From assembly GCA_046484055.1 (NCBI GenBank), contig JAWOBY010000066.1:18928-82927 (forward strand): a stretch of DNA of 64,000 bases. Direction: 5' to 3'. Below are positions 1 through 64,000 of the stretch, one piece after another (positions within the stretch are counted from its first letter, which is position 1; the number at the start of each line of letters is the position of its first letter). The position numbers were made by a program, and so were the translations under genes. Below the pieces are notes generated by a model, which was given only the letters and a program-made list of their open reading frames with translations, did no database searches and was not told the DNA's origin. This DNA is from Candidatus Woesearchaeota archaeon. Lineage in GTDB: Archaea; Nanobdellota; Nanobdellia; Woesearchaeales; UBA12501.

Positions 1-764
1 ACGACCTTCCCTTTCCTGAACTCAAGCCTTATGCCTTCAACCTCCCTTCCTCCTTTTATGGTCGGGAAAGAGTATCTTATGTGGCCCTCAACAGAATTCT
101 TTACCGGCTCTGTGAAGACCTCGCCGTCAGGCATGTTCCTCTTGCCTGCGCATTTCACAGTTTTCTTACCCTTCACAGAAAATTCCAGGTCAGTGTCCTT
201 GTGCTTTATCCTTACCTTTTCTGTCCTGTTGAGAAGATTGACCAGCTTCTGCTGTTTCTTTGCCTCTTTAGCCCAGTCAACGATGCAGGCCTCATAGACG
301 AAATCCTCAAAATCCTCGAGTGACATCTCAGCATCCTGGGCCAGCGCAGAAGTGGGGTATTCAAGATAGACCCAGTTGTCCTTCTTCATCACTATGTCAG
401 AAACTTTCTTTGATGCCCTGCCCCTGAGGGCCAGCCTCTTGGGATCCACTTCAGAAAGCTCCTTGGTATTGTACTCTGTGGCAACAGATATCCACGCGTC
501 AACATTCCTTGCCTCATATAATGCTATCTTTGGGGTTTTCTTCAGTATGCTCTCAGGCGCGTGCTTGTAGAAGGTGTTAGCGAATCCGGGCAGGCCTACG
601 CGCAGCAAAGGCGAGGCGCCCTTTTTGAGTATGAGCTTTGTGAGTTCAAGAACGAGCGGCCTTGCTTTAGGGCCGCAACTTATCTCCACTATGTCCCCTT
701 TTTTTATGCTTACGGAATAATTGACGAGTATGTCCGCGAGCTTTTTCACCCTTGGATCAGCCAT
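1..764 (-). CDS. Aminopeptidase, M29 (AmpS/PepS) family; partial, C-terminus lies beyond the window start
   Basis: An ATG at 764 opens a minus-strand frame that runs without a stop to nt 1. The translation begins MADPRVKKLADILVNYSVSIKKGDIVEISCGP, an N-terminus typical of thermophilic M29 aminopeptidases. It is absent from the ORF track because no stop codon lies inside the window. Confidence 0.6.
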   Translation of the reverse strand, partial: MADPRVKKLADILVNYSVSIKKGDIVEISCGPKARPLVLELTKLILKKGASPLLRVGLPGFANTFYKHAPESILKKTPKIALYEARNVDAWISVATEYNTKELSEVDPKRLALRGRASKKVSDIVMKKDNWVYLEYPTSALAQDAEMSLEDFEDFVYEACIVDWAKEAKKQQKLVNLLNRTEKVRIKHKDTDLEFSVKGKKTVKCAGKRNMPDGEVFTEPVKNSVEGHIRYSFPTIKGGREVEGIRLEFRKGKV

Positions 765-882
765 GTTCTGCTGCAGGGCGGGCTCATATTTAAATGTTGC
801 TGAATCCCGTAAGATATGCAGGCGAGGGCCAAAACCAAAATGTTTATAAATGAGGGTTGAGGAAGATACGCAGGGGTAACTT

Positions 883-2022
883 ATGGAATCTGATGAGAAA
901 CTAGACAAGGTAGTATCAGGATACTCTCTTGACATAAACAGTCTTGAGGAGGAGAACAGGGTATTGAACGAGACTGTGAAGAGCCTTAAGGAAGAGATTA
1001 ACAAGTTCCAGAGAGCACCCCTGCTGGTGGCAGAGGCGAGGGATGTGATTGGTGAGAATGCCATCGTCAAGCTTCCGAACGGCAATGAGTTCTATGTTGA
1101 CATATCCTCGGAATCAAAAGGCATCCAGCCGGGGGATTCAGTGCTGGTGGAGCAGAAGAATCTCACGTGTGTGAAGAAGATAGAATCAAGGAAGAGATTC
1201 AATGTGGAGAGGTTTGTGATAGTTGAGAACCCGAGCATAGCATGGAACACCATAGGCGGTCTCAAGGAGCAGGAGAAGGAGATCAAAGAGGTCATCGAGC
1301 TTCCCCTGAAGAGTCCAGAGCTGTTCAAGAATGTGGGGATAAAGCCTCCCAAGGGGCTGCTGCTGCACGGGCCGCCGGGAACGGGCAAGACACTGCTGGC
1401 CAAGGCTGTGGCGAGCTCCACAAAATCAACATTCATAGAGATAGTGGGCAGCGAGCTCGTGCAGAAATTCATAGGTGAGGGCACCAAGCTGGTCAAGGAG
1501 GTGTTCCAGCTGGCCAGGGAGAAAGCGCCTTCAATAGTTTTCATAGATGAGCTTGACGCGATAGCCTCCCAGAGGATTGATGTTGGCACGAGCGGAGAGA
1601 GGGAGGTCCAGAGGACCTTCATGCAGCTGCTGGCTGAGATAGACGGCTTCAAGAATCTCGGCAATATCAAGATCATAGGATGCACCAACAGGAAGGATAT
1701 ACTCGATCCTGCAGTGGTTAGGCCTGGAAGGCTCGACAGGATGCTCCAGATCCCTCTTCCTGAAAAGGAAGGGATAAAAGACATATTCAGGATACACACA
1801 AAAGAAATGAATCTTGACAAGAAGATAGACATCAACAGGATCTGCAAGCTTATGGAAGGCTTTTCAGGGGCAGAGATCAAGGCAGTGGCAACAGAAGCAG
1901 GCTATTTCGCGATAAGGGCCAAGAGGACAAAGGTGAATGAGAGCGACTTCAGGGAGGCTGTCAAGAAGGTCAAGGAGCATGAGGAGGATGAAGGGGAAGA
2001 TTATATGGGGATGTTCGGCTGA
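883..2022 (+). CDS. pan: Proteasome-activating nucleotidase (PAN), AAA+ ATPase
   Basis: N-terminal coiled coil (LEEENRVLNETVKSLKEEINKF). OB segment. Walker A GPPGTGKTLLAKAVA, Walker B IVFIDELDA and a second region of homology typical of 26S Rpt/PAN. 379 aa. Confidence 0.85.
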   Translation: MESDEKLDKVVSGYSLDINSLEEENRVLNETVKSLKEEINKFQRAPLLVAEARDVIGENAIVKLPNGNEFYVDISSESKGIQPGDSVLVEQKNLTCVKKIESRKRFNVERFVIVENPSIAWNTIGGLKEQEKEIKEVIELPLKSPELFKNVGIKPPKGLLLHGPPGTGKTLLAKAVASSTKSTFIEIVGSELVQKFIGEGTKLVKEVFQLAREKAPSIVFIDELDAIASQRIDVGTSGEREVQRTFMQLLAEIDGFKNLGNIKIIGCTNRKDILDPAVVRPGRLDRMLQIPLPEKEGIKDIFRIHTKEMNLDKKIDINRICKLMEGFSGAEIKAVATEAGYFAIRAKRTKVNESDFREAVKKVKEHEEDEGEDYMGMFG

Positions 2023-2314
2023 AACGTCCATGAGATAGAAAGTCCCAGATTCTTACCGCCCTTCCGTATTCTTTATTACAAATAGCGCAATACCTCTTCT
2101 TTCAAGTTGGGGATGTAGCGCTATTTATAAGACTTAAATGATGTATGATTGTGATGCATGATAACTATGAGAAAGATTAAGATGGGGATTTGCACACAGC
2201 TCAGCAGTTACATCCTTATGCCATTGGAGGCACTGGTGTTCACTTAATCATCGCTGTGTTGTGCTTCCCGGCTCTCGCCGGCATGGAGGGAGAGGGGATG
2301 TTTTATAAGCTTTT

Positions 2315-3133
2315 CTACATGACCCTGAAATCAACGCAGACCCTGTACTTGCCCGGCCCGTAATTCCCGCATCTGTTCCAGCCGAGAATCTCGTATTCCT
2401 TCCTGCCCGCCGCTTTCCTTATCTTCTCAAAGCTTGCATCCGGCATTTCCTCCTCGCGCTCAAAATCATAGAAATGGATTGTTGTCCCTCTCCTCGATGC
2501 TGCTAGCGCGGTATCAAGGAAGTTCTCAGCCCCCCTGGGGAGCGGCATGATTATCCTGTCAAACCTTTTTCTGATTTTCGGCACCACCTTCCTGACATCA
2601 CCGAGGTAAAGCTTCACGTTCTGTGCCTTGTTAAGCTCCCTGTTCCTTAATGCATACTTATGGGCTTCAGGATTGACCTCAACACCATACACCTCCCTTG
2701 CTCCTGTGTTCCTGGATATCACGAACACATAGGGGCCCACGCCGGAGAACATCACAAGAACTGTCTCACCCGGCCTTACCTTCTCCATTATCCTTTTCCG
2801 CTCTGTGCTGAGCCTGGGCGAGAAATACACCTTTTCAGCATGCAGCAGGAGCCTCACATTGTTCTCCTTGTACTCTGTCTCCTTGCTCCTCCTGCCCGCT
2901 ATTATCTTGAGCTTCCTGAGCCTGAACTCCCCTGAATGTATCCCTGTCTTCTTGGCCACTGTCCTTATGTTCTTCTGAAGGTCCAGGAGGGTATTGCCGA
3001 TAAGCTTTTCCTTCTTCTCCAGCTCAGGAGGGATCTCTATTATGGCTATGGAACCGAGGGTATCATAGCTTCCCTTGAGCAGATCAAACTCTTTCGGGGT
3101 GAGTTTGCCCTTGAGGGCTTCCTTCAGTTTCAT
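2315..3133 (-). CDS. tRNA (m1G37) methyltransferase Trm5 / Taw2-like class I SAM methyltransferase
   Basis: Motif VLVMFSGVGPYVFVIS matches the Trm5/TYW2 SAM-binding loop. Start taken at the internal Met (MKLKEALKG), which abuts the downstream gene. Confidence 0.65.
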   Translation of the reverse strand: MKLKEALKGKLTPKEFDLLKGSYDTLGSIAIIEIPPELEKKEKLIGNTLLDLQKNIRTVAKKTGIHSGEFRLRKLKIIAGRRSKETEYKENNVRLLLHAEKVYFSPRLSTERKRIMEKVRPGETVLVMFSGVGPYVFVISRNTGAREVYGVEVNPEAHKYALRNRELNKAQNVKLYLGDVRKVVPKIRKRFDRIIMPLPRGAENFLDTALAASRRGTTIHFYDFEREEEMPDASFEKIRKAAGRKEYEILGWNRCGNYGPGKYRVCVDFRVM

Positions 3134-3999
3134 AAGATCACCATATAAGCTCCGGCAAGCATTATGACGCACGCTGTGAGCTTGAGCTTGAGGGCCTTCT
3201 CGTGGAATATTTCTCCGCCTATGAATGCAGAGACCAGTGTGCTGAGCCGTCTTATGGGCACCACCAGGACTATCAGTGCTGCAGGGACTGATATCGCCTT
3301 AAGAAAAAACAGATCGCTTACTACAACAAGCGCACATGCGACTATGAACCCCAGCCAGTCCCTTCTGAGAGCGAGCCTTATGTCCATGAGCCCGCCTTCC
3401 TTCCTGTATTTGAGTGATATGAATATGATTGCTATCAGCAGTATCTGCAGGAAATAATAGGAGTAGATGTCCACCGTCCTTACGACTATCTTGTCTATTA
3501 TCGCGCAGAAGCTTATGAACACAAGGTATATGAGAAGCAGCACGAGCTTTTTCTCCTTCAGCACCTTCAATGGTTTTTTCAGGTGTATGATCTTATGGTC
3601 CGCTTCCATGACATACGCCCCGAGAAGCAGGAGGAGAATTCCCGAGATGTTGAATATGTTCGGCGTCTCATTGAGTATGATAAATCCGAAAACAAGCAGG
3701 AACAACGGGCTGAGGTTCTTCAGGGGCTCGACCTCCGAGATATCATAATGCCTCAGGAGCTTCAGGATTATGAAGGCTGCGACTGCAAGAAAGCAGGATT
3801 TCAGGCCTATGAGGGCCCATTGGGCGGGTGAAAGATAAAAATCAACCCTTGGAAGAAGCACGAGGAGGAATATGAATATTATAAGGTAATATGTTGAGGT
3901 GAACTGCAGGGTGTGCTCCCTTGACAGTATTTTCTTCTTGATGACATCAGAGACACCGAAGATTATTGCGGACAAAAGCGCAAGCAGATACCATTCCAT
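3130..3999 (-). CDS. EamA/DMT-family drug/metabolite transporter
   Basis: 289 aa with about 10 predicted TM helices. Duplicated EamA-like halves. N-terminus MEWYLLALLSAIIFGVSDVIKKKIL. Confidence 0.6.
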   Translation of the reverse strand: MEWYLLALLSAIIFGVSDVIKKKILSREHTLQFTSTYYLIIFIFLLVLLPRVDFYLSPAQWALIGLKSCFLAVAAFIILKLLRHYDISEVEPLKNLSPLFLLVFGFIILNETPNIFNISGILLLLLGAYVMEADHKIIHLKKPLKVLKEKKLVLLLIYLVFISFCAIIDKIVVRTVDIYSYYFLQILLIAIIFISLKYRKEGGLMDIRLALRRDWLGFIVACALVVVSDLFFLKAISVPAALIVLVVPIRRLSTLVSAFIGGEIFHEKALKLKLTACVIMLAGAYMVIL

Positions 4000-4056
4000 A
4001 TATCATGAAGGAGAGAGATTATTTAAATTTTTAACTATTGGAACATGAGATGGTGG

Positions 4057-5094
4057 TCATCCGAAGAACTGGTTGAGGCCTTTCTGGCTCTTATCGCTTT
4101 TCTCCTTCTCAAGCTTGGACAGGGAATCACTCACTCTCTTCTCTGAGAAGTCATGCCCGTCAACAAGAAGCTCCATCAGTTTGTCCCTGTCCGGCGCTTT
4201 CCATTCCATATTGTAGTCATCGGTCACAGGCATCCCTGTTATCGTGTCATACACCTGCTTCCAGGGGATATCAGAATGATCACTCCACCCCACCTCTTTG
4301 AAGAGGGAGTCAAAATCATCATCGTTCCCCTTTATCATTTTCAGGGCTTTTTTGGGGCCTATGCCCTTCACACCTCCATAGTTGTAGTCAGTTCCGACCA
4401 GAAGGCAGAGGGCTATGAGCTGGTCCTGGCTTATGCCCAGGGAATCAAGATTCTCCTTCAGGTCTATCATCTCCGGCCTGACTCCTGAAAAGCTCGCCTT
4501 GCCGGGCATCCTTCTCCTTTCTGTTATGGTAAGATTCCTCACAAGCCTCGGGACGCCGAACATCAGGCAGTCAAAATCCTGGCTTATCTCTGCATAAGCC
4601 TCTCCTCTCTTCACTATGTGGGCCGCCTGTGCCTCTCCCTCTGAAGGGGCGTCAATGACAGGCATGCCCAGCGCGCTTATAAGCTTCTTGGCTTCTTCTA
4701 TCATCTCAGGAGTGAGCCTTGACATCCTTGAGGAGTATTTCTTCATCCCTTCGATGTCGCCTTCCTGTTTCGCTTTCTCATAATCCTTTGCAGCGTCTTC
4801 TTTAAGCCCTTTTCTTCTCTCTCTTTCCTTGTCCTTGAGTTCAGGGGGCCTGCCGTCAAATACGAACGCCAGATTAAGGCCTTTCTGCATAAGGCTGAGG
4901 CTGCGGTTGAAAAGCCCGTTCAGGTGGGAGGTCACACTGCCATTTGAGTCCATAAGAAGGGAACCATCATTCATCCTTATTGTGGTCAGGAATTGGTAGA
5001 GTATGTTATGGGCATCGACCACGAGATTTTTTCCCTTAAGGTCCTCGATGGTTATTTGCCTGCAGGCGGTTATCTCCTTAAGTTTGGTGCCCAT
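4057..5094 (-). CDS. fen: Flap endonuclease FEN1
   Basis: N-terminus MGTKLKEI...LKGKNLVVDAHNILYQF. XPG-N and XPG-I motifs. H3TH region. C-terminal PIP box GLNQFFG. Confidence 0.9.
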   Translation of the reverse strand: MGTKLKEITACRQITIEDLKGKNLVVDAHNILYQFLTTIRMNDGSLLMDSNGSVTSHLNGLFNRSLSLMQKGLNLAFVFDGRPPELKDKERERRKGLKEDAAKDYEKAKQEGDIEGMKKYSSRMSRLTPEMIEEAKKLISALGMPVIDAPSEGEAQAAHIVKRGEAYAEISQDFDCLMFGVPRLVRNLTITERRRMPGKASFSGVRPEMIDLKENLDSLGISQDQLIALCLLVGTDYNYGGVKGIGPKKALKMIKGNDDDFDSLFKEVGWSDHSDIPWKQVYDTITGMPVTDDYNMEWKAPDRDKLMELLVDGHDFSEKRVSDSLSKLEKEKSDKSQKGLNQFFG

Positions 5095-5137
5095 AAAGAA
5101 GAAAGGAAGAAAGAATAATATAAATTTTATTATTTTA

Positions 5138-5815
5138 TCATTTCACTTTTATGGTCAGAAGATCCTGGCCGGTGTTGTAATTATCCCAGAACCCATCTGA
5201 AGTCTCATACTCAAAGGTTATGTCGAAGGTATAGCTTCCAGGCACTGTCTCCTCACCCTCAGCCACATACGGCCCCACCTCGACTATGAGGGGGACTATC
5301 TTCTCCTCGCTGTCATCGAGAGTGAATGTGCTGAATGTGTTCCTTGAGAACCAGTTGTAGATTGTCTCATCCGTGTGTATGAGGTTGGAGAGGCCGCTGG
5401 TTTTTGCGTCCTCAATCTCAAGGTCGAGCCTGAACCTTTTGGTGTTAGGATATATGTTCTTGATGCCCACCGCAAACACGTATGAGTCCCCGATTTCCAT
5501 GATCTTGTAGGGTGTTGAAAGTGCTACCCTCTCACCTTTGTCAAGCCTTTCCTCTGCAAGGTTCCTCTCGTCTGCCGAAAGTTCCATGCTAACGTCTGAG
5601 GCTTCCTCTGAAGCTGAATCCTGAGAGTCTCCCTCAGCAGAAGAACCGCTATCATATGAAGCGGTGCTGTCCTGGGCGCCTGTTTCGGCCTGCTGATCAT
5701 CCCCTTCACTGTCAGGCGTCACAACAGTGTTCCCGTTGCCACATCCTGATAGTATGGTCAGGATGGCAATGACTGAAATGACATAAATCATCGGAATTAA
5801 ACGTCTTGTTCTCAT
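5138..5815 (-). CDS. Secreted lipoprotein, acidic low-complexity N-terminal region; function unknown
   Basis: Signal peptide followed by lipobox LSGCG. D/E/S-rich linker, then a beta-rich domain. Confidence 0.5.
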   Translation of the reverse strand: MRTRRLIPMIYVISVIAILTILSGCGNGNTVVTPDSEGDDQQAETGAQDSTASYDSGSSAEGDSQDSASEEASDVSMELSADERNLAEERLDKGERVALSTPYKIMEIGDSYVFAVGIKNIYPNTKRFRLDLEIEDAKTSGLSNLIHTDETIYNWFSRNTFSTFTLDDSEEKIVPLIVEVGPYVAEGEETVPGSYTFDITFEYETSDGFWDNYNTGQDLLTIKVK

Positions 5816-6029
5816 GCTTACACCCCCGCTATAAATCTCCTATTGATGAGCATTTATCATGGGCCTTTATATGCTTTTTGGTCTGGGATGGCACAATGGG
5901 TATAATGCATATACATTAATGGCAGAGGCACAGCGGCCACTAAGTCCTTCCCCTTCAGGATGATCATGCAAATCAGGGAGGGGGGGCAGAAGCTTATCAG
6001 GACCCGTATCTCAGGGGATGCCAGTGGCT

Positions 6030-6971
6030 TTAAAGCATCTGTATCAGAATTATCAGGAGGTAACCTGTGACGCAGCCGATGCTGAGGAAAGGCATGGCAG
6101 GGTAATACCTGTCCTCTTTGGAGAGCAGGAAAAGGAGGAGCAGCGCTATGCTGACCACAACAGGTATGATGGCAGTCTTGAGGAAGCCCGCCAGAACAGT
6201 ATCAGTGAGCATGAGGTTCTTCATGACCACCCCTGCGAAGAGAAGGGGGAATCCTATATCTCCTCCCCCCAGTATCGCGCTCTTCCTGCCTTCAGCCCTT
6301 TCTTCAGCAGTCCCTTTTTTTCTCTTAACCTTTTCTGGCTTTTTACCTGATGTTTTTGCGCGTCTCTTCACCTTCTTGTAGGGTATGAACAGGCCGGCGA
6401 ATATCTTTGATTCCGTCTGGAATTTTGCCATCCTGACCATGTGCTTTGATCTCCAGACAGCGTACATGTCATAGAGCGAGACAAGCACGAGCAGGATGAG
6501 CATTGCCTTCAGGTTTATTATGGGCACAAGTATGGCTGCGAGGCCCCCATACACGAGCGTTTCAGTTATGTTATGTATATATATGTTGGGCCTGTATATC
6601 TTCCATAGAGCCAGCGCAAGGGCTATCGCGAAAGCGGCATATTCGTTTATGAAGGCGCCCAGCGCCATAGTGAGGGTTATCAGGACTGCAAGGAAGAACC
6701 AAAGCTTCCACATCCTGTATGCCCCTGTCCTTATTATCAGAAGCACGAGCAGTGTCCCTATTATTATAGCGGCAAAGATATATATGTATGAGCTGGATTC
6801 CTCCACTTCCGGCCTCTCCATATCCATCGGAAGCTCAGCCCATGTCACATTGCCTGTCTGGGCGGTTACCTTGTGATCTATGTATTCGTTCGTCACCGCC
6901 AGGCCTACCAGCTGGGAAATGAAGAAGAACACCACCAATAACAGCGTTATCTTGAGATTATGTTTCATCAT
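6030..6971 (-). CDS. Presenilin / signal-peptide-peptidase-like intramembrane aspartyl protease (A22 family) homolog
   Basis: Polytopic membrane protein. YD motif in VSLYDMYAVW. GxGD motif in ILGGGDIGFPLLFAGVV. PAL-like PAMPFL near the C-terminus. A K/R-rich cytoplasmic loop lies between the two catalytic helices. Confidence 0.55.
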   Translation of the reverse strand: MMKHNLKITLLLVVFFFISQLVGLAVTNEYIDHKVTAQTGNVTWAELPMDMERPEVEESSSYIYIFAAIIIGTLLVLLIIRTGAYRMWKLWFFLAVLITLTMALGAFINEYAAFAIALALALWKIYRPNIYIHNITETLVYGGLAAILVPIINLKAMLILLVLVSLYDMYAVWRSKHMVRMAKFQTESKIFAGLFIPYKKVKRRAKTSGKKPEKVKRKKGTAEERAEGRKSAILGGGDIGFPLLFAGVVMKNLMLTDTVLAGFLKTAIIPVVVSIALLLLFLLSKEDRYYPAMPFLSIGCVTGYLLIILIQML

Positions 6972-7020
6972 GGGGGGATTGCAGGAAATTATTTAAATGT
7001 GTTTTGCTGGCTTGAATCAG

Positions 7021-7476
7021 ATGAGGCTCGCCCATAACATAAAGATAAGCGTGTTCTGCAAGCCGGAGGATGATTACAGTTCCATAATGGGCGCTTTCCT
7101 GTCCCTCTTCCCTTTCAGTCTTGAGGATGAGAAAGTGCAGCTCGAGGAGCAGAATGTTTTGGGGTTCAATGAGAGGGAGATAAGGGTATTTAATGCGTGG
7201 TTAGGGAGAGAATCGCTCACCAATTCATTCCTTAAGCACCTGAAGGAGCGTCTGGGGGGTGCCCAGTGCAGCAGGATAGCAGAGGAAGCGGAATCCAGGG
7301 TGGATGATGAGCTCTGCCTTTTCATAAGACTGGATAAGAAAAGCCTTGAGGCAGGGAAGTATGCGCTGACAGACAGGGGAGACTGCTTCCACATAAGGAT
7401 AAAACTGTCAGTACATCCCAAAAGGAGGGAGAAAGCCGTCAGGCTGGCGCATGATATCTTCTCAACAAAACCCTAA
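7021..7476 (+). CDS. Small conserved archaeal protein, possibly a UPF0201/COG1931-like RNA-binding protein
   Basis: The N-terminal beta-strand followed by KPEDD resembles the HPTED signature of UPF0201. The assignment rests on weak similarity only. Confidence 0.35.
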   Translation: MRLAHNIKISVFCKPEDDYSSIMGAFLSLFPFSLEDEKVQLEEQNVLGFNEREIRVFNAWLGRESLTNSFLKHLKERLGGAQCSRIAEEAESRVDDELCLFIRLDKKSLEAGKYALTDRGDCFHIRIKLSVHPKRREKAVRLAHDIFSTKP

Positions 7477-7554
7477 AAACACCAAAAAGAGACAAAGAGG
7501 GTGCTGCAGGGGCATAGGATAAATTTTTATATGAATACCTATTCTTACAGGAGC

Positions 7555-8514
7555 ATGAGCTTCATATGGACAGAAAAATACAGGCCCCAGAATTTCTCTG
7601 AGATAAGGGGGCAGAAGGATGTGGTCAGCAAGGTAGAGGCGCTTGTGAAGAGCAGGAACCTGCCGCATCTGCTTTTTGCGGGCCCCGCGGGTACAGGCAA
7701 GACCACTCTGGCCCTGGTCACGGCAAAACAGCTTTTTGGTGAGGGGTGGAGGTCCAATTTTCTGGAGCTCAACGCGTCTGATGAGAGAGGCATTGACATA
7801 ATAAGGAACAAGGTGAAGGATTTCGCCAGGACAAGGGCTATTGGTGATGTGCCTTTCAAGATAATCTACCTTGACGAGTGCGATGCGCTGACGAGAGAGG
7901 CGCAGCAGGCCCTGAGAAGGACGATGGAGAATTACACCCAGACCTGCAGGTTCATACTATCAGCGAATTATTCCTCAAAGATAATAGATCCCATACAGAG
8001 CAGGTGCGCGATATTCAGGTTCAGGCCCCTAAGCAGGGATGATATAATGTCTATAATCGACAATATCGCGTCGGGGGAAGGCATAGAGGTATCAGGAGAT
8101 GCTAAGACCGCCCTTTATGATGTGTCCAAAGGCGACTGCAGGAGGGTTGAGAACATAATGCAGAGCTGCGCTGCAGTAAGCAAAAGCATTGATGATGAGC
8201 TTGTCTTCTCGATGGCATCAGTGGCCAAGCCGAAGGAGGTGAAGAAGGCGCTGGAGCTGGCCCTGCAGAACAAGTTCATTGAGGCAAAGGATGAGCTGCT
8301 CAACATAATGCTTAAGTACGGCCTCAGCGGAGAGGACATAATCAGGCAGGTCCAGAAAGAGATACTTGATCTTGACATTGACGGCAGGCAGCAGATGGAG
8401 CTGATATCTTACTGCGGTGAAGCGGAATTCAGGGTCAGCGAGGGTTCTGATGAGTTCATACAGCTGGAGGCCCTGCTGAGCAGGTTCACGTTGGCGGGTG
8501 AAGGAAACAAGTGA
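7555..8514 (+). CDS. rfcS: Replication factor C small subunit
   Basis: N-terminus MSFIWTEKYRPQNFSEIRGQ. Walker A FAGPAGTGKTT. DECD box. SRC-like SRCAIFRF. No intein. Start set at the internal Met. Confidence 0.9.
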   Translation: MSFIWTEKYRPQNFSEIRGQKDVVSKVEALVKSRNLPHLLFAGPAGTGKTTLALVTAKQLFGEGWRSNFLELNASDERGIDIIRNKVKDFARTRAIGDVPFKIIYLDECDALTREAQQALRRTMENYTQTCRFILSANYSSKIIDPIQSRCAIFRFRPLSRDDIMSIIDNIASGEGIEVSGDAKTALYDVSKGDCRRVENIMQSCAAVSKSIDDELVFSMASVAKPKEVKKALELALQNKFIEAKDELLNIMLKYGLSGEDIIRQVQKEILDLDIDGRQQMELISYCGEAEFRVSEGSDEFIQLEALLSRFTLAGEGNK

Positions 8515-8704
8515 GACAGCCACATCAGAGTACAGCCCTGAAACAGATAGATAAGGGGGTTTGTTCTGATTGGCTGAATGGTTCTCCATGATTCTCTGGA
8601 AACAGGAGAGAACATGAACAGAAAGAAGGATGGCGTGATGCTAAAGTGGGAAGAGAATCAAATAGGGATGAATTGATATGAAAAAGTGAAAGAAAAAGGG
8701 AAAT

Positions 8705-9610
8705 TCATCCCTTGCTCTTTATCTTTACGCTCTGCTGTATGAGGTCCCTGTAATCATAGCTGAGAGTCAGGTCTATCTGTTTTGTGTAGAGCGCGCCTTC
8801 CTCCATCGGATTTTTCAGCTTGCACCTTATGGTCCCCTTGCCATTGACCAGTCTTGCCTCGTTCTCCTGGCCTGCGGCCCTGCAGTCCCACTCGTCAGGG
8901 TTGGATGTCTCGTCGATGCTGAACTCCAGCTGGCCGTATCTGGAATCGAAATCCTCTCCCGGCTTGGTCACGTCACCTCCGCCGACATTCTCAACCTGGT
9001 ATTCGATAGCTATTATTCCGGAACCCGCTCTCGCCTGCTTGGCTGATTTCACGATAATCGGAGCGCCTGATGAGAATGATTCTCTCGGGCCCTCAATATC
9101 ACAGACGGAATCGTCAGTTATGTCCTCCTTGAAGCAGACGTCAGGCACTGCCACATGGGTCTTGTAAGGGTATTTGTAACTTGCGAACACAGTCACGTCA
9201 TAATAATTGGTCTGGAGGTCTATGTTGTACTCTGCATCACCAAAGTCAATCGTCTCTTCGCCTCCCAGTGTGTTGAATTCGGAAATCCCCTCGAGCTCTC
9301 CGGAATTGGTCTTCCTCATCTCGATTCCGCTGAAATCCTCTGGTGATATGCCCTTGAGCTTGAGCTCGACATCGCCTGCTTCCACATCCTGTTCGCCCTT
9401 GTTCTCCAGTGTGATCTCTATGGGTATTGTCTCATCCCCGTATATTGTGGGCATGCCATCCTCAACGACACCAAAACTCTCAAAACTCGCTATTATTCCC
9501 TGGGTGCCTCCTTCGTACGGCGATTCGGTGGTCTTTTTTTCCTCTCCTTCGCAGCCTGCAAGGAGCAATGCCCCTAACACCAAGATTATGAAAAGATGTT
9601 TCGCTCTCAT
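8705..9610 (-). CDS. Secreted lipoprotein, paralog A of a tandem three-member family (unknown function)
   Basis: Signal peptide with lipobox LLAGCEG. Shares conserved blocks with the next two genes (SYKYPYKTH/CYKYRTYAT/CYGYETFAS, GAP(I/V)xV, LSYDYR/LDYGYR/LNYGYS) and conserved Cys positions. Confidence 0.6.
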   Translation of the reverse strand: MRAKHLFIILVLGALLLAGCEGEEKKTTESPYEGGTQGIIASFESFGVVEDGMPTIYGDETIPIEITLENKGEQDVEAGDVELKLKGISPEDFSGIEMRKTNSGELEGISEFNTLGGEETIDFGDAEYNIDLQTNYYDVTVFASYKYPYKTHVAVPDVCFKEDITDDSVCDIEGPRESFSSGAPIIVKSAKQARAGSGIIAIEYQVENVGGGDVTKPGEDFDSRYGQLEFSIDETSNPDEWDCRAAGQENEARLVNGKGTIRCKLKNPMEEGALYTKQIDLTLSYDYRDLIQQSVKIKSKG

Positions 9611-9715
9611 TTTGACCTCCCTCTGTTCTTTTTTGTGAGATTGTTTTTTTATTTTTAATTCGTATTTGATTTTTGTTTCTCTTTCTTACTCCAATGAATG
9701 AAGGCAAGTCTTATT

Positions 9716-10669
9716 CTAATATGTATGCCTTCCTGGCTGCCTGTGTATTGTCACATCCTTTGCTATTGAATTCCTGTAGCCGTAATCAAGCACTATGGAG
9801 AGCGAAGTCTTATATGCTTCATCCCCCAGGTCTCCCTCCCAATAGCAGATTGCGAATCCTCCTCCATTTGATATGCGGACAATATCCGGCTCGCACCTGA
9901 GCTGCTTGTCAGAGAACTCGGCCCTTACCCCCACCATGTCCACATCTGTCCTCTCAAGCTGTGAGTGGCATTCGCTTATGGGTGCTGTGGGCCTTATGAC
10001 TGTGCCTCCCCCCACATTCGCTATATTGACCTTGAACTGCACTCTTCTTCTGGAGCTCTGCTGTTCAACATTTGTTACTGCTACCGGAGCGCCCTGTGTT
10101 CCTCCTACCTGCGGGGCTCCAGCGACGCATACCTTTTCCTCATGGCTGACTCCGAAAGGGTCCGGATCTATACATACGCTTCCTGTCGCGTAAGTCCTGT
10201 ACTTGTAGCATGCTGTGGCCTTTATGGTCTGTCTGAATAGGTCCTGCTCGTTCGGCATGTTGGCGGAGGACACAGTAAAGGTGTGGGTGTTGATCATGTT
10301 CCCTTGGGGATTGAACTCGTCCTTGCCCTGCGCCCTTATCCCTGTGAGCATTGTCCTGTCAAAACGCAGATAGTTCCTGTCGAAACCGCTCAGGTGTATA
10401 TAACCCCCTTCGATATCATAGGCGCCCTTATTGGTGTATTCTATCGCCACGTCCATCCTGTCTCCTTCATATATGTCAGAGGGAGGGCTTCCTCTCACGA
10501 AATTGAGAACCAGCCCCTGGCTTCCTGTCCTGAATGTCTGCCTCTTTGATTGGTCCTCTTCAGGTTCAGTAAGGCCTGTGCATCCGAAGAGAGAAACCAG
10601 TATGCTGGCCATCAAAAGACCGATTAACAGACCAACCAATAATCTTTTTGCCCTCATTTTTCTACTCAT
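9716..10669 (-). CDS. Secreted lipoprotein, paralog B of the same family
   Basis: Signal peptide with lipobox SLFGCTG. Conserved blocks shared with paralogs A and C. The true start is probably the internal MRAKRLL. Confidence 0.6.
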   Translation of the reverse strand: MSRKMRAKRLLVGLLIGLLMASILVSLFGCTGLTEPEEDQSKRQTFRTGSQGLVLNFVRGSPPSDIYEGDRMDVAIEYTNKGAYDIEGGYIHLSGFDRNYLRFDRTMLTGIRAQGKDEFNPQGNMINTHTFTVSSANMPNEQDLFRQTIKATACYKYRTYATGSVCIDPDPFGVSHEEKVCVAGAPQVGGTQGAPVAVTNVEQQSSRRRVQFKVNIANVGGGTVIRPTAPISECHSQLERTDVDMVGVRAEFSDKQLRCEPDIVRISNGGGFAICYWEGDLGDEAYKTSLSIVLDYGYRNSIAKDVTIHRQPGRHTY

Positions 10670-10805
10670 TGATGCGGATATTATGATTTATGGACGCTTT
10701 CTTTATAAATATTTTTGTATGCCCGGCAGGTTATGCATTGATTTCTGAATCCGCTCTAAACCTATGAATTTTTATTGCCGAATACCCTGATCAATGTATA
10801 AGCTC

Positions 10806-11849
10806 TCAGGGCCTGTTCATCTCCACAGTCCTGGATATTGTCTGGCTGTAGCCGTAATTAAGCCTTACCTGCAGGGAGGTCTTATAACTCCCGTCCTCCT
10901 TGCTTATGATTCCTGGCTTAGTGGTGCAGATTATCCTGTCCTCATCCCCCCTTAGCTTGAGATTGACAGGCTCGCATCTTATATGGCCTGCCTTCATGGA
11001 ATATCCTGAGAATGATATGTCATCAATCCTCACTGTTTTTAAATCCTCATGGCTGAGAGGGGAGGCCGAGCATGCCTGCCTTACCTTTCCCGGACTCAAA
11101 ACAGTCCCTCTCCCTTTGTTAGATATATGTATTATGAACTGCGGCTTGATAGAATCATCCTCTCCTGCCATCATATTGACCTCGACCCTGTCAACAGAGA
11201 CCGGCGCCCCCTGCCCCCCTGAAAGTGATATATCCTCAACATTACAGGTTTTCTCCTGAGGGTTCATGTCATATATGTCCGTGTCAACACAGAAATCCCC
11301 GCTGGCGAAAGTCTCATACCCATAGCATGATGTGAAGGAGATGCTTGACTCGTGTGTCGTGCTCTGCCTCTCGAGGGGAAGGGCTTCAACATTCGCTAAA
11401 AAAACCTTATTCCCCCCTGAAGGGAGCATCTGCGATTTTCCGTCAAGATCAAATGAGACCTCCTCCCCGCTACCGCCTATCTGGTGTGCGTCCTTCTCAA
11501 GGTCCCATCCTTTTATCCTCATGTAATTATCCTCGACATTCAGGATCAGATAACCATTCTTTATGTCATGGGCCCCTTTATTATGCATTTCTATGCCTGC
11601 CTGGAAAGGCGCCACGCTGCCTTCCTCGGGAGCGATTATCTCTGAAGGGGGAGCATTCTTCAGGAAGGATACCTTCAACCCCTCAGTTCCAGTGTGTATC
11701 TCCACATCCTTTATGCCCTCATCAGGTTTTATGAGACTGCTGCAGCCCGCGGAAAGGATCATGCAGGAAATCATCACCAGGGCAAGGGCGGTTCCTGCTC
11801 CTCCTGCAGGCAGGGTCATGCCTGCTTTCAGCTCTTTAATTCTTATCAT
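10806..11849 (-). CDS. Secreted lipoprotein, paralog C of the same family
   Basis: Signal peptide with lipobox LSAGCSS. Conserved blocks shared with paralogs A and B. Its start abuts or overlaps the stop of the upstream 723 aa gene, suggesting an operon. Confidence 0.6.
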   Translation of the reverse strand: MIRIKELKAGMTLPAGGAGTALALVMISCMILSAGCSSLIKPDEGIKDVEIHTGTEGLKVSFLKNAPPSEIIAPEEGSVAPFQAGIEMHNKGAHDIKNGYLILNVEDNYMRIKGWDLEKDAHQIGGSGEEVSFDLDGKSQMLPSGGNKVFLANVEALPLERQSTTHESSISFTSCYGYETFASGDFCVDTDIYDMNPQEKTCNVEDISLSGGQGAPVSVDRVEVNMMAGEDDSIKPQFIIHISNKGRGTVLSPGKVRQACSASPLSHEDLKTVRIDDISFSGYSMKAGHIRCEPVNLKLRGDEDRIICTTKPGIISKEDGSYKTSLQVRLNYGYSQTISRTVEMNRP

Positions 11850-14017
11850 ACTACCTCCACGTTCCATTTCCTTTCCTCTATCAGCTCGCCCTCCTTGCTG
11901 ACTGCCTGGAAGGTTATAACCGCGCTGCCTGCCTCATCTGATGAGAATATGTAAGATGTCTGGTCAGGCGCTGTCTCCTCCTTGACACCTTTGACACCCC
12001 ATGCGTATGAGATATCGCCAGGGTCCTTCAGGGTTACAGAGAATACCTCTTTCTCGCCCTTATCAAGCGTAATTGAGGATGATGAAGGGCTGTAGGAGAA
12101 TGATGGCTCGGCTTTCTTCTCCTGGCCCTCGCCGCCGGGGGTGACATTCTCATCGACAAGAGGCTCTTTGATCATGACAGAAGTGGATTTCTCAAGCTCA
12201 TACACGTAATCAACTGTGGTCTTGAAGTATTTGGTGACGAGAGGGTATGATCCCATGAGCATATTTATGTTTTTAGGCCTTGCCCTGCAGGCTATCGAGT
12301 GATAACCTTTGACATTCTTTATGCTGTTCAGGCCGAGCCTCCCCTCCTCTGCCTGATCCTTTATGGTATAAACCACTGAATATTTCCCGTCCTCGCACTC
12401 ATCCTCCCGGCATGGCCTTTTCTCAAATGCATGATCGCAGTATATTATCTCAAGAGATTCAGGTATCTTTATTATGATATCATTGACTTCCTTTATCTTG
12501 CCCTCCCACCCATTCTCAAGGGTTATGCCTAGCTTTATGTCCTGGGAGCTGGTGGGGCTCACACCCATAGGTACCTCAGAGGTCTCCATGCCAAGGGATA
12601 TCGGTCCGTTGGTGTACGTCGCCGAGGGCTTCTTGTCCTTTATCTCATACTGGTCCAGAGGGTCTATCCCTTCCCTCCTCATCGACCTGAGCGTTTCCAG
12701 GTTCATGAAGTATCCTTTTATGTATGACATTGTGCGGAAGTTGAAATCCGCTTTGACAAAGATGCTATTGGGGCCTTCTTCAAAGAAGCCTGGAGGGAAT
12801 TCGCATGTTATGTATTTCTCCTCCTCTGTGCTGGTCTTCATAACGAACTCATCATCATCTGATGTCGGATCCGCATCCCCTTTCTCCTTCTTCAGCTCAT
12901 AGTCCTCCATCTTCTCGCCCCAGCATGATGCAGTGACAGTAATTGTCTTGTCAGGGTCAAGAGTCCTCGCCAGCAGGGTGGCCCAGACGACAACCACTTC
13001 ATTGGAATAGAATTCTCTGGTGACGGGCTTGACATCCTTCAGGTAAACGCCTATCGGCCGGTTCTTGCCCTGCTCCACCCGGCCGGTATAATAATCCCCT
13101 GTGGCGTATTGTATCTGTTTCTCTGCTGTTTTCCTGACCTTGGATGGTATGCCCACTATCACTTTCCAGGAGAGCTGAAGGCCCTCCTTGAATTTTTCAC
13201 CTATCGTATTGATTGTGCCTGCAGCGCCTGTCTGCATCTGTCCTATGTCGAAGTCAATGGCTATCGAATTCCATATGAGTGGTATGAGGAGCACAAGCAC
13301 GAAAAAGACATATGCTACTCTTGCCACCCTGACCACTCTTGTTGTGGGCATGCCGAACATTATCACGATTGGCCAGACAGGCACGAGGATGAGGATCGTC
13401 TTTATTGTCTCCTCTATATTGAGAAGGTTGAATATGAACTCATTCATCAGCAGGAGCGGCAGGAAGAAAGCTATGGCTGATATCACAAGAGGGGGCACTA
13501 ATGCCTTCATATCGCCTATGCCCTGCTCGTGCTGGCTGAATATGAAGAGCCAGGCGAAGATTGCAAACATAAGGAGTATGATTGCTCTTGTTTTGGTAAA
13601 AGAGAACATATAAGGTGCGATACCATACGGCCCTACATCTAAAAAATGCAGAGCGAAAGACGCGAAAAGAAGTATGTTTATGGCCATGAACAGCTTCTGG
13701 CTGATCCTCCACGCGCCCTTTGCCCCTTTATAAGCCAATGATCCTGCGCCTGCGACCGTCGCTCCAGCAGCCACTCCTTTGAGGCCCGCACCCCTTATCT
13801 GTTCAGGAGTGGGTGTTGCCCTTCTCACGCCCCCTGAGAATCTTCTTGCCGCTCCGCCCATCCTGCCTGCGGCAGGGCCCGCTTTTCCCGCAGCACCTCC
13901 CAGCTTGCCCTTTGCCGAGCTTAATTTGCCTGCGAGGCTTCCAAGCTTTCCTTTCGCAGCGCCTCCTGCGCCCTTGAATTTTGTCCCTGCCTTGAGCAGT
14001 GATTCTTTCCAGCCCAT
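11846..14017 (-). CDS. Large polytopic membrane protein with a G/A/K-rich N-terminal repeat region and a large extracytoplasmic C-terminal domain; unknown function
   Basis: 723 aa. The N-terminal ~100 aa are low complexity (KGKLGSLAGKLSSAKGKLGGAAGKAG). About 7 TM helices follow, then a ~480 aa soluble domain containing conserved Cys residues. No recognisable catalytic motifs. Confidence 0.55.
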   Translation of the reverse strand: MGWKESLLKAGTKFKGAGGAAKGKLGSLAGKLSSAKGKLGGAAGKAGPAAGRMGGAARRFSGGVRRATPTPEQIRGAGLKGVAAGATVAGAGSLAYKGAKGAWRISQKLFMAINILLFASFALHFLDVGPYGIAPYMFSFTKTRAIILLMFAIFAWLFIFSQHEQGIGDMKALVPPLVISAIAFFLPLLLMNEFIFNLLNIEETIKTILILVPVWPIVIMFGMPTTRVVRVARVAYVFFVLVLLIPLIWNSIAIDFDIGQMQTGAAGTINTIGEKFKEGLQLSWKVIVGIPSKVRKTAEKQIQYATGDYYTGRVEQGKNRPIGVYLKDVKPVTREFYSNEVVVVWATLLARTLDPDKTITVTASCWGEKMEDYELKKEKGDADPTSDDDEFVMKTSTEEEKYITCEFPPGFFEEGPNSIFVKADFNFRTMSYIKGYFMNLETLRSMRREGIDPLDQYEIKDKKPSATYTNGPISLGMETSEVPMGVSPTSSQDIKLGITLENGWEGKIKEVNDIIIKIPESLEIIYCDHAFEKRPCREDECEDGKYSVVYTIKDQAEEGRLGLNSIKNVKGYHSIACRARPKNINMLMGSYPLVTKYFKTTVDYVYELEKSTSVMIKEPLVDENVTPGGEGQEKKAEPSFSYSPSSSSITLDKGEKEVFSVTLKDPGDISYAWGVKGVKEETAPDQTSYIFSSDEAGSAVITFQAVSKEGELIEERKWNVEVV

Positions 14018-14443
14018 CTTACCCTCTTTTAATCCTCTTATCCAGCTTGCTGTATCTTCACGAGGCTATGCCCCCTGATCTGGTGTTCCGTCCGATATGG
14101 CCTGTCCGATGATACGCACAATCCCTGAACCAATACTAAACAGGCAGTTAGCTCAGCAGGTTTTACATCGCATCCGTTCCCTGGGTGCGTACCACTGTCC
14201 TTCATTTCTGAGGCACCCTTCATACCATGGGCGATATATGATTATGTAATCATGTCAAAACAGCTTTGAGCGGGCGGCCTGCACTCAGCTCTCCCTGGCA
14301 AGCACTTTCATGTTCACCACATCCAGCACTGTCTTGGGTTTTATCTCTATGACATTATTGCCTTCCCTTACCATGCTGTTTATGTTGAGGTCATAGGTCC
14401 TGTCCCTTGTGTCGATGCCCCTCTGGTGGTTGTTGACCCATAT

Positions 14444-15505
14444 CTACGCCTTCTTCTGCTCTGTGTCGCCCACGAACTCAAAGTAAAGAATTACATCAAT
14501 ATCCCCTTCTACAATATCATCATGTATCGACTTGTTTATCTCAAAATAGTAGGTGGGGTATACCATCTCTTTCAGATCGGTCTTCACCACTATGTTGTCT
14601 ATCAGGTATGATCCTTCTGTTGTGCTGAATTTGAGCTTGTTCTCGCCGCTCAGCAGGAGATGAGGCGACACCTCAAGGGGCCTGAGGATACCGCAGTCAG
14701 GCACTGACGAGTATATCCTGTTGTTGTTCAGCACTATCTCAAGAGGGCCCACTTCCTTGATGTCACAGTCAGGGAAGAACTTGACGAAAACCCTGTCAAG
14801 GTTGTTCTTCTCTGTGCCCGTCACCTGGAACACCAGCTCTGACTCCCTGGTGCTGACATCAGTGACATCAGCTGTTATCTTTATGTTCTCAAGTATGTAT
14901 TCGTTAGTGCGCCAGAACTTCCACCCGACGCCTGAGACCATGATCTCCAGAGTGTTATGGTCCTCAAGCAGCCTTTTCGGGAGCTTTATGGGTTCGGCAT
15001 TTGCAGAATTGAATTCATTATTGACGATCTCATTGCCGTTCAGCTTCATGATGAGCCTGCCCCTCCTGTTCTTGACATTGAATGAGAGCAGGATATCCTC
15101 AGTGTGCTCTATCTCGGGTATGGAGAATGTTAGATTCACCTTTGACTTGTCGAACCAGGCGTTCTTCACGTAGATGGACTGCCTGGACTGGAGAACCACT
15201 GCATCAGTGGTGGTATAGAGGTTCACTGACGGCAGTGTGTGCTCGACTTCCTTCTGCGATATATAATCAAGCCTGCCCGGACTCTCGACCAGGAGCGTGG
15301 AGTTCGGCCCTGACAATGAAGTGCCCCCTCCGCTGTCTGCCGTAGTGTTCTCATCAAGAAGCTCCGCCCTGTCCTCAGGGGGGATCATGAGTATGTATAT
15401 CACTATCAATGCCGCTATAACACCTACAAGAACCGCCGCGCTCGCGCCGCTAAGGCCTGAAGGCTGCCCTTTTTTTGACCTGATAAGCCTGATATCAAGC
15501 TTCAT
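14444..15505 (-). CDS. Membrane-anchored extracellular protein, possible class III (pilin-like) signal peptide
   Basis: Start set at MKLDIRLIRSKKGQPSG...AAVLVGVIAALIVIYILMI, a basic stretch with KKGQ followed by one hydrophobic helix. The remainder is beta-rich and extracellular. The track ORF starts further upstream, inside the divergent promoter region. Confidence 0.45.
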   Translation of the reverse strand: MKLDIRLIRSKKGQPSGLSGASAAVLVGVIAALIVIYILMIPPEDRAELLDENTTADSGGGTSLSGPNSTLLVESPGRLDYISQKEVEHTLPSVNLYTTTDAVVLQSRQSIYVKNAWFDKSKVNLTFSIPEIEHTEDILLSFNVKNRRGRLIMKLNGNEIVNNEFNSANAEPIKLPKRLLEDHNTLEIMVSGVGWKFWRTNEYILENIKITADVTDVSTRESELVFQVTGTEKNNLDRVFVKFFPDCDIKEVGPLEIVLNNNRIYSSVPDCGILRPLEVSPHLLLSGENKLKFSTTEGSYLIDNIVVKTDLKEMVYPTYYFEINKSIHDDIVEGDIDVILYFEFVGDTEQKKA

Positions 15506-15611
15506 ATCGGTAAAATAAATAGCTTTATATATAAATGTTTTTCTGTTTTCCCCTGAATCAGGCATTTCCGGCCCTGAATGAAGGGCCCCTGCTACATACG
15601 CCGAGGTGCAT

Positions 15612-16676
15612 ATGATGAAGGTTATCCATTCTGACTTCAGGAAAGGCGAAGTGAAGATTGCTGTTGACAGCCTTGACGATTTGTGGTATCTGAGCAACAT
15701 AATAGAGAACGGCGACACAGTGAAAGGTCAGACTGTGAGGAAGATAAAGCTCGGAGAAGAAGGGGACAGGAAGACGAGCATAAACAAGAGGAATGTATTT
15801 CTTTCAATCAGTGTGGAGAATGTTGAGTTCCATAAGTATTCAAACAGCCTCAGGATTTCAGGGGTGATAGCGGAAGGGCCTGAGGATGTTGCAAGAGGAT
15901 CCCACCACACATTCAATGTTGAAGAGGGCACAAAGCTGACAATACAGAAGGAGAGCTGGCCTGAATTCCAGAAGAAAAGGCTTAAGGAGGCATCCCAGCA
16001 GAAGGCCGCGAGCATACTGATCTGTATCATGGACAGGGAGGAGGCATACTTTGCGCTCATGAAAAGCTCAGGGTATGAGCTGCTCTCAACGATAAAAGGA
16101 GAGGTGGAGAGGAAGGACAGGGAATCGCAGAAGGGAAGGGATTTTTATGGCGAGATAATATCCGCGCTGAAGAACTATGATGAGAGATACAAGCTTGACA
16201 GGATAGTGCTGGCCAGCCCCGCCTTCTGGAAGGAGGACCTCATGAACTCTCTGAAGGATGAGGGGCTGAAAAAGAGGATAGTCCTGGCGAACTGCTCAAG
16301 CTCTGACGAGAAGGCATTCAATGAAGTGCTCAAGAGGCCTGAGGTGCAGGAAGCGCTGAGGCAGGACCGCATGACAAGAGAGATCAACAAGGTGGAGAGG
16401 CTGCTCGCAGAGATCTCCAAAGGAGGCCCCGCTTCTTACGGCCTGAGGCAGGTCGAGCAGGCGGCCGCAGCTGGCGCTGTGGAGGAGCTCCTCATAACAG
16501 ACTCATGCATAAATGATTCAAGGCAGTCCGGAGAGTATGAAATGATAGACAAACTCCTGAAGACAGCGGAATCCTCAGGGGGTGAGATCCACATGATAAG
16601 CTCTGAACATGACGGGGGGAAGAAGCTTGACGGACTCGGGGGCATTGGGGCGATGCTGAGGTACCGGATGGAATGA
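15612..16676 (+). CDS. pelA: Pelota/Dom34 mRNA surveillance protein
   Basis: eRF1-like domain architecture. The track ORF begins at a GTG, so the first in-frame ATG was used. Confidence 0.85.
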   Translation: MMKVIHSDFRKGEVKIAVDSLDDLWYLSNIIENGDTVKGQTVRKIKLGEEGDRKTSINKRNVFLSISVENVEFHKYSNSLRISGVIAEGPEDVARGSHHTFNVEEGTKLTIQKESWPEFQKKRLKEASQQKAASILICIMDREEAYFALMKSSGYELLSTIKGEVERKDRESQKGRDFYGEIISALKNYDERYKLDRIVLASPAFWKEDLMNSLKDEGLKKRIVLANCSSSDEKAFNEVLKRPEVQEALRQDRMTREINKVERLLAEISKGGPASYGLRQVEQAAAAGAVEELLITDSCINDSRQSGEYEMIDKLLKTAESSGGEIHMISSEHDGGKKLDGLGGIGAMLRYRME

Positions 16677-16753
16677 CACTGCCCATCATGCTATGTGCTG
16701 ATGCCATGGAATATGCAGGGGGCATCATCAGACAGGCATCTGGCGTCAAACTT

Positions 16754-17779
16754 TCATGCGCCAAGAAGCTCTCTAACCTCTCTCGCAATCATCCTTGCCT
16801 CATCAGTCCTCACCGTGAGGACATTCTTTATCCTGAGATGGCCAAGATACTTTCTTATCCTGTTCCTTATGGCAGCGCTGTTCTCACCAATCCCTCCTGT
16901 GAAAACAAGCATGTCTATCCCGTTCATGGCGGCCGCATACGCGCCTATGTATTTGGCGGCGCGATAGCAGAACACATCCACTGCCAGCTTCGCTTTCCTG
17001 CTCTTCGATTCCAGAAGTTTTCTCATGTCACTGCTGAGGCCTGATATGCCGAGCAGGCCTGATTCCTTGTTGAGCATATTGTGTATCCTTTTAGGGCTGT
17101 GTCCTTTTGCTGTCAGGAACTGCATTATCCCTGGATCTATGTCCCCGCTCCTCGTGCCCATCACAAGGCCTTCCAGAGGGGTCATGCCCATCGATGTGTC
17201 TATGCTCTTTCCGTTCCTTATTGCTGTTACAGAACAACCATTGCCCAAGTGGCAGGTAACTATCCTCTGCTTTCTTATGTCTTTCCTAAGCCTCCGGCAT
17301 GCCTCATGCGCGACATACTTGTGGCTCGTGCCGTGGAATCCATATCTTCTTATCCTGTGCCTGCCTGACACATCAGAAGGAATCGCGTAGGTATACGCCT
17401 TTTCGGGCATGCTCTGATGGAATGCTGTGTCAAAGACAGCGATCTGTGGCTTGTCGAATATCCTCCTGCATATCCTTATCCCCTCGATCTCTGAGGGGTT
17501 GTGCAAGGGCGCAAGATCAGAAACCTTCTCAAGTTCCTTCATCAGAGCGCTGTTTATCCTTTGGGGCCTCTCAATCCTTCCTCCGTGCACAACGCGGTGG
17601 CCGACAGCATCTATGCTTATGCCCTTCCTGCTTATGATGCCCGATACCTTCAGCATCACCTTCCTGAAGTCATCTTTCTTTTTCAGTCCTTCAATGATGC
17701 CCTTGATCATCCTTTTTTCGTTGTCAAACACCTCATACTTGACAGAAGAGGACCCCACATTGAAAACCAGCACTTTCAT
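16754..17779 (-). CDS. ackA: Acetate (propionate) kinase family protein
   Basis: N-terminus MKVLVFNVGSSSVKYEVFD. Motifs VGHRVVHGG, HLGNGCSVTAI and FTGGIGENSAAIR. Compact at 341 aa. Confidence 0.8.
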   Translation of the reverse strand: MKVLVFNVGSSSVKYEVFDNEKRMIKGIIEGLKKKDDFRKVMLKVSGIISRKGISIDAVGHRVVHGGRIERPQRINSALMKELEKVSDLAPLHNPSEIEGIRICRRIFDKPQIAVFDTAFHQSMPEKAYTYAIPSDVSGRHRIRRYGFHGTSHKYVAHEACRRLRKDIRKQRIVTCHLGNGCSVTAIRNGKSIDTSMGMTPLEGLVMGTRSGDIDPGIMQFLTAKGHSPKRIHNMLNKESGLLGISGLSSDMRKLLESKSRKAKLAVDVFCYRAAKYIGAYAAAMNGIDMLVFTGGIGENSAAIRNRIRKYLGHLRIKNVLTVRTDEARMIAREVRELLGA

Positions 17780-17902
17780 TTTTCATCCACCACCTTTTAC
17801 GGCCTTCTTCATCAGCAGTATCGAATAGTATCATCCGGCAGTGTATATAAATTTTTTCAATGTATGCGATGCATGCCTTTCAAAAGATTTAAATAAAAAG
17901 CA

Positions 17903-19915
17903 GTGGAGGGACTATCTATCATGGGAGATGAGAGGGGGCCTTCAGGTCCTGAAGAGAAAGAGGAAAAAGAGGTGCTGAGCGGGGGGGCGCATGATAGGTT
18001 TCCCCCTCCCGAATGGTTCAGGCAGAAGGCCCGCATAAAAAGTTTTGAGGAGTATGAGAGGGAATACAACAGATCAATAGAGGATCCTGATTCTTACTGG
18101 AAAGACAAGGCGGAACAGATTGACTGGTTCGAAAAGAAAGACGGAAAGATATACTTCTGGGACGAAAAGGAGAGTATCTGCAAGTGGTTTGAGGGATGGA
18201 AGCTCAACGCATGCTACAACTGCATTGACAGGCACCTTGCTGACAAGGGGGAAAAGACAGCGATAATCTGGCAGGGCGAACCTGAAGATGATAAGAGGAC
18301 CTTCACGTACAAGGAGCTGCACAGGGAGGTGTGCAGGTTCGCCAATGTGCTAAAATCAAAAGGCGTAAAGAAAGGTGACAGGGTATGCGTCTATCTTCCT
18401 ATGATACCTGAGCTTGCGATAAGCATGCTCGCCTGCGCAAGGATAGGGGCGGTCCATTCCGTTGTTTTTGCTGCGTTCAGCCCCGCCGCATTGAGGGACA
18501 GGATTGATGATTCAAAAGCAAAACTCCTTATCACCGCAGACGGCAGTTTCAGGAAAGGCAGGGTGTATCCGATAAAACAGAATGCTGATGAGGCCCTAAG
18601 TGAGGGATGCGGAAGCATAGAGAACGTGATCGTGGTCAGAAGGACAGGAAGCGAGACAGACATGAAAGAGGAGAGGGACACCTGGCTGGACGAGGAGATC
18701 AAGGTTGTGTCTGATGAGTGCGAGGCAGAAGAGATGGACGCAGAGGATATGCTGTTCATACTCTACACCAGCGGGACCACAGGCAAGCCTAAGGGCGTTG
18801 TCCACACCACAGGAGGGTACCTGCTTTACGCCTACCAGACATTCAAGTGGGTGTTTGATATAAGGGATGAGGATATATACTGGTGTACTGCTGACATCTG
18901 CTGGATAACAGGCCATAGTTACATAGTTTACGGGCCCCTGGCGAACGCCGCCACCACTGTGATGTTTGAAGGGGCCCCGACATATCCCGAGCCTGACAGG
19001 TTCTGGAAGATCGTTGAGGACCTTAAAGTAAGCGTATTCTACACTGCTCCCACTGCAGTGAGAGCGCTTGCAGCAGAGGGCGATGAATGGCCAAAAAAGC
19101 ATGATCTCAGCAGCCTGAGACTACTGGGCAGTGTGGGCGAGCCCATAAACCCTGAGGCGTGGAGATGGTATCATGATAATATAGGGAGAGGGGAATGCCC
19201 AATTGTTGACACGTGGTGGCAGACAGAGACAGGTGGGATAATGATAACTCCTCTTCCTGGAGCGATGGATCTCAAGCCGGGATGCGCGATGAAGCCTTTT
19301 CCAGGCGTCAATCCTGCAGTGCTGAGGGAAGACGGCTCTGAAGCAGAGAGGGAAGAGAATGGTTATCTCGTGATAAAACAGCCATGGCCGGGAATGCTGA
19401 GAACATTATACAACAACCATGAGAGATTCAGGGAAACATACTTCTCAAGGTTCAGGGGGATGTATTTCACAGGGGACGGCGCTAAGAGAGACATCGAGGG
19501 GGACATCTGGCTGATGGGAAGGATTGATGATGTCATAAATGTCTCAGGTCACAGGGTGGGCACTGCAGAGATTGAAAGCGCACTGGTGAAGCATGGTGAT
19601 GTCGCTGAAGCTGCGGTCGTGCCTTACCCCCACAAGATAAAGGGAAGTGGGATCTATGCCTTTGTCACGCTCAACAAGGGTGTGGAGAAGAGCGAAGACC
19701 TGAAAAAATCCCTTACTGGACTGGTTTGTGATGAGATAAGCAAGGTCGTAAAGCCGGATAAGATACAGTTCTCTGATGCCCTGCCCAAGACAAGATCAGG
19801 CAAGATAATGCGGCGCATACTCAGGAAGATAGCTGAAGGATCACAGGATATAGGGGATACGTCAACGCTTGCTGACCCTTCAGTCGTTGATAAGCTGCTT
19901 GAAGAGAGGCAATGA
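17903..19915 (+). CDS. acs: Acetyl-CoA synthetase (AMP-forming)
   Basis: 670 aa. AMP-binding motif [13 protein letters not shown]-terminal RSGKIMRR. The start could instead be the Met at 17921. Confidence 0.9.
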
Positions 19916-19976
19916 ACACATCTCATGCGCACACACAGCCGAAAAATTTGATCAAAACGATGCCGGAAGATTGCTG

Positions 19977-20243
19977 ATGTCTCTGGAAAAAATAAGGGTG
20001 ATGGTGCAGCAGGCTGAATTCATGAGCCAGGATGACATAGAAGAGATAAAGGAATGCATAGGCCTTCTGAAAAAGAGTGAATGTTCTGATGGCAGGGTTC
20101 TTGAAGAGCATTTCTTCACAAAAGAGTTTGGTTTCCCAAAAGACTGGAAAGAATACAAATGGTATGTTGTCCAGATGCTGGACGAGTATTGTATAGTGAC
20201 TCCTGAGGAAGCAAGGAAATTCTATGACAGGGGCCTCATATAA
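19977..20243 (+). CDS. Hypothetical small protein
   Basis: The ORF has typical local codon usage. Its track start overlaps the acs 3' end, so the internal Met was chosen. No homology recognised. Confidence 0.3.
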   Translation: MSLEKIRVMVQQAEFMSQDDIEEIKECIGLLKKSECSDGRVLEEHFFTKEFGFPKDWKEYKWYVVQMLDEYCIVTPEEARKFYDRGLI

Positions 20244-20367
20244 TCCAGGGCATCAGAGCGCTCTCAATGGAAAGGGATTGAGGGAAGGGCGAACCTGATG
20301 GGGGTGGGATGGTGAATGTGAATGGGATTTATGAATGGGTTTTACAAGAGCGGACGCATTCGCCTCG

Positions 20368-21390
20368 TCAGTCCGCCTGCTCATGCGCATTCCCGTAATC
20401 CTTCTTTTGCGCTTCGATTACTGTTATGGCTGTTATGTCTACAATCTCCCGGACAGAACACCCCCTTGAGAGGTCATTAACCGGTTTTTTCAGGCCCTGA
20501 AGCACCGGCCCTACAGCCTGGGCCTTGCCGAAGAATGTTGCGAGCTTGTATCCTATGTTGGCTGCATTGAGCTCAGGGAATATGAGGACATTCGCTCCGC
20601 CATGCAGTTTGCAGTCAGGGCATTTTATCCTGCATACCTTGGGATCCACAGCAGCGTCAAGCTGCAATTCACCGTCAATGAGAAGGTCCGGAGCGTGGTA
20701 TTGGGCTATCTCTGTGGCTTCTTTCACTTTTTTCACCATCGGATGCTTCGCTGAACCCTTTGTGGAGAATGACAGCATCGCCACCTCGGGCTCCAGACCG
20801 AACCTTTTTGCGGTCATGGCGGTATCGATGGCTATGTTGGCCAGGTCTTTCGCGTCAGGATCCGGCTCCACAGCAGCATCAGCGAAAAGCATCAGCTTGT
20901 TCTTGAACATCATGAAGAATACCCCTGATACCTTATGGAACTTCTTCTTGGTCCCTATTATCTCGAATGCAGGCAGAAGGGTATGCGATGTGGGATGCAC
21001 AGCACCTGATATGAGGCCATCCGCATCCCCTGTCTGGACCATCATCACCCCGAAATGGACGGGTTCTTTCATTTTCTTCCTTGCCTTTTCAAGGGTGATC
21101 CCCTTGTGTTTCCTCAGCCTGTAAAACTCCTGGGAGTAAGAGTCAAGTTTCTTTGAATCCTCTGCCCCTATTATTTCGACCGTGTTCCGATCTATTGCGA
21201 GCCCGAGCTCTTTTATCCTGCCTATAATCTCTTTCTCATCGCCAATGAGGACAGGGCAGGCGATGCCTTCCCTTGTTATGGTTTCTATGGCCTTCAGTGT
21301 CCTTTCCTCTGTGGATTCAGGGTAGACTATCCTCTTGGGTTTTTTCTTTGCTTCTTCAATCCATTTTTCCATTATTTTTCTCATTGCCAT
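20368..21390 (-). CDS. pta: Phosphate acetyltransferase
   Basis: Blocks such as RLRKHKGITLEKARK, STKGSAKHP, IDGELQLDAA and NDLSRGCS match Pta (Methanosarcina-like). Start set at the internal MAMRKIMEK. Confidence 0.85.
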   Translation of the reverse strand: MAMRKIMEKWIEEAKKKPKRIVYPESTEERTLKAIETITREGIACPVLIGDEKEIIGRIKELGLAIDRNTVEIIGAEDSKKLDSYSQEFYRLRKHKGITLEKARKKMKEPVHFGVMMVQTGDADGLISGAVHPTSHTLLPAFEIIGTKKKFHKVSGVFFMMFKNKLMLFADAAVEPDPDAKDLANIAIDTAMTAKRFGLEPEVAMLSFSTKGSAKHPMVKKVKEATEIAQYHAPDLLIDGELQLDAAVDPKVCRIKCPDCKLHGGANVLIFPELNAANIGYKLATFFGKAQAVGPVLQGLKKPVNDLSRGCSVREIVDITAITVIEAQKKDYGNAHEQAD

Positions 21391-21590
21391 CTCGTAAGAT
21401 ATTCCATTATTTAAAAATTTGCACATACCGTGCAGGTCATACCCTGCCCAACCCCCCTAAACCCCTACTCAAAGGGGATGTTTCACATCTATAAGAGAGT
21501 GAAAAACCGTAACATATTAATAGTAGTACTACTTTTTCATTCACTGGGCAGGTAAAAATCGCCCAAAAAAAGAAAAAAGGGGGTTGGAAA

Positions 21591-22406
21591 ATGATAGTAA
21601 AGGAGGATTTTTTAAACAGGCTGAGAAGGTATTTCTCGCTGAATCTGTATGAAGTGAAGATTTGGACGGCTCTTCTTAGTAGGGGTGTGTCTACTGCTGG
21701 TGAGTTGTCTGATATTGCTAATGTTCCGAGGAGCAGGAGTTATGATGTTCTTGAGAGCCTCGAGAAGAAAGGGTTCGCAGTTACCAAGATCGGGAAGCCT
21801 ATCAAGTACATTGCTGTACCCCCATCAGAAGTGATCGAGAGGGTCAAGAAGAACATGAAGTCGGATGCTGACGAGAAGGTCAAGAAGCTTGAGGAACTGA
21901 AAGGCACTGATGTCATAGACGAACTCAATACGCTCCACACACAGGGGGTTGATCTCGTCGAGCCTTCAGACCTCAGCGGCTCATTGAGGGGGAGGCATAA
22001 CCTGTACAACCACCTTGAGCTGACCATAAGGAACGCCGAGAACTCTGTCACGATAATGACGACTGCACAGGGGCTCATGAGGAAGATAGAGGGGCTGAAA
22101 CCCACATTCGAGAAGCTAAAGAAGAGGGGAGTGAAGGTGAGGATTGCCGCACCGATAACAAAAGAGGCAGTCTCATCAGTGAAGGATGTGCAGAGCGTGG
22201 CAGAGGTGAGGCACACGAACTCAAAAGCCAGATTCTGCCTGGTTGATGGCAAGGAAGTGATATTCATGGTGCTTGATGACCAGGAGGTCCATCCCACATA
22301 TGATGTCGGAATCTGGGTGAACACCCCGTTCTTTGCGAACGCGCTGGAGAACCTCTATGACCTCGCGTGGAAAAGCATGAAACCCGCTAAGGAGATGGTC
22401 AAGTAG
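21591..22406 (+). CDS. TrmB-family transcriptional regulator (sugar-responsive type)
   Basis: N-terminal wHTH LSRGVSTAGELSDIANVPRSRSYDVLESLEKKGF. C-terminal TrmB effector-like domain. Paralog of the gene at 29273-30100. Confidence 0.75.
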   Translation: MIVKEDFLNRLRRYFSLNLYEVKIWTALLSRGVSTAGELSDIANVPRSRSYDVLESLEKKGFAVTKIGKPIKYIAVPPSEVIERVKKNMKSDADEKVKKLEELKGTDVIDELNTLHTQGVDLVEPSDLSGSLRGRHNLYNHLELTIRNAENSVTIMTTAQGLMRKIEGLKPTFEKLKKRGVKVRIAAPITKEAVSSVKDVQSVAEVRHTNSKARFCLVDGKEVIFMVLDDQEVHPTYDVGIWVNTPFFANALENLYDLAWKSMKPAKEMVK

Positions 22407-22502
22407 GCGTCCAATAATCCTCTTTTTTCTTATTCTTTTTTTCTCTTCTGAGTCACGGCCTGACAAAAAGCTTTTTAAATCACTTTGACCTTATTGAACA
22501 GC

Positions 22503-24059
22503 ATGACAGAGGAAGACATCAAAAGCATCACAGACAATCTTCACCCTCTTGAGAGGAAAGTGCTGCCACACATCGGGAAAACAAGTTCATTGAAGGAACT
22601 GACTGAGAAGAGCGGCCTCAAGCAGGTGGAGGTGATGAGGGCCCTGCAGTGGCTTGAGAACAAAGGGCTTCTGGAACTGCATTCAAAAAAGAAGACCATC
22701 ATTGAACTCGACAGCAATGGGAAGGAATACACAGAGAAGGGGTTGCCGGAAAAGAGATTTCTCCGCTGTATAAGGGATGGCTGGCTGCAATTTGATGAGA
22801 TACAGGAGAGAGCAGGCCTCAGCAGGGAGGAGTTCAATGTCTGCATAGGCGTGCTGAAAAGGAAAGCAGCCATAGAAGTGAAGGAGAAAAAAGCAGGGAT
22901 CACAGGACAGGGCCTGAAAATTCTGGAGAAAAAAAGCCTTGAGGAGCAGCTTATAGAGAAGATACACAAAACCAAGACCGATCCTGAATCGCTGGAGGAT
23001 GAGGAGAGATTCGCTTACGAAAGCCTCAAGAAGAGGAAAGGGATAATCAAGGAATCCGCTGAAAAGACAGTCCAGGCAAGCCTCACAGAAGAAGGGGAAA
23101 GAGCCAGGAAGTCAGCAGCCAGAGGCAACAGAAAGAAGGATAAAGATGTGGTGGACAGGCTCACTCCAGGAATGATCAGGGATTCTGCATGGAAAAACAA
23201 AAGGTTCAGGAAGTATGATATAACCTCGCCCGTGCCAAGGATACACGGAGGGAAAAGGCATTTCGTCAATCAGGCAATAAGAGACATCAAGAGGGTGTGG
23301 CTGGACATGGGCTTCAGTGAGATGACAGGCCCAATGCTTGACACCTCATTCTGGAATTTTGATGCCTTATTCACAGCCCAGGATCATCCGGTGAGGGAAC
23401 TGCAGGACACATTCTACATAAAGAATCCTGAGATGGGAAAGCTTCCTGACAGTAAAACAGTGAAGAGGGTGAAAAGAGCGCATGAGGATGGAGGGGATAC
23501 GGGCTCAAAAGGATGGGGTTACAAGTGGAGTGAAGAAGAGGCGAAGAGGAATGTTCTCAGGACGCATACCACCGTGCTGAGCGCAAAGACCATCGCAAGG
23601 CTGAAGAGATCCGAACTCCCCGCCAAGTTCTTCTCTGTAGCGAAATGCTTCAGGAATGAAGCGCTGGACTGGACCCACCTTTTCGAGCTGCACCAGATAG
23701 AGGGTATTGTTGTGGATCCTGATGCGAACTTCAGGCACCTCTTGGGGTATCTCAGGGAATTCTTCAGGAAACTGGGCTATGACAAGGTAAGGGTGAGACC
23801 GGCATACTTCCCGTACACAGAACCCTCAGCAGAAGTGGAAGTGTTCCATCCTGTGAAGAAGAGATGGATAGAGCTGGCTGGTGCAGGAATGTTCAGGCCT
23901 GAAGTAGTGAAGCCCCTGATAGGCGAGGAAGTGCCTGTCCTCGCATGGGGGATGGGGCTGGAGAGGAGCATAGCGGAATATTTTAACATAGATGATATAA
24001 GAAATATCTATAACAATGACCTGAAAATGCTCAGGGAGATAAAAATATGGAGGGATTAA
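22503..24059 (+). CDS. pheS: Phenylalanine--tRNA ligase alpha subunit
   Basis: N-terminal winged-helix repeats. Class II core motifs (FRNEALDWTHLFELHQIEG, GAGMFRPEV). ATG at 22503 was preferred over the track's TTG start. Confidence 0.9.
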   Translation: MTEEDIKSITDNLHPLERKVLPHIGKTSSLKELTEKSGLKQVEVMRALQWLENKGLLELHSKKKTIIELDSNGKEYTEKGLPEKRFLRCIRDGWLQFDEIQERAGLSREEFNVCIGVLKRKAAIEVKEKKAGITGQGLKILEKKSLEEQLIEKIHKTKTDPESLEDEERFAYESLKKRKGIIKESAEKTVQASLTEEGERARKSAARGNRKKDKDVVDRLTPGMIRDSAWKNKRFRKYDITSPVPRIHGGKRHFVNQAIRDIKRVWLDMGFSEMTGPMLDTSFWNFDALFTAQDHPVRELQDTFYIKNPEMGKLPDSKTVKRVKRAHEDGGDTGSKGWGYKWSEEEAKRNVLRTHTTVLSAKTIARLKRSELPAKFFSVAKCFRNEALDWTHLFELHQIEGIVVDPDANFRHLLGYLREFFRKLGYDKVRVRPAYFPYTEPSAEVEVFHPVKKRWIELAGAGMFRPEVVKPLIGEEVPVLAWGMGLERSIAEYFNIDDIRNIYNNDLKMLREIKIWRD

Positions 24060-24060
24060 T

Positions 24061-24327
24061 ATGCTGGTTTTGGGTGTGACAGGATTCGGACTGCTCTTCA
24101 TCGCTTACGTGCTGAGCCTTTTTGCTGTACTGGATCAGGAATCAGTGGTTTTCAACATCCTCAATTTTGCGGGGGCCGCGCTGATAGCTTATTTCATCTA
24201 CAGCGAGGGCATGGTTTATATAGCCCTTCTCCCCTCAGCATGGGCCATTATTGCAGTGTATTATATGATAGGCCATAAGATACCTCACAAGGGAAAACAC
24301 AACAGCCAGAGACACAACAATCACTGA
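24061..24327 (+). CDS. Small membrane protein (2-3 TM), hypothetical
   Basis: 88 aa with hydrophobic helices. Placed between pheS and pheT with a start 2 nt after the pheS stop. Confidence 0.4.
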   Translation: MLVLGVTGFGLLFIAYVLSLFAVLDQESVVFNILNFAGAALIAYFIYSEGMVYIALLPSAWAIIAVYYMIGHKIPHKGKHNSQRHNNH

Positions 24328-24423
24328 TATAGCAAAGACTATGAAAGATTGTTATGATCATTATAAGAGTATCGAATATTAAAATGTCAATCAGCGGATG
24401 ATCGCAAAGGAGAGCTGAAAAGA

Positions 24424-26079
24424 ATGCCCACAATAACATTGAACAAAAAAGTTTTCGAGAGGCTGGTCGGAAGGAAGATGCCTGCTGGAGAACTGAAGGA
24501 GACCATAAGCTATATAGGCACGGACCTTGAGGGGATTGAAGGCAATGAGATACACGTTGAAGTATTCCCTAACAGGCCGGACATGCTGTCCGAACAGGGG
24601 TTTGCAAGAGCCATCTCATCATTCACTGGCATAAAGAAAGGACTCAGAGGATACAAGGCCAAAAAGTCAGGAGAGAAGGTCATAATAGACAGGTCAGTCT
24701 CTAAAGTCAGGCCTTACACGGCATGCGCGATAGTGAAGAATCTTGATTTTGATGATGAGAAGATAAAAGAGCTGGTGGAGATACAGGAAAAACTCCATAT
24801 GACTTATGGCAGGAAGAGGAAGAAAGCAGCAATAGGCATATATCCTTACGAAAAGATAAAACCCCCCATAAGGTTCATGGCCAGTCCCCCCAAGGAGATA
24901 AGATTCAGGCCCCTTGAATCGGAGAAGGAGATGGACGCAGCTCAGGTGCTGAGAGATACAAGCGCAGGCAGGGAATACGGCGGACTGCTCGAAGGGCTGG
25001 ACAAGTATCCTTTCTTCATCGACTCGAAAGGCAACATACTCTCGATGCCCCCCATAATCAACTCGCACACGACAGGCAAGATCAGCGAGGACACAAAAGA
25101 GGTCTTTATCGAGTGTTCAGGTTTTGATTTCAATGTTCTCAGCGTATGCCTCAACATCATAGTCACTGCACTGGCTGATATGGGAGGGGAGATATATTCG
25201 ATGGAACTCGAGTACTGTGACACCAAGAGAAGGACACCTGACCTGGAACCACGAAGGATAAAAGTGAACCCCCGCTACATCAATAGTCTTCTGGGCCTGA
25301 ATCTGAAGGAGAAAGATATAAAGGACTGCCTCGAAAGGATGGGATACGGATACTCAAAAGGGACTGCGCTGGTCCCCCCCTACCGCGCCGACGTGCTGCA
25401 CCAGGTCGATATCGTTGAGGATATTGGGATCGCTTACGGGTATAAGAATTTCAATGAAGAGATACCCAAAGTGGCCACAACAGCGAGAGAAGACCCCTTC
25501 AATATATTCAAGGGAAGGATAGCTGACCTGCTCACAGGCCTGGGCATGATAGAGACCAGTACATACAATCTGATAGACAAGAAAACCCAGACAAAAGACT
25601 GCGGCCTCGACGTGGAGGTGGTTGAGATAATAGATCCGGTGAGCAGGGACTATAACTCACTGAGATTCTGGATGATTCCGAGCCTCCTCAATGTGCTTAA
25701 GAACAATAAGCATAACGAGTTCCCCCAGCGCATATTTGAGATAGGGAGTGTTTTCAAGCGCAGCGACAAGGAGGAAAGCGGGGTAAGCGAGGCCGCCCGC
25801 CTTGGCGTGCTGCTCTGCGGTTCAAAGGCGGATTTCACTGATATCATGCAGGTAGCTGATTACATAATGAGGATGCTGGGAGCGGAATATGAGGTCATGG
25901 AGACACAATTTCCCCCTTTCATAGAGGGCAGAGCAGGGAGGATTGCCGTCAATGGCAAGAAAGTGGCCTATATAGGCGAAACACATCCTGCTGTGCTTGA
26001 GAGATTTGATATCGAGACACCTGTTGCGGCCCTTGAACTGAACCTGACTGACCTTTTCAAGGTATTAGAGAGCGCATGA
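24424..26079 (+). CDS. pheT: Phenylalanine--tRNA ligase beta subunit
   Basis: 551 aa. B3/B4 and B5 domains. Archaeal PheT N-terminus MPTITLNKKVFERL. Confidence 0.9.
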   Translation: MPTITLNKKVFERLVGRKMPAGELKETISYIGTDLEGIEGNEIHVEVFPNRPDMLSEQGFARAISSFTGIKKGLRGYKAKKSGEKVIIDRSVSKVRPYTACAIVKNLDFDDEKIKELVEIQEKLHMTYGRKRKKAAIGIYPYEKIKPPIRFMASPPKEIRFRPLESEKEMDAAQVLRDTSAGREYGGLLEGLDKYPFFIDSKGNILSMPPIINSHTTGKISEDTKEVFIECSGFDFNVLSVCLNIIVTALADMGGEIYSMELEYCDTKRRTPDLEPRRIKVNPRYINSLLGLNLKEKDIKDCLERMGYGYSKGTALVPPYRADVLHQVDIVEDIGIAYGYKNFNEEIPKVATTAREDPFNIFKGRIADLLTGLGMIETSTYNLIDKKTQTKDCGLDVEVVEIIDPVSRDYNSLRFWMIPSLLNVLKNNKHNEFPQRIFEIGSVFKRSDKEESGVSEAARLGVLLCGSKADFTDIMQVADYIMRMLGAEYEVMETQFPPFIEGRAGRIAVNGKKVAYIGETHPAVLERFDIETPVAALELNLTDLFKVLESA

Positions 26080-26121
26080 AACGTCCACCAAAAAGAATAA
26101 GATCATAAGAATAAGAGACAG

Positions 26122-26658
26122 TCATTCTTTGTTCCGGGCCTTATTTTGCCCTGTCCCTGAACCGCTTTTAGCATTCCCGCTTTCCTTTACGCTCTGTCCG
26201 CTTGCTGGGGCGGCCTTTCCGCTCTTACCTGCACCGCCGCTCTTATCCGCACCGACATTCCCTGATTTTCCGGGTGTTTTTTCAGTGTCAGTGCTGTCCC
26301 CTCCTCCACTCTTGTCACTGCCTGCGGCTTTCGGGGCCCCTTCTTTCCGGGACTGCCCTTTTGTCTTCCTCTTCTTGACAGGCTTCTCGGGCTTGGTCTT
26401 GCTTTTTTTCTTCTCTTCCTTCACTTCTATATTGAGTTTCCTGAACTCTTCCATCACATCATTGTGGGTTGCGTTCTTCTTTATCTTGATAGAATCCTGA
26501 AGGGGTTCCAGATGCCTGATGTTGCATCTTTTCCTCCTGGTCTGGCCGTCTATGGTCACATATCCGTTTTCAGGAGCATCCAATGCAACGCATTTCAGGC
26601 CTGCATCCCTTCCTGCAATCTTTAAGCATAACCTGCCCGGTTCGATCATTTCATTCAC
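26122..26658 (-). CDS. rpl14e: 50S ribosomal protein L14e with a long K/G/S-rich C-terminal extension
   Basis: Core GRLCLKIAGRDAGLKCVALD...RRKRCNIRHLEP matches L14e. A ~100 aa low-complexity tail follows (KKKSKTKPEKPVKKRKTKG...). Confidence 0.75.
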   Translation of the reverse strand: MNEMIEPGRLCLKIAGRDAGLKCVALDAPENGYVTIDGQTRRKRCNIRHLEPLQDSIKIKKNATHNDVMEEFRKLNIEVKEEKKKSKTKPEKPVKKRKTKGQSRKEGAPKAAGSDKSGGGDSTDTEKTPGKSGNVGADKSGGAGKSGKAAPASGQSVKESGNAKSGSGTGQNKARNKE

Positions 26659-26659
26659 C

Positions 26660-26965
26660 TTATTGTTTTGGATCCTCTCTGGATTTGTTGATCTGGAATT
26701 CCTGTCTAGAGCCTTTTATGAGTTTCGCCCTTGTGCATTTTGAGCAAAGGACACCCCCGTAAGGCCTTTGGGGCCTTTTATGGCTTTTTGTGAGGTTTTT
26801 CATCTTTTTGGGCCTCTCTCTGGCTGTTCCGCTAAGTTCAGTGCCGCATGAGGCGCATTTGGCCTTTGAAGGCTTCTTTGGCCTGTAGAAAAGCCTTGAT
26901 ATTCCTTTTGGAGCCCTCCTGAATACCCTTCTCAGCGTCCTGGATTTTTGTCTTCCTGTAGGCAT
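26660..26965 (-). CDS. rpl34e: 50S ribosomal protein L34e
   Basis: MPTGRQKSRTLRRVFRRAPKG...KAKCASCGTEL zinc-ribbon pattern of L34e. Confidence 0.8.
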   Translation of the reverse strand: MPTGRQKSRTLRRVFRRAPKGISRLFYRPKKPSKAKCASCGTELSGTARERPKKMKNLTKSHKRPQRPYGGVLCSKCTRAKLIKGSRQEFQINKSREDPKQ

Positions 26966-27360
26966 TGTTACTCCTGAGGAAACAGGCCTCTTTATAAATG
27001 TTTTGTGAATCCGGATTTTATGAGGCCATTGGAACCCTAAAAATGACCTGGAATGAGGCAGGTACAGATAGCAAAAAGCCCGTTAAAACGAAAATTTTAA
27101 AAATGGGAAACACGGTATTTAAGGTATGAAAAATAACTCTTATGGGCCCATATTTTCAATACCCCCCTTTATCACAATGTCGATGTTCTCAGATGATAAA
27201 TCCATCACCAACTCTGAGCGACCACGGGAACACAGAATGGATGAGCCGGGAAGGGGCACCAATTATATCATAGATATCATGGCTGATGCCATAAACGGCC
27301 AAGGCCCTTTTTTTGTGCCTTGCTGGCCGGTCTCAAATACAACAGGAGTTCTTGCCTAAA

Positions 27361-27861
27361 ATGAAGCTTTCAAATAAACTAATAGATGAGGTCATTGCCG
27401 AACTTGTGGGGGAGGATGCCATACCTCTTGTCAAGGCCCTCAAGAACAGGAAGAATGTTTCTGAATTCAAGCTTGCAGAGAAGCTTGGGCAAGAGATAAA
27501 TGTAGTCAGGAACATGCTCTACAGGCTCTACCACCTCAACCTGGTGTCCTTCGTCAGAAGAAAAGACAGGGTCAAAGGGTGGTATATCTATTACTGGACC
27601 TTCAAGACAAAGATGATAAAATACCTTGCAGAACAGCTCAGGAAGAAGAAACTCGAAAAAACTAAAGAGAAGCTGGAGAGGGAGAAGAACAGCCAGTTCT
27701 TCAACTGCCCTAACAAGTGCATGCGGCTCAGCTTCGATCAGGTGGTGGATTTCCGTTTCAAATGCCCTGAATGCGGCGCGATAATGGAACAGGAAGATCC
27801 GAAGGAGATAGTGGAAAAGCTGAAAAAAGATATAAAGAAGCTTGAGGAAAGCATTAAATGA
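27361..27861 (+). CDS. tfe: Transcription factor E (TFE, TFIIE-alpha homolog)
   Basis: N-terminal winged helix. C-terminal zinc ribbon CPNKC...CPECG. Start set at the internal MKLSNK. Confidence 0.75.
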   Translation: MKLSNKLIDEVIAELVGEDAIPLVKALKNRKNVSEFKLAEKLGQEINVVRNMLYRLYHLNLVSFVRRKDRVKGWYIYYWTFKTKMIKYLAEQLRKKKLEKTKEKLEREKNSQFFNCPNKCMRLSFDQVVDFRFKCPECGAIMEQEDPKEIVEKLKKDIKKLEESIK

Positions 27862-28730
27862 AAAATATCCTTGTGGCATTCCCCCGCTCCGAAGATCTTG
27901 TCAAGAGGATAGCGAGGAAAAAGAAGTGGCCCTGGACCAGTATTGACATACGGAAGTTCCCTGACGGGGAGACGAACCTGCGTTTCAGGAAAGACCCGAA
28001 GGGCAAGGACCTGTACCTGGTGGATTCTTTCGATGAGCCAAATGATGACCTCATCACACTGCTCTTTGCGGCGCGCACCGCAAAAGAGCTTAAGGCAAGG
28101 AAGGTTTTCCTGATATCCCCTTATCTGGGTTATATGAGGCAGGACAAACGGTTCAGGCCGTATGAAGCCGTAAGCAGCAGGATAATGGCGGACTTGCTCA
28201 ACCCCTGCCTTGATGGCATCATGACCATAGACCCCCACCTTCACAGGTACAGCAGCCTGAATGATATATTCTCAATGAGGTCTGAAAAACTGACAGCAGA
28301 CCCTCTGATCGCTGAGTTCGTGAAAAAGAATTACAGCAATCCGGTGGTTGTGGGCCCTGACGAGGAATCGTACCAGTGGGCAAGGAAGGTGGCGGGCCTG
28401 ATAGGCTGTGAAGCCACTGTCCTGAAGAAGAAGAGGTATACTGCAAAGCATGTGTCTATAAAGTTGAGAGAAGGGGTTGATGTCAGGGGCAAAGATGTGA
28501 TCATCATAGATGATATAATAAGCACGGGCCATACAATGGCGGAAACAGTAAAGGATGTGAAAAATGCGGGGGCAAAAAGGGTGTGCTGCATCTGCGTCCA
28601 CGCAATCTTTGCCGGCGGCTCGCATGAAATGCTCAGGAAACTCGGCGCAAGGGTGGTCTCATGCAACACCATCCCCCACAAAACCAACAGGATAGATGTT
28701 TCAGGGCTGATAAGTTCTTCTCTTAAGTAA
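27858..28730 (+). CDS. prs: Ribose-phosphate pyrophosphokinase (PRPP synthetase)
   Basis: PRPP-binding loop VIIIDDIISTGHTM. N-terminal Prs fold. Overlaps the tfe stop. Confidence 0.8.
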   Translation: MKNILVAFPRSEDLVKRIARKKKWPWTSIDIRKFPDGETNLRFRKDPKGKDLYLVDSFDEPNDDLITLLFAARTAKELKARKVFLISPYLGYMRQDKRFRPYEAVSSRIMADLLNPCLDGIMTIDPHLHRYSSLNDIFSMRSEKLTADPLIAEFVKKNYSNPVVVGPDEESYQWARKVAGLIGCEATVLKKKRYTAKHVSIKLREGVDVRGKDVIIIDDIISTGHTMAETVKDVKNAGAKRVCCICVHAIFAGGSHEMLRKLGARVVSCNTIPHKTNRIDVSGLISSSLK

Positions 28731-28857
28731 GACAGACCAAAAACAGGTTAAGCAAGACCATAAAGAAAGGACCATATGATAAAAATCTAAAATAAAGAGA
28801 AGATAATAAAAATTAAACAAAGATAATCTTTATCATTAAACGCAAAAGAAAAATTAT

Positions 28858-29064
28858 CTATTTTTTCATGGACTTCTGGATCTTCTTTTCCTCTTTCTCT
28901 ATGGTTTCCTCTTCTTTGAGCACCTTGTTAACTACCTTCTCAACATGATGGTCTATCCTTGATATCCTCCTCTCAAGGAGCACAAGAATCCTGAGGCTGT
29001 ACACTATAGCTGCTAAAGTGCCTATTATGATGGCCAGAATAACTCCTTCAAGACTTAACGGCAT
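28858..29064 (-). CDS. Small single-pass membrane protein, hypothetical
   Basis: 68 aa with an N-terminal TM helix and a K/E-rich tail. Confidence 0.3.
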   Translation of the reverse strand: MPLSLEGVILAIIIGTLAAIVYSLRILVLLERRISRIDHHVEKVVNKVLKEEETIEKEEKKIQKSMKK

Positions 29065-29272
29065 TTTATCACCTTCCTTTTTTGTTTGCGGGCCTAAATG
29101 CTTTGCAATGCTTCGGTTTCCTTGAAACCACTCCTAGACCCAAACGAATATGTTGTGTTAACCCCACACAAACCCCTTTAATATAAAAAGCTTTCTTTTT
29201 GAAGCGGCCTCTTGGATTCCTGAAGCATTCAAACAGAGAAATCCGCATCCAACGCCTTCGCTCACAGAGGAC

Positions 29273-30100
29273 TCACACAGAGAGTATCTCTTTTGCATGG
29301 CTGGCCTTCTCCCATTCACTGTCAAAAAGCTTTGTCAATGAGGATGTGAAGAATCCTGTGTTAACCCAGACTCCTGCATCATATGTGGGGTGTACGTCCT
29401 TATCATCCATGAGCATGAAGGTCAGCTCCTTGTCATCCACTATGCAGAACCTGGATTTCACATTCCCGATGTGCTTCACATGGGCAAAATTCTGGAGTTC
29501 TTTGATAAAAGGTTCTGTGTCTTTTGACAATGGCGCAGCTATCCTCACGTTGACCCCCCTGTCAGCGGCTTTCTTGAGGGTTGATTTCATATTCTCATAT
29601 TTTCTCTTCAGGCCTTCAGAGGTTGTCATTATGACAACTGATTTTTCAGCATTCTTTATCATTGATTCCATATGGGTATAGACAGAGGACCTTCCCTTAA
29701 GCGCTCCGCTGAGGTCTGTAGGCTCGACCATGTCCACTCCCTGCTTGTGGAGAGCGTTCAATTCTCCCAGGATCTCGGATGATTTTATGCCCTCGAGCAT
29801 CTTGGCCTGTTCATCAGCATTCTCCTTGACTTTTTTCTTTACCCTCTCGATCACTTCTGATGGGGGTACAGCAATGTACTTGATAGGCTTCCCGATCTTC
29901 ATTATGATGAACCCTTTCTTCTCGAGGCTCTCAAGAACATCATAACTCCTGCTCCTCGGAACATTAGCAATATCAGACAACTCACCAGCAGTAGACACAC
30001 CCCTACTAAGAAGAGCCGTCCATAATTTGCTTTCATATGTGTTGAGGCCAAAATCCTTTAATTTATTCAAAAATTTCTGTTGTATAAGCATTTTATGCAC
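29273..30100 (-). CDS. TrmB-family transcriptional regulator, paralog of the gene at 21591-22406
   Basis: The wHTH block is identical at both amino-acid and nucleotide level. The C-terminal effector domain has diverged (DDKDVHPTYDAGVWVNTGFF). Confidence 0.75.
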   Translation of the reverse strand: MHKMLIQQKFLNKLKDFGLNTYESKLWTALLSRGVSTAGELSDIANVPRSRSYDVLESLEKKGFIIMKIGKPIKYIAVPPSEVIERVKKKVKENADEQAKMLEGIKSSEILGELNALHKQGVDMVEPTDLSGALKGRSSVYTHMESMIKNAEKSVVIMTTSEGLKRKYENMKSTLKKAADRGVNVRIAAPLSKDTEPFIKELQNFAHVKHIGNVKSRFCIVDDKELTFMLMDDKDVHPTYDAGVWVNTGFFTSSLTKLFDSEWEKASHAKEILSV

Positions 30101-30379
30101 CTTTCTACCAAATATTTATAAACTGATATTTGGTGTGATTTAATAATAATTACAAAGGCTTTACAGCCTAAGAAACCCCTTTTTGGCAGAAGCACACCCA
30201 ATCCTGCCTACTCTTCATAGGATAGGTATACACAACTAATATATAAATATTTCTATTTTTTAGTATTGGGGAGTGATAAATTTTTTATATTCTGCCTTAA
30301 ATTTGCTTACAGCGGCTGTGGGATTAATATTCTGTTAAAACAATCATCCAACCCACCATTATTTCATACTCTGATCTTC

Positions 30380-30620
30380 CACTTTATTCACTTTTTGGGT
30401 CACCCCTTGATTTCATGTGGAGATTGGGGTAATAAAAAAATGTTTTATTAATTATTATTTTATTATTAATTAATTATTATTTTCTATATAGTAAATATAT
30501 AATATAAAAATAATAATAAAAAGAAAATGATTAAATAAATAATAATAGGCCCTTCCAGTGGAAATAATGGGGTCTGGGTTCTTTAGTTTCATAAAAAACT
30601 CTGTGGGGTCTTTATAGGAC
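30380..30620. promoter_or_regulatory. Putative chromosomal replication origin (oriC): AT-rich unwinding element flanked by ORB-like elements, upstream of orc1/cdc6
   Basis: A very AT-rich core spans 30431-30548. ORB-like TTCCAGTGGAAATAATGGGGTC lies at 30553-30574. A second, degenerate copy CATGTGGAGATTGGGGT lies at 30414-30430, preceded by CACCCC. It sits immediately upstream of orc1/cdc6. Confidence 0.6.
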
Positions 30621-30892
30621 AGACATTCGATGGGTATTCTCTTGCTGTTATGATATCACTTATAAAATTATAATAGTTTTTGGCCTTTATTTCAGGATTT
30701 CATTATTCTGACAGCGTATTTCATCATATTTTATCCCGCAGCCCATCCTTCATGCCCTTTTATAATATCTATCAAAAAATATATCTTCCATGACAAAAGC
30801 ATTTATTAAAGAGGGGTCATATGTCTTTAAGACCTTCTTTTCGTATGGAATTTGGGGCAGTGGGATATTTTTTAATTTAAAAAGGTGATTTT

Positions 30893-32101
30893 GTGGTAAA
30901 GGGAGCTAAAGACTATCTTGAGACCTACATGAACCGGAAATCGCTTTTCAATGATAAAAGCGCTTTACAGCCCAATTTCTTCCCTAAGAACGTAAAGCAC
31001 AGGGAGAATGAGGTAGAGCAGGTGACCAAGATTCTTGCCCCATCTCTGCGGATGAATAAACCATCCAATATCTTCCTGTACGGCAAGACAGGCACAGGGA
31101 AGACCCTCTGCGCAGGGCATGTAGCTGACCAGATTAGGGAGATCGCAAGGAAGAACAGCCTCCCGATAAATATAATATACATAAATTGCAAGCTGAAGAA
31201 GGTGACTGATACAGAATACAGGCTCATGGCCCAAGTGAGCCGTGAACTGGGGAAGGAGATACCTGCCACTGGCCTCCCCACAGATGAGGTATATAAGACA
31301 TTCTACGATGTCATTGATGAAAAAAAGCAGGTGCTGATACTTGTCCTTGATGAGATAGATCAGCTGGTCAAGAAGATAGGGGATGATATCCTCTACAACC
31401 TGACAAGGATAAACTCCGAGCTGAAGAACGCGCAGGTTTCTGTCCTGGGCATATCTAATGACCTTGTCTTTGCTGACAACCTTGATCCAAGGGTCAAGAG
31501 CTCCCTGTCAGAGGAGGAAATCATGTTCTACCCCTACAATGCCCTGCAGATACAGGATATACTGCGGGAGAGATCAGCAGCAGCATTCAATGAAGGGGCC
31601 CTGAGTTCAGGTGTTATAGAGAAATGCGCGGCCTACGCGGCCAGGGAGCATGGTGATGCGAGAAGGGCGCTTGAACTCTTGAGGACATCGGGTGAGCTTG
31701 CGGACAGGGAAGGAGAGGACAAGGTTGAACTCAAGCACATAGACCAGGCAGAGGAGAAGCTGGAGAGGGACAGGGTGGTGGATATAGTGCTTGCACAGCC
31801 TAAACAGTTCCAGGCCACGCTTTACGCGATACTATCAATCATGCCCGGCAAGGGCGGTGAGATATCAACAGGCGCGATATATGATTTTTACAGGAAACTC
31901 TGCTCCAAAACAGGGCTTAGGCCCTTGACACAGAGAAGAATATCTGATGTGGTGGCTGAACTCGACATGTTCGGCGTGATAAACGCGAAAGTCAGGTCAA
32001 AAGGCAGATACGGCAGGACAAGAGAGATAACCCTCGCTTTCCAGGAGGATATAATCCCAAAAATAAAGGAAATACTCATCTCGGATCTCGGCCTCAAATA
32101 G
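30893..32101 (+). CDS. orc1: Orc1/Cdc6 origin recognition / replication initiation protein
   Basis: AAA+ Walker A GKTGTGKT, Walker B LVLDEID. C-terminal winged helix. GTG start in the track; an alternative ATG lies at 30929. Confidence 0.9.
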   Translation: MVKGAKDYLETYMNRKSLFNDKSALQPNFFPKNVKHRENEVEQVTKILAPSLRMNKPSNIFLYGKTGTGKTLCAGHVADQIREIARKNSLPINIIYINCKLKKVTDTEYRLMAQVSRELGKEIPATGLPTDEVYKTFYDVIDEKKQVLILVLDEIDQLVKKIGDDILYNLTRINSELKNAQVSVLGISNDLVFADNLDPRVKSSLSEEEIMFYPYNALQIQDILRERSAAAFNEGALSSGVIEKCAAYAAREHGDARRALELLRTSGELADREGEDKVELKHIDQAEEKLERDRVVDIVLAQPKQFQATLYAILSIMPGKGGEISTGAIYDFYRKLCSKTGLRPLTQRRISDVVAELDMFGVINAKVRSKGRYGRTREITLAFQEDIIPKIKEILISDLGLK

Positions 32102-32193
32102 GTTGGTCTGATTGGGGGGGGGTTGATTGAGGGCATAAATTGAGGATGTAACATGGCCTGAGCATATGCCGGAAGACAGCTAAAACAGTCAAA

Positions 32194-33864
32194 ATGGAAC
32201 AGGAATTTATGAGGAAAAGGGAGGCGGTGCATTTCTTCCTTGAAAGGAACCTGCTGTTATCCCCTGACATGGTCAAAAATTTCAGCAGCAGCTTCGGCAG
32301 AGAGGAATTCGAAGGATTATACAACTTCATAACGGACAAGTTAAAAGAGAAGAGGGAGAATGAGAACAAGGAAGGGGGGCTTCTCTTCGTAAACCATGAT
32401 ATAATCGAAGCAGCCAACAATCTTGAAGGGCTGGACTTCAACTGGGAGGACATAGAACGGTCAAGGGTGATGTATGAGAAGGATATCAACAGGACCACGT
32501 ACCTGCAGTTCCTTGAGAGTTTTAAGGAGGACATATTAGAGAAGTACAGCCCGCAGGGCGATCCTGAGGGGGGCGCAAGGGAGCTGGGAGGCAGTGAGGG
32601 CCTGCAGGACAAAGGTGTTAAGGTGGTGTCCTCTTATGATGAGGAGATAAAGAAAAAGGAGATACAGGATTTTGTCTGTTATTTCAACATGAGGTACAGT
32701 GCAATAAAGGGGATTCTCGAGAACAGGCAGGAGCTGCAACAGGCGGTTTCGATCAACAGGGTGCAGGGAATGAAAGAGAAGGGGTCTGTGGCGTTGATAG
32801 GTCTCGTGACAGAAAAATCCCTCACAAAGAACAATAACTATATTGTGACTCTGGAGGATCCGACAGGGACGATAAAGGTTCTGATAAACAAGAATAAACC
32901 TGAGACATACGAGTTGGCGCGGGAGCTGGTGCTTGACGAAGTGGTGGGGATTGCAGGAGCCAACGGGGACAATATTGTATTCGCGAACTCTCTCATCCTG
33001 CCTGACATACCCCTGCATAAGGAGATGAAGAGATCGCCCGAGGAGGAGTATGCCATCTTCCTTTCAGACATGCATGTCGGCAGCAACAATTTTCTGCCGG
33101 ATAACTTCAACAAATTCCTTGACTGGATAAACCAGAAAAGCGGTAATGATGCACAGAAGGAGATGGCATCTAAAGTGAAATACATCCTGATAATGGGAGA
33201 CCTTGTTGATGGTGTCGGGATATACCCCTCCCAGAACGAAGAGTTGGAGATAATGGACATATACGAGCAGTACAACGAATGCGCGAAATTGCTTGAAAGG
33301 ATACCCCCCCGCATACAGATAGTGATCTGCCCCGGCAACCACGATGCCATGAGGCTTTCCGAACCCCAGCCCCCCCTCTACAAGGATTTTGCAAAGGCAT
33401 TGTGGGAGCTCCCCAATGTGACTCTGGTGAGCAACCCATCTATGGTTAATATAGGGGCCACAGATGATTTTCCTGGTTTCGATATCCTAATGTACCACGG
33501 CTACAGCTTTGATTATTTTGTAGCTAATGTTGACTCTATACGCGAGGGAGGGGGGTACAACCGGGCGGACCTTATAATGAAATTCCTACTCCAGAGAAGG
33601 CATCTGGCCCCCTCGCATTCAGCCACTCTCTACATGCCTGACATCAATAAAGATCCGCTTGTCATCGATAAGATACCTGACTTTTTTGCTACAGGGCATA
33701 TCCACAAGGCCGCAGCAGCGAATTACAGGAACATAACAATGATATGCGGCTCATGCTGGCAGTCCAAGACATCCTTTCAGGAGAAAGTCGGCCACGAGCC
33801 TGAGCCGGCCAGGGTCCCCATGGTGAATCTCCAGACAAGACAGATGAAAATGCTGAAATTTTAA
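32194..33864 (+). CDS. DNA polymerase II (PolD) small subunit DP1
   Basis: OB domain. Calcineurin-like phosphoesterase motifs DMHVGS, GDLVDG and GNHD. 556 aa. Confidence 0.9.
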   Translation: MEQEFMRKREAVHFFLERNLLLSPDMVKNFSSSFGREEFEGLYNFITDKLKEKRENENKEGGLLFVNHDIIEAANNLEGLDFNWEDIERSRVMYEKDINRTTYLQFLESFKEDILEKYSPQGDPEGGARELGGSEGLQDKGVKVVSSYDEEIKKKEIQDFVCYFNMRYSAIKGILENRQELQQAVSINRVQGMKEKGSVALIGLVTEKSLTKNNNYIVTLEDPTGTIKVLINKNKPETYELARELVLDEVVGIAGANGDNIVFANSLILPDIPLHKEMKRSPEEEYAIFLSDMHVGSNNFLPDNFNKFLDWINQKSGNDAQKEMASKVKYILIMGDLVDGVGIYPSQNEELEIMDIYEQYNECAKLLERIPPRIQIVICPGNHDAMRLSEPQPPLYKDFAKALWELPNVTLVSNPSMVNIGATDDFPGFDILMYHGYSFDYFVANVDSIREGGGYNRADLIMKFLLQRRHLAPSHSATLYMPDINKDPLVIDKIPDFFATGHIHKAAAANYRNITMICGSCWQSKTSFQEKVGHEPEPARVPMVNLQTRQMKMLKF

Positions 33865-33918
33865 TATGTGCTGTTTATAGACCATACCATTCAAACATGA
33901 AAAAATGAGAGGACAAAA

Positions 33919-34638
33919 ATGAAGCAGAAAGCCATAATATTTGATTTTGATGACACTCTTGTTATGACCAAAGAGATATCCATAAACAAGCACAAAGAGG
34001 CTGCCAGACGGCTTGGCATAAGTTTCGATGAGAACGAGCTCATCAAGAGGTGGGGTATGCCATGGCCCGCTCTTCTTCACGAGTTCATGGGCGACCGGAC
34101 TGAAGAATTCATCAGTATGATGGGAGGGATGGACGAGTTCAGGATCAGGAGATTCAAAGGCGCAAACAAGGCGATATCAGAAGCAAGGGGGAAGGGAGCG
34201 CTACTCGGCATACTCTCATCAAGCGAAAGAGATTGGATTCTGCAGAAGTCAAAAGACGCGGGCATAAGGCTGGATCTCTTTGAAGGGGACCTTGTCTTCT
34301 CCAGTGAGGATGTGAGGAGACACAAGCCGCATCCCAAATCCTTTGAGGTGATCATCGATAAGCTGAAGGTGAAAGGCATATCAAAAAGCGAGATCACATA
34401 CTGCGGCGACAGCCTGATGGACTTCAGGACCTCCTCTGCCGCAGGCGTGAATTTCATTGCAGTCACCACCGGCTTCGCAACAACTGAGGATTTCATCAGA
34501 GAGGGGGTGGAAAGAGAGAACATAATCGATTCAATCGCCGGCCTTCCGGAAATATTAGATAAATCAGAGGGATCATGCGGCACGGAAGAGGGGGGAACCC
34601 TTCCTACTGCGGCAGCTGAAAGCCAGGGAGGTAAATAA
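33919..34638 (+). CDS. HAD-superfamily hydrolase (phosphatase-like)
   Basis: Motif I IIFDFDDTL. C-terminal GDSLMD. Its stop overlaps the DP2 start codon. Confidence 0.65.
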   Translation: MKQKAIIFDFDDTLVMTKEISINKHKEAARRLGISFDENELIKRWGMPWPALLHEFMGDRTEEFISMMGGMDEFRIRRFKGANKAISEARGKGALLGILSSSERDWILQKSKDAGIRLDLFEGDLVFSSEDVRRHKPHPKSFEVIIDKLKVKGISKSEITYCGDSLMDFRTSSAAGVNFIAVTTGFATTEDFIREGVERENIIDSIAGLPEILDKSEGSCGTEEGGTLPTAAAESQGGK

Positions 34639-37600
34639 TGGGTGAGACCACAAGCGCCAGCCCGGCCATGAACGCTTATTTTGAATCATTGTACAAGGAG
34701 CTGGACAAGGAATATGCTATAGCTGAAAAAGCCAGGAAGAAAGGCTATGATCCCGAGGAGAGGGTGGATGTGCCTCTCGCAAGAAACATGGCTGAGAGGG
34801 TTGAGGGACTGATATCTGCGGAGGCCCCGGAGATTACCGGCAAGGGCATGACTGAAAGGATTCAGGAGCTGGAGAACCAATACGGTGCGCTTGCCTGGGA
34901 GGTCGCCCTGATAATCGCGGAAGAGGTGGCGAAGGAGAAATTCTGCAAATTTGAGGACAGGAAAAAGGCGATAGAGACCAGCATAAGAGTAGGGATGGCC
35001 TACTCCACAGCAGGAATCGTTGCGGCCCCCCTTGAGGGTTTTGTGGAGATAAGGTTCAAGAAGAGGAAGGATGGCAATGAATACCTGGCATTGTGTTATG
35101 CGGGGCCCATAAGGGGTGCGGGCGGCACAGCGGCCGCATTCTCTGTTCTGATCGCTGATTATGTGAGAGGGAAGCTCGGTTACGCGGGTTATGATCCTGA
35201 TGAGTCAGAGATAAAAAGGTTCTCCACTGAGATCGATGATTATCATGAGAGAGTGACCAACCTCCAGTACCACCCCACGAATGAGGAGGTTGAGTTCCTT
35301 GTCAGGAACCTTCAGGTTGAGGTTGATGGTGATCCGACTGAGCAGATAACAGTCTCCAATCATAAAGGTCTTGACAGGATAGTTACAGACCGGATAAGGG
35401 GTGGTGTCTGCCTTGTGCTTGCGGAAGGACTTGCCCAGAAAGCACCCAAGCTCTGGAAGAGACTGAAGCAGTGGGGCGGCAAGTTTGACCTTGAATGGGG
35501 GTTTCTGGAGGAATTCCTTGACATTCAGAAGAAGATAAAAGGAAAGCTTGAAACCAAGGAGGGGAAGAAACTCACACCCAATTATGTCTACATCACTGAT
35601 CTTGTGGCCGGCAGGCCCGTCCTCACACACCCGATGAAGGCAGGCGGTTTCAGGCTCCGTTACGGCAGGAGCAGGACATCAGGATTCTCCGCATGTTCAA
35701 TCCATCCGGCCACCCAGCTTGTGCTCAACAAATACATCGCCACAGGCACACAGATAAAGGTTGAGAGGCCCGGCAAAGCGGCGGCGGTGACAGTATGCGA
35801 TACCATAGAAGGCCCGATAGTAAAGCTTGAAAGCGGTAAAGTGGTACAGCTTAAGTCCGGAGAGGATTTCAGGATGTTAGGTGAGAAGATAACAGAGATA
35901 TTATTCCTGGGGGACATACTGTTCAATTACGGGGATTTTTCAGAGAACAATCACATGCTCGTCCCTCCTGGTTATTGTGAGGAGTGGTATCTCAAGGAGC
36001 TGGAAAAGGGGATGGTGGATAATTTCGGAACAATAGATATTGAGAAGCTTTCACATATGGCAGGCGTTGAGCCCGGGAAGATAAAGGGTTTTTTCAGCGA
36101 TCCCCACCGCAACACCCCTGCCTTTGATGACGTTCTTGCGTTGTCCAAATCCCTCAATGTTCCCCTCCACCCTGCATACACCTATTACTGGAGTACGATA
36201 GGAAAGGATGATTACATCTCACTCATGGAATGGCTGATGAAATGCAAGATCGAGAGGAAGGGGGGCGCATGCAAGATGATCATCCCCTCTGATGATGCAG
36301 GGAAAAGGACTCTCGAGCTTGTGGGGGTGCCTCACACTCTCGCTTCCAATGAATTCGTGGTCATCGAGGATGAGCACTCAAAAGCGCTCATGGCCAACAT
36401 CGGCGCGGGGGAAGACGGGTCCGGAATACAATCAGCGATCCAGAAAGCGCATGAAGCCGGAACCGATGATGTGCTGGAGATAATCAACAAGACCGCAGGA
36501 GTAAGGATAAGGGACAAGGCGGGAACATTCATAGGCGCCAGGATGGGCAGACCTGAAAAGGCAAAGATGAGAAAGCTCACCGGCAGCCCGCAGGTCCTCT
36601 TTCCTGTAGGTGAGGAAGGGGGCAGGCTCAGGTGCTTCCAGTCCGCATTAGAGAAAGGGCAGATAACCGCTGATTTCCCTGTATACAAGTGCAACCAATG
36701 CGAAAAAGAGACGATATACAGGATCTGCGAATCATGCGGTAACAGGGCCACAAGAATATACAATTGCAGGACGTGCGGGCCTAAAGAGACCAGCGAATGC
36801 CCCGCTCACGGGGAGACTGACGCTTACACCAGGAAGAGTATAGACATAAAGCATTTCTTCAACTCAAGCCTCAAGATGCTGGGCATGAGAAGCTACCCTG
36901 ACCTGATAAAGGGTGTGAAAGGGACGTCCAATAAGGACCACACACCTGAACATCTTGCCAAAGGGCTGTTGAGGGCCAAACATGAGATATATGTCAATAA
37001 GGACGGCACGACACGTTACGACATGACCGAACTGCCCATAACCCATTTCAAGCCCAAGGAGATAAAGACATCAATTGAGAAGCTGAAAGAGCTCGGTTAT
37101 GAGAAGGACATAAGGGGCATGCCGCTTGAGGATGAGGAGCAGGTGCTTGAGCTCAAACCCCAGGACCTGATACTCCCCTCCACACAGTATTCCATGGATG
37201 AGGCCGCGGATGAGATACTTTACAGGACAGCCAATTTTGTTGATGACCTCCTGAGGAACTTTTACGGGCTTAAGCCGTACTATGATCTCAAGAGCAAACA
37301 AGGGGTGGTCGGGAGGCTTGTTATAGGCCTCGCCCCCCACATCTCAGCAGGGATAATAGGGAGAGTGATAGGATTCTCTGAGACGCAGGGGTGCTGCACC
37401 CATCCATTATGGCATGCAGCTATGAGGCGTGACTGCGATGGTGATGAAGCCTGCGTCATGCTCCTTATGGATGCGCTGCTGAACTTCTCCAGGCAATACC
37501 TGCCTGACAAGAGGGGGGGCAGGACAATGGACAGCCCTCTTGTCCTCACAGCAACAGTAGTGCCGAGCGAGGTCGATGACATGGTCCACGGACTGGACAT

Positions 37601-38186
37601 TGTATATGATTATCCGCTTGAATTCTATGAGGCCGCCCTCAGCTACAAATACCCTTATGAAGTGGATGTGGAGCAGCTGAAGAAACGCCTCAGCACCGAG
37701 GGGCAGTATGAAGGCCTCGGTTTCACACACGACACCAGCAATATCAACGCAGGAGTCAACTGCTCATCCTACAAGACCCTGCCGTCAATGGAGGAAAAAC
37801 TGAAGGGGCAGATGGAGCTTGCGGAAAGGATAAGGGCTGTTGATGAGGCGGATGTGGCAAGGCTTGTCATAGAAAAGCACTTCCTGAAGGATACCAAGGG
37901 TAATCTGAGAAAGTTTTCCATGCAGGAATTCAGGTGCTCAAAATGCAACGAGAAATTCAGGAGGCCGCCTCTGCTGGGCAGGTGCACCAACTGCGGGGGC
38001 AACATCATCTTCACAATATCAGAGGGTTCTGTCATAAAATACCTTGAGCCATCCGTAAGCCTGGCTAACAAGTACAATGTGCCCCCATACCTGAAGCAGT
38101 CCCTCGAACTCGTCAAGAGGAGGGTCGAGGGTGTGTTCGGAAGAGAGAAAGAGGTGCAGAAGGGACTGGGGGCCTGGTTCGGCTGA
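34638..38186 (+). CDS. DNA polymerase II (PolD) large subunit DP2
   Basis: 1182 aa. Conserved DP2 blocks. Zn-finger cysteines (CNQCEKE...CESCG, CSKCNEKF...CTNCG). No intein. Confidence 0.9.
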   Translation: MGETTSASPAMNAYFESLYKELDKEYAIAEKARKKGYDPEERVDVPLARNMAERVEGLISAEAPEITGKGMTERIQELENQYGALAWEVALIIAEEVAKEKFCKFEDRKKAIETSIRVGMAYSTAGIVAAPLEGFVEIRFKKRKDGNEYLALCYAGPIRGAGGTAAAFSVLIADYVRGKLGYAGYDPDESEIKRFSTEIDDYHERVTNLQYHPTNEEVEFLVRNLQVEVDGDPTEQITVSNHKGLDRIVTDRIRGGVCLVLAEGLAQKAPKLWKRLKQWGGKFDLEWGFLEEFLDIQKKIKGKLETKEGKKLTPNYVYITDLVAGRPVLTHPMKAGGFRLRYGRSRTSGFSACSIHPATQLVLNKYIATGTQIKVERPGKAAAVTVCDTIEGPIVKLESGKVVQLKSGEDFRMLGEKITEILFLGDILFNYGDFSENNHMLVPPGYCEEWYLKELEKGMVDNFGTIDIEKLSHMAGVEPGKIKGFFSDPHRNTPAFDDVLALSKSLNVPLHPAYTYYWSTIGKDDYISLMEWLMKCKIERKGGACKMIIPSDDAGKRTLELVGVPHTLASNEFVVIEDEHSKALMANIGAGEDGSGIQSAIQKAHEAGTDDVLEIINKTAGVRIRDKAGTFIGARMGRPEKAKMRKLTGSPQVLFPVGEEGGRLRCFQSALEKGQITADFPVYKCNQCEKETIYRICESCGNRATRIYNCRTCGPKETSECPAHGETDAYTRKSIDIKHFFNSSLKMLGMRSYPDLIKGVKGTSNKDHTPEHLAKGLLRAKHEIYVNKDGTTRYDMTELPITHFKPKEIKTSIEKLKELGYEKDIRGMPLEDEEQVLELKPQDLILPSTQYSMDEAADEILYRTANFVDDLLRNFYGLKPYYDLKSKQGVVGRLVIGLAPHISAGIIGRVIGFSETQGCCTHPLWHAAMRRDCDGDEACVMLLMDALLNFSRQYLPDKRGGRTMDSPLVLTATVVPSEVDDMVHGLDIVYDYPLEFYEAALSYKYPYEVDVEQLKKRLSTEGQYEGLGFTHDTSNINAGVNCSSYKTLPSMEEKLKGQMELAERIRAVDEADVARLVIEKHFLKDTKGNLRKFSMQEFRCSKCNEKFRRPPLLGRCTNCGGNIIFTISEGSVIKYLEPSVSLANKYNVPPYLKQSLELVKRRVEGVFGREKEVQKGLGAWFG

Positions 38187-38435
38187 TCATCCTGCTGATG
38201 GAAAAAACTATATTAGGGGTATAGCTGGAAAAGGGCATGAGAAATGAACAGGCAGGGTGCGACTGCGATGGCCGTTTCCTGGAATACTGGACAAAATACA
38301 CTCACGATATTGAGGAGATGAAGAGCAAATCGGGGGGTGCTGAGGGGGATGGAGGCGACAATGTTGTCGCTGAAGCCTCCGGCGGGCCAGGTGGAGAGAC
38401 ATGATACATCATGAACACTGCATCTTGTTTGGAGG

Positions 38436-38738
38436 TTAATCCTCCTTCATCAGCATACACTGCGCGTGGGGGATTCCTTTTATTCTTATTATGTTCTTCT
38501 CGTCCACAAGCTTCCTGTCTGTAAAGAATTTTACCGATTCCTCACCGGTTATGTTGACAGAACAAGGCCCCTTCAGCTCATTCTCAAGCTTCTCCTCAGC
38601 CATCTCCTCCCCATTATAGAATGGGGATCCCAGGTCGAGCTGGAGTTCCCCTTCCTCAAATCTCCTGCCTGCAATGTCAGTGTCGCATACTGCTATGACC
38701 TTCTTCCCGTCCGCTCCCTTATGCACTTTGACTATCAT
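38436..38738 (-). CDS. DUF424-family archaeal protein
   Basis: MIVKVHKGADGKKVIAVCDTDIAGRRFEEGELQLDL pattern typical of DUF424. Confidence 0.5.
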   Translation of the reverse strand: MIVKVHKGADGKKVIAVCDTDIAGRRFEEGELQLDLGSPFYNGEEMAEEKLENELKGPCSVNITGEESVKFFTDRKLVDEKNIIRIKGIPHAQCMLMKED

Positions 38739-38782
38739 TCTTCACACCGCTTCCAGAATTTCATCAGGAGAATATGATTATA

Positions 38783-39190
38783 TCATGTTATGGATTTGAC
38801 AGGATGCTTTGCTCCGCAGGCCATGCATTTGAGGTAAGTCAAATTCTTTTCCTTCTCGAGCTTGGTGTCGGGCTTTCCGCACTGCGGGCAGAGGACGAAT
38901 TCAGCGGCGTATTTCCTTATCTTCTCGTTTATCTTTGAGGCAGGTACCTTTGTCTTGAATATCAACAGTGAGCCTCTCATGTCGCCCGGCGTGGCCAGTT
39001 CTTTCAGAAGGTATTTTATCATGTGGTTGAGGTCCCTGCCGAGTGTGCCTGCTATCTGGCCGAAATTGCTGACAACAGTCTTGTTGCCTTCTATGTGCCC
39101 TTTAACCTTCGGTATCTCGAACCTGCTCTTCTGGATCGCGGATTCAGGCAGTTCACTCATCCCCCTCTCAAGAAGATTCTCGTATTCCAT
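38783..39190 (-). CDS. eif2b: Translation initiation factor 2 beta subunit (aIF2-beta)
   Basis: C-terminal zinc ribbon CPQCGKPDT...CMACG. Start set at the internal MEYENLLERG. Confidence 0.8.
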   Translation of the reverse strand: MEYENLLERGMSELPESAIQKSRFEIPKVKGHIEGNKTVVSNFGQIAGTLGRDLNHMIKYLLKELATPGDMRGSLLIFKTKVPASKINEKIRKYAAEFVLCPQCGKPDTKLEKEKNLTYLKCMACGAKHPVKSIT

Positions 39191-39405
39191 AGTCCCACTT
39201 ATGTGAAGAGGCTTATTTATAATCTTTTTGGTTTCTCTGATCCCTTCTCTCTGGCCCATTTACCATATTCCTCCTCTCTGCCACAACCCCTCATCTCCCT
39301 TCTGACAGCCCCTTTTGGCAGCTTTACAGCGGTCCGGAGACCTGTTGGGTGGCCAGTGCCGAAAAGGGACATTTAAGAAACATTTAAATATGCTTTCTTA
39401 ATTGG

Positions 39406-40269
39406 GTGTGTAAAAAGATGGTGCTGGAATCATTAACAAACCCTTACAATGCAGAGAAGCATCCATGGGAGATGTTCTTCATCGGACTGGTATATTCCAG
39501 TGTTGCGATATTCCTGAGCCTGCAGATATTCGAGAGCATGGCTGGCATGATATCTGTTTTCATAACAGTGATGGCTTCAATACCCATCATGTATTCCACC
39601 ATAAAGTTTGAGGAGAAGAAGGACCTGTCAGGGCTCAAGGAGGTGTTCCTTCTCAAGGAGCATTCGAGGGCGCTCATGCTCTTCACCTTCCTGTTCCTAG
39701 GGGTGATGGTGGCCTATACCTTATGGTATATTTTTCTTCCTGTGGAGAGCGTTCACAATCTTTTCTCGATACAGATAGAGACCATCAGGAACATAAACTC
39801 CAATGTAGTCGGCTATTCCTCATCCATGTACTCCTCATTCCTCAAGATATTCACCAATAATGTCAAGGTATTGATGTTCTGCATACTCTTCGCTTTCTTC
39901 TACGGGGCGGGGGCCATATTCATACTGACATGGAACGCTTCTGTCATAGCTGTTGCGATAGGCACTTTCTTCAGGAACAATATCTCATCCTATGCTCATG
40001 CGGCGGGGCTGCACAAGCTGGGGGGTTACTTCCATATATTCTCAATAAGCTTCCTGAGATACATGGTGCATGGGCTTCCTGAAATCCTGGCCTATTTTGT
40101 CGGCGGCCTTGCGGGAGGCATAATCTCTGTCGCGGTGATAAAGCATGATTTCAGGTCAAAGAACTTTGAGAAGATACTCCTTGACGCTGCGGACCTGATA
40201 CTGATCGCTTTTGCCCTCCTGGTGGTGGGCGGCCTGATCGAGGTTTATATAACTCCCTCTCTGTTCTGA
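39406..40269 (+). CDS. SpoIIM-like (DUF95) integral membrane protein
   Basis: 287 aa with ~6 TM helices. The pattern resembles the stage II sporulation protein M family. Confidence 0.45.
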   Translation: MCKKMVLESLTNPYNAEKHPWEMFFIGLVYSSVAIFLSLQIFESMAGMISVFITVMASIPIMYSTIKFEEKKDLSGLKEVFLLKEHSRALMLFTFLFLGVMVAYTLWYIFLPVESVHNLFSIQIETIRNINSNVVGYSSSMYSSFLKIFTNNVKVLMFCILFAFFYGAGAIFILTWNASVIAVAIGTFFRNNISSYAHAAGLHKLGGYFHIFSISFLRYMVHGLPEILAYFVGGLAGGIISVAVIKHDFRSKNFEKILLDAADLILIAFALLVVGGLIEVYITPSLF

Positions 40270-40355
40270 TCGGACAGGGGTGCTGGCTTGGCAGGGTTGA
40301 TCAGATGAGCAATATGTCAGATAAATAATGCAAGTATGGTCAGAGAATCAGAGTG

Positions 40356-41216
40356 TCAAAGTGTTTTGACCCTGCCTGGCCTTAATTCAAATATCTCCCC
40401 TCTTTCCAGAAGCTTGTTTATCAGTTCTTCCCCTTCATCACCAGAGTACTGCTCAGAATATTGCTTTATCACCTCGTCGGTGTCAACTCCATCCCCATCA
40501 TCAAGGTTTTTTATGCATTCTATCATCATTTCAGCGGGCGTCTTCTCACCTGCATCCTCATCACTCTCTTCCCTGCCGGACTGAATCCCTTCATCACTGT
40601 CGGTTGCGCCATGGCTTGTCTTTCCGTTCTCCTGCGCAGAGGGCACTGGTTTATCTTCAATAGCTTCCTCTGCAAACCCTTCTTCAGGACCCTTGTGGGC
40701 CTCCATTTCACCTGATGTTCCGGCCTTCTGGCTTATGCCTGTGCTATCAGGGCCTGATTTCTTTTCCTGCCTGCCTTCACCCTCGGGATGATCTTCCGCT
40801 GTATTCTCTTCCGTCCCTGCCCACTGCCTCCTCTCCAGCTCAACTTTCCTCAACTCTGCCCATCGCTTGTCCTCCAATACCTTTATTATCTCGGGCACCA
40901 GATACATCTCATTGCTGTACTCTCTCGGCTTGCCGATGACAAGCACCATATCCCCCACATTAACCTCTGAGAGTGAGGGGCTGCTGTCAAAGGACCTTGC
41001 AGGGATCCTTCCTGTCCCGTCGTCGAGCATGAGGGTGCCATCCCCCTCATCACCTCCTCCCTTTGATACCACTGCGCCTATGATATTCACGCGGGAGACA
41101 CTGTTCCCGTGGATGGTCACGTAATTCGGCTCCCACCCTTCCTGAACAACATACTTTCCATTAAGAATCTCGCTTATCTTCACCTTGAATGCGGTCTGTC
41201 TTTGTCTTGTTTCCAT
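40356..41216 (-). CDS. OB-fold plus winged-helix protein, RPA32/Stn1-like; adjacent to mcm
   Basis: N-terminal OB fold (VNIIGAVVSKG...MLDDGTGRIPARSF...VGDMVLVIGKP). Acidic linker. C-terminal winged-helix-like segment (LINKLLERGEIFELRPGRVKTL). Confidence 0.45.
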   Translation of the reverse strand: METRQRQTAFKVKISEILNGKYVVQEGWEPNYVTIHGNSVSRVNIIGAVVSKGGGDEGDGTLMLDDGTGRIPARSFDSSPSLSEVNVGDMVLVIGKPREYSNEMYLVPEIIKVLEDKRWAELRKVELERRQWAGTEENTAEDHPEGEGRQEKKSGPDSTGISQKAGTSGEMEAHKGPEEGFAEEAIEDKPVPSAQENGKTSHGATDSDEGIQSGREESDEDAGEKTPAEMMIECIKNLDDGDGVDTDEVIKQYSEQYSGDEGEELINKLLERGEIFELRPGRVKTL

Positions 41217-41279
41217 GATGATGTACGCTCTTATGATGCACTATGATGTTCTCGTATCCCCTTCATCTTATTGCGGGCC

Positions 41280-43301
41280 TCAGATCTTCTGGATGAAGCC
41301 CCTCCTGGGCTCAAATATATCTCCATTCCTTTTGAGGCGTTCTATGGTCTCATCCACCTTGTCCGCGTCAATGCCTTTCTCTGAAGCTTCCTTCACGACG
41401 TCATCGATAGGCACCGGCTTGCCCACCTTGTTCTCAAGCTCTGATATCATCTCTTTGATCACTATCACATTGCTCCTCTGGCTCGCGCTTATCCCTGTGG
41501 TTATCCTGTCTATATCTATCTTGCCTGTCTCCCTGTCCAGACCTACCTGTTTGAGACAGTAATCAAGCAGGCTTATCGCCCTTCTGGCGTCTTTCTTTGT
41601 CACCTTCTCGCTCAACCTGAGCCTGGCGTTGGATTCGCTGAGCCTCACTAACGCTTCAAGCTGCCTTGGTGAGATTGGTATGGTCTTGACCGCGCCTTCC
41701 TCTGTGGATCCGGAGCTCCTCATGTTTATGTAATACTCCTGTATCTCCTGCATTGCCTCCTCATTCAGTTTTGGGAACACCCTTGTCCTTGCGTATGCTA
41801 TATATTTCCTGAGAAGTTTTGTGTCTATCTCCGGCTCTTCCGAGGCCGTACTCTTGTGCAGGTTCAGTATGAATTTTGCCATCCTCTTATCGTTTGTCTC
41901 ATCAGGCATATCCTTTATTGGGAATATAAGGTCGAACCTGTTTATCAGGGTGGGGGGGAGGTCTATCTGATTCGCCATTATGTCATAAGGGTTGAACCTT
42001 CCCATTTTGGGGTTGGCAGCTGCGAGGACAGTGGTCTCCGCCTTGAGGGTCGCCTGGATATTGGCTTTTGATATTGTGACTGTCTGCTGCTCAAGGGCCT
42101 CGTGCATGGCGGATCTGTCCTCTTTTGTCATCTTGTCCAGCTCGTCTATCATACAATTGCCCCTGTTCGCGAGGACAAGCGCTCCTGCCTCAAGCGCCCA
42201 CCCTTTGAGGAACTCATCCTTGACCACTGCTGCTGTTAGGCCCGCGCCTGAAGCGCCTTTTCCTCCCACATACCTTCCTTTTGGCGCTATCTTTGTCGCT
42301 CTCTTGAGGAGCTGGGATTTGCCCGCGCCAGGATCGCCTACAAGAAGTATGTGCATATCCCCTCTCGTGACAACGCCATCATCCCTCTCCTTCCTCACTC
42401 CCCCTATCAGCTGCAGGACTACAGCTTCCTTTATCTTTTCATGCCCATAGATGGAGGGGGCGATTGAATTGAATATCATTGAGTGTATCTTGGGGTCTTT
42501 GGAGAGCTCTTTTATCTGTTCTTTCTCGTCCTCGGTTATCTCAAGCTCTCCATATTCCTCCTCCACTGTCCCCACGTAATTGGATTCGATCACCAGGTCA
42601 AACCTTATTGACTGCCCCCCTGTACTCAGTATGACCGGCACTTCCTTGAGGATGCCGTTTATTGTTATCCTCGCGCCCGGGTTGGTCTTCTTATCGCTCA
42701 GGGGGCTGACAAGATCCTCTTTCAGGAAGACATCCATCCTCTTAGGCTGTTCTCCCCCTTCCAGGCTTTCCGGCACCTCTTCCAGCACCACCCTCTGCGC
42801 GTCAACCAGATCCTTGCTCACCAGCCTGAATTTCCCTTTGCGCCCGCATCCGCACCTGCTGGGTTCCTTGAACTTGGTGTCCACCTGAAGAACGGAGATC
42901 ATATTCCCGCAGCTGGGGCATTCGAATTTTGCCGAGGTGACCTGCGGCCTCACATCACTCTTCTGCCTGACGACCCCCTCTGTGTAGAGGAACTTGCTTA
43001 TGTGTTCGCTCCTTATGTTCCTTATTATTATCTTCTGGCTTTCAGGCAGGTTGCTGAAGCGCACCTTGAACTCCTTGTTCGTCTCCGGAAGATCGAATTC
43101 CTTTATGGCAAGCTCTGCAGCCTTTATGACTTCCTCAGGCTGTTCAAGAAGAAGATCAGCAAGGGATGGATCGAACTTTGATAATACCATGAAATCGACT
43201 ATAAGAAAGTGTTCTCCTCTTCTCGCTTTTTCAAGAAGCTCTGCGTGGTGGTGCAGTTCTATGAATTCAGCAAATTTTTTTATCTGGTCTACCAGTTCCA
43301 T
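41280..43301 (-). CDS. mcm: MCM replicative helicase
   Basis: Zn-finger cysteines. Walker A GDPGAGKSQLL. Arginine finger SRFD. C-terminal wH. 673 aa, no intein. Confidence 0.92.
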   Translation of the reverse strand: MELVDQIKKFAEFIELHHHAELLEKARRGEHFLIVDFMVLSKFDPSLADLLLEQPEEVIKAAELAIKEFDLPETNKEFKVRFSNLPESQKIIIRNIRSEHISKFLYTEGVVRQKSDVRPQVTSAKFECPSCGNMISVLQVDTKFKEPSRCGCGRKGKFRLVSKDLVDAQRVVLEEVPESLEGGEQPKRMDVFLKEDLVSPLSDKKTNPGARITINGILKEVPVILSTGGQSIRFDLVIESNYVGTVEEEYGELEITEDEKEQIKELSKDPKIHSMIFNSIAPSIYGHEKIKEAVVLQLIGGVRKERDDGVVTRGDMHILLVGDPGAGKSQLLKRATKIAPKGRYVGGKGASGAGLTAAVVKDEFLKGWALEAGALVLANRGNCMIDELDKMTKEDRSAMHEALEQQTVTISKANIQATLKAETTVLAAANPKMGRFNPYDIMANQIDLPPTLINRFDLIFPIKDMPDETNDKRMAKFILNLHKSTASEEPEIDTKLLRKYIAYARTRVFPKLNEEAMQEIQEYYINMRSSGSTEEGAVKTIPISPRQLEALVRLSESNARLRLSEKVTKKDARRAISLLDYCLKQVGLDRETGKIDIDRITTGISASQRSNVIVIKEMISELENKVGKPVPIDDVVKEASEKGIDADKVDETIERLKRNGDIFEPRRGFIQKI

Positions 43302-43356
43302 TTTGCCCTCGTTCGTGTTGGGGGAGAAATTAAAAAATAAATCTTTGTGCGGGCAA

Positions 43357-43902
43357 TCACTTTGATTTTATGCCTTTCAGGTGGCCTATGAGCTTGTCAA
43401 GAGCTTCATGGACTTCCTTCTCGCTCTTGGTCCCTGTGCATACCACTTTTCCGTTGCTGAAGAGAAGGAATGTGGCCTTTGCCTCTGCAAGCTTGTACAC
43501 GAGGCCGGGGAACTGTTCAGGCTCGTATTCTGTGTTCTCAAGCTTCATCGCAAGGTCGTTCAGGTTCAGGTCCATTCCCACAGTGCCTGAGGCGACTATG
43601 TTCTGTATCTTTATCTCCGGCTTGATATTTATCTTGATGCCTATCTTCTCAAGCACCTTTATTATCTTTCCTATGGATTCCTCCACCTTTTCCATGGATC
43701 TTGCGCCGGTGCAGACTATCTTTCCTGAGCTGAATATCAAAGCAGAGGTTTTTGGCTCTTTGATACGGATAACAAGGCCAGGGAATTGCTCTGGGTTGTA
43801 TTCAGTATTGGATAGCGTCGCTGCCATCTTCTCGAGAGGTATATCATGCTCTAAAGAAGCAGAGACCACTATATTGACGACTTTTATGTCTTTCTTGGTC
43901 AT
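43357..43902 (-). CDS. tbp: TATA-box binding protein
   Basis: Two direct repeats (EQFPGLVIRIKEP / EQFPGLVYKLAEA). Start set at the internal MTKKDIKV. Confidence 0.9.
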   Translation of the reverse strand: MTKKDIKVVNIVVSASLEHDIPLEKMAATLSNTEYNPEQFPGLVIRIKEPKTSALIFSSGKIVCTGARSMEKVEESIGKIIKVLEKIGIKINIKPEIKIQNIVASGTVGMDLNLNDLAMKLENTEYEPEQFPGLVYKLAEAKATFLLFSNGKVVCTGTKSEKEVHEALDKLIGHLKGIKSK

Positions 43903-43934
43903 TTTAGCACCCCCATGCTGTATAATGCTCATTT

Positions 43935-43955
43935 AAATACTATTTAAAAGTATTT
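43935..43955. promoter_or_regulatory. Palindromic TATA-rich element in the tbp / DUF192 divergent promoter region
   Basis: AAATACT-ATTTAAA-AGTATTT inverted repeat containing TTTAAATA. Further TATA-like boxes lie at 43974-43982 and 44009-44018. Confidence 0.35.
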
Positions 43956-44035
43956 TATAAATAACATCCCTCATTTATAAATGCTTTGTTTTTAAACCGG
44001 AAATCTTTTAGAACTAGTATAATTTATTGGCAAAA

Positions 44036-44404
44036 ATGATAATAAATAAGAGCAGAAACAGGGTTCTGGCCAAGAATTCGCGGATTCTGGACTCTTTTTT
44101 GGGCAAGGCAAGGGGTTTGATGTTCCACAGGAGGATCAGCAAAGAAGGGGATGGATATGGGGGATATGGGCTTGTATTCCCCTTTGATTCAGAGGCCAGG
44201 AGAAGCATACACATGTTTTTCGTCTTCTTTCCCATTGATGTGCTGTTTCTTGACAGGAAGAGGAGGGTTGTTGAGGTGAAGGAGCGCCTGAAGCCTTTCT
44301 CTATCTGCCTGCCCAAAAAGAAGAGCAAATACATTATTGAGCTGCCTGCAGGTGTGGTATCAAGCACAGCTTTAATGATAGGGGATATCATAAACTTTAA
44401 ATAG
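44036..44404 (+). CDS. DUF192-family protein (COG1430)
   Basis: Pattern KARGLMF...PIDVLFLD...VVEVKERLKP...GDII typical of DUF192. Confidence 0.5.
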   Translation: MIINKSRNRVLAKNSRILDSFLGKARGLMFHRRISKEGDGYGGYGLVFPFDSEARRSIHMFFVFFPIDVLFLDRKRRVVEVKERLKPFSICLPKKKSKYIIELPAGVVSSTALMIGDIINFK

Positions 44405-44442
44405 GCCAGCGCTAACTTCGGGGAAGAACCGGCTGGGATCAT

Positions 44443-44633
44443 GGGGCTGTAGTATAACCTGGCTAGTATAGTTGGCTCCAGTCAATGGAGCGATGAGGCA
44501 AATTGCTTGTTTGCTGATGATTAATGGTTTGGTATGTCAGGGCATGCCAGTTTCGCTCTGAGGAAGATACCAACGGGTCTGGGTTCAAATCGCGAGGGCG
44601 GAAAGCCCTTCCATGGAAGTCCCAGCAGCCCCA
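44443..44633 (+). tRNA. tRNA-Trp (anticodon CCA) with an 87 nt intron at the canonical 37/38 position and a ~30 nt insertion in the T-loop
   Basis: Acceptor GGGGCUG/CAGCCCC plus discriminator A. U8. D-loop AACCUGGCUA. Anticodon stem GUUGG/CCAAC. Loop CUCCAG|A. Variable region GGGU. T-arm CUGGG-UUCAAAU-[30 nt]-CCCAG. The intron (44482-44568) contains CGAUGA, CUGAUGA and CUGA box C/D-like motifs. A poly-T tract follows. Confidence 0.6.
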
Positions 44634-44755
44634 TCCCGGTCTTTTTATCATGTTCTCATGCCCCTCTTCATATCCATCTTTATGATTGATAAAAATTTAA
44701 AAACCCTCCCCTATTGTTCGGTCTGAAAAAGAGGTAAAAAGGGCAGGATACGATA

Positions 44756-45901
44756 ATGGGTAAGCTTGAGTTTTGCGAGGCAGTGGCTACAATGGTCGGC
44801 TGCATTGTGGGTGCGGGCATATTCGGCGTCCCTTATGTGATAGCTCAGGCAGGTTTTCTTACAGGGGTGTTGACGATAATTGTTCTCGGCCTTGTTGTGC
44901 TGATGATATATCTCTATCTGGGTGAAGTCGTGCTGAGGACAAGGGGAAGGCACCAGCTGACCGGTTATGCGGAAATCTATCTCGGCAGATGGGGCAAGAG
45001 GATAATGGCTTTCTCCATGGTATTCGGCATATACGGTTCTCTCACCGCTTATCTTATAGGCGAGGGGTCAGCCATAAGCTCTATCCTCGGCGGGCCTCAG
45101 GCAATCTATACACTGCTGTTTTTTATCGTCGCTGCAGCGATAGTCTACGCAGGGCTGGGCGCGCTGGAGAAATCAGAGCTGTTTACCATGACCCTGATCT
45201 TTATTGTCACGATCATAATAATAGTGTTCACTTCCCCTCACATAGAGATGCCGAATCTCTCCGGCTTCAGCATCAGCAGGTTCTTCGTGCCTTATGGGGT
45301 TATCCTCTTCTCTTATCTTGGCATGATGTCAATACCTGAAGTGAGGGAGATACTTGAGCACGATAAGAGAAAGATGAAAAAAGCCGTTTTTGCGGGGATG
45401 GCCATACCCATAATCCTCAATCTTGTGTTCTCATTCGTGATCGTCGGGGCTGTGGGCCTCTCAAGGTTCAACTCCATGGCCCCTAATGACCGCATAGCGA
45501 CTATAGCGCTGGGCGAGGTGGTCATGCCCTCTCTCTTCGTGATAGCGAACATCTTTGCCGTATTCGCCATGTTCACGTCTTTCATCGCTGTGGCTTTCGC
45601 TCTGAAGGAGATGTTCATATATGATTATAATATTGACAGGAGACTCTCCTGGGCCCTGACATGTTTTATCCCTCTTTTCATAGCGCTCAGCGGCCTCACA
45701 ACATTCGTGGAAGCCCTCGGCGTGGTGGGGGTGGTAGCAGGAGGCATAGACTCCATACTCATAGTCCTCATGTTCCACAGGGCGAAAAGCATGGGCAACA
45801 GGAAGCCTGAATACTCAGTCACGGGACACCCCCTCTTGAGCACGCTCATAATAGGGCTCTTTATAACAGGCGCTTTCTTCATGCTGGCAGGGTTCTTTTA
45901 G
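44756..45901 (+). CDS. Amino-acid permease, aromatic amino acid (Trp/Tyr) permease-like family
   Basis: 381 aa with ~11 TM helices. N-terminus VATMVGCIVGAGIFGVPYVIAQAG is typical of the TnaB/Mtr/TyrP-type family. Confidence 0.55.
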   Translation: MGKLEFCEAVATMVGCIVGAGIFGVPYVIAQAGFLTGVLTIIVLGLVVLMIYLYLGEVVLRTRGRHQLTGYAEIYLGRWGKRIMAFSMVFGIYGSLTAYLIGEGSAISSILGGPQAIYTLLFFIVAAAIVYAGLGALEKSELFTMTLIFIVTIIIIVFTSPHIEMPNLSGFSISRFFVPYGVILFSYLGMMSIPEVREILEHDKRKMKKAVFAGMAIPIILNLVFSFVIVGAVGLSRFNSMAPNDRIATIALGEVVMPSLFVIANIFAVFAMFTSFIAVAFALKEMFIYDYNIDRRLSWALTCFIPLFIALSGLTTFVEALGVVGVVAGGIDSILIVLMFHRAKSMGNRKPEYSVTGHPLLSTLIIGLFITGAFFMLAGFF

Positions 45902-46072
45902 CCGGACAAAAGAATAAGAGTTGACTAATCTTTGGTCATGTGCAGGATAATACATAAACACATATGAATGGATACATATAAATGGGCATAAAGGGATATG
46001 TCAGGAGGGGATGACCAGATCTTACGGCGGTGTCATCTGTATGCGTCCCGTCTTCTCCCTATCCTGACAGGA

Positions 46073-49000
46073 TTATTTGAGCTTGAGGCCTGTCTTTTTC
46101 TTTCCTTTATCCTGTTTCTTTGGCTTCTTCTCTTTGGCCTTTCCGCTTTCCGGGGATTTCTCTCTCCTCCTCAGGAGTGCCAGCATAACTCCCAGCGCGA
46201 TAAGCCCCCCTATGATATAATATAAGTATGAGAATATGCCGCTGAATCTGCTTTCTCTCACCTTGAGGATGAAATGCTTGTTGTGCGGCTTTTCCTTTCC
46301 TGTTATGTCCATGCCGACAGTGACCTTATAGTTTCCCTCTTCCACTGTGCTGTTTGGCGCGGCCACCAGGTTGATCGTCCTGTTCTCTCCCGGACTTATC
46401 TCCACGCTGGTGTTGTCCATGTATATCCAGTCCACATCCTCTCTCACGCTTATCCTGAATTTGGTGGTCTTATTGACATTTGATATCCTGACGGGAACGA
46501 GGGTTTCTGTTCCCTGTTTCACGAAGACTTCCTCAAATTCTTCTTCAGGGATGCCCTCCTCTTCTGTGTCCTCTGCTGATACTCCTTCATCAGTTCCAGT
46601 ATCCTGTGGTTCTTCATCAAGCTCTTCGCTATCTGATGCTTCCCCGCTCAGGTTTCCGCTTTCGTTTCCTGTGGTATCCTCTGTGGCGTTTGCAGTTCCG
46701 GAGGATATCATTCCCGCTATGGCTGCGCTTCCGAGGTAAATGGCCCCTGCAGCGAGTAACAGGGCGATGAGTATGAGTATCGCTATCATCAGGATGTTCT
46801 TGATCCTGCTGTAGTCCTTCTCAGGATGCTCTTCTTTCCTTCTCTCTTTTCCGCTTTCTTGCTTTTTCTTCTGGGAGGCTGATTCTGAACCCTTCTTCTC
46901 CCTGTATTCTTTGGTCTTTATGGCTGCCAGCAGTATCGCCAGCAGGAGTAACCCTCCCAGCACATACCACATATATCTCTCATAGAATGGCTCCCTCTCT
47001 TCTATGCTCAGGACTATCTCCTCTGTTATGGGCTTTTCCTTTCCTGCCACATTTATCCTTACGCTGAGGTTATAACTTCCTTCCCTCACCTCATCTGTGG
47101 GCGTGACAAGAAGGTTTATTGTTTCCCTCTCCCCAGGGGGTATGCTCACCAGATCCTTGTCTGTCCTGACCCATGTTATATTCTCGCTTACCCTTATCCT
47201 GTATGTGTTGGGCCTGTCGCTGTTCTGTATTATAAGAGGTATCGTTATGTTCTCACTGCTGACTACTTCAATCACATTGCCTTCACCTTCAAGGCCTGTC
47301 CTGTTGACAAATATTGTCGCGTTAGTGAACGGTTTTGAGGGCAGCTCTTCCGGCTGTGCCGGCTCTTCAGGACCCTCTCCTGTGGCATTGGTGATGTTTG
47401 TGGCATTTCCTGCGGTTATGGGTGCGATAGCGAAATGGTATGCTGTGATCGCGATGCCTGCCAGAAGTATCAGCAGCAGAAGCAGCAGAAGGATCCTTCT
47501 GAGCCAGCCCGGCTTCTCCTTGCTGATGAGTTTCTCTTCCTTTGGCTTCGCTTCTTTAGGCTTCTCTTCCTTAGGGCGCCTATTCCTGTATGCAATCCCC
47601 CCTATTACAGCTCCGGCCAGTATCAGGATGAGGAGCAGCGCTGAAAGCATGTAAATCCAATAACTGCTGAAGAACCTTGTTGTTTTCTCCCACAAGGTAC
47701 TCTCTCTCAGGTTTATGTCAAAATTCCTTGAGTATGCTATGTTCGTGCCCTCAAGCTGCGCATCCACTCTTACAGGGTATTTCCCCTCAGGAGTCGCGTT
47801 CTGGGGCAGGAGACTCATGCCGGCAGTGTCTTCCTCTCCGGGCTCCACACTTATCCTTGTCCTGTTGATATGCGTCCAGTTATTCCCGTGGACGCTCAGG
47901 AGGTAATCTCCCTCCCTTATTCCATCATTACTGAATCTGAGAGTTATGGTCTTTCCCTCATAACTGGTGTCTATGTCATCATCTTCCGCGTTTATCTCAA
48001 GGCTGTAGGCGTCTTCCCTCTCCATTATCTCTGCGGTGAAACCTATGGCTGCTGTCTCTTCAGGATATGATTCTATGGATCCTTTCAGTTCGAATGCGTA
48101 TGTGCCTGTTGTGTTCAGCGGGACATCATAATACAGGTTTATCTCCTTTTCCGTGCCTTCGTCAAGCCCCAGCCTGTTCGTTTCCAGTCTCAGCCACTCC
48201 GGTCCTGTGTGGTTGAAGGAGTATTCGCTTGCCTTGCTCCCGTCATTTTTCACATTGAATGGCATGGGGCCTTCTTCCCCTTCCACCAATTGGTACCAGA
48301 CCTCGGGGGCGCTCATGTTGATAGAGTGGCAGTCCTCCACCTCAGCGGCTATGCTGAGCGTTTTCCTTATCTCCCCTCTTGCTGTCACAGCGTCTATGGT
48401 CACGTTGTGGGTCCCGGTCCTGACTTCATAAGGGAAGATATTGAGATTGACTGTCTTCTCTTGGCCCCCTGCAAGGGCTATGCTTGAATTGTCGAATGCA
48501 GTCCATTCAGTATCAGAGCTGAGAAAGTAAGTGTTTGATATCTCTGCGGTATTCTTTATTGTTACAGGTATGCTGCCTCCTGATTCCTGACATATGGAGT
48601 GCTGTCCGGGGGATCCCATAGTATAATTATAGCAGGGGGCTACCTGCAGGTTGAAGGGGAGTTCCGCTGTCATCCCGCTTCTTTCAGTATCTGCTTTTAG
48701 TGTGAAATCAAGATCACCATAGCTTCCGCAGGGGGTTGTTATGAAAACTGTTACATTCTCTTTTGATTGGGGCTCCAGTATGAGGACGTCCTCGCTCAGC
48801 TCAGCATATTCGCTCTCCATCTCAAGATTGTATGTTTCCAGGAATGGGCCTGTGTTCTGTACGCTGAATGTGTATTCTGCCGGTGAGCAGGGGCAGACAG
48901 GGGCGGATGCTTTCACCATCCTGAGGCCTATGTTTACACAGTCCTTCGCTTTTATTGTCTGGGAGAACTCTTTCTCTGTATCAAAGACTGTCTTGATTAT

Positions 49001-49345
49001 GGTGTCTATCTTATACTCCCCTTTGATGCCGCATGGGACCCTCACAAAGTTTGTTATCTCTTTCCTCTCTCCCGGCTTCAGGCTGAAGGCCTTCTCTGTG
49101 AGGGTCGAGAATCTTTCTCCGGGGCCTGACTGCTCTATGCTGTATGTGCTGGTGGTATCGCCTGTGTTCTCAACCGCCATAGAACTTTTTTCAGAAGAGC
49201 ATGGGCACACGTAGATTGTTTTCTGGCTCGCGTAAGCATTGAAATCCTCCTCCAAAGAGCCTTCCAGGGCAAGCGCGCCCCTGACACTGACTAATAGGAG
49301 AAGGATACCTATCAAAACATAGATTAATTTGATTTTACTACTCAT
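46073..49345 (-). CDS. Large modular cell-surface protein: signal peptide, CARDB-like beta-domain repeats, and four single TM segments with K/E-rich stretches between the first pair and after the fourth
   Basis: Signal peptide MSSKIKLIYVLIGILLLLVSVRGALA. Repeated CPCS...NTG...PCG..G(E)Y modules. Two clear C-terminal repeats (ISPGEnRTINLV...EGnY...GKEKP). Four hydrophobic helices, with basic K-rich stretches between the first pair and after the fourth. Many N-x-S/T sequons. Confidence 0.6.
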   Translation of the reverse strand: MSSKIKLIYVLIGILLLLVSVRGALALEGSLEEDFNAYASQKTIYVCPCSSEKSSMAVENTGDTTSTYSIEQSGPGERFSTLTEKAFSLKPGERKEITNFVRVPCGIKGEYKIDTIIKTVFDTEKEFSQTIKAKDCVNIGLRMVKASAPVCPCSPAEYTFSVQNTGPFLETYNLEMESEYAELSEDVLILEPQSKENVTVFITTPCGSYGDLDFTLKADTERSGMTAELPFNLQVAPCYNYTMGSPGQHSICQESGGSIPVTIKNTAEISNTYFLSSDTEWTAFDNSSIALAGGQEKTVNLNIFPYEVRTGTHNVTIDAVTARGEIRKTLSIAAEVEDCHSINMSAPEVWYQLVEGEEGPMPFNVKNDGSKASEYSFNHTGPEWLRLETNRLGLDEGTEKEINLYYDVPLNTTGTYAFELKGSIESYPEETAAIGFTAEIMEREDAYSLEINAEDDDIDTSYEGKTITLRFSNDGIREGDYLLSVHGNNWTHINRTRISVEPGEEDTAGMSLLPQNATPEGKYPVRVDAQLEGTNIAYSRNFDINLRESTLWEKTTRFFSSYWIYMLSALLLILILAGAVIGGIAYRNRRPKEEKPKEAKPKEEKLISKEKPGWLRRILLLLLLLILLAGIAITAYHFAIAPITAGNATNITNATGEGPEEPAQPEELPSKPFTNATIFVNRTGLEGEGNVIEVVSSENITIPLIIQNSDRPNTYRIRVSENITWVRTDKDLVSIPPGERETINLLVTPTDEVREGSYNLSVRINVAGKEKPITEEIVLSIEEREPFYERYMWYVLGGLLLLAILLAAIKTKEYREKKGSESASQKKKQESGKERRKEEHPEKDYSRIKNILMIAILILIALLLAAGAIYLGSAAIAGMISSGTANATEDTTGNESGNLSGEASDSEELDEEPQDTGTDEGVSAEDTEEEGIPEEEFEEVFVKQGTETLVPVRISNVNKTTKFRISVREDVDWIYMDNTSVEISPGENRTINLVAAPNSTVEEGNYKVTVGMDITGKEKPHNKHFILKVRESRFSGIFSYLYYIIGGLIALGVMLALLRRREKSPESGKAKEKKPKKQDKGKKKTGLKLK

Positions 49346-49550
49346 GGTCAATGACCCCCATTTGTTACTATTGGATAATATTATATTATATAAATGTTTC
49401 TGTTTTCTCATAAAAAATCAAAAACTTTATATAGCACAATTTAACTATTGTTAATAATGGTTTTTTAGGGTTTTTAGGGAGTGGTTAGCGTGATCATAAT
49501 GCCTCCAGCCCATGGGGGGCCAATACAGGGTGAAGAATACAGGGTGAAGA

Positions 49551-49934
49551 ATGGTAATTGATAAAAAACAGCTCATGCCGCAGGAAATAGAAGTATGGTA
49601 TGTGATCCCTGCCATCAGGAGGGAGCTCGTCAGGGAGATGGTGAAGAGAGGCCTCAAGCAGAAAGACATAGCGGATAGTCTGGGGATTACAGGGGCTGCA
49701 GTCTCCCAATACCTCAGGAACAAGAGAGCAAGGGAAGTCCAGTTCACTGAAGAGACCCTCAACGAGATAAAAAGGTCTGCTGGTGTGATATCAAAAGACC
49801 CCCAAAAGCTGATCTGCGAGATGCAGAGGATACTCACGATTGTCAAGAAGAACAGGACGCTTTGCAGGGTCCATCACGAACACGGCAGGACACCGCAGAA
49901 ATGCGAGGCCTGCCTCGGAATCAATTCCGGCTAA
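49551..49934 (+). CDS. Small HTH DNA-binding protein with a C-terminal Cys/His cluster
   Basis: HTH (KQKDIADSLGITGAAVSQYLRNK). C-terminal CRVHHEHG...CEAC. Confidence 0.45.
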   Translation: MVIDKKQLMPQEIEVWYVIPAIRRELVREMVKRGLKQKDIADSLGITGAAVSQYLRNKRAREVQFTEETLNEIKRSAGVISKDPQKLICEMQRILTIVKKNRTLCRVHHEHGRTPQKCEACLGINSG

Positions 49935-49965
49935 AAAATAATAAAAAAATGATAAAATAATAAAA

Positions 49966-50748
49966 ATGAAGGAAGAGAAGATATATTTTGAGAACAGGCA
50001 TGGACAGAAGCTCTGCGGGATATTGACTGTGCCTGAGGATACAGGAAGCAGGCACCATATTGTGGTGCTCGCGCATGGCTTCACGAGCAGCAAGGAAAGC
50101 TCCACATACCCATTTATGGCAAGAAAGCTCTATGAGGCAGGCATATTATCCCTGAGATTTGATTTTTACGGCCATGGGGAGAGCGAGGGAAAATTTGAGG
50201 ACATAACTCTCACAGAGGGTTCAGAGGACATACAATCTGCGATTGATTTTGCAGGGAAAAAAGAATATGTGGAGGACATCTCCCTTTTCGGCACAAGCTT
50301 CGGAGGGGTGTGCACTATACTCGCAGCCGCCAGGCATAAGGACAAAGAGATAATAAAGGCAGCGGGGCTGAAGGCCCCTGCCGCAGACATGGTGGGAAAC
50401 AGGAAGAACAAGCTGAGGGATGAGGGCTTCAGGGAATGGAAGAAGAAAGGCTTCGCTGAATTCCCCAAGGATGACGGGAGGCCAGTCAAGCTGAATTACT
50501 CATTCATTGAGGACGGGGAGATGATAGACGCGTTTGAAGAGGCAAAGAGCATCTCCTGTCCAGTACTTATAGTGCACGGCGACAGCGATGAAAGCGTCCC
50601 TGTACAACAGTCAGAAAAACTCGCGGACAACATCAAGGATGCAAAGCTTGAGATAATCAAGGGAGCTGATCATCATTTTGACAGGCCGGGTGAGAAAGAG
50701 AGAATAAACACAAGATTTGTGGAATTTTTCAGGGAGGTCTTAACATGA
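49966..50748 (+). CDS. Alpha/beta-fold hydrolase
   Basis: HGFTSS oxyanion region. Nucleophile elbow GTSFGG. HGDSDESVP region containing the acid/His. Confidence 0.6.
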   Translation: MKEEKIYFENRHGQKLCGILTVPEDTGSRHHIVVLAHGFTSSKESSTYPFMARKLYEAGILSLRFDFYGHGESEGKFEDITLTEGSEDIQSAIDFAGKKEYVEDISLFGTSFGGVCTILAAARHKDKEIIKAAGLKAPAADMVGNRKNKLRDEGFREWKKKGFAEFPKDDGRPVKLNYSFIEDGEMIDAFEEAKSISCPVLIVHGDSDESVPVQQSEKLADNIKDAKLEIIKGADHHFDRPGEKERINTRFVEFFREVLT

Positions 50749-51911
50749 GAACGATATACCTGGACAACGGAGCAACAACAATGATGGATTCGAAAGTGCT
50801 GGATGCCATGACACCCTGCATGACAGAGAAATACGGAAACGCTTCTTCATCCCACCACAAGGGGCAGGAGGCAAGGTTTGCTCTTGAGGATGCGAGGTCT
50901 GCCATCGCGAATTCGATAGGCGCAGGGCCTGAAGAGATAACCTTCACCTCAGGAGGCACAGAATCCAACAATCTGGCGCTGAAAGGCATAGCCTTCGCCA
51001 ACAGGAAAAAGGGCAAGCGCATCATAACAACAGGGATAGAGCATGATTGCGTGCTCAACGCATGCAGATGGCTGGAAAGCCAGGGATTCAAGGTCACCTA
51101 CCTCAAGGTGGACAAAGAAGGATTCGTGAGCCCTCAAGATCTTGAGAATGCCATAACAAAGGATACACTGGTGGCCTCAGTGATACACGGCAACAACGAG
51201 ATAGGCACCATACAGAATCTTGAAGAGCTGGGCAGGATATGCAGGAAACACAACATACTCTTTCATACTGACGCGTGCCAGAGCTACACAAAGACAGAAC
51301 TCAATGTGGACAAGCAGAACATTGACCTGATGACCCTCAACAGCCACAAGATCCACGGGCCGAAAGGAATAGGCGCATTATACATGCGCAAAGGAGTGAA
51401 TATAACTCCTCTGCAGCACGGCGGAGGCCACGAGCACGGGCTCAGGTCAGGCACAGAGAACGTTCCCGGCGCGGTCGGCTTTGCAAAGGCAGTAAAGCTG
51501 GCCAAAAGAAACCACATAAAACATATGGAAAGGATGAGAGACAAGCTCATAGCAGGAGCGCTTGAGATACCTGATGTCATCCTCAACGGCCCCGAAAACA
51601 AAGGGAGCGACAGGAGGCTCTGCAACAACGCAAACCTCTCCTTCAAATATGTTGAAGGCGAGGCGATAGGCGGTTATCTCGATGCCAAAGGGATATGCTC
51701 TTCAACAGGCTCAGCATGCTCAAGCAACAGCCTTGAGCCGAGCCACGTGCTGAGGGCCATAGGCCTTGAGGATGAGGATGCCCACGGCTCCCTCAGGCTC
51801 ACAGTGAGCAGGTTCACCACAGAGGATGAGATAAACTACACCCTCAAGGTACTCCCCGGCATCATCAGGAAGCTAAGGAGGATAAGCGTCCTGGGAAGAT
51901 TCAGGAGATAG
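50745..51911 (+). CDS. iscS: Cysteine desulfurase (IscS/NifS)
   Basis: N-terminus MRTIYLDNGATT. PLP lysine in SHKIHGPKGIGALY. Active-site SSTGSACSS. A 4 nt overlap with the upstream gene. Confidence 0.85.
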   Translation: MRTIYLDNGATTMMDSKVLDAMTPCMTEKYGNASSSHHKGQEARFALEDARSAIANSIGAGPEEITFTSGGTESNNLALKGIAFANRKKGKRIITTGIEHDCVLNACRWLESQGFKVTYLKVDKEGFVSPQDLENAITKDTLVASVIHGNNEIGTIQNLEELGRICRKHNILFHTDACQSYTKTELNVDKQNIDLMTLNSHKIHGPKGIGALYMRKGVNITPLQHGGGHEHGLRSGTENVPGAVGFAKAVKLAKRNHIKHMERMRDKLIAGALEIPDVILNGPENKGSDRRLCNNANLSFKYVEGEAIGGYLDAKGICSSTGSACSSNSLEPSHVLRAIGLEDEDAHGSLRLTVSRFTTEDEINYTLKVLPGIIRKLRRISVLGRFRR

Positions 51912-51987
51912 GATTTTATTGATGATAATTATTAAGGGACAATAACCACGCAATGACTACGCAATAATCAGGAGGAGATGAATCAAA

Positions 51988-52371
51988 ATGCAGCAGCAAT
52001 ACACAAAAAAGGTATTTGAGTATTTCCAGAACCCTCAACATGCCGGAGAGTTCAAGGACCCTGACGGCACAGGGGAAGTGGGGAACCCAAAATGCGGCGA
52101 CATGATGGAGATATCCATCAAGGTAAGTGATGACAGGATCGATGACATAAAGTTCAAGACCTTCGGCTGCATAGCGGCAATAAGCAGCACAGAAGCATTG
52201 TGCAGGGTTGCGAAAGGGAAAACACTGGAAGAGGCGAAGAGGATAACATCAAAGGAAATAATGGAAGAGCTGGGAGGTCTTCCTCCGGTAAAGATCCACT
52301 GCTCTGTCCTCGGCGCCGATGCGCTGAAAAAGGCGATAGAGGATTATGAAAACAGGGCAGGGAAGAAATGA
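51988..52371 (+). CDS. iscU: IscU/NifU-like Fe-S cluster scaffold
   Basis: Three conserved Cys (NPKCGD, FKTFGCIAA, HCSVLG). Confidence 0.85.
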   Translation: MQQQYTKKVFEYFQNPQHAGEFKDPDGTGEVGNPKCGDMMEISIKVSDDRIDDIKFKTFGCIAAISSTEALCRVAKGKTLEEAKRITSKEIMEELGGLPPVKIHCSVLGADALKKAIEDYENRAGKK

Positions 52372-52409
52372 TACGCACAAACCCTCTGATCTTGTGGGGG
52401 TGATTGGAG

Positions 52410-53468
52410 ATGTCCGGAAATTCGTTTGATATTGGTTCTGACACTCGTGAGGGTGGCGGCCCGGCAGAGGCGGAACTTGCCGATGCTGTCCTCGCGAGAT
52501 ACGGAGAGATAGCGCTCAAGGGAAAGAACAGGCCTTATTTTGAGGACAGGCTCGCGGACAACATAAGGGATAAGACCAGAGCCAGGGTGAGGAAGACCTC
52601 AGGCAGGTTCATAATCCATCCCCAAACAACCAACCCCCGAATAATCCGCCCCCGCACCGGCAGTAATGGCCCATACCATAAAGATTCCGGTGAATGTTCT
52701 CATAAACATGCCTCTAATGATCCGCATCAGGAGATGGAGGGAATAATCAGGAACCTAAAAAAAGTCTTCGGGATAACATCCATAAGCCCTGCAAGAGAGG
52801 TCCGCCTCGACATTGATGATATAAAAGAAGAGGCGCTGAAGCAGGCCAAAAACCTGAAGAACAGGGATTCAAAGAGTTTCAGGATCACAGTCCAGCGTAT
52901 CCAGAAAAGGCTGAAGCCGAGCCCTGAACTTGAGAGGGAGATCGGCGCGTATGTGGCAGAGAACACAGGCAAGAAAGTGAAGCTCGAGGGGCCGGATCTT
53001 GAGATATCTGTTGAGATAGGCGAGAAAGCATACGTTTTCACAGAAAGGATACAATGCCTTGGGGGCCTGCCGGTAGGGGTTGAAGGCAGTACCGCACTGA
53101 TCTGCGAGAAAGGCAGGGAGGAGGCGTGCGCGCTTGCGGGCCTGCTCATGATGAAGAGGGGATGTAATGTATACCCCTTCCTGCTGAGCGGTAAGAAAGG
53201 CAAAGGTATGCAGGAACACGAGCAGCATACCGGACTCCTCCATGATCACGGGGCGAGAAAACCTGAAACCGCAGGCGATATAAAAGAAGCAGAACACAAA
53301 GCAGCAAAAAAGAGATGCAGGGCGCTTGTGATCGCCAGCACTCTTGATGATATTTATTGCCCTGAAACAGACCTGATGATATTATGGCCCCTCATAAGAT
53401 ACACCAAAAAGGATATAAGGAGAGAGCTTGAAGGATTCAAGAATGCAGGCCAAAGCAAATATGAGTGA
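52410..53468 (+). CDS. ThiI-like THUMP-domain protein with a degenerate PP-loop (possible tRNA sulfurtransferase pseudoenzyme)
   Basis: THUMP signature LARYGEIALKGKNRPYFE. The PP-loop region aligns to ThiI (GGLPVG...LLMMKRGCNV), but the SGGxDS motif is replaced by CEKGRE. A His-rich insertion is present. Confidence 0.55.
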   Translation: MSGNSFDIGSDTREGGGPAEAELADAVLARYGEIALKGKNRPYFEDRLADNIRDKTRARVRKTSGRFIIHPQTTNPRIIRPRTGSNGPYHKDSGECSHKHASNDPHQEMEGIIRNLKKVFGITSISPAREVRLDIDDIKEEALKQAKNLKNRDSKSFRITVQRIQKRLKPSPELEREIGAYVAENTGKKVKLEGPDLEISVEIGEKAYVFTERIQCLGGLPVGVEGSTALICEKGREEACALAGLLMMKRGCNVYPFLLSGKKGKGMQEHEQHTGLLHDHGARKPETAGDIKEAEHKAAKKRCRALVIASTLDDIYCPETDLMILWPLIRYTKKDIRRELEGFKNAGQSKYE

Positions 53469-54330
53469 TAAGAAAGATTCGGATTTTCAGAAGGAATTCG
53501 AGAATAAGGTTCTTGATACAGTAGATAGATACAATCTTTTCACCAGAAAAGACAAAGTTCTGGTGGCCTGTTCCGGAGGCAAGGACAGCACAACAATATT
53601 GTACATACTCAAAAAGCATGGGTTCAATGTTTCTGCGATAACAATAGACAGCCTTATAGGCAACTACACAAAGAAGAACCTGCAGAATCTCGAAAGGTTC
53701 TGCGCGGATATCAGCGTAAGGCTCTACAAGGTTTCCTTGAGGGACAAGTTCGGCAGTTCAGTATGCTACATAAAGGCCCTCCTGAAAAGGAAAGGGATAA
53801 ACATGACCTCATGCAGTGTCTGCGGTGTTATGAGAAGATACCTCTTGAACAAGGAAGCCAGGAAACTGAAGCCTGCATGCATAGTAACCGGACACAACAT
53901 GGATGATGAGGCCCAGTCAATAATGATGAACCTGCTGAGGAACAGGCTATACACATCCGCAAGACTGGGGCCAAAGACAGGCCTGAAGGATGATTACAGG
54001 TTCATCCCCAGGGTCAAGCCCCTGTACTTCTGCTCTGAAAAGGAGATAACCACCTATTCAAAGAGCAGAAAATTCAATATCAATTATGAGCCCTGCCCGT
54101 GCAGGAGCGAATCCTTCAGGAAGAAGACCATAGACCTGATTGAAGCGCTAAAGAAGAGAAACCCTGAAATCAGCGAGAACATGATAAGAAACTTCCTCAC
54201 CGTCCTGCCGAAACTGAAGGAAAGATATCATACAGAAGATGAGATGGATTCCTGCAGGAAATGTGGAGAACCCTCACAGGGTAGCGTATGCAATGCATGC
54301 CATATAATCTCATTGGTGCAATCAGAATAA
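53443..54330 (+). CDS. TtuA/NcsA/TtcA-family tRNA thiolation PP-loop ATPase
   Basis: PP-loop VACSGGKDSTTILYIL. Central CSVCGVMRR...CPCR cluster. C-terminal zinc finger CRKCGE...CNAC. Confidence 0.75.
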   Translation: MQAKANMSDKKDSDFQKEFENKVLDTVDRYNLFTRKDKVLVACSGGKDSTTILYILKKHGFNVSAITIDSLIGNYTKKNLQNLERFCADISVRLYKVSLRDKFGSSVCYIKALLKRKGINMTSCSVCGVMRRYLLNKEARKLKPACIVTGHNMDDEAQSIMMNLLRNRLYTSARLGPKTGLKDDYRFIPRVKPLYFCSEKEITTYSKSRKFNINYEPCPCRSESFRKKTIDLIEALKKRNPEISENMIRNFLTVLPKLKERYHTEDEMDSCRKCGEPSQGSVCNACHIISLVQSE

Positions 54331-54375
54331 AGAACACAAGAAAATAAAAAAGTAAAATAATAGACTAATGGGGCT

Positions 54376-55443
54376 TCATGCCTTGATGTCCTTCAACCCC
54401 CCTGTCTCAACAAAAAATGATGCCTCGCCGTCCGGAAGGCTCGGACTGTCTATGAGCTTCGCGACCCTGCTTCCCTTCTTGCCTTTCCTCAGGTAGATCC
54501 GGAATGTTGAGGCGTGAGCCACTATATGCCCCCCTATGGCCTGTGTCGGATCCCCAAAGAATATGTCCGGCTTGGACATGACCTGATTGGTGACATAGAC
54601 ACATATGTTGTGGTTGTCCGCCAGCTTCAGGAGAGTGTGCATGTGCTTGTTGAGCTTCTGCTGTCTCTCAGACAATGTCCCTCTCCCAATGAACTCTGCC
54701 CTGAAATGCGCGGTGAGGGAATCCACAACAACAACCCTTGCCTTGATATTCTCGTTCTTCACCATCTCCTCTATCTTCTCAGCAAGCAGCATCTGGTGGT
54801 CTGAGTTATAGGCCCTTGCGACCCTTATATTGGCCAGTGTCTTCTCAGGATCCAGGCCTTCCTTGTCTGCGAGCTCCTTTATCCTCTCCGGCCTGAACGT
54901 ATTCTCTGTGTCAATATAGAATGCTACAGCACCCTCCTCTTGTATCTGGGCATTTACAGCGAGTATGTGGGCGAGCTGTGTCTTTCCTGATCCGAACTCG
55001 CCGAAGCACTCTGTTATTGAACTCGTTTCAAAACCTCCACCCACAAGCTCATTGAATGCCTCGCTCCCTGTCTTTATCTTGATGACCTTCTCCCTTCTCC
55101 TGAGCAGGTTGTCTCCTGATTCAAAGCCCATATTCAGGTTGTCCCTTGCCGCCTTTATCATCTTTCTTGCGACAGCCTCGCTTATGCCTGTCACTTCTAT
55201 TATCTCTCCGGGAGATGAGACCGCAAGCCCCATCAAATCCGTGTATCCTGCATCCTTGAGCTTCTGCGCTGTGGCCGCGCCCACTCCCGGCAGGTCTTCA
55301 AGCCCTGCTTTCTTCATGACATCTTCATCAACCTGGATATCTATCTTCTCCTTCTCCGCTCCCTCTTCGTTGGAATTCTCCATTTTATCGTCCATTGTCT
55401 TGTCCTCATCCATCCCCTTGTCCGTTTTTGCCTTGTTCATCAT
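54376..55443 (-). CDS. radA: DNA repair and recombination protein RadA
   Basis: HhH N-domain (LEDLPGVGAATAQKL). Walker A EFGSGKTQL. Walker B VVVDSL. ATG at 55443 preceded by GGTGA. Confidence 0.9.
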   Translation of the reverse strand: MMNKAKTDKGMDEDKTMDDKMENSNEEGAEKEKIDIQVDEDVMKKAGLEDLPGVGAATAQKLKDAGYTDLMGLAVSSPGEIIEVTGISEAVARKMIKAARDNLNMGFESGDNLLRRREKVIKIKTGSEAFNELVGGGFETSSITECFGEFGSGKTQLAHILAVNAQIQEEGAVAFYIDTENTFRPERIKELADKEGLDPEKTLANIRVARAYNSDHQMLLAEKIEEMVKNENIKARVVVVDSLTAHFRAEFIGRGTLSERQQKLNKHMHTLLKLADNHNICVYVTNQVMSKPDIFFGDPTQAIGGHIVAHASTFRIYLRKGKKGSRVAKLIDSPSLPDGEASFFVETGGLKDIKA

Positions 55444-55489
55444 AACATCACCTTTTTTTATTAATCTTTTGATTGGATAGAGAGGGGGC

Positions 55490-55801
55490 TTAAGCCGCCT
55501 CCCCAGCATCGCCCTCTTTCAGGACGAGGTATTCATAGGCTTTCTTGAGCACAACTTCGGCCCTTGGCAGGTCATTCAGCCTCATTGAGCTCGTGTTCTG
55601 CCATGCGTCGTTCTTGTCCTTATAGCTCCTGCTTATGGAGATTGTCCTGAACTCCACAGCCTGCCCGTCCCTGTTTCCTGTGTTCTTCCACACAGTCGCT
55701 GCCACAGGGCCCGCCCTGAACTTTTTCTCAGGCAGATTCTTTTGCGCCTCTGCACTTGCGGCGCTTGTTTGGTTTGTTGTTTGGGTTGTCATTACAACCA
55801 C
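55490..55801 (-). CDS. PC4/YdbC-like ssDNA-binding protein (putative)
   Basis: 103 aa. FRAGPVAATVWKN...EFRTISISRSYKDKNDAWQNTSSMRLNDLPRAEVVLKKAYEYL resembles the PC4 C-terminal-domain pattern. Confidence 0.4.
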   Translation of the reverse strand: MVVMTTQTTNQTSAASAEAQKNLPEKKFRAGPVAATVWKNTGNRDGQAVEFRTISISRSYKDKNDAWQNTSSMRLNDLPRAEVVLKKAYEYLVLKEGDAGEAA

Positions 55802-55934
55802 CTCCTTGCTTTCGCTTTTTATTTCAAGCCCCCTTGATCATGAGCTGCACGCACCGGAAAGGTTCCGGCGCAAGGCTCCAGGGACCGGAGTGAATATTAA
55901 GTGATGCGGGCCATTTAAATACCTCATCCCGGCA

Positions 55935-56023
55935 TGTCCAGTGTCCAGTGGGGGAGCAGTAATCCTTCAGGATGTCTTAAGGGTGTTTAAAGCATCTGGC
56001 GGAAGAATTGCAGGTGTCCAGTG
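55935..56023. promoter_or_regulatory. Triple GTCCAGTG repeat upstream of the PC4-like / radA genes
   Basis: tGTCCAGTGTCCAGTGgggg at 55935-55954 and GTCCAGTG at 56016-56023. Shares the TCCAGTGG core with the ORB-like element at 30553. Confidence 0.35.
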
Positions 56024-56119
56024 CTTATTAATACCTGATATGTGTCCGCAACATACCTCATGATTGTCATTCAGTATATGATGGCAGGGAAGAAGTATCA
56101 AATGTGTTTCAGATTTTCT

Positions 56120-56590
56120 TCATAAGGGTTGCATGCTTATGAGAATCCATAAGCTAATCACTGTGGCCGCAAAGAACAAGACATATTCAGCCAGGCCGCC
56201 CGTCCTGATCAGGCCGTTTAGCCTCATCCTGGACAGGGGATGGAAAGGCATAATCCCTTCCCTTGTCGTGCAGTCTGCTATTATGTGGGCCAGGTATCCG
56301 AGGGGTAAGGCAGCGATATACAGGCCATACCTCATGTCTGTCATGTAATGGGTTATCAGGAGGAAAAGCATCAGGACAGCGAATATGCTGTGGAAGAATC
56401 CCCTGTGCTCGAAGAGCATCGCCCCTACCTTAACTTTCCTCCCCACTTTTGATTCGGGATGGTCAATGTCAGGGAGCGCCGATCCTATGAGGACAAGGGC
56501 CATGAAAAGAAGCTGGTTCCCGGGCTCCCATGCCTGTATGAGGAGCAGGCCTGCCAGAAATCCTATCACGAGGTGGGTTCTGAACATCAT
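56120..56590 (-). CDS. Membrane-bound metal-dependent hydrolase (YdjM/DUF457-like)
   Basis: Four TM helices with ALPDIDHPESK and FFHS histidine motifs. Confidence 0.55.
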   Translation of the reverse strand: MMFRTHLVIGFLAGLLLIQAWEPGNQLLFMALVLIGSALPDIDHPESKVGRKVKVGAMLFEHRGFFHSIFAVLMLFLLITHYMTDMRYGLYIAALPLGYLAHIIADCTTREGIMPFHPLSRMRLNGLIRTGGLAEYVLFFAATVISLWILISMQPL

Positions 56591-56688
56591 CTTTATCGAA
56601 CTCTTTTTATTATCAAAGCGGGAGGTATAAAACCAAAACCCTGATGTAAAAAAATAACTTTAAATACTTTTCCCGCTTCCGGCCCTGC

Positions 56689-57321
56689 ATGAAGAGAGAT
56701 ACAGAGGACAAGACAGAGGCAGAGGACAAGATAATAAGGGCATTGTGCCTTGCAGGCCTTGCCTTCTTTTTCGTATGGGGCGTTATAACCATCGCTGTGA
56801 GGGACAACGAGCTGATATTCGACAGGTTCTACTCAGCGGCCATAATGCTGGCCGCCTACCTCTTCTACAGAAGGATGCACCTCAGGCTTCCTGCTCTGCT
56901 TCTGGCATTTGCAGTGCTTTTCCTGCATCACCTGAAGCTTTACGGCCAGACATATTACGGCTTTCTGCAGTTCGACATGATAATGCACTTTGCCGCGGGT
57001 GCCGCGCTTGCGGTGATATTCTATCAGTATCTTTCCTATGACCACTCAAGGCTATGGTCTGCTGTCATGGCTTTGCTGGTCGCTGTAGGCATCGGTTCTT
57101 TGAGTGAGATCATGGAGTATGTGGGTTACTACCTTCTCGGTCCGGGCGAGGGCCTGCTCTTCTATGGTGAGGGGGATTTCGGGGAGTATGCTGACGTCGC
57201 ATGGGACATGATGATGAACACTGCAGGCGCTTTTGCCGCTGCGGCCTGCTCTGCACTGAGCGGGGTGTTCATCTTAAGGGGGAAGAAACGGCAGCGCAAG
57301 GGCAAGAATAAGAAGGGCTGA
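56689..57321 (+). CDS. Integral membrane protein, hypothetical
   Basis: 210 aa with ~6 TM helices. No motif recognised. Confidence 0.45.
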   Translation: MKRDTEDKTEAEDKIIRALCLAGLAFFFVWGVITIAVRDNELIFDRFYSAAIMLAAYLFYRRMHLRLPALLLAFAVLFLHHLKLYGQTYYGFLQFDMIMHFAAGAALAVIFYQYLSYDHSRLWSAVMALLVAVGIGSLSEIMEYVGYYLLGPGEGLLFYGEGDFGEYADVAWDMMMNTAGAFAAAACSALSGVFILRGKKRQRKGKNKKG

Positions 57322-57391
57322 TCACAAAAACAGAATAGGTTGTGCTTTTTCCTTGCGGGGTTCCTGTTGTGAATGCGCTATAATAGGATCA

Positions 57392-58561
57392 TTACTCTAT
57401 GTTCCAGGAGGCATCCTTGTCTTTATCCGGAGATTCACCGCCTTCGCCATTCCCTGTGTCTTCTGTTGTGCCCTGCTCCGTGCCGGCAGAGGCTCCCTGC
57501 GATCCTGAGGAGTCCTCAGAAGGTTCCGGACCGCCGCCTGCCCCCTGGGCCTCATCAGTGCTGTCCTTATCCTCTTTCTTGGATTCTTCAATCCTCTTCT
57601 TCTCCTCTTCAGGATCAGGATTCGGGAAGACACGCTGCGCTATGAACTCAAGCCTGTCCATCATGGTGTTCTTGTTTATCCTACCGACTATCTTTATCTG
57701 CTTCCCCAGAAGATTATGCTTGACCTCGTCAAACTTGTCAGGCAATTCCCTGTACTTCTCTATGTCCTCATGGCTCTTTTCAAGAAGGTTCTGCACTTGG
57801 TTCCTGAAGAAAACAGTGCGTATGTTGCTGGAACCGTCATCAAGCACCAGCCCCAGGACGTATGAGTATGTAGGGGTCACTTCATTATGGACATCACAGA
57901 CAAAGCCGTTATCACCCTGTTTGAGCCTCTTGCTGCATTGAGGGCAGACCTCAAAGAACCTCAGGTCATACACCTGCACTATGGTCCCCATCAGCTCCGC
58001 ATCAGAATCCCCCTCCTTGAGCTCTGATATGCTTTTCCTGTTGGTTTCAGGGGCCTTCACCTCGCCCACGCTCTCGCCTTCAGGGTTTATCTCAAGGCTT
58101 CCCCTTTCATTCACATGCACTTCCTTCCTGTTATTGTTATCCTTGACATATCCTGACTCCAGTTTTATGACATTGTCTTTTGTTATCTCGTTGAGCTTGT
58201 CCGCCTGATCACCCCATAGAACAACCCTCACAGTGCCTGTCTCATCGCCTATTATGAACGAGCCGACCTTGCCTGACCTGTCTCCTTTCTGGAACTCCCT
58301 GACCTCATAAACCTGGACGACCTTCCCCACAAGCTCAACATTTCTCATGCCCGGCAGGAGGTTCTTTATGCTGAGCTTTCCGGAGCTCTGCTCCATCACC
58401 TGTATGCCCATCTCATTAGCGATTATGTGCGCTGCGCCCTCTTTCGATATAAGGCCTGAGAGCTGGTCCATCTTGCTCTTTACCTTCGAGTCTATCTCTT
58501 CCTGAGAAATGCCCTTCTCTTTTATCTTCTCCACAATCTGCTCGTAAGGAATATTTACCAT
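57392..58561 (-). CDS. rpa: Replication protein A (single-stranded DNA-binding, two OB folds plus C4 zinc finger)
   Basis: N-terminus MVNIPYEQIVEKIKEKGISQEEIDSKV...GAAHIIANEMGI. Zinc finger CPQCSKRL...CDVHNEV. Acidic G/E-rich tail. Confidence 0.8.
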   Translation of the reverse strand: MVNIPYEQIVEKIKEKGISQEEIDSKVKSKMDQLSGLISKEGAAHIIANEMGIQVMEQSSGKLSIKNLLPGMRNVELVGKVVQVYEVREFQKGDRSGKVGSFIIGDETGTVRVVLWGDQADKLNEITKDNVIKLESGYVKDNNNRKEVHVNERGSLEINPEGESVGEVKAPETNRKSISELKEGDSDAELMGTIVQVYDLRFFEVCPQCSKRLKQGDNGFVCDVHNEVTPTYSYVLGLVLDDGSSNIRTVFFRNQVQNLLEKSHEDIEKYRELPDKFDEVKHNLLGKQIKIVGRINKNTMMDRLEFIAQRVFPNPDPEEEKKRIEESKKEDKDSTDEAQGAGGGPEPSEDSSGSQGASAGTEQGTTEDTGNGEGGESPDKDKDASWNIE

Positions 58562-58704
58562 GTGATTGACACCCCCTACAATGCCTTTTCGGGCCTTATT
58601 TATATATTTTACGCTGGTTTTGTGATTTTGGGCAGGCGACCACCATATACACGCTTGATTATATGCGCTTGTTTATCTGAGGGCTGCCTTCCCGCATCTC
58701 CCAA

Positions 58705-61700
58705 TCATTCTTTGAAGTCAAGCGCGAACTTATACTCAATGGGTTCTCTCACAGCCCTCCTCTTCTCAGGGTCATATACAGATGACATGCTTTCTGTTCT
58801 CACGCAAAGCTTGTAATTCCTCTTCTCAACCTCGCATCTGGTTCCTGAATCATCATCGGTAAAGGTGAGGGTGTTCCCGTCCTTTTTGGCATATAATGTC
58901 TCTACACCGCTTTCTGTCCTTATCCTCTTGCTGTCTTCTACAGAACCGGGGAATGAATAGGACGCATCCGGGGTTTCAGAGGTTATCTTTATCTTGCCGG
59001 AGCCTGAAGCGCTTATCGTGACCTCCTCACTGCTGTCCTCCTTCTCGTACTCATACTCAAGGGGTATCTCGCAAGTGCACTGGTCGCTCTCTGATTCCGC
59101 GCAGGCCTTGGTCCACTCGGCGAAATCGCTGATCATATTCTCCTGATAATCGCAGGGCCCGTTGAAGAGGAGGAGGTCATCATCTATCTCCCTGCGGTCA
59201 TCTACCGCTTCCTTGACACATTCCCTGAGACCATCCGAGCTCTCGTCTTTGCACTCATGTATTATCTCTTTTGCTGTCCGGATCAGCTTGCTGTACACTT
59301 CAGGGTCGTAATCGGTCTCTGCCCTGAAGGAGGGGTTCGCATAATACTCCCCTATCTTCATGTAATCCACTGGCTTGTACTCACAGACATAAGGGGAGCC
59401 TCCCGCTTCAACCATCATTGAATCCCCTTCTCTTGTCACCGCCCTCTTCACTGCTGCCATGACCCTTGAAGGATACTCATACATCCCTTCCGCGAACTCT
59501 TTGCTCCATCCCCTGCTTTCAGCCAGATCTTCAGCATCCTCCAATGTTATATCCTCCCACTTGATCTCCTCTGCCATCTTATCCTCTCTTTCAGATGCAA
59601 GGCTCCTGATCTCTTTCGCCACTCCTTCTCCATACCTGTAGCAGAGGCTGATCCAGTAATAATAATCCCCGTTCGTTTCGGGCACGACGCTGCATTCCTT
59701 GATTGTGTTCTTCAATGAGATGGCTCCTGCCCCAATCTGGTCGCCTGCTCCCTCCATACCCTTGATGAAGTCATCCCACTTGCAGGTCTCTTCCTCGCAC
59801 TCATTCGGCCCCAGTCCTGATTCTGTTGCGGGACCGACTCTCATCAGGCCGCAGTAACCGTTCTTGTTGCAGACGCATCCTTCATCATTGCAGAACATGT
59901 TGTCTTCTGATTCCTCAAAAGGTGTTGGGTCGCCTCCTGATTCCACTGCTATAATCCCTTTTATGAGCCCTGCAGGCAGATCATAATGCTCGTTCATTTC
60001 AGTGATATGCTCTTCATACTCTTTTATCCTTCCTTTTGCCTTGTCCCAGTCAGAGCTGTCATCAAGAGTGTGGTCTATCTGGCTGAAATCATAATCAGGA
60101 AGGTTATCCTCAGCGATGTCCATGCCGGTTATGGCTGTTTCTATAGCTGTTCCTGAAGCTTCATTGCCCGCCGGACCTGTTGGATGCTGTGTCCTGTCTG
60201 TCATGGGATTCAGGGAAGGACCGAAGAGCCTGCTGACAAGCCCGGTGATAATATTATCTTCATTGCCATCAGGAGAACCAGGTTCCGCCACTGCGGCTGT
60301 TGTTATGCTGTTCCCCCCTCCCAGGTCTGCTTTGGTGAATGAGTCAAAACCTTTCGGCCTTGCGAACCCTATCTTCATGCCGGGCTTTTTCTCCTGCTGG
60401 GCCCTCCTTATCTTCATGAATTCCTTGAGAGGCCGGTCCTTCAGGTGGCTTCCCCCTCCTGATTCGGATGTCCAGAGCTCTCCTCCCTTTCCGTATATCA
60501 TCAGCACATGATCCCATGTGCGCTTTGACATCCAGTTATTGGTCCCCCCGCTGGGCCTGTCCAGGAGGACGATGTCTCCCGGCCGTGCCTCTGATTCGCT
60601 TATCATGGTGGAGTACTTCGGGCTGCCCCACTGCTCGGCCAACGGGCCGTGTCCGCTTCCTAATCCTTCCATCCCTTTGCGTTCCCGTATCTCATTCACC
60701 AGGAAATGGACCCAGCCCGAGCAGTCGATGCCTCTTCCGGGTGTGGATCCGCCTAGCTGATATTCGGTGTTGTAATACTTGCTTGTCAGCTCGTCTATTA
60801 TGCCCGAAACTGTCCTGGCTCTCTCTTGGCCGGTTCCTGCTGATACATCTTCCCCTCCTCTGTCAGGAGTGTACTCACAGACGCATCTCAATGCTCTGCC
60901 TCCTGCAGTTGCGGTTGTCATGCCACCCATGCAGGCTGTGGACTCGTCAAGCTTCCTTATGATCGGCATGACCTTGCTGATGTAGTAGGGGTCTGTGGCA
61001 TAGCCCGCTTCTCGTGTCGCTTCAAGGATCTGCGGGGCTGTGAGCTTTGTGATATCTGAAGTCCCGAACATCTCTCTCCTCTTGCTGCTGTGCCTGCTCT
61101 TCTCAAGCAGTTCTATATGGGCCCTGAAACTCTCTGTGGCGGATGAGTATTTGGCGAAGTCTGCTGTCACGGTAGTCCTTTTTCCTTCATAATATTCTGT
61201 CGTTTCCGTTCTGTAACTGCCTGCATCGCCGCTTCCTTTAACACCAAAAAAATTATTGGCGTTCTTTGTGAGACCTGAACTGCCGTATCCGCTTTCCAGG
61301 GCTGCCTGCGCGAGCGTGAATTTGGCGAGCTCTATCGATCCTCTTGATGCCGCAACTGCATCATCCCAATACTTGCTGAAGAATCCCCTCTCTTTACCGC
61401 CGTGCATGGAGAAGTCAGGGCATGAAGAGCCAGTGCTGCTCACAGGCATCCCAGTTATAGAATTTACAGCTGATCCTGTTATCTGCCCTGTTGTTTGTGA
61501 TGCGCTTCCTGATGAGGACGCGATGCCCGCTGACTGTCTCTTCTTCTTCACTGCCACAAGGGCCATGGGTATGCTCCTTCCGCTGTCAGAGAAACTCTTT
61601 GTCTCTCCCCCCGATCTTATTGATACATCCCTCCCGCTCACATGGTATTCAAGCGATGTGGAGCTGCCCCCGTCCAAAGCTATGGTGCGTGTGCACTTGT

Positions 61701-63060
61701 GCTGATTCTTCATATATTCCGCGAACTGCAGAGATGTCGCGCGCTCTGCAGCGAAAAGCTTTATCTCTCCGTTCTCTGTTATGCAGATTGAAGCCCTCTG
61801 CCTCACGCCCTTGTCATTCCTGACCACAACACTTCCTTTTTTTATGAATGTCCTGAAGTCGCTTACAGCTGAGCTAACTGAACTCATCTGCTCATCACTG
61901 TATGATCTGAACTCTTCAGCAGTGATTATCTTCTGCATACCATCCTCAACAACAAAGAAATTCTCCTCCTCCATATCCCCCCTGCCTTCTATCAGTTCTC
62001 CGTAGGCTATTATGTCTGTTGTGGGGCTGAAGTCGGGCTCGAAATAGACTCCGTTTATTGCCGCAACAGAATCAGGCACCCCTCCTATGATCTCCTTGAG
62101 CGGGGCTGACCTCTTGCCCAGCACCTCATCAGCTGTGACTGTCCTCAACACATATTGCCTGGGGTCAAGAGTGGCTGTGTACGACCTGCCCCCATTGAGT
62201 GTTGATTCCTGGATGTTTATTCCAGCCCCTTCAGAAAGCGCGGTGATGCTCTCTGTCTGGGACGAGCCTGGAATACAAAGGTTTCCCTGCACCCCTCCTA
62301 TATCAGGCACTGCAGCGACCCCCTGTGGCGTGCTGGTCTGAGTTCCCGCGTACTCCTTTATGGAATCCAATAATAACTCTGCCAGCTTCTGCCTGAAGCC
62401 ATCATCATTGAGTCTCGGATCATCAGTGTTGCTCAACTCTATCAGGGCGGTGGCTGCCTTGTCTGATTCTGACGCTTTCCTCAGGAAGTAGAGGTATTGG
62501 CTGTATTTTTTTAATGGTTTGTTGCTCACATCCCCGAACTTTCTTGCTATTATCTCGCCCAGTTTCTTGTCTTCCGCGCTGCCTGCGCTCCAGTCGCACT
62601 TCTCCCTGTACTTGTCTGCTGAGGGGCAGTGTATTATCACCTTGCTCCCCTTGCAGTTCAGGCAGTCGCTGTGTATGTCTATTATGACATCCGCGTCCGC
62701 TTTCAGGGCCTTGCCTGCCCTCTTCTCAAGGTTCTTCTTGCTGCCCCCGCTGCAGTCTTCAACCCTTGTCATCACAGCATTGCCGCCTTCTGATTCCACC
62801 ATGGCTTTAAGTTTCATCGCTACGTCCTGGACTATCTCAGCCTCTCCCGGCGCGCCCGCGTTACAGCCCGTACCTGCAGGAGTCCCGTGCCCCGCTTCTA
62901 TCGCTATGGTTTTTCCCGAGAGTGCCTGTGCGCTTGCGCTAAAAGATGACATGGAGGCGCAGATCATCAGGAGAGCTGCCAATAACAGGATTCTTGAAGG
63001 ATGCAATTCCTGCTTTGCATTTCCGATGCTTGTGCCTCTCTTCTTGTTTATATTCCCCAT
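58705..63060 (-). CDS. Giant secreted multi-domain cell-wall (peptidoglycan) hydrolase: Amidase_3, phosphodiester glycosidase (DUF2233), GH73 glucosaminidase, NlpC/P60 and SLT domains
   Basis: Signal peptide. Amidase_3 IAIEAGHGTPAGTG...VMTRVED...DVIIDIHSD. DUF2233 AINGVYFEP...IALDGGSSTS. GH73 AALESGYGSSGLTKNANNFFGVKG...GYATDPYY. NlpC/P60 GIDCSGWVHF...WDHVLMIYG. SLT IIAVESGGDP...YCGLMRV. Confidence 0.8.
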   Translation of the reverse strand: MGNINKKRGTSIGNAKQELHPSRILLLAALLMICASMSSFSASAQALSGKTIAIEAGHGTPAGTGCNAGAPGEAEIVQDVAMKLKAMVESEGGNAVMTRVEDCSGGSKKNLEKRAGKALKADADVIIDIHSDCLNCKGSKVIIHCPSADKYREKCDWSAGSAEDKKLGEIIARKFGDVSNKPLKKYSQYLYFLRKASESDKAATALIELSNTDDPRLNDDGFRQKLAELLLDSIKEYAGTQTSTPQGVAAVPDIGGVQGNLCIPGSSQTESITALSEGAGINIQESTLNGGRSYTATLDPRQYVLRTVTADEVLGKRSAPLKEIIGGVPDSVAAINGVYFEPDFSPTTDIIAYGELIEGRGDMEEENFFVVEDGMQKIITAEEFRSYSDEQMSSVSSAVSDFRTFIKKGSVVVRNDKGVRQRASICITENGEIKLFAAERATSLQFAEYMKNQHKCTRTIALDGGSSTSLEYHVSGRDVSIRSGGETKSFSDSGRSIPMALVAVKKKRQSAGIASSSGSASQTTGQITGSAVNSITGMPVSSTGSSCPDFSMHGGKERGFFSKYWDDAVAASRGSIELAKFTLAQAALESGYGSSGLTKNANNFFGVKGSGDAGSYRTETTEYYEGKRTTVTADFAKYSSATESFRAHIELLEKSRHSSKRREMFGTSDITKLTAPQILEATREAGYATDPYYISKVMPIIRKLDESTACMGGMTTATAGGRALRCVCEYTPDRGGEDVSAGTGQERARTVSGIIDELTSKYYNTEYQLGGSTPGRGIDCSGWVHFLVNEIRERKGMEGLGSGHGPLAEQWGSPKYSTMISESEARPGDIVLLDRPSGGTNNWMSKRTWDHVLMIYGKGGELWTSESGGGSHLKDRPLKEFMKIRRAQQEKKPGMKIGFARPKGFDSFTKADLGGGNSITTAAVAEPGSPDGNEDNIITGLVSRLFGPSLNPMTDRTQHPTGPAGNEASGTAIETAITGMDIAEDNLPDYDFSQIDHTLDDSSDWDKAKGRIKEYEEHITEMNEHYDLPAGLIKGIIAVESGGDPTPFEESEDNMFCNDEGCVCNKNGYCGLMRVGPATESGLGPNECEEETCKWDDFIKGMEGAGDQIGAGAISLKNTIKECSVVPETNGDYYYWISLCYRYGEGVAKEIRSLASEREDKMAEEIKWEDITLEDAEDLAESRGWSKEFAEGMYEYPSRVMAAVKRAVTREGDSMMVEAGGSPYVCEYKPVDYMKIGEYYANPSFRAETDYDPEVYSKLIRTAKEIIHECKDESSDGLRECVKEAVDDRREIDDDLLLFNGPCDYQENMISDFAEWTKACAESESDQCTCEIPLEYEYEKEDSSEEVTISASGSGKIKITSETPDASYSFPGSVEDSKRIRTESGVETLYAKKDGNTLTFTDDDSGTRCEVEKRNYKLCVRTESMSSVYDPEKRRAVREPIEYKFALDFKE

Positions 63061-63069
63061 CCTACCCTC

Positions 63070-63999
63070 TCATCTTTCGTTTCCTGTCTTTTTTTCCATA
63101 AGTTTCTGGATATCCTTCTGCTTCCATCCTCTCTGTGCAAGCCATTCTATTATCTGGCTGTCTTTGTAGCCCAGCCTCTTGTAATAATTGTACTCATACT
63201 CCAGTCTCGGGTTCAATAATCCTTTTTCTCTTCTCCTGGATACTATGATTGCGATGAATCCTGTTGCAAGAATGATGATCAGGATTGCCAAGCCGCTCCA
63301 TAAAAGACTCGGCCCGTCATCTTCTGTCGTGTATAGGAAACCCTCCCCTGGGCCGCCATAACCCTCATAATCCTCGTACTCATCCTCAAGCTCTTCCTGA
63401 TATGATCCGGCGAACTCCTGCTTATCCTCCACGCATTCTCCATCACAGCAGGCATTTCCTTCAGTTCCACGGGAAAGGATTTCTCCTTCACATTCCTGCC
63501 ATGGCCTGCACAACTCACCTCCTGATATCCTGCAGGATGCATTCACATCCGGCCTCCCGTCAATCCAGCTTTCTTTTTCCTTGCCTGCGCCCTCTCCTTC
63601 CAGCTCCCAGAGATCATCGGAAGATGCGATATCATCCCCATAATTACTGTATCTGGGCTCTCTTTCTTCGGCTTCAGCAGAGAGGTCTATGCATCTGCCG
63701 ATGCAGCACAGAATATCTCCCATCTGCTGCACTGAACCGCCGCATGCCTCCTCTGAATAGCATTGCTCACCGCCTTTTATCCTGCATTCCCTGCTGTCTT
63801 CTCCTGTCCCTATCTCTATGCACTCGCCGAGGCAGCACGAATCAGCGTATTCGCCGTGCTCGAATGTGGATACTATCTCGCCGTCGCACTCCTCTGTCAC
63901 GCTGCAGAGCTCTCCGCCGTAATTCAGCTCGCATTCAGGCGGCCCCTGATCATTGTAGAAGCATCCTTCCTCCTCACAATCCTGGCAGTCAGCGTCCAT
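63070..63999 (-). CDS. Cys-rich repeat ectodomain protein with a C-terminal TM anchor; partial, N-terminus beyond the window end
   Basis: Three repeats of the GGELC...EEC.GEI......CC.GEC.E pattern. TM helix LAILIIILATGFIAIIVS. Short basic cytoplasmic tail. Ends 10 nt upstream of the hydrolase gene. Confidence 0.55.
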   Translation of the reverse strand: MDADCQDCEEEGCFYNDQGPPECELNYGGELCSVTEECDGEIVSTFEHGEYADSCCLGECIEIGTGEDSRECRIKGGEQCYSEEACGGSVQQMGDILCCIGRCIDLSAEAEEREPRYSNYGDDIASSDDLWELEGEGAGKEKESWIDGRPDVNASCRISGGELCRPWQECEGEILSRGTEGNACCDGECVEDKQEFAGSYQEELEDEYEDYEGYGGPGEGFLYTTEDDGPSLLWSGLAILIIILATGFIAIIVSRRREKGLLNPRLEYEYNYYKRLGYKDSQIIEWLAQRGWKQKDIQKLMEKKTGNER

Positions 64000-64000
64000 G

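What the first reader, a model, noticed from the sequence alone, without database searches (positions are those of the whole stretch)
8705..15505. Five-gene envelope cluster of unknown function on the minus strand
The cluster runs from 15505 down to 8705. It holds three tandem paralogous Cys-containing lipoproteins, a 723 aa polytopic membrane protein and a membrane-anchored protein.

The arrangement looks operonic. The 723 aa gene's stop overlaps the first lipoprotein start, and the gaps between the other genes are ~100 nt.

The three lipoproteins share blocks and cysteine positions but have clearly diverged, which implies an old tandem triplication. None matches a domain I recognise. This could be a surface-assembly or envelope system.
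Basis: partly seen in the sequence, partly recalled or inferred. Interest (0 to 1): 0.6.

Follow-up and report, generated by a model that had tools for sequence, protein, structure and literature searches.

The report
Conserved Woesearchaeal five-gene envelope operon
This is a real five-gene operon, found in the same order in dozens of tiny Woesearchaeota archaea, that encodes membrane-tethered surface proteins with no known relatives; in many species one subunit carries enzymes that cut bacterial cell walls, so it may be how these archaea engage bacteria.

Summary
Five minus-strand genes (15505 to 8705) encode a single-pass anchored protein (ANC), a 723-aa polytopic protein (TM) and three lipobox lipoproteins (LPa, LPb, LPc).

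The window comes from a Candidatus Woesearchaeota MAG. None of the five matches Pfam, NCBIfam, PADLOC, PHROGs or PDB sequences.

The order Pelota | ANC-TM-LPa-LPb-LPc | RFC recurs in about 50 species-level genomes. The three lipoproteins are position-specific orthologues (155 of 156), so the triplication is ancient. TM and LPa overlap by 4 nt in 67% of loci.

AlphaFold models show that each lipoprotein is two beta-sandwich domains. The TM ectodomain has the same strand order and is probably a fourth, distant paralogue. ANC carries three tandem repeats of about 100 aa.

The main functional clue is that TM orthologues carry C-terminal peptidoglycan hydrolases from six unrelated families. SLT occurs in 31 of the 42 longest representatives. 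The window's copy ends in an Ig-like domain instead, but the window separately encodes a 1451-aa multi-hydrolase.

Best reading (inferred): a membrane-anchored surface scaffold that binds and breaches bacterial murein. Main rival: a structural coat.

ANC in the window contains an in-frame TAG. No paper found describes the operon.

The parts
15528..15535 (-). TATA-like box TTTATATA, about 27 nt upstream of the ANC start codon. Candidate operon promoter, probably with a short or absent leader.
   Evidence: Sequence inspection. Promoter function is inferred, not shown.
14285..15505 (-). ANC. It has a short basic N-terminus with a KKGQ motif, one membrane helix and an LPPxER motif, followed by three tandem ectodomain repeats of about 100 aa. 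An in-frame TAG at 14446-14444 interrupts repeat 3. The frame then continues to a TGA at 14287-14285.
   Evidence: ORF. Orthologue N-termini. Self-hhalign of the repeats gives probability 97%, E 2e-10. tblastn against orthologue L008 gives 74% identity across the TAG. There is a weak Pfam CBM-like hit in 3 of 49 orthologues.
11846..14017 (-). TM, 723 aa. Residues 1 to about 106 form a G/A/K-rich tail, predicted to be cytoplasmic. About five membrane helices lie at residues ~107-253, followed by a low-confidence linker. A two-domain beta-sandwich ectodomain lies at residues ~323-617. A C-terminal Ig-like domain lies at residues ~639-722. This copy has no hydrolase domain.
   Evidence: AF2 model mc21e03a4ebed, pLDDT 79. 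Pfam gives only a weak PKD_3 hit. hhalign against the LP family gives E 6.6e-4 over 174 columns. Orthologues carry PG hydrolases C-terminally.
10806..11867 (-). Lipobox ...LSAGC. The likely start is the ATG at 11849, which overlaps the TM stop as ATGA.
10702..10709 (-). TATA-like box TTTATAAA, about 38 nt upstream of LPb. Possible internal promoter.
   Evidence: Sequence inspection. Inferred.
9716..10669 (-). LPb. Lipobox ...LFGC, then two beta-sandwich domains, each ending in a long beta-hairpin.
   Evidence: AF2 model m195e99f51d15, pLDDT 92.7. 158 homologues, all annotated as hypothetical. Invariant cysteines.
8705..9610 (-). LPc, the most divergent paralogue. Lipobox ...LAGC.
8681..8697 (-). 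Two T5 runs just downstream of the LPc stop. Candidate archaeal transcription terminator.
   Evidence: Sequence inspection. Inferred.

Best explanation
The five genes encode a co-inherited, membrane-tethered surface module, probably a hetero-oligomeric complex.

Its parts are as follows:
- Four related two-beta-sandwich ectodomains sit on the outer face of the cytoplasmic membrane. Three are held by N-terminal lipid anchors (LPa, LPb, LPc). One is held by a roughly five-helix membrane domain (TM).
- ANC is a single-pass protein with three tandem beta-rich repeats. These may bind carbohydrate.
- The distal C-terminus of the TM subunit is a variable 'business end'. In many species it is a murein hydrolase. 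In this window it is an Ig-like domain.

I infer that the module works as a scaffold that positions glycan-binding and peptidoglycan-cutting domains against a bacterial cell wall. That would allow attachment, local breaching or scavenging by a wall-less, reduced-genome archaeon.

Shown: the genes, their paralogy, the folds, the membrane-tethering signals, the order-wide synteny, the TM-LPa coupling and the hydrolase fusions in orthologues.

Inferred: physical assembly, the topology, glycan binding by ANC, and the bacterial target.
For: - Synteny: Pelota | ANC TM LPa LPb LPc | RFC recurs in about 50 of the 80 GTDB species loci with enough flank.
- Positional orthology: 155 of 156 lipoproteins match best at the same position.
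- Coupling: the TM-LPa junction has a median of -4 nt, overlaps in 67% of loci and is <=20 nt in 94% of 52 loci.
- Lipobox: present in essentially all family members. Lipoproteins and the AliA lipidation enzyme are reported in DPANN (PMC12462473).
- Folds: the LPb model (pLDDT 92.7) is two beta-sandwiches. The TM model shows the same strand order plus an Ig-like domain. Profile-profile comparison gives E 6.6e-4 with motifs in register, and HMM hits are weak but co-located.
- ANC: three repeats.
- C-terminal PG-hydrolase fusions in TM orthologues: of 59 GTDB orthologues, 8 carry SLT, 4 Glucosaminidase, 1 Amidase_2 and 1 Phage_lysozyme2. Of 42 representatives >=1000 aa, 31 carry SLT, 3 Peptidase_M23 and 1 Amidase_3. 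In the six orthologues where the domain position was read, it lies C-terminal to the conserved core.
- Family size: 1453 clusters at 50% identity.
- Same window: a secreted 1451-aa protein with Amidase_3, NAGPA, Glucosaminidase and NlpC/P60 domains.
- Literature: large SLT proteins of Woesearchaeota and Pacearchaeota have been proposed to bind or degrade bacterial walls (PMC8204110; PMC9723730).
Against: - The window's own TM protein has no hydrolase domain, and about three quarters of the species-level orthologues lack a recognisable one. The conserved core must therefore have a function that does not need a fused hydrolase.
- No subunit interaction was tested, because no multimer prediction was available.
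- The TM-ectodomain/LP homology is weak (hhalign probability 27%).
- The carbohydrate-binding idea for ANC rests on three sub-threshold Pfam hits. There is no PDB sequence hit.
- Fold searches returned only generic Ig-like tandems with TM-scores around 0.1-0.26.
- ANC is interrupted by a TAG in this genome.
- No Woesearchaeon has a demonstrated bacterial host.
Confidence: 0.42

Rival explanations
1. A structural cell coat or pseudo-periplasmic scaffold, in effect an S-layer substitute or S-layer anchor. On this reading the five proteins are constitutive building blocks of the Woesearchaeal envelope. The hydrolase domains are accessories that some lineages mounted on an abundant surface protein.
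For: - The operon is near-universal in the sampled lineage. It sits between housekeeping genes (Pelota, RFC) and has ordinary GC content.
- Most orthologues lack hydrolases.
- All parts are beta-sandwich ectodomains with membrane tethers, as in many archaeal surface-layer proteins.
- No S-layer gene is otherwise apparent in the ORFs I scanned.
Against: - No match to any S-layer Pfam family.
- By my recall of the literature, archaeal S-layers are built from one or two fast-evolving proteins. They are not five families kept in fixed order with position-specific orthology.
- The proteins are small (about 300 aa) and tethered close to the membrane.
- Six unrelated murein-hydrolase families were recruited to the same terminus. 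That points to a selected functional link, not decoration.
Confidence: 0.28
2. An uptake or export device. On this reading the TM subunit oligomerises into a channel, and the lipoproteins and ANC capture substrates such as muropeptides, lipids or nucleotides released from neighbouring cells.
For: - A polytopic protein encoded next to lipoproteins recalls binding-protein-dependent transporters.
- Hydrolase fusions would generate muropeptide substrates.
- DPANN archaea depend on scavenging (PMC8204110).
Against: - No ATPase or permease family was detected in the five genes, and no further family recurred inside the conserved gene order.
- The membrane domain is the least conserved part. None of the invariant or nearly invariant columns among 59 orthologues falls in it, helix counts vary on a crude hydrophobicity scale, and local motifs occur in only about half of orthologues.
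- The lipoproteins are Ig-like beta-sandwiches, not the alpha/beta fold of solute-binding proteins.
Confidence: 0.08
3. A pilin-like or bindosome-like surface assembly. On this reading ANC carries a class III (prepilin-type) signal peptide, is cleaved after [KR][AG], and is assembled with the other proteins into a surface structure.
For: A [KR][KR][AGS]Q motif directly precedes the membrane helix in 39 of 49 ANC orthologues. This resembles G/A|Q prepilin cleavage sites of archaeal pilins, as I recall them.
Against: - A FlaFind-like pattern, recalled from Szabo et al. 2007, matches only 4 of 49 orthologues.
- In 27 of the 39 motif-bearing orthologues the uncharged stretch starts at least one residue after the Q, most often four; in 12 it starts at the Q.
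- No assembly ATPase, platform protein or A24 peptidase lies in the conserved neighbourhood.
- The only intramembrane protease found nearby is an SPP/presenilin type, and it is not part of the conserved flanks I saw.
Confidence: 0.07
4. A mobile-element, viral or defence module that happens to lie here.
For: Phage-type lysin domains (Phage_lysozyme2, SLT with M23) occur in some orthologues.
Against: - The chromosomal position between Pelota and RFC is fixed across dozens of species.
- Base composition is ordinary.
- No PADLOC or PHROGs hits.
- The BFVD fold search gave only generic matches.
Confidence: 0.02

Closest known systems
[quoted passage not shown] 2021, PMC8204110; GH23 proteins in Vigneron et al. 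2022, PMC9723730)
   Same: The TM family found here very probably includes these proteins. 31 of the 42 longest representatives and 8 of 59 species-level orthologues carry an SLT domain after the conserved core. The proposed role, binding and degrading bacterial walls, is the same.
   Different: Those papers flagged the SLT domain only. They did not describe the conserved TM-plus-ectodomain core, the hydrolase-less majority, the other hydrolase families, or the four partner genes and their fixed operon. The window's protein lacks SLT. I could not map it to fam00969 directly.
Lipobox lipoproteins of archaea (AliA/AliB-dependent; PMC12462473)
   Same: There is an N-terminal signal peptide with the canonical lipobox [LVI][ASTVI][GAS]C and an invariant Cys.
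   Different: Lipidation is not demonstrated for any Woesearchaeon. The mature domains belong to no described lipoprotein family.
Membrane-anchored cell-wall hydrolases of Gram-positive conjugation systems and phage tail lysins (for example SLT+CHAP or SLT+M23 architectures; from general knowledge)
   Same: A membrane-tethered protein exposes an SLT domain, sometimes with M23, for local murein cutting at a contact site. P0149 carries SLT plus M23.
   Different: No VirB4/VirD4-type ATPase or other secretion component was detected among the five families or recurring in the conserved order. There is no sequence relationship outside the hydrolase domain. The hydrolase is optional here.
Cellulosome-type surface scaffolds (a functional analogy only, from general knowledge)
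   Same: A cell-anchored array of beta-sandwich modules with CBM-like repeats is associated with glycan hydrolases.
   Different: There are no cohesin, dockerin or SLH matches. The hydrolase is covalently fused rather than docked. The target would be murein.
Archaeal S-layer and CARDB/PKD-type surface proteins
   Same: Ig-like beta-sandwich ectodomains. There are sub-threshold CARDB (E 0.048) and PKD_3 (E 0.17) hits. Fold hits are to generic Ig tandems.
   Different: All hits fall below the Pfam gathering scores. No S-layer family matches. The five-family fixed operon is not an S-layer pattern.

Membership tests
Lipobox (Sec/SPII-type) lipoproteins | An N-terminal basic n-region and hydrophobic h-region, followed by a lipobox [LVI][ASTVI][GAS]C | tested here: met
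   The logo is L-[LIV]-[SAT]-[GA]-C in 214 of 230 members by an automatic filter; the 15 printed exceptions also show one by eye. Cys30 is invariant in 110 sequences.
Lipobox (Sec/SPII-type) lipoproteins | Actual lipid modification, and a lipidation enzyme (AliA/AliB in archaea) in the genome | not testable with these tools
   Only 64 kb of the genome is available. AliA is reported present in DPANN generally (PMC12462473).
SLT / GH23 lytic transglycosylases (Pfam PF01464) | An SLT domain with a catalytic Glu (E-S motif) | tested here: not met
   The window's TM has no SLT hit. Orthologues do: 8 of 59 and 31 of 42 long representatives. The window protein is therefore a hydrolase-less member of the same core family.
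Class III (prepilin-type) signal peptide proteins | [KRDE][GA] cleavage site immediately followed by the hydrophobic stretch (FlaFind-like pattern, recalled from memory) | tested here: inconclusive
   [KR][KR][AGS]Q occurs in 39 of 49 ANC orthologues, but the strict pattern matches only 4 of 49. In 27 of the 39 the uncharged stretch begins 1-8 residues after the Q, most often 4.
Class III (prepilin-type) signal peptide proteins | An A24 prepilin peptidase and an assembly ATPase or platform encoded with it | tested here: not met
   None appears in the conserved gene order. The nearby protease is of the SPP/presenilin type, PF06550.
Archaeal S-layer protein families / CARDB / PKD | A profile match at the curated threshold | tested here: not met
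   CARDB scores 14.3 bits against a 22.7 cut-off. PKD_3 scores 12.2 bits against 26.3. No S-layer family is listed.
Binding-protein-dependent (ABC-type) transporters | An ATPase and a permease, plus an alpha/beta solute-binding fold in the lipoprotein | tested here: not met
   No ATPase or permease families were found. The lipoprotein model is all-beta.
Type IV secretion / conjugation cell-wall hydrolase modules | VirB4/VirD4-type ATPases and channel components encoded alongside | tested here: not met
   The operon contains only the five families and is flanked by Pelota and RFC.
Anti-phage defence systems / phage proteins | A match to PADLOC or PHROGs profiles | tested here: not met
   No hits at E <= 0.01.

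The most novel reading that the evidence does not exclude
The operon encodes the conserved base of a previously unrecognised archaeal surface machine. In this reading, a hetero-oligomer of four paralogous double-beta-sandwich subunits plus a triple-repeat glycan binder lets Woesearchaeales dock onto bacterial peptidoglycan and cut through it. That would be a dedicated apparatus for archaeon-on-bacterium episymbiosis or predation. It would be built from protein families with no characterised relatives.
Probability: 0.3. Interest if true: 0.85.

Novelty: categorically new. Interest (0 to 1): 0.7.

Why it matters
Woesearchaeota are among the most widespread uncultured archaea. Their hosts and their way of life are unknown. 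Earlier genome surveys noticed isolated 'large SLT proteins' and speculated about bacterial hosts.

This analysis places those proteins inside a fixed five-gene module that the sampled lineage carries almost universally. It also shows that at least six unrelated murein-hydrolase families were recruited to the same subunit terminus.

That gives a concrete, testable set of targets for asking whether, and how, an archaeon attaches to or feeds on bacteria. The targets are five proteins, defined domains and a predicted topology.

It also defines four or five protein families that are absent from Pfam and NCBIfam. Even if the module turns out to be a structural coat, it would be the first candidate for the Woesearchaeal envelope.

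Tried and rejected
- Profile libraries: Pfam, NCBIfam, PADLOC and PHROGs gave nothing at threshold for any of the five proteins.
- PDB by sequence: single proteins and family profiles gave nothing meaningful.
- Fold searches: Foldseek of both AF2 models against PDB, and of the LPb model against BFVD, gave only generic Ig-like tandems such as integrin alpha legs, transglutaminase C-terminal barrels, MG domains and RbmA, with TM-scores around 0.1-0.26. I draw no family conclusion from them.
- Protein searches for TM: the first was swamped by the low-complexity N-tail and returned 11 hits. A truncated query returned 19.
A closer 30-sequence alignment worked.
- The look-up of encoding contigs found neither the window's ANC nor its TM on record. 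I therefore could not check how the depositors treated the TAG.
- Class III signal-peptide idea for ANC: the motif is partly present, but the strict pattern fails.
- ANC related to the LP family: not supported by hhalign. There are only faint HMM hits to LP domain 1.
- TM domain as a conserved catalytic or channel unit: the motifs [HY]xx[DE] and PxW occur in only 34 and 25 of 62 orthologues, against 26% and 10% by chance.
- TAG reassignment: rejected, because TAG ends 7 of 40 window ORFs.
- Viral or mobile origin: rejected on synteny and composition.
- Literature: searches for a description of the operon found none.
Full report
**1. Observation**

The minus strand between 15505 and 8705 carries five long ORFs:
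- ANC: 14444-15505, 353 aa from the ATG at 15505.
- TM: 11846-14017, 723 aa.
- LPa: 10806-11867, 353 aa.
- LPb: 9716-10669, 317 aa.
- LPc: 8705-9610, 301 aa.

The three smaller proteins are clear paralogues. BLASTP gives LPb/LPa 3e-41 and LPc/LPb 4e-19.

Each starts with a basic, then hydrophobic, signal sequence that ends in a lipobox. Across 230 family members the logo is L-[LIV]-[SAT]-[GA]-C. The cysteine is invariant in a 110-sequence alignment.

The TM stop overlaps an LPa start codon as ATGA at 11849-11846.

GC content is ordinary for the window. The flanking genes are RFC small subunit (7501-8514, +) and Pelota (15606-16676, +).

**2. A correction to the ANC gene**

The ANC ORF ends at a TAG (14446-14444). 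At this position the closest orthologue (L008, 74% identical) has Glu. The same frame then continues for 52 codons that are as conserved as the rest of the protein, and ends at a TGA at 14287-14285.

TAG is an ordinary stop in 7 of 40 window ORFs, so a genome-wide reassignment is unlikely. The remaining possibilities are a sequencing or assembly error, a recent nonsense mutation, or read-through. I could not recover the depositors' gene calls.

**3. Source organism and homologues**

LPb is 100% identical to a hypothetical protein of a Candidatus Woesearchaeota MAG. All 158 homologues found are unnamed proteins of Woesearchaeota or Nanoarchaeota MAGs and have no Pfam domain.

None of the five proteins matches Pfam or NCBIfam at threshold, PADLOC or PHROGs, or PDB sequences, whether searched singly or as family profiles.

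**4. Synteny**

A pattern scan of one genome per GTDB species returned 80 loci. I extracted six-frame ORFs and ran iterative HMM searches with the five window proteins plus Pelota and RFC.

The order Pelota(-) | ANC TM LP LP LP (+) | RFC(-) recurs in about 50 loci that have enough flank. 52 loci show exactly TM followed by three lipoproteins. Independent look-ups gave the same picture.

Labelling the lipoproteins a, b and c by position, 155 of 156 have their best cross-genome BLASTP hit at the same position. The triplication therefore predates these lineages, and the three copies are not interchangeable.

Intergenic gaps across the 52 loci are as follows:
- TM to LPa: median -4 nt, overlapping in 67% of loci, <=20 nt in 94%.
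- The other three junctions: medians of about 50 nt.

This suggests translational coupling of TM and LPa.

In the window a TTTATATA box lies about 27 nt upstream of the ANC ATG. A TTTATAAA box precedes LPb. Two T5 runs follow LPc. These are promoter and terminator candidates only.

**5. Anatomy of the proteins**

*LPb.* The AF2 model is confident (pLDDT 92.7, 110-sequence alignment). It shows the signal helix and then two beta-sandwich domains, each closed by a long beta-hairpin.

*TM.* The AF2 model of residues 100-723 has pLDDT 79. Numbering below is by model residue; add 99 for protein residues.
- About five membrane helices.
- A low-confidence linker.
- A two-domain beta-sandwich region (model residues 224-518) with the same order of strands and hairpins as LPb.
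- A separate seven-strand Ig-like domain (model residues 540-623).

*Relationship between TM and the lipoproteins.* Profile-profile alignment of the TM family against the LP family gives E 6.6e-4 over 174 columns. Family motifs fall in register: FNFxTxAY with CYxYxTxA, GPVxIG with GAPVAVT, and LGITLxNxWxGxI with FKIxIxNVGGGxV. LP-HMM hits on TM orthologues are weak, but they fall at the same place. I therefore treat the TM ectodomain as a probable fourth, distant paralogue. This is an inference of moderate strength.

*TM membrane domain and tail.*
- None of the invariant or nearly invariant columns among 59 orthologues lies in the membrane domain.
- Local motifs there occur in about half of the orthologues.
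- The N-terminal tail is 4-247 aa long, of low complexity and dispensable.

*ANC.*
- A conserved [KR][KR][AGS]Q motif precedes the single helix in 39 of 49 orthologues.
- An LPPxER motif follows the helix.
- The ectodomain is three tandem repeats of about 100 aa (self-hhalign probability 97%, E 2e-10).
- Only 3 of 49 orthologues touch a Pfam family, CBM-like PF14683, with best E 2e-4.

*Fold searches.* Searches against PDB and BFVD gave only generic Ig-like tandems.

**6. The functional lead**

TM orthologues vary from 439 to 1181 aa among the GTDB loci, partly through C-terminal extensions. The appended domains include peptidoglycan hydrolases from six unrelated families.
- Among 59 GTDB orthologues: SLT 8, Glucosaminidase 4, Amidase_2 1, Phage_lysozyme2 1.
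- Among 42 representatives of >=1000 aa from a 1.84-billion-protein library: SLT 31, Peptidase_M23 3, Amidase_3 1.

In the six orthologues where I read its position, the hydrolase lies C-terminal to the conserved ectodomain. The TM family comprises 1453 clusters at 50% identity.

The window's TM ends in an Ig-like domain instead. However, the same window encodes a signal-peptide-bearing 1451-aa protein with Amidase_3, NAGPA, Glucosaminidase and NlpC/P60 domains at 58705-63060.

[quoted passage not shown] I found no description of the conserved core or of the operon.

**7. Interpretation**

What is shown: a deeply conserved five-gene unit encodes extracytoplasmic, membrane-tethered proteins. 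It includes four related ectodomains and one triple-repeat protein. One subunit has repeatedly acquired murein hydrolases at its distal end.

What is inferred: the five proteins assemble into a fixed-stoichiometry surface complex. This complex positions binding and cutting domains against bacterial peptidoglycan.

My confidence in the assembly is fairly high. My confidence in the murein-directed role is about 0.4, because most orthologues, including this one, lack a fused hydrolase.

The main rival is a structural coat (0.28). I consider the following unlikely, for the reasons given under rival explanations:
- a transporter,
- a pilin-like assembly,
- a mobile or defence module.

**8. Comparison and novelty**

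No defining feature of any known system was met beyond the lipobox. The closest known items are these:
- the SLT proteins already flagged in surveys, which are probably members of the TM family;
- archaeal lipobox lipoproteins;
- by analogy only, membrane-anchored conjugation or phage lysins and cellulosome-like scaffolds.

I rate the operon as lying outside known kinds of system. The caveat is that its parts are built from common folds and its function is not demonstrated.

Noticed in passing
window 14444-14446 (minus strand), inside ANC: An in-frame TAG sits where the closest orthologue has Glu. The frame continues for 52 conserved codons to a TGA at 14287-14285. TAG is a normal stop elsewhere in the window. 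This could be an error, a fresh nonsense mutation or read-through.
   Followed up: partly
window 58705-63060 (minus strand): A 1451-aa protein with a signal peptide and Amidase_3, NAGPA, Glucosaminidase and NlpC/P60 domains. It also has an SLT-like 'AVESGGDP' motif by eye. This is a multi-activity peptidoglycan hydrolase in an archaeon. The next gene (63070-63999) is Cys-rich with a C-terminal membrane helix.
   Followed up: partly
window 46073-49411 (minus strand): A 1112-aa protein with a multi-helix membrane block and several Ig-like domains (FixG_C, CARDB, NPCBM_assoc). It is another large envelope protein of unknown role.
   Followed up: no
window 6030-6971 (minus strand): A presenilin/signal-peptide-peptidase homologue (PF06550) lies two genes from the operon. 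It is not part of the conserved flanks in the other loci I examined.
   Followed up: no
window 14018-14284: There is a 267-nt non-coding gap between the extended ANC stop and the TM start. The median gap in 48 other loci is 49 nt. No Rfam family matches anywhere in the window.
   Followed up: no
window 16754-21426: Three genes that look like acetate kinase (assigned by eye), AMP-forming acetyl-CoA synthetase (by eye) and phosphotransacetylase (Pfam PTA_PTB) lie together beside the operon.
   Followed up: no
loci L009, L010, L014, L042, L056 and others: Several GTDB records carrying this Woesearchaeal operon are titled 'uncultured Methanosarcinales archaeon'. One is titled 'Candidatus Binatia bacterium' and one 'Candidatus Aminicenantes bacterium'. 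Either the labels are wrong or the contigs are mis-binned.
   Followed up: no
locus L005 7995-11992: A variant arrangement: a TM orthologue with Amidase_2 and a single lipoprotein, away from Pelota and RFC. It lies near a 2190-aa LTD/Cadherin/He_PIG surface protein.
   Followed up: no
window 13700-14017 (TM residues 1-106) and orthologues: The N-terminal tail of the TM protein, predicted to be cytoplasmic, is of low complexity (G/A/K-rich or E/K-rich). It is 4-247 aa long and absent from the shortest orthologues.
   Followed up: partly

Follow-up and report, generated by a model that had tools for sequence, protein, structure and literature searches.

The window analysed here is a 64-kb stretch of DNA from a Woesearchaeota (DPANN) archaeon, and at the center of the analysis is an intergenic spacer of 792 bp (30101-30892, or 30092-30892 if the TrmB-like gene on its left begins at ATG). 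To the right of this spacer lies the orc1/cdc6 initiator gene (30893-32101, plus strand), which encodes a protein of 402 aa from a GTG start and contains Pfam AAA+, Cdc6 lid, and Cdc6 winged-helix domains. It is followed on the same strand by genes identified with Pfam as the small subunit of PolD, DP1 (32194-33864), a HAD hydrolase (33919-34638), and the large subunit of PolD, DP2 (34638-38186). An earlier note on this DNA had described a spacer of ~790 bp directly upstream of orc1, in agreement with the measured length, and orc1 followed by the PolD genes as in Pyrococcus; orc1, DP1, and DP2 are indeed present in that order, but a HAD hydrolase gene separates DP1 from DP2. The start of orc1 at 30893 appears to be GTG, preceded by AAAAGGTGAT, and an ATG is found at the aligned position in the four closest orthologues.

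To the left of the spacer, a TrmB-family gene, similar to TrmBL2 in length and architecture, is encoded divergently (29273-30091, minus strand; to 30100 without an ATG start). Its product, 272 aa from the ATG, contains the Pfam TrmB HTH and TrmB regulator domains. Of the NCBIfam families it best matches TrmBL2, a chromatin protein of Thermococcales (PMC3031468), but the score of 79 bits lies far under the cut-off, which is 530. The TrmB-like gene is followed by an ORF of 68 aa (28858-29064, minus strand) with a hydrophobic N-terminus, the first 40 residues of which are 82-95% identical in the orthologous loci L005, L006, L008, L020, and L062; it matched no NCBIfam family. A non-coding RNA in the spacer was considered and rejected, as neither tRNA genes nor Rfam families at gathering thresholds were detected anywhere in the 64-kb window.

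Orc1 matches a protein of a Woesearchaeota MAG in NCBI with 100% identity, and its close relatives all belong to Woesearchaeota or Nanoarchaeota. The nearest solved structures are those of Sulfolobus solfataricus Cdc6-1 (2QBY_A, E 8.5e-104) and Aeropyrum pernix ORC1 (2V1U, E 1.6e-93), both of which were solved with DNA of the origin recognition box (ORB) bound. Since these are its closest solved relatives, the protein is assigned to the Orc1-1 class.

Orthologous loci were collected at several distances. A contig scan yielded four loci, including L001 and L004 at 58-62% Orc1 identity, and the closest set comprises L005-L009 at 67-77% Orc1 identity. The synteny of a minus-strand TrmB gene, the spacer, and a plus-strand orc1-DP1-...-DP2 cluster is common to L005, L006, L008, and L009, while the contig of L007 starts within the spacer; the TrmB-like gene is absent from the 4 kb upstream of orc1 in L001 and L004. 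The order orc1-DP1-HAD-DP2 is also present in L005-L008. The HAD gene has no counterpart at the P0011 locus, where DP1 is followed directly by DP2, and an unrelated 304-aa gene occupies its position in L009. A homologue of the TrmB-like protein (55-77% identity) is encoded divergently beside the orc1 origin in 26 loci, namely L005, L006, L008, L009, and 22 others, and it is about as well conserved as Orc1.

A 22-nt ORB matrix was built from 13 boxes of L004-L009 only and used to scan both strands of the window (128 kb). The three top matches all fall inside this single spacer, and the fourth-best reaches 9.8 bits. The best of the 64 kb is the right box, ORB-R (30553-30574, plus strand, TTCCAGTGGAAATAATGGGGTC; 26.4 bits), and the second-best is the left box, ORB-L (30401-30422, minus-strand sequence CTCCACATGAAATCAAGGGGTG; 23.9 bits); the G-strings of the two face outwards from the AT-rich tract between them. 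The third is a promoter-proximal ORB-like box (30829-30850, minus-strand sequence TTCCATACGAAAAGAAGGTCTT; 15.5 bits). In shuffled windows the mean maximum was 11.0 bits and the highest 16.5, and both flanking boxes thus score above all shuffles. The box is 22 bp long and consists of a TTCC...GGAA dyad core and a G-string, with a gap of 4 nt before the G-string. TTCCAGTGGAAATAATGGGGTC is unique in the window, and an exact search of both strands of the 64 kb finds its 12-nt core TTCCAGTGGAAA at this single place. The first 13 nt of ORB-R are the reverse complement of Pyrococcus furiosus ORB1 (PMC1904270), and the agreement over TTCCAGTGGAAAT is with a Pyrococcus box that is bound in experiments.

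The earlier note had located ORB-R exactly, as an ORB-like TTCCAGTGGAAATAATGGGGTC at 30553-30574, where the top matrix score now falls. Its left copy was correct as to the letters, CATGTGGAGATTGGGGT at 30414-30430 with CACCCC at 30401-30406, but not as to the forward orientation, because the box is inverted: CACCCC is the G-string of the inverted ORB-L rather than a separate preceding element. The forward reading of the left box (TTCATGTGGAGATTGGGGT) scores <3 bits vs 23.9 bits for the inverted form, which is also the form matched by the orthologues, and in the alignment the left boxes of L005, L007, and L008 coincide with ORB-L. A search for the 12-nt core with 3 mismatches gives 52 matches in the window vs 70 expected, which is chance level. 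Because the left copy is not significant by this measure, the orthologous loci were used, and ORB-L is accepted on the full 22-nt matrix and its conservation at those loci rather than on the 3-mismatch core match. Three further boxes picked by eye (30350-30375, 30587-30608, and 30684-30705) were discarded, each with <3 bits and none conserved. A second ORB cluster inside dp1, in the style of Thermococcales, was likewise rejected, with no match >10 bits in dp1 or elsewhere in the window outside the spacer.

Between the boxes lies an AT-rich tract (30430-30547) of 118 nt with 5 G/C (4% G+C), a putative duplex unwinding element (DUE); the earlier note had given it as ~120 nt of nearly pure A/T at 30431-30548. 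No other such tract in the window comes close in length, the runner-up being 36 nt, and the 118-nt tract constitutes the least stable duplex of the 64 kb at 50, 100, and 150 bp. Its stability is -88.6 kcal per 100 bp vs a window mean of -138.5 with an sd of 7.3 (~6.8 sd below). The arrangement is therefore an inverted ORB pair around an AT-rich element, ORB-L(-) at 30401-30422, DUE at 30430-30547, and ORB-R(+) at 30553-30574, in which the 130-bp spacer from ORB-L to ORB-R holds the least stable duplex of the window. On the plus strand the left half of the DUE is T-rich and the right half A-rich, with AT skew changing from -0.19 to +0.40, and skew is higher on the right than on the left in 26 of 32 metagenomic loci with a box pair (p = 1.6e-4). 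Given these asymmetric halves, the ORB-DUE-ORB unit can be described as a large imperfect dyad with a palindrome at its center; its single-strand fold z-score is -3.4.

An alignment of the five closest spacers gives a mean column identity of 53%, with discrete conserved blocks. From left to right these are the left box, ACCCC-N4-TTTCATNTGGAAA; a central TTATTTTCTATATAGAAAATATA; the right box; a promoter block, GACAAAAGCATTTATTAA; and CCTTCTTTTC..TGGAAA just 5' of the start codon. The ORB(-)/DUE/ORB(+) arrangement is kept in loci at 58-78% Orc1 identity despite divergence of the rest of the spacer. A larger sample was obtained from a metagenomic scan with Orc1 alignment, which added 80 loci (L010-L089) at 58-67% identity, none of them used in training the matrix; they include near-duplicates (L014/L015 and L056/L057) and are not phylogenetically independent. 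ORB counts were taken from the 47 of these 80 loci with at least 700 nt upstream of orc1. Matches of at least 15 bits number 90 in 46 kb upstream of orc1 vs 0 in 145 kb of orc1 and downstream sequence. In 43 of the 47 loci some 60-nt stretch contains no more than 5 G/C. All 35 minus-strand boxes lie to the left of this AT minimum and 42 of the 44 plus-strand boxes to its right, so that the G-strings face outwards. In 32 of the 47 loci an ORB(-)...ORB(+) pair with each box at or above 15 bits is found, with a median spacer of 239 nt and 17% G+C. The earlier note had named a lack of ORB conservation at orthologous loci as the result that would speak against an origin, and these counts and orientations are the opposite of such a result.

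The same sampling bears on whether an AT-rich spacer tract and ORB-like words could simply have come together by chance. [quoted passage not shown] Chance co-occurrence is already refuted by these observations, and we give it practically no weight.

The arrangement extends beyond Woesearchaeota. At a Nanohaloarchaeal locus (L002, 53% Orc1 identity) an ORB(-) at 391 and an ORB(+) at 522 flank an AT-rich patch, and an extra ORB(+) at 129 and a promoter-proximal box at 582 bring the span to 129-603. As these boxes were found with a matrix trained on Woesearchaeota, the ORB type is common to at least two DPANN lineages.

Taken together, the ORB scores, the DUE, the adjacency to orc1, and the conservation among orthologues support the oriC reading put forward in the earlier note. 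The segment 30401-30574, which sits in the spacer adjoining orc1/cdc6 and 320 bp upstream of the gene, is very probably the core of an Orc1/Cdc6-dependent chromosomal replication origin (oriC) of this archaeon, as judged from its sequence. If the origin works like Sulfolobus oriC1 and the origins of Aeropyrum and Pyrococcus, each box would be occupied by a single Orc1 monomer with a fixed polarity, ATP-bound Orc1 would bring MCM hexamers to the spacer from its two ends, and melting would begin in the AT-rich tract, leading to bidirectional replication. Orc1-adjacent origins with inverted ORBs are already textbook knowledge, and the origin described here is of a known type.

Two putative promoters flank this core. 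That of the TrmB-like gene (30240-30279, minus strand) comprises a TATA element, TTTATATA, at 30240-30247, a BRE at 30248-30254, and a dyad operator at 30260-30279; this block is conserved in the closest loci. A dyad of the type TTGYTA-N8-TARCAA lies directly upstream of the TrmB-like BRE/TATA in about 20 loci. Its half-sites co-vary among loci (TTGTTA-N8-TAACAA, TTGCTA-N8-TAGCAA), and the window reads TTATCA-N8-TACTAA. The dyad is probably an autoregulatory site, distinct from the palindrome in the DUE. An element AAGAAACCCCTTTTTGGC at 30165-30190, in the ~150-nt leader of the TrmB-like gene, is common to L005, L007, and L008; in distant loci the leader is much shorter and does not carry it.

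On the other side, a BRE/TATA-like block, the putative orc1 promoter (30792-30809, plus strand, GACAAAAGCATTTATTAA), hardly varies among the five closest loci. The promoter-proximal box at 30829-30850 lies between its TATA-like element (30802-30809) and the GTG start at 30893, and the CCTTCTTTTC..TGGAA block of this box is conserved in the alignment. ORB-like boxes of at least 15 bits within 60 nt of the orc1 start are found in 11 of the 47 loci, on the minus strand in 10 of these. Because the box is located about where transcription should begin, it suggests autorepression of orc1, in which Orc1, by analogy, would repress its own transcription.

This box and the two flanking promoters, along with the skew signal that was looked for and not found, are also what could be expected if all the boxes were only transcriptional operators through which Orc1 regulates orc1 and the TrmB-like gene, with the AT tract a promoter-rich spacer and replication starting elsewhere. 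The two strongest boxes, however, lie at neither promoter, being separated by 240-470 bp from the TATA-like element of orc1 and by 120-310 bp from the TATA of the TrmB-like gene at 30240-30247; a 118-nt tract at 4% G+C far exceeds what a promoter needs; and outward-facing boxes around an extreme AT minimum in dozens of loci form an origin pattern, not an operator pattern. We therefore hold a purely regulatory role of the boxes to be highly improbable.

Nucleotide skew, which the earlier note had suggested as a check on the origin, was analysed across the window. No replication-related GC or AT skew switch was found at 30.49 kb in the 64-kb window once gene orientation was accounted for. In a per-gene skew regression the effect of the side of 30,490 was -0.008 +/- 0.016 and that of gene orientation 0.127 +/- 0.016. 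Cumulative skew over the window follows gene orientation, the best skew split is near 57 kb, away from the putative origin, and genes are not polarised around the site (10 plus and 14 minus on the left, 12 plus and 12 minus on the right). As 64 kb is too short to decide and skew-based origin prediction fails in some archaea, for example Thermococcales, the null result neither supports nor refutes an origin.

The missing skew switch is also compatible with an origin that is genuine by architecture but dormant or secondary, the main replication proceeding from another origin or by recombination-dependent initiation. Such behavior has precedents, since orc1-adjacent origins can be dormant or dispensable in some archaea, among them Thermococcus kodakarensis (PMC5663688) and haloarchaea (PMC4595724). 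Against this stand the strong purifying selection on the architecture across the order, the lack of any ORB match elsewhere in the 64 kb, and the class of the adjoining initiator, Orc1-1, which defines the most conserved archaeal origin. Dormancy consequently appears quite improbable to us, and an active chromosomal origin remains the favored interpretation.

Within the DUE, exactly midway between the two ORBs, is a palindrome of 16 bp (30480-30495), which reads TTTTCTATATAGTAAA in the window and has the consensus TTTTCTATATAGAAAA. It is centered at 30487.5, and the distance from there to where ORB-L ends and to where ORB-R begins is 65.5 nt in both cases. The window contains one match at no more than 2 mismatches vs 0.03 expected. 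In the metagenomic set the palindrome is present in 20 of the 32 inter-ORB segments vs 0.17 expected, with a maximum of 2 under dinucleotide shuffling, and over all fetched loci there are 45 matches in 61 kb upstream of orc1 vs 2 in 346 kb elsewhere, the upstream matches being spread over 44 loci. The palindrome was not found at the Nanohaloarchaeal locus L002. No description of it was found in the literature searched. It is the sole part of this origin that goes beyond expectation, and it looks lineage-specific. A promoter function was rejected on inspection: the palindrome contains TATATA but has no purine-rich BRE on either side, from which we infer that it does not serve as one.

The closest parallel for a centrally placed element is Sulfolobus oriC1 (ORB3-DUE/ucm-ORB2, Orc1-1). 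Both origins lie immediately 5' of a gene of the orc1-1 type and consist of inverted ORBs around an AT-rich DUE, and both have a short conserved motif halfway between the boxes, ucm there and the palindrome here. In Sulfolobus, ucm lies midway between ORB3 and ORB2, is essential for firing, and is bound by the nucleoid protein UBP, which is proposed to sit between two MCM hexamers (PMC12141716). UBP is reported to be restricted to Sulfolobales and Desulfurococcales, and the 2025 study asked about analogues in other lineages (PMC12141716). The two origins differ in that the ORB of Sulfolobus is 36 bp long vs 22 bp with a 4-nt gap here, and in that the present origin is a predicted one. Compared with the ucm type, a motif inside the DUE midway between the ORBs is present, whereas a match to the ucm consensus TTATACAAAC is absent, the 16-bp palindrome TTTTCTATATAGAAAA being unrelated to it in sequence. 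The palindrome is therefore an analogue of ucm by position only and not a member of the type.

By the same analogy, the palindrome would most likely be where a dimeric accessory factor binds or where the two MCM hexamers meet. A more specific proposal, which we offer tentatively and with less than even confidence, is that Woesearchaeota origins contain a lineage-specific third cis element, TTTTCTATATAGAAAA at mid-DUE, that may be bound by a dimeric accessory protein between two loaded MCM hexamers. If this were true, the palindrome would represent, in DPANN, an independently evolved equivalent of the ucm/UBP system of Sulfolobus. The TrmBL2-like protein encoded divergently is one candidate for binding the palindrome, and this candidacy is so far not supported: the putative operator of its own gene (TTGYTA-N8-TARCAA) has another half-site and another spacing, and the palindrome is also present at loci without an adjacent TrmB gene. 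As the operator is unlike the DUE palindrome, nothing indicates binding of the TrmB-like protein at the center of the origin.

Other known origins share the flanking elements of this locus. The origin of Pyrococcus abyssi and Pyrococcus furiosus has the same oriC-orc1-DP1-DP2 neighborhood, an ORB core identical over TTCCAGTGGAAAT, and a long ORB pair as an inverted repeat. Unlike the present box, the Pyrococcus ORB has a longer spacer before the G-string (TGAAACTCTGGGGGG), and that origin includes numerous mini-ORBs of 13 bp as well as a further ORB cluster in dp1, neither of which is seen here above 10 bits; the HAD hydrolase gene between DP1 and DP2 is a feature of the present locus. Haloarchaeal oriC1 likewise has inverted ORBs with a terminal G-string around an AT-rich region beside cdc6, but its G-string is extended, its boxes are usually more numerous, and a central palindrome is not described there.

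The ORB(-)/DUE/ORB(+) pattern, which has been described as the minimal functional pattern for archaeal oriCs, also fits the generic CDC6-type oriC of Ori-Finder-Arch, although the latter is without the central palindrome and the promoter-proximal box. The 2026 Ori-Finder-Arch preprint gives this pattern for 67% of predicted CDC6-type oriCs in complete genomes and reports automated oriC annotation across phyla that include Nanobdellota; its main text contains no lineage-specific description of a Nanobdellota or Woesearchaeota origin. In a second 2026 preprint, 208 Nanobdellota genomes were rotated to ORC1, and its text contains none of the terms ORB, oriC, or skew. No paper pairing DPANN or Nanoarchaeota with "origin recognition box" was found in the literature searched.

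The ORB(-)/DUE/ORB(+) arrangement of Sulfolobus and Pyrococcus thus also holds in Woesearchaeota and Nanohaloarchaea. The palindrome offers a concrete and testable candidate site for an accessory factor inside the unwinding element, of the kind asked about in the 2025 study of Sulfolobus oriC1 (PMC12141716). As a sequence-defined origin for Woesearchaeota, the locus could be used in orienting assemblies, in coverage-based estimates of growth, and in explaining contig breaks. Among the 80 metagenomic contigs, 35 have less than 760 nt of sequence on the upstream side of orc1, and contigs as long as 26-194 kb are among them. Some ends lie inside the AT-rich tract, as in L021 and L078, and others at the palindrome in L049 and in a (CTA)n microsatellite in L043, and this clustering of contig ends near the upstream region of orc1 and the DUE suggests that the origin is a frequent assembly breakpoint.

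Follow-up and report, generated by a model that had tools for sequence, protein, structure and literature searches.

The window, the whole 64-kb stretch of DNA that was analysed, contains at positions 44443-44633 a tRNA-Trp(CCA) gene that two introns divide into three exons; unless stated otherwise, the features described below are on the plus strand. Exon 1 (44443-44481) holds tRNA positions 1-37, including the anticodon C34 C35 A36 at 44478-44480, exon 2 (44569-44589) holds positions 38-59, and exon 3 (44620-44633) holds positions 60-73. The discriminator is A73, and CCA is not encoded in the gene. Intron 1 is 87 nt long (44482-44568) and lies at the canonical 37/38 position, and intron 2 is 30 nt long (44590-44619) and lies at the non-canonical 59/60 position. 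A TATA-box-like element, TTTAAATA, was read from the sequence at 44396-44403, 40-47 nt upstream of the tRNA 5' end, and is likely an archaeal promoter. A run of five T residues at 44642-44646, which begins 9 nt past the discriminator, was read in the same way and is likely an archaeal terminator. The clade of the host was identified by a homologue search with the MCM protein encoded on the minus strand at 41280-43301; this protein was 100% identical to an NCBI protein from 'Candidatus Woesearchaeota archaeon', and the next matches were from Woesearchaeota or Nanoarchaeota.

No tRNA was detected in the raw 64-kb window by ARAGORN, in default or intron mode, or by Rfam at gathering thresholds, and the unspliced segment 44380-44700 gave no tRNA model match in Rfam even at E ≤ 10. 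Deletion of both introns left a 74-nt tRNA-Trp(CCA), which ARAGORN called with an acceptor stem of 7 bp, a D stem of 4 bp, an anticodon stem of 5 bp, and a T stem of 5 bp. When the T-loop insertion alone was deleted, ARAGORN with the -i option recovered the identical tRNA and placed an 87-nt intron at 37/38. The sequence-only reading had named the gene as tRNA-Trp(CCA), and the call bore this identity out.

About 115 related tRNA-Trp genes were compared, in which the exon sequences were kept and the introns were divergent. The anticodon stem covaried among the relatives (GUUGG/CCAAC, GGUGG/CCACC, GCUGG/CCAGC, and GAUGG/CCAUC), as did the T stem and the acceptor stem. Relatives free of the T-loop insertion, such as L005 and L032, read TTCAAAT|CCCAG precisely at the proposed junction, and relative L110, a natural allele that lacks intron 1, reads CTCCAG|ACCAGC. 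The conservation of the exons, the covariation of the anticodon stem, and these two natural junctions indicate that the gene is not a chance construction. The locus holds a real gene for tRNA-Trp(CCA), its host is a Woesearchaeota (DPANN) archaeon, and two BHB introns interrupt it.

Splice sites of the two introns

BHB motifs in the 3-4-3 register lie at the proposed junctions of both introns. In intron 1, the outer helix is the anticodon stem, and the central helix is formed by C32-C35 (44476-44479) with GAAG (44563-44566); the 5' bulge is A36 G37^U and the 3' bulge is A U^A38. Only three of the four central pairs can form, with a C34-A mismatch, so the motif was graded as relaxed. A genome scan yielded 77 unique introns from relatives, and their last six nucleotides read GAAGNN in 54/77 and GGAGNN, which makes the helix perfect, in 8/77. 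The register and its conservation predict that intron 1 is removed by the archaeal splicing endonuclease at the BHB. Its length and its canonical site, as proposed earlier, agree with both the ARAGORN -i call and the intron-less L110 allele.

The outer helix of the intron 2 BHB is the T stem (44579-44583 with 44621-44625). U54 U55 C56 A57 (44584-44587) pair with U G G A (44614-44617) to give a central helix with 4/4 pairs, the 5' bulge is A58 A59^U, and the 3' bulge is A G^U60. The inner part of the intron is a hairpin, GAGGGC/GCCCUU, with an imperfect base. An intron at 59/60 is carried by 15 of the approximately 75 related genes, and in 13 of these 15 the four central pairs are complete in the same register. 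In these introns, position 57 and intron position -6 covary, A:U occurring nine times and G:C four times. The insertions of the 14 other relatives have unrelated sequences of 16-100 nt, and the BHB register is retained. MFE folds of short pieces around intron 2 did not recover the BHB and gave z-scores near 0; MFE is not expected to give four-bp helices with bulges, and the BHB was therefore judged by register and covariation. The second insertion of about 30 nt in the T-loop was thus correctly recognized by the sequence-only reading, and the insertion-free relatives define its junction. The coordinates proposed for it, 44591-44620, are sequence-equivalent to 44590-44619 because of a shared T, but its placement after position 60 did not hold, since the BHB register puts the intron at 59/60.

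Intron 2 is an ordinary BHB intron at a site that has already been described in ARMAN-2, and its removal by the endonuclease is predicted. Introns at 59/60 are cut in vitro by a DPANN endonuclease (PMC3239211), and many disrupted tRNA genes occur in DPANN lineages that have an L3-loop EndA (PMC5829648). The enzyme is of the epsilon2 type in ARMAN-2, and an alpha4 enzyme with the L3 loop was reported for other surveyed DPANN lineages (PMC5829648). No EndA gene was found in the 64-kb window. Among the related tRNA-Trp genes we counted seven insertion sites and up to five introns per gene. Gain and loss of BHB introns are very active in these genes, which makes tRNA-Trp a good system for following BHB intron spread.

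K-turn and putative guide elements of intron 1

A K-turn-shaped motif is present in intron 1. Its non-bulged strand is the D-type box AUGA (44493-44496), its canonical stem is hairpin P2 (GGCAAAU/GUUUGCU, 44497-44515), and its bulged strand is the C-type box (44516-44523), which consists of a 3-nt bulge GAU, GA (44519-44520), and UUA. The relatives showed a D-type box in the variants AUGA, CUGA, ACGA, GUGA, AAGA, and NGGA. A hairpin was found at the P2 position in 75/77 unique relatives. Its stem varied among 36 sequences, in which the second and third pairs occurred as CG, GC, UA, and AU. In 67/75 relatives the bulge of the C-type box was GAU or AAU, and GA came next. GA/AG, then U-U (42/75), then A-U (53/75) make up the non-canonical stem, an order that is typical of box C/D K-turns. 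The arrangement NNGA-hairpin-NNN-GA was found in 75/77 unique introns and in 5.7% of shuffled intron interiors. The intron has one K-turn motif of the kind found in box C/D guides, with the box order permuted (D before C).

Downstream of the K-turn is hairpin P3 (UCAGGGC ... GCUCUGA, 44537-44561). In 40 relatives, 91% of the P3 cells were canonical pairs and 18 extra pair types were seen; UCAGGGC/GCUCUGA changes to UUGAAGC/GCUUCAA in the closest relative, and UCAAAGC/GCUUUGA was also found. The segment UCGCUCU (44553-44559) is an alternative partner of GGAGCGA (44487-44493), as judged from the constrained fold and the relatives. In the splicing-competent fold, GGAGCGA/UCGCUCU serves as the inner helix; its register was 80% canonical across relatives. 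This helix and P3 are mutually exclusive because GCUCU is common to both.

No second K-turn or K-loop (C'/D') could be drawn for intron 1 of the window. The four nucleotides at the expected D' site, UCAG, lie inside P3; the relatives have UUGA, UCAA, UCAG, or UCGC at this site, and no GA is conserved. Five candidates for a second K-turn were rejected for their stem-adjacent GA, bulge length, or conservation across intron types: P3 as canonical stem, UUGA with GGAAGA, the 3' CUGA with GCGAUGA, GGAGCGA/UCGCUCU as canonical stem, and a K-loop from CUGA-GGAAGA. A search of 44380-44700 against Rfam at E ≤ 10 gave no curated C/D family match: snoZ105 (E=1.5), Afu_190 (E=0.68), and DdR13 (E=0.82) were all far below their gathering scores, as generic, chance-level matches to eukaryotic C/D models.

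Guide element 1 (UGGAGCG, 44486-44492) lies next to the D-type box and is preceded by only 3-4 nt of the intron. Its UGGAGC pairs with G31-A36 (44475-44480) in the MFE fold, and C34 is opposite the G that is the fifth nucleotide upstream of the D-type box. This element was evaluated in 40 unique metagenomic tRNA-Trp genes, an unbiased sample retrieved with an exon-only pattern. It was present in 35/40 by a strict GGAG-NN-NNGA-hairpin-NNNGA parse, and in 38/40 when three loose cases were included. The spacer between GGAG and the box always had two nucleotides of variable identity (CG, AG, CA, or CU), and the offset of the element from the intron start varied from 4 to 39 nt. Because C32-A36 is invariant in tRNA-Trp, guide element 1 cannot show compensatory change, and the spacing alone is informative.

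Guide element 2 (UUGGUAU, 44529-44535), which ends thirteen nucleotides downstream of the C-type box, pairs in the MFE fold with A(-2) U(-1) | A38 C39 C40 A41 A42 (44567-44573) of the unspliced precursor. Here C39 (44570) is opposite the G that is the fifth nucleotide upstream of the expected D' start (44537). The 6 bp of the duplex from -2 to 41 were approximately 95% canonical in 52 long-form introns. At position -2 the pair was AU 42 times, UA 6 times, and GC twice, and at position -1 it was GC 32 times, UA 9 times, CG 6 times, and UG twice; the -2/-1 dinucleotides gave six different paired combinations and were paired in 48/52. None of 500 partner shuffles reached the observed pairing, and slid registers gave values of 0.30-0.40. 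The distance from the GA of the C-type box was fixed at 11 nt (range 10-12).

With 6 and 7 bp, both guide duplexes are short, and a G-U-tolerant search of the single sequence found chance duplexes of the same length. That search was dropped as evidence either way, and the support for the guides is therefore only comparative. In the comparison, C34 was opposite the fifth nucleotide from the D-type box with invariant spacing, and C39 took the same place relative to the expected D' position in a duplex that covaries. The data support the idea that intron 1 may be a methylation guide. The resemblance to the euryarchaeal tRNA-Trp intron that guides 2'-O-methylation, pointed out from the sequence, was confirmed in the shared 37/38 site and the complementarity at 34 and 39. 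No L7Ae, Nop5, or fibrillarin gene was found in the 64-kb window, and related loci amounting to about 0.9 Mb gave no match to simple fibrillarin and L7Ae motifs, a screen too crude to indicate absence. Both fibrillarin and Nop5 count as near-universal single-copy markers of archaea (PMC9258230).

Proposed mechanism and alternative explanations

Without constraints, the MFE fold of the precursor (-68.9 kcal/mol) contained both guide duplexes, P2, and P3, and the fold constrained to the cloverleaf and both BHB cores had an energy of -57.3 kcal/mol. We consider it likely that the locus is a two-intron tRNA-Trp gene whose intron 1 carries a permuted box C/D-like methylation guide. Under this model, the archaeal splicing endonuclease would remove the 87-nt intron at 37/38 and the 30-nt intron at 59/60 at their BHB motifs. 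Intron 1 would be more than a spacer, namely a box C/D-like guide with the D-type box before the C-type box. AUGA and GAU-GA-UUA, which flank P2, would form one K-turn, a predicted site of the type bound by L7Ae. Pairing of UGGAGC with G31-A36 would put C34 at the fibrillarin ruler position, with Cm34 as the predicted product, and pairing of UUGGUAU on the unspliced precursor would put C39 at the equivalent fifth position, with Cm39 as a possible product. This guide fold and a BHB fold competent for splicing are mutually exclusive, and the precursor would have to switch from one to the other. The excised, probably circularised, intron 1 may also act in trans. The gene, the boundaries and BHB geometry of both introns, the K-turn-shaped motif, and the two complementarities with their conservation and covariation are shown by the sequences, and protein binding, methylation, and the order of events are inferred.

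A narrower version of this model seems to us possible but doubtful, namely that intron 1 is a naturally permuted single-K-turn guide that splicing itself completes, its arms being closed by the BHB helices or by circularisation. With the D-type box first, the C-type box second, and a hairpin closing the K-turn, the antisense arms would extend toward the intron ends, and the canonical C-guide-D loop would need the BHB helices, or excision followed by circularisation, to form. Such a minimal 'half-mer' C/D RNP would make Cm34, and possibly Cm39, on the only tRNA-Trp of the lineage. If this is true, the short forms found in relatives (37-48 nt) would be smaller than any other known natural methylation guide.

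Three other explanations were weighed. That the T-loop insertion stays unspliced, in a pseudogene or a tRNA with an expanded T-loop while the real tRNA-Trp is encoded elsewhere, is extremely improbable. Splicing was deduced from sequence, the visible part of the genome is 64 kb, and the insertion is missing from close relatives, L032 among them, all of which would suit this explanation. However, the exons are intact, the insertion sits within a 3-4-3 BHB with all four central pairs, the 14 other relatives keep this register around unrelated insertions and covary with position 57, a DPANN endonuclease cuts 59/60 introns in vitro (PMC3239211), and disrupted tRNA genes are abundant in the DPANN lineages with an L3-loop EndA (PMC5829648). 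Hardly more credible is the canonical dual-guide box C/D RNA, in which CGAUGA is box C, CUGAUGA is the D'/C' pair, the 3' CUGA (44558-44561) is box D, and the guides lie upstream of D' and D, as the sequence-only reading had assigned them. These motifs are present in the window sequence, and the weak Rfam C/D alignments (E 0.7-1.5) are in line with them. However, GCG-AUGA is instead the D-type K-turn strand upstream of the covarying P2. CUGAUGA overlaps the end of P2, its GAUGA is the C-type bulged K-turn strand in relatives, and a D' and a C' with a common UGA could not fold back on each other. The 3' CUGA belongs to the 3' strand of the covarying P3 and is replaced by UCAA in the closest relative, and the flanks of the supposed C and D form no terminal stem. 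The guides upstream of the supposed D' and D lie inside hairpins, the former being P2 and the latter the loop and 3' strand of P3, and neither is conserved as a complement of the tRNA; the conserved guide elements lie away from them, at 44486-44492 and 44529-44535. The comparative data already contradict this box model.

The third explanation, that intron 1 is only a scaffold for splicing or folding and directs no methylation, is unlikely, though less so than the other two. The K-turn would recruit L7Ae or stiffen the RNA and so aid the folding of a long intron, and the 'guide' complementarities would be alternative pairings with a role in the timing or regulation of the BHB. This would be consistent with the single K-turn, with the lack of a conserved GA at D', and with the competition of both complementarities with the BHB fold, as in a regulatory switch; the Haloferax intron and its methylations are also dispensable under standard conditions (PMC11408192). 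However, the GA of the box keeps the fibrillarin ruler distance from the partner of C34 in spite of drift in other spacings, and the second duplex sets C39 at an equal ruler distance from a position that is fixed relative to the C-type box. A pure scaffold does not require the register at 34 and 39, and these are exactly the positions methylated via the euryarchaeal Trp intron. The permuted box C/D-like guide is the reading that we prefer.

Comparison with known systems

A guide built into a tRNA intron is a known trick, and it is the layout that looks unusual here. Under the reading proposed above, tRNA methylation guides that are encoded in an intron and target their own tRNA would occur in Woesearchaeota as well as in Euryarchaeota, and the permuted layout with one K-turn bears on the minimal elements of a C/D RNP and on the order of splicing and modification. 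ARAGORN and Rfam are blind to the gene, so genomes like the source would be scored as lacking tRNA-Trp, which bears on completeness estimates and on claims of 'missing' tRNAs in DPANN archaea.

The euryarchaeal tRNA-Trp intron has the canonical linear layout C - guide - D' - C' - guide - D, with two K-turns. Its box C/D RNA directs 2'-O-methylation of C34 and U39 (PMC4090602, PMC11408192, PMC7994747). Like these introns (103-105 nt in Haloferax volcanii; Pyrococcus sR50), intron 1 is in tRNA-Trp at 37/38 and long for a tRNA intron, places C34 and nucleotide 39 at the fifth position from a box, and has a guide fold and a BHB fold that are mutually exclusive. The site and the complementarity at 34 and 39 are thus those of the euryarchaeal type, whereas the canonical order with two K-turns is not found. 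In contrast to the euryarchaeal guide, intron 1 has one evident K-turn, which a hairpin closes and in which the D-type box precedes the C-type box. AUGA takes the place of CUGA as the D box, position 39 is C and not U, no C'/D' motif is recognisable after the second guide, and the host is a DPANN archaeon.

The tRNA-Trp intron of Sulfolobus solfataricus (65 nt), which forms a stable circle, has no consensus boxes and has two 7-bp complementarities at positions 34 and 39 (PMC3326292). Intron 1 is like it in its incomplete consensus boxes and two short complementarities centred on 34 and 39, but keeps a well-formed, covarying K-turn, and circularisation here is conjectural. Nanoarchaeum equitans and Pyrobaculum have permuted C/D RNAs in which D precedes C and circularisation restores the canonical order (PMC3491384, PMC6009581). 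Intron 1 shares with these RNAs the D-before-C order in the gene and the presence of a C/D-like RNA inside a DPANN tRNA intron. However, those RNAs are free-standing or in tRNA-Met, whereas the guide predicted here is in tRNA-Trp and would target its own host tRNA. Intron 2 resembles the pre-tRNA-Cys and pre-tRNA-Pro introns of ARMAN-2 (59/60 and 53/54) in the 59/60 site, the BHB of T stem and T-loop, and the DPANN host (PMC3239211), and differs from them in the tRNA, which is Trp and not Cys or Pro, and in the lineage.

The tRNA-Trp gene, its neighbourhood and its relatives

No RNA gene was found in the whole 64-kb window by ARAGORN or Rfam (gathering scores), and ARAGORN in intron mode reported no tRNA either. 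A GGTTCRAAT-type T-arm motif occurs only once in the window, at 44443-44633 (+), where the sequence-only reading had proposed a tRNA-Trp(CCA). When both insertions were deleted, ARAGORN called a 74-nt tRNA-Trp(CCA) there, and when only the second was deleted it called the same tRNA with an 87-nt intron at 37/38 (intron 1, 44482-44568), which confirmed the gene and its first intron. The exons, all on the plus strand, are GGGGCUGUAGUAUAACCUGGCUAGUAUAGUUGGCUCCAG, 5' of the 87-nt insertion, ACCAACGGGUCUGGGUUCAAA, between the two insertions, and UCCCAGCAGCCCCA, 3' of the 30-nt insertion. A TATA-like element, TTTAAATA, lies 40-47 nt 5' of the gene and a five-T run 9 nt 3' of it, which we infer to be its promoter and terminator.

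The neighbouring MCM gene (41280-43301, -) encodes a protein 100% identical to an NCBI protein from a 'Candidatus Woesearchaeota archaeon' MAG, and the next 120 hits bearing a name were from Woesearchaeota or Nanoarchaeota. The other neighbours encode TBP, a DUF192 protein and a Trp/Tyr-permease-family transporter (PF03222, 44756-45901, +). The transporter gene lies directly 3' of the tRNA, an adjacency kept in four related loci (L001-L003 and L006) that may have a functional basis or be coincidental. A 142-aa ORF (44014-44442, -), whose end adjoins the tRNA start, overlaps the opposite-strand DUF192 gene (44027-44404, +) and is probably spurious. Elsewhere the window carries archaeal information-processing genes of ordinary kinds. 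It also has clustered genes for acetate kinase, acetyl-CoA synthetase and phosphotransacetylase (16754-21426) and a gene for a 1451-aa protein (58705-63060, -) with three peptidoglycan-hydrolase-type domains (Amidase_3, NAGPA and Glucosaminidase) in an archaeal DPANN genome. A Trm5/TYW2-family methyltransferase is encoded at 2315-3133 (-); enzymes of this family produce m1G37 or wyosine derivatives, and the tRNA-Trp has a G37 that would be a plausible substrate. L7Ae, Nop5, fibrillarin and splicing endonuclease were not among the window genes, and a crude screen of related loci gave neither fibrillarin nor L7Ae. Fibrillarin and Nop5 are treated as near-universal archaeal markers (PMC9258230).

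Related tRNA-Trp loci were collected in three samples. Because synteny is conserved, loci could be reached through MCM relatives, and look-ups of these gave five distinct tRNA-Trp loci with no selection on RNA. The pattern TGGCTCCAGTN{2,3}TGGAGCGNNGA matched 81 loci in species-representative genomes, about 74 from Woesearchaeota or Nanoarchaeota and six bacterial chance hits, about the number expected by our own estimate. Since this pattern takes in part of the intron, a metagenome scan with the exon-only pattern CTGGCTAGAATNGNTGGCTCCAG was added (48 loci, 40 unique genes). Many records (L012, L013, L017, L019, L035, L036, L057 and others) are MAGs named 'uncultured Methanosarcinales archaeon ... 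binchicken' that carry a Woesearchaeota-type tRNA-Trp. L057 and L006 are one contig, and the L006 MCM shares 74% identity with that of the window; these labels look wrong.

The exons of the relatives are 90-95% identical, with compensatory changes in all four tRNA stems, and the introns vary in length and sequence. Natural alleles confirmed both junctions: most relatives have a T-loop without insertion, in which TTCAAAT is followed directly by CCCAG, and L110, a locus of the same clade, has no 37/38 intron and joins CTCCAG to ACCAGC. The tRNA-Trp gene and both its introns are secure, and the finding is real.

The T-loop intron and intron number among relatives

The standard BHB register, in which two 3-nt bulges lie 4 bp apart and the splice site falls between bulge nucleotides 2 and 3, places intron 2 at 59/60 (44590-44619). 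The outer helix is the T stem, the central helix pairs U54 U55 C56 A57 with U G G A (intron positions -6 to -3), and the bulges are A58 A59^U and A G^U60. An insertion of about 30 nt at a non-canonical T-loop site had been seen correctly from the sequence, but the coordinates proposed for it, 44591-44620, describe the same deletion shifted over a shared T. In the window the inner helix is imperfect at its base and continues into the hairpin GAGGGC/GCCCUU; a perfect hBHBh' is seen in L002, the closest relative. A 59/60 intron was present in 15 of about 75 parsed relatives, at 16 to 100 nt and with unrelated sequences. All four central pairs formed in 13 of these 15, and position 57 covaried with intron position -6 (A:U in nine, G:C in four). 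Introns at 59/60 and 53/54 are on record for ARMAN-2, with in vitro cleavage of a 59/60 intron (PMC3239211), and many disrupted tRNA genes are reported for DPANN lineages in a survey that took in a Woesearchaeota genome (PMC5829648). Intron 2 is thus of an already known kind, an ordinary member of its class.

Related Woesearchaeota tRNA-Trp genes contained up to five introns (L037), with four each in L025, L033 and L044. Those of L037 (minus strand, around the TGGCTCCAG match) lie at about 16/17 in the D-loop, about 24/25 in the D-stem, 37/38, about 47/48 between the variable region and T stem, and 59/60; deletion of the five segments gave a clean 74-nt tRNA-Trp in ARAGORN. The maximum per archaeal tRNA gene given in reviews is three (PMC3239211, PMC4033280). 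In L005 (1384-1208, minus strand), and identically in L127, the tRNA-Trp 3' end AATCCCAGCAGCCCC(A/C) is repeated twice more directly downstream at a spacing of roughly 90 nt, a pattern that suggests either leftovers of repeated integration at the tRNA 3' end or another duplication.

A single K-turn and two predicted guides in intron 1

The order UGGAGCG, NNGA, hairpin, NNN, GA was common to all relatives. The arrangement from NNGA to GA was present in 75 of 77 unique genome-scan introns, with stems of 3 bp or more in 69, and shuffled intron interiors reproduced it in 5.7% of trials. In the window it comprises AUGA (44493-44496), hairpin P2 (44497-44515) and a second motif (44516-44523). P2 had 36 distinct 5' strands, and its second and third pairs were seen as CG, GC, UA and AU. 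On one strand GA stands immediately 5' of the canonical stem; on the other a 3-nt bulge (GAU or AAU in 67/75) is followed by GA, then U-U (42/75) and A-U (53/75). This geometry is that of a K-turn, and because of it the first motif (AUGA in 63 relatives, CUGA in 5) is assigned as a D-type box and the second, (G)AUGAUUA, as a C-type box.

The sequence-only reading had named CGAUGA box C-like, CUGAUGA D'/C' and CUGA box D. The first two proved to be two halves of one K-turn, with D before C in the gene, and the third is the 3' strand of a covarying hairpin, P3 (44537-44561). No D' box stands at its expected start, where the window has UCAG and relatives have UUGA (about 30), UCAA or UCAG, or UCGC; these nucleotides form the 5' strand of P3, in which pairing is 91% canonical and 18 additional pair types occur (for example UCAGGGC/GCUCUGA, UUGAAGC/GCUUCAA, UCAAAGC/GCUUUGA). 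Several drawings of a second K-turn or K-loop in intron 1 were tried and none was conserved across relatives, so intron 1 does not qualify as a canonical dual-guide C/D RNA. It resembles a half-mer to which an antisense arm has been added.

In predicted guide 1 (44486-44492), UGGAGC is complementary to G31-A36, and C34 faces a G, the fifth nucleotide upstream of the D-type box. Because the tRNA-Trp anticodon loop cannot vary, only the spacing is informative here. The exon-only sample parsed strictly in 35 of 40 genes and loosely in three more; the failures were L103, which has a 37/38 intron with a degenerate guide and K-turn module, and the intron-less L110, so the module can be lost. GGAG began 4-8 nt from the intron start (39 nt in one gene), and always two nucleotides separated it from the box (CG 30, AG 2, CA 2, CU 1).

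Predicted guide 2 (44529-44535) was analysed in 52 long-form introns (57 nt or more), where UGGU-NN is complementary to A38 C39 C40 A41 of the unspliced precursor together with the two nucleotides before them in the intron (-2 and -1). These two positions covaried with NN; the combinations, with positions -2 and -1 before the slash and NN after it, were AG/CU 30, AU/AU 8, UC/GA 4, UG/CA 2, AU/GU 2 and GC/GC 2, with four unpaired. Pairing was about 95%, in comparison with 30-40% in registers slid by 1-3 nt, and none of 500 partner shuffles was as high. The nucleotide facing C39 lies 11 nt (range 10-12) past the C-type-box GA, the fifth upstream of the end of a 13-nt spacer. Both duplexes, that of guide 1 and that of guide 2, are short, and within the single window sequence no better than chance. 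A second register was also seen at 44525-44536 (AAUGGUUUGGUAUG), in which UGGUUUGG could form an 8-bp duplex, one pair being G-U, with C34-A41 of the spliced tRNA, and C34 would face the fifth nucleotide from the same box position; by eye, the same register is possible in L085 (GGUCUGGUAUG).

Exclusive folds and comparison with known tRNA-Trp introns

The BHB of intron 1 has the anticodon stem as outer helix, a central helix of C32-C35 with GAAG (44563-44566) and one C34-A mismatch, bulges A36 G37^U and A U^A38, and an inner helix of C(44483):G(44562) followed by GGAGCGA(44487-44493):UCGCUCU(44553-44559). Among 77 relatives the 3' hexamer was GAAGNN in 54, and in eight it was GGAGNN, with which the central helix is perfect; the BHB of intron 1 is a relaxed one. 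Guide 1 is placed to compete with the central helix for C32-C35, and its conservation despite this calls for a non-splicing function. The unconstrained MFE fold of the 191-nt precursor contained both guide duplexes, P2 and P3 (-68.9 kcal/mol, z-score -2.0). Forcing the cloverleaf and both BHB cores gave -57.3 kcal/mol. Since nearest-neighbour energies leave tRNA tertiary structure and proteins out of account, ranking the two folds is not meaningful. The forced fold uses the inner helix GGAGCGA/UCGCUCU, which is incompatible with P3 and guide 1, and the modelled structures show a guide fold and a BHB fold that are each accessible and mutually exclusive. The same pair of exclusive folds has been described for the euryarchaeal tRNA-Trp precursor.

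Read as a circle, intron 1 has the order C, 13 nt (guide 2), P3, GGAAGA, 11 to 12 nt (guide 1), D, and this spacing near the canonical 12 nt is suggestive only. Permuted C/D RNAs that are canonical only as circles are known from N. equitans and Pyrobaculum (PMC3491384, PMC6009581), and in Haloferax and Sulfolobus the tRNA-Trp intron forms a stable circle once excised (PMC3326292, PMC7714728). The euryarchaeal tRNA-Trp intron directs methylation at positions 34 and 39 (PMC4090602, PMC11408192, PMC7994747), and the targets predicted in Woesearchaeota are the same two positions. The likeness to that intron in the sequence-only reading holds as a functional analogy, although its box assignment was wrong in detail. 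Intron 1 is best read as a putative Woesearchaeota form of the tRNA-Trp methylation guide that targets its own tRNA, here with one K-turn in permuted order.

Follow-up and report, generated by a model that had tools for sequence, protein, structure and literature searches.

A mosaic cell-wall hydrolase with a predicted export signal in a Woesearchaeote belongs to a domain-shuffling family of giant lytic transglycosylase proteins

A gene within the 64 kb stretch of Candidatus Woesearchaeota DNA analysed here (the window) encodes a protein in which five hydrolase-type domains of bacterial cell-wall enzymes are strung together in an organism that has no murein, raising the question of whether the gene truly belongs to the archaeon and, if so, what its product acts on. 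The open reading frame is complete and coincides exactly, in position and length, with the one picked out when the DNA was first read, and the source of the NCBI protein record labels the genome a Candidatus Woesearchaeota MAG. The features of the protein and of its neighbour are collected in Table 1.

Table 1 Features of the hydrolase locus, with window coordinates.
Feature	Residues	Coordinates	Strand	Basis
Mosaic, predicted secreted cell-wall hydrolase, complete ORF		58705..63060	minus	ATG start, 1451 aa, NCBI MFO8016664.1
Sec-type signal peptide (predicted)	1-44	62929..63060	minus	by eye and hydropathy scan
Amidase_3 (MurNAc-L-Ala amidase)	52-235	62356..62907	minus	Pfam 49.0 bits, GA 27
NAGPA/DUF2233 phosphodiester glycosidase	331-502	61555..62070	minus	Pfam 51.0 bits, GA 25
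GH73 N-acetylglucosaminidase	578-705	60946..61329	minus	Pfam 91.3 bits, GA 30.2
NlpC/P60 cysteine peptidase	765-866	60463..60768	minus	borderline Pfam score
GH23/SLT-like lytic transglycosylase	1002-1210	59431..60057	minus	homology, PDB profile, fold search
Lineage-specific C-terminal domain	1225-1451	58708..59388	minus	
Cys-rich type-I membrane protein, upstream co-oriented partner		63070..63999	minus	cut by window end

The sequence-only reading had named five catalytic domains in the order given in Table 1. Pfam bears this out for Amidase_3, NAGPA and GH73, places NlpC/P60 at the borderline (a match over residues 765-859, with 20.1 bits when the whole protein is scored, under the GA of 23, and 24.2 bits for residues 701-950 alone) and by itself fails to recover the SLT domain (12.4 bits, E 0.11, GA 21.3). 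The SLT assignment is nevertheless supported, as the region is homologous to relatives that do pass Pfam (P0034, 32.9 bits; P0007, 66.4; L007, 69.1), a PDB profile search matched nothing but lytic transglycosylases and g-type lysozymes, and MltF, MltE or g-type lysozymes make up the top ~40 matches of a Foldseek search. The structural model of this region has low confidence (pLDDT 61), with the Cys-rich insert below 50. The catalytic pair E1040-S1041 is invariant in the family alignment and is followed by a Cys-rich insertion of ~30 residues, then G1071-L-M and Y1141. All of the motifs quoted earlier for the NlpC/P60 and transglycosylase domains, GIDCSGWV (C780), HVLMIYG (H851), ESGGDP (E1040) and GLMRV, are present in the protein.

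Alignment to AmiC (4bin) and CwlD (7rag) places the Zn ligands of Amidase_3 at H58, E73 and H130, with E208 (LIELSN) as the candidate catalytic residue; its short E-x-SN spacing also occurs in the relative P0009. In GH73, alignments to FlgJ (5dn5) and to 7qfu identify E589 (ALESGYG) and E622 (TTEYYEG) as catalytic, together with a YATDPYY motif. The NlpC/P60 residues C780 (GIDCSG) and H851 (DHVLMIYG) align to Spr (2k1g), and the position of the third residue is taken by a non-canonical T864, which is Val in relatives (MAFFT alignment with P0007, P0008, P0010 and P0011). Compared with its relatives, the NAGPA domain carries D463-G-G-S-S467 where the invariant DGGGS is expected. In the human NAGPA enzyme, G289A within DGGGS abolishes activity (PMC13474241). 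With DGGSS in place of the invariant motif, the domain may thus be inactive here. The description of all five domains as catalytic therefore needs qualifying: the key residues of Amidase_3 and GH73, the Cys and His of NlpC/P60 and the Glu of SLT are intact, but NAGPA is altered at an activity-critical position. Neither a recognised wall-binding domain (LysM, SH3, PG_binding or SPOR) nor, by Pfam, a pseudomurein endoisopeptidase-like domain was found in the hydrolase.

The protein is probably exported, as proposed at the outset, because it has a signal-peptide-like N-terminus, no other transmembrane segment and a conserved Cys pattern in its C-terminal half. By inspection, the N-terminus comprises an n-region (K6, K7, R8), an h-region (I24-M37) and a c-region (A42-S-A44, then Q45), with predicted cleavage after A44, between ASA and QA; the h-region is the sole hydrophobic segment detected by hydropathy scanning of the 1451 residues. 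The N-termini of the relatives P0004, P0005 and P0006 are similar. At the other end lies a domain of three helices and an antiparallel sheet with conserved Cys residues and the motifs NPSF, NGPCxYxEN, SDFxEW and CxCEIPLEYEY, which was confined to Woesearchaeota/Nanoarchaeota MAGs in the genome scan and for which we propose a role in docking the enzyme, either onto the cell surface or onto a target. The co-oriented upstream gene, which ends 9 nt from the hydrolase start, encodes a protein with a six-Cys module repeated three times, a transmembrane segment and, on the cytoplasmic side, a short tail that is conserved. Its earlier designation as a partner is strengthened by homologs directly upstream of P0004 and P0006. 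Across six loci, an association confounded by relatedness, the partner is present at all three with signal-peptide-type hydrolases and absent from all three informative ones whose hydrolases own an N-terminal membrane helix. The Cys-rich protein may thus tether the hydrolase to the cell surface.

At E <= 1e-30, only 7 of 1.84 billion representatives matched the hydrolase, all of them mosaic relatives. About a dozen relatives were found in total, all in Woesearchaeota/Nanoarchaeota contexts, and they carry between two and eight wall-active domains around a conserved transglycosylase and the lineage-specific C-terminal domain. Those with visible context occupy the same locus, upstream of RPA, where differing sets of wall-active domains are joined to the same core. 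The additional domains include VanY, M15, M74 and YkuD, which act on the D-amino-acid peptides typical of murein, and some relatives have membrane-anchored or pilin-like N-termini. One member sits in a MAG labelled Methanosarcinales and another in a MAG assigned to a KSB1 bacterium, on a contig that itself bears archaeal RPA and RadA. Domains are shuffled within this family of archaeal proteins, and the hydrolase is one of the resulting combinations. Murein-like transglycosylase proteins are said to have been noted first by Castelle in 2015 (AR20) and by Rinke in 2013, and the hydrolase probably belongs to these known giant surface proteins. The five-way fusion had been called extraordinary and an undescribed system; with relatives of up to ~8 wall-active domains and a family of giant murein-lytic proteins already on record, it is neither unique nor undescribed.

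What the protein does is probably best explained as the work of a secreted multi-enzyme murein hydrolase of this DPANN lineage, a member of the giant transglycosylase surface-protein family, that dismantles the sacculus of neighbouring bacteria (PMC8204110, PMC9723730, PMC10936187, PMC12352652). As its domains are murein-directed, action on bacterial cell walls, already favoured in the sequence-only reading, is the most reasonable inference. The enzyme would be exported, and its C-terminal domain together with the Cys-rich membrane partner may keep it on the archaeal surface. There, Amidase_3 would cut the MurNAc-L-Ala link, GH73 the GlcNAc-beta1,4-MurNAc bond, NlpC/P60 the interior of the stem peptide and the transglycosylase the MurNAc-beta1,4-GlcNAc bond, which would leave a neighbouring sacculus cut at each of its two glycosidic bonds, between glycan and peptide and within the peptide stem. 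This could create an opening for contact with a bacterial host or prey, release amino sugars and amino acids which a DPANN cell of reduced metabolism is unable to make for itself, or both, and the swapping of catalytic cassettes would be an adaptation to different or changing target walls. We know of no bacterial host demonstrated for any Woesearchaeote.

A gene of this kind might instead be an artefact, through contamination with bacterial DNA, a chimeric assembly or the mis-joining of a phage or provirus lysin gene to an archaeal contig, since its catalytic domains are all typical of bacteria and phages and match PHROG endolysin and tail-lysin families, and since one relative carries the KSB1 label. 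This explanation is effectively refuted by the native codon usage and by the hydrolase-RPA junction, which recurs in independent NCBI, Logan and JGI assemblies. The GC content, GC3 and codon usage of the gene lie inside the housekeeping-gene range (codon usage r = 0.875 versus housekeeping genes), and the order hydrolase-RPA-YdjM-RadA-ThiI-NifU-IscS is kept in L004, L005, L006 and L001, across which RPA and RadA are 59-79 % identical. The 'KSB1' contig has the archaeal genes noted above, the nearest outside relative of the Amidase_3 domain likewise has an archaeal context, none of 50,697 phage records contains the C-terminal module, and only two weak matches came from IMG/VR, both to the generic SLT helix. 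The hydrolase-to-RPA order is common to at least four other genomes and the gene is native to the archaeon. The window also encodes PolD DP1/DP2, MCM, Cdc6, RadA, RPA, RFC, Fen1 and aRF1, as anticipated from the flanking RPA and RadA; the contig is genuinely archaeal and the open reading frame real.

Scavenging alone, in which the enzyme would digest loose peptidoglycan debris (necromass) of anoxic sediments or groundwater for amino sugars and amino acids with neither cell-cell attack nor symbiosis, would suit the fermentative acetate metabolism and amino-acid permease encoded in the window, the cleavable-looking signal peptide of a hydrolase without its own membrane anchor and the lack of a recognised wall-binding domain. 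We consider it unlikely, as the close and conserved association with a membrane protein, and the relatives whose N-termini are membrane-anchored or pilin-like, suggest that the enzyme stays at the cell surface instead of diffusing away, a rapid exchange of cassettes at a constant locus is more characteristic of proteins engaged in interaction or conflict, and no MurNAc or GlcNAc transporter or catabolic genes were seen near the locus. Very unlikely, in our judgement, is an archaeal substrate, be it pseudomurein from partner methanogens or a polymer in the Woesearchaeote's own wall, in which case the protein would be an autolysin or serve in remodelling. Methanogens and Woesearchaeota are often found together, one family member bears the Methanosarcinales label, and a multi-gene hydrolase cluster beside core genes recalls bacterial autolysin or divisome arrangements; Methanosarcinales, however, make no pseudomurein. 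Amidase_3 requires the MurNAc lactyl-L-Ala bond and lytic transglycosylases the MurNAc C6-OH, whereas in pseudomurein the N-acetyltalosaminuronic acid is beta-1,3-linked, the lactyl group is missing and the amino acids are all of the L form. The VanY, M15, M74 and YkuD domains of relatives are specific for D-Ala or meso-DAP peptides, no pseudomurein endoisopeptidase-like domain was found in the hydrolase, no Mur ligase, MraY or PBP genes occur in the 64 kb window, and our literature search found no report of murein synthesis in DPANN. The changed NAGPA motif and the non-canonical third NlpC/P60 residue would also fit a protein that is mainly an adhesin, its partly degenerate domains binding carbohydrate or peptide and so anchoring the archaeon on bacterial walls while lysing them little; no dedicated binding domain is present, so the catalytic folds could double as binders, and 'attachment to bacterial cell walls' was proposed for the family by Castelle et al. 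2021 (PMC8204110). The intact key residues of the four other domains, conserved across relatives, make this highly improbable.

The likeness to published giant transglycosylases (PMC8204110, PMC9723730), including the GH23 'large lytic murein transglycosylase' of Vigneron et al. 2022 (PMC9723730), lies in the phylum, the very large secreted or surface protein, the GH23/SLT-type domain, the lineage restriction and the proposed binding or degradation of bacterial walls; those proteins were described with the transglycosylase domain alone, and the hydrolase is a candidate member of the published family fam00969. The Amidase_3, NAGPA, GH73 and NlpC/P60 cassettes, the C-terminal domain, the RPA-side locus and the Cys-rich partner were not found in the family descriptions consulted. 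Experiments in other archaea have shown peptidoglycan hydrolases being used against bacteria (PMC12352652). The modular hydrolases of Strock et al. 2025 (PMC12352652), such as Woldo and Danwoldo of Halogranum salarium (M23 plus PG_binding_1), are likewise secreted proteins with bacterial-type wall hydrolase domains in archaea lacking murein, are prominent in Nanoarchaeota and have a patchy distribution with domain shuffling. For the haloarchaeal proteins an antibacterial action has been demonstrated, whereas the Woesearchaeal family is known from sequence. They combine one catalytic domain with recognised wall-binding domains; the present protein, with its five hydrolase-type domains but without any recognised binding domain, would therefore have been missed by the filter of that survey. 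Ultrasmall CPR bacteria that live as predators or episymbionts, such as Vampirococcus lugosii (PMC8080830), and Bdellovibrio, with its MltA-like transglycosylase (PMC10127604), offer a further parallel, in which a reduced-genome or predatory cell breaches the murein of another by secreted lytic transglycosylases and peptidases. These bacteria, however, make murein themselves and have control systems to match, and for Woesearchaeota a predatory or episymbiotic lifestyle is hypothetical.

Multi-catalytic hydrolases include Atl (amidase plus glucosaminidase), CwlT (muramidase plus NlpC/P60), the PrgK-type proteins of conjugation (LytM, SLT and CHAP) and phage tail or tape-measure lysins. Like them, the Woesearchaeal hydrolase joins several bond specificities in one polypeptide and draws on the same Pfam families, and it would likewise make a local hole in the sacculus. 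Usually, however, they have two or three catalytic domains, are bacterial or viral and act on the producer's own wall or that of a phage host, in contrast to the five domains (up to ~8 in relatives), the murein-less organism and the archaeon-specific C-terminal domain described here.

The sequence-only reading had proposed a secreted fusion of five bacterial cell-wall hydrolase domains, and the open reading frame (ORF) encoding this hydrolase was recovered with exactly the position and length it gave. The proposed domain order also stood, and four of the five domains were found by Pfam: Amidase_3, the NAGPA/DUF2233 phosphodiester glycosidase and GH73 scored above their gathering cut-offs, the C-terminal SLT/GH23 domain fell below its own, and NlpC/P60 was under the cut-off in the whole protein and over it when scored as an isolated segment, making this domain borderline rather than absent. 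The GH73 domain matches FlgJ (5dn5, E 1.7e-11), and NCBIfam and PHROGs concur on the hydrolase: their matches were a glucosaminidase of the FlgJ/GsmA type, an amidase of the CwlD/AmiC type, and endolysin and tail-lysin families. The N-terminus, with its basic n-region, hydrophobic core of 14 residues (I24–M37) and A-S-A↓Q site, fits by inspection a cleaved Sec signal peptide, and the protein has no hydrophobic segment beyond this core. A class III (prepilin) signal was rejected: the hydrophobic stretch that comes after the basic motif in the related proteins P0007 and P0008 and in those of the relatives' loci L007 and L010 is missing after KKRG. At E <= 1, Pfam detected no wall-binding domain (LysM, SH3, PG_binding, SPOR, CW_binding or similar) in the hydrolase, and Pfam and NCBIfam detected neither a Pei-type peptidase (PeiW/PeiP) nor pseudomurein-binding repeats.

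Features of the hydrolase, of the window and of related proteins (P) and loci (L) in other assemblies; domain sets of relatives are from Pfam where scored, and the SLT-like domain plus the C-terminal domain (CTD) form the core
Feature	Position	Strand	Details
Hydrolase ORF	58705..63060	-	ATG start, 1451 codons
Amidase_3 (PF01520)	aa 52-235		49.0 bits, gathering cut-off 27
NAGPA/DUF2233 (PF09992)	aa 331-502		51.0 bits, gathering cut-off 25
NAGPA loop D463-G-G-S-S467	61669-61683		
GH73/Glucosaminidase (PF01832)	aa 578-705		91.3 bits, gathering cut-off 30.2
NlpC/P60 (PF00877)	aa 765-859		20.1 bits in whole protein, 24.2 bits for aa 701-950 alone, cut-off 23
SLT-like domain (SLT/GH23, PF01464)	aa 1002-1210		12.4 bits, E 0.11, gathering cut-off 21.3
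CTD	aa 1225-1451		
Cys-rich partner	63070..63999	-	9 nt upstream of hydrolase, co-oriented; ORF cut by window end
RPA to cysteine desulfurase	50.7-58.6 kb		gene order shared with relatives' loci
Co-oriented block	8705-15718	-	three 300-350 aa proteins with lipobox-like N-termini (LLAGC, LFGC, LSAGC), a 723-aa protein with ~5 TM segments, a 424-aa protein
Probable large cell-surface protein	46073-49411	-	1112 aa; CARDB, FixG_C Ig-like and NPCBM-associated domains, membrane-like stretches
Acetate kinase	16754-17779		bacterial-type
AMP-forming acetyl-CoA synthetase	17903-19915		
Phosphotransacetylase	20368-21426		bacterial-type
P0002 (L002, L003; ENA contigs)			433 aa; SLT-like + CTD core alone
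P0004			1633 aa; Metallophos + NAGPA + GH73 + SLT-like + CTD + C39-like peptidase
P0005			Metallophos + NAGPA + SLT-like + CTD
P0006			Metallophos + two NAGPA + SLT-like + CTD
P0007			1660 aa; NlpC/P60 + Amidase_3 + YkuD + polysaccharide deacetylase + SLT + CTD
P0008			NlpC/P60 + YkuD + deacetylase; prepilin-like start
P0034			SLT + M23 + CTD-like
L011 ORF	3-7433		> 2477 aa, cut by contig end; Amidase_3, C39-like, VanY, GH73, NlpC/P60, NAGPA, fn3, deacetylase
L009 ORF			> 1770 aa; Amidase_3, C39-like, M15, VanY, GH73, NlpC/P60
L007 (CAYNHV010000014.1)	7850-12211		1454 aa; C39-like + NAGPA + SLT + CTD; prepilin-like start
L005	10001-14983		prepilin-like start
L006	3600-5708		prepilin-like start
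L010	5903-		prepilin-like start
L006 and L004 upstream clusters	347-7045 (L006), 109-5628 (L004)		co-oriented, upstream of giant hydrolase; TM-anchored Amidase_3, second Cys-rich TM protein, two small TM proteins, Amidase_3 + Peptidase_M74 protein
L005, in place of such a cluster	749-9991		~16 small unannotated ORFs + Amidase_3

The zinc ligands of E. coli AmiC (at its GHG, E and IHAD positions) correspond, in the alignment of the Amidase_3 domain, to H58, E73 and H130. For the catalytic Glu the most plausible candidate is E208, within LIELSN, which requires the loop to be three residues shorter than that of AmiC or CwlD; the Pfam-passing relative P0009 has matching short spacing and the motif LVEVSN. 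Residues E589 (ALESGYG) and E622 (TTEYYEG) of GH73 match ALESGWG and TTEYENG of FlgJ residue by residue, and the YATDPYY motif is found in the same domain. In NlpC/P60, C780 (GIDCSG) is aligned with the catalytic Cys of Spr/MepS and H851 with the HVGIY His of the related proteins P0010 and P0011. The third catalytic residue of this family is expected to be polar (His, Asn, Gln or Glu) and to lie ~12 residues past the His; the position is occupied by T864 in the hydrolase and by Val in its closest relatives, P0007 and P0008, so that the triad is non-canonical, and a conserved SES past T864 might act as a substitute. The NAGPA loop reads DGGSS rather than the DGGGS kept in six related copies (P0003–P0006, L007 and L011). 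According to a 2026 structural study, this sugar-phosphate loop is strictly invariant and loop substitutions abolish the activity of the human enzyme, among them G289A, which affects the residue replaced by Ser in the hydrolase (PMC13474241). Because the loop departs from an invariant sequence that is intact in the relatives' copies, the hydrolase NAGPA domain, which belongs to the fold family but is of doubtful catalytic competence, may be inactive or repurposed. Judged by these residues, the other four domains are apparently competent.

For the domain that failed its Pfam score, homology, profile search and fold search provide three independent lines of support for a GH23/SLT fold. Residues 990–1224 matched P0034 (phmmer, 2.4e-28) over its Pfam-passing SLT domain (32.9 bits), and the region also aligns with the P0007 and L007 proteins, whose SLT domains score 66–69 bits. 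A PDB search with the family profile returned mainly lytic transglycosylases (MltC, MltE/EmtA) and goose-type lysozymes; these matches are weak singly (E 0.02–0.5) and aligned on the catalytic-Glu helix, the best ~15 of 19 being MltC, MltE or g-type lysozymes and the remainder mostly weaker transglycosylases. The structure model of residues 990–1451, which is of low confidence (mean pLDDT 61), yielded MltF, MltE and g-type lysozymes as its top ~40 predicted fold matches in Foldseek (probability up to 1.0, best E 5e-3). E1040–S1041, G-L-M (1071–1073) and Y1141 are invariant throughout the family alignment, and a ~30-residue Cys-rich insertion splits ES from GLM in an atypical arrangement.

Residues 1–1200 were searched exhaustively with HMMER against 1.84 billion representatives, giving 6955 matches, nearly all single-domain; E <= 1e-30 was reached by only seven, all of which are large mosaics. 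The full-length hydrolase retrieved only itself in a word-index search, and a profile search from a three-sequence C-terminal alignment retrieved only P0002. Scanning 185,579 species-representative genomes for the core module revealed six loci, which fall in MAGs labelled Woesearchaeota, Nanoarchaeota or Nanoarchaeia, with one labelled Methanosarcinales and none bacterial. The relatives combine other sets of wall-active domains round the SLT-like and CTD core, and the proteins at the scanned loci are larger still, as at L011 and L009; the five-way fusion, described as extraordinary from the sequence alone, is therefore typical within its family. The hydrolase is 41 % identical to P0004 over the NAGPA–GH73 block, 48–54 % to P0007 and P0008 over NlpC/P60 and 39–44 % to P0002–P0006 over the SLT–CTD core, and from these alignments it looks like a recombinant of family cassettes. 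P0010, the closest amidase outside the family, is encoded beside ribosomal L11, Spt5 and LonB, and from this archaeal context the domains seem to circulate within DPANN rather than to be fresh bacterial imports. P0006 is PIN86129.1 of a Crystal Geyser CG10 Woesearchaeote, from a data set of the kind used by Castelle et al. (2021, PMC8204110). P0002 has a TTG start, an upstream in-frame stop and no signal peptide; it represents either the core as an independent protein or the product of a disrupted gene. The L007 member comes from a MAG named 'uncultured Methanosarcinales archaeon'; this label is probably a binning or labelling problem, and could alternatively hint at an association with a methanogen.

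The contig had been taken as archaeal, with contamination or an assembly chimera named as the alternative, and this alternative is ruled out by synteny, codon usage and independent assemblies. The window encodes the small and large subunits of PolD, MCM with an archaeal winged helix, Cdc6/Orc1, RadA, RPA, RFC, Fen1, aRF1, an archaeal-type PheRS and the proteasome-activating ATPase PAN. The hydrolase has the same sequence as NCBI MFO8016664.1, whose 94.6 kb contig is named by its source as a Candidatus Woesearchaeota MAG. In GC (0.516), GC3 (0.581) and codon usage its gene falls inside the range of values of 23 housekeeping genes from the window, and its codon-usage correlation with the pooled housekeeping genes (r = 0.875) lies in their own range of 0.63–0.95. 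Decisive is the gene order conserved in independent assemblies: at L001 (Logan), L004 (NCBI), L005 (Logan) and L006 (Crystal Geyser Woesearchaeote), a hydrolase relative lies directly upstream of an RPA homolog, followed by YdjM, RadA, a tRNA-modification ATPase, ThiI/THUMP, NifU and cysteine desulfurase as in the window, with identities to the window homologs of 59–70 % for RPA and 79 % for RadA. The whole 19.5 kb L004 contig (JBHPEW010000091.1, GCA_042576465.1; protein MFC1731647.1) bears the NCBI label 'candidate division KSB1 bacterium'; it carries archaeal RPA, RadA, NifU and IscS in the order of the window at 66–79 % identity, and is a mis-binned Woesearchaeal contig. A phage or provirus origin was also rejected, with no match among 50,697 phage records and, in IMG/VR, two weak matches to the generic SLT helix.

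The CTD, comprising the last ~230 residues, is known from this hydrolase family only and carries invariant Cys and the motifs NPSF, NGPCxYxEN, SDFxEW and CxCEIPLEYEY; its structure was modelled from seven sequences. In L011, a NAGPA domain is inserted into the CTD and splits it (aa 1403–1591, 1630–1818 and 1837–1915), so that the CTD can take up an insert between its helical part and its sheet. The Cys-rich partner consists of three six-Cys modules, a transmembrane segment and a conserved cytoplasmic tail, and homologs lie directly upstream of P0004 and P0006. It is present at all three loci where the hydrolase has a Sec signal peptide and absent from all three informative loci where the hydrolase has its own N-terminal membrane helix, a pattern over six loci, confounded by relatedness, that suggests that the partner tethers the exported hydrolase. 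The membrane-helix hydrolases begin with [KR][KR][GAS]-Q and a hydrophobic stretch, resembling archaeal prepilin signals. Such starts, with ~20 hydrophobic residues and then a conserved 'IGxNQLAxLxTAxKAEKALLxID' domain, are found at L005, L006, L007 and L010 and in P0008, and because of this class III resemblance the giant hydrolases concerned might resemble pilins or be anchored by their N-termini. The clusters upstream of the giant hydrolases were observed at relatives' loci, the equivalent region of this contig lying beyond window position 64000.

By the established specificities of their families, the four apparently competent domains would between them cut the glycan strand at both of its glycosidic bonds, open the MurNAc-L-Ala link and cleave the stem peptide. 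The hydrolase would be exported, possibly held at the surface via the CTD and the Cys-rich partner, and would dismantle bacterial murein. With four apparently competent murein-directed domains, the action on bacterial walls put forward in the sequence-only reading is a reasonable proposal. Pseudomurein was considered as the target and rejected; the bond chemistry speaks against it, and murein is favoured because the relatives carry the D-amino-acid-specific domains VanY, M15, M74 and YkuD. The enzyme could serve to breach a bacterial host or prey, to kill competitors or to scavenge wall debris; its association with the surface and the turnover of cassettes make a contact-dependent role somewhat more likely. 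A more elaborate reading, which as a whole we consider rather unlikely, would see in the hydrolase the variable 'warhead' of a cell-surface apparatus, conserved and encoded by several genes, that perforates living bacteria locally after docking. Its parts would be those encoded in the relatives (membrane-anchored amidases, the M74 endopeptidase, small prepilin-like membrane proteins, the Cys-rich tether and the giant mosaic hydrolase); a pilin-head-like CTD would mount the enzyme on the tether or a pilus-like fibre, and the exchange of catalytic cassettes at a fixed locus would reflect an arms race with host wall chemistry. If true, this would amount to cross-domain, archaeon-on-bacterium episymbiosis or predation by some Woesearchaeota. 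We know of no DPANN archaeon shown to live or prey on a bacterium, and the hosts of cultured DPANN are all archaeal. Genes like that of the hydrolase are the main genomic argument for a physical interaction between some Woesearchaeota and bacteria.

The proposal of the locus as the best candidate for an undescribed system was not supported, since the giant transglycosylase family and the idea of wall interaction are already published (Castelle et al.; PMC9723730). The 'murein-like lytic transglycosylase' family fam00969, with earlier sightings by Rinke 2013 and Castelle 2015 cited there, was reported as widespread in Woesearchaeota and Pacearchaeota and proposed to mediate attachment to bacterial cell walls (PMC8204110). 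The hydrolase, matched by description, resembles this family in size (1451 aa, against > 1000 aa), signal peptide, LT-like domain and lineage, the relatives found here coming only from Woesearchaeota/Nanoarchaeota MAGs, against Woesearchaeota and Pacearchaeota for the family. Vigneron et al. (2022, PMC9723730) described a 'large lytic murein transglycosylase' in Woesearchaeota and argued for a 'vampiristic' lifestyle, and work on DPANN of oxygen-deficient zones repeated the transglycosylase observation. Strock et al. (2025, PMC12352652) reported modular peptidoglycan hydrolases, defined by at least one catalytic and at least one recognised cell-wall-binding domain, in ~5 % of archaeal genomes, above all those of Nanoarchaeota, and demonstrated the killing of a bacterium by two enzymes from haloarchaea; the hydrolase differs from this type in having catalytic domains without a recognised wall-binding domain. 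In the published accounts consulted for the family, no description was found of its mosaics of several catalytic domains, its conserved CTD, its fixed locus or the Cys-rich partner. The family is thus known, and its mosaic architecture, CTD, locus and partner are under-described features. As family and idea are already in the literature, the finding by itself overturns nothing. The locus is an unusually rich test object, with four activities, competent as far as their sequences suggest, that would span every major class of murein bond, a conserved lineage-specific CTD, a conserved membrane partner and a fixed, cassette-swapping chromosomal position. Demonstration of murein activity and of susceptible bacteria would make the host question experimentally tractable and might provide new antibacterial enzymes.

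Rfam and tRNA scans of the 64-kb window gave no matches. Elsewhere in the window, none of the proteins of the co-oriented block, three of them with lipobox-like N-termini, has a Pfam match, and the 1112-aa protein is probably a large cell-surface protein. The region 16754–21426 holds genes for a bacterial-type acetate kinase and phosphotransacetylase with that of an AMP-forming acetyl-CoA synthetase between them; the AckA–Pta pair is uncommon in archaea.
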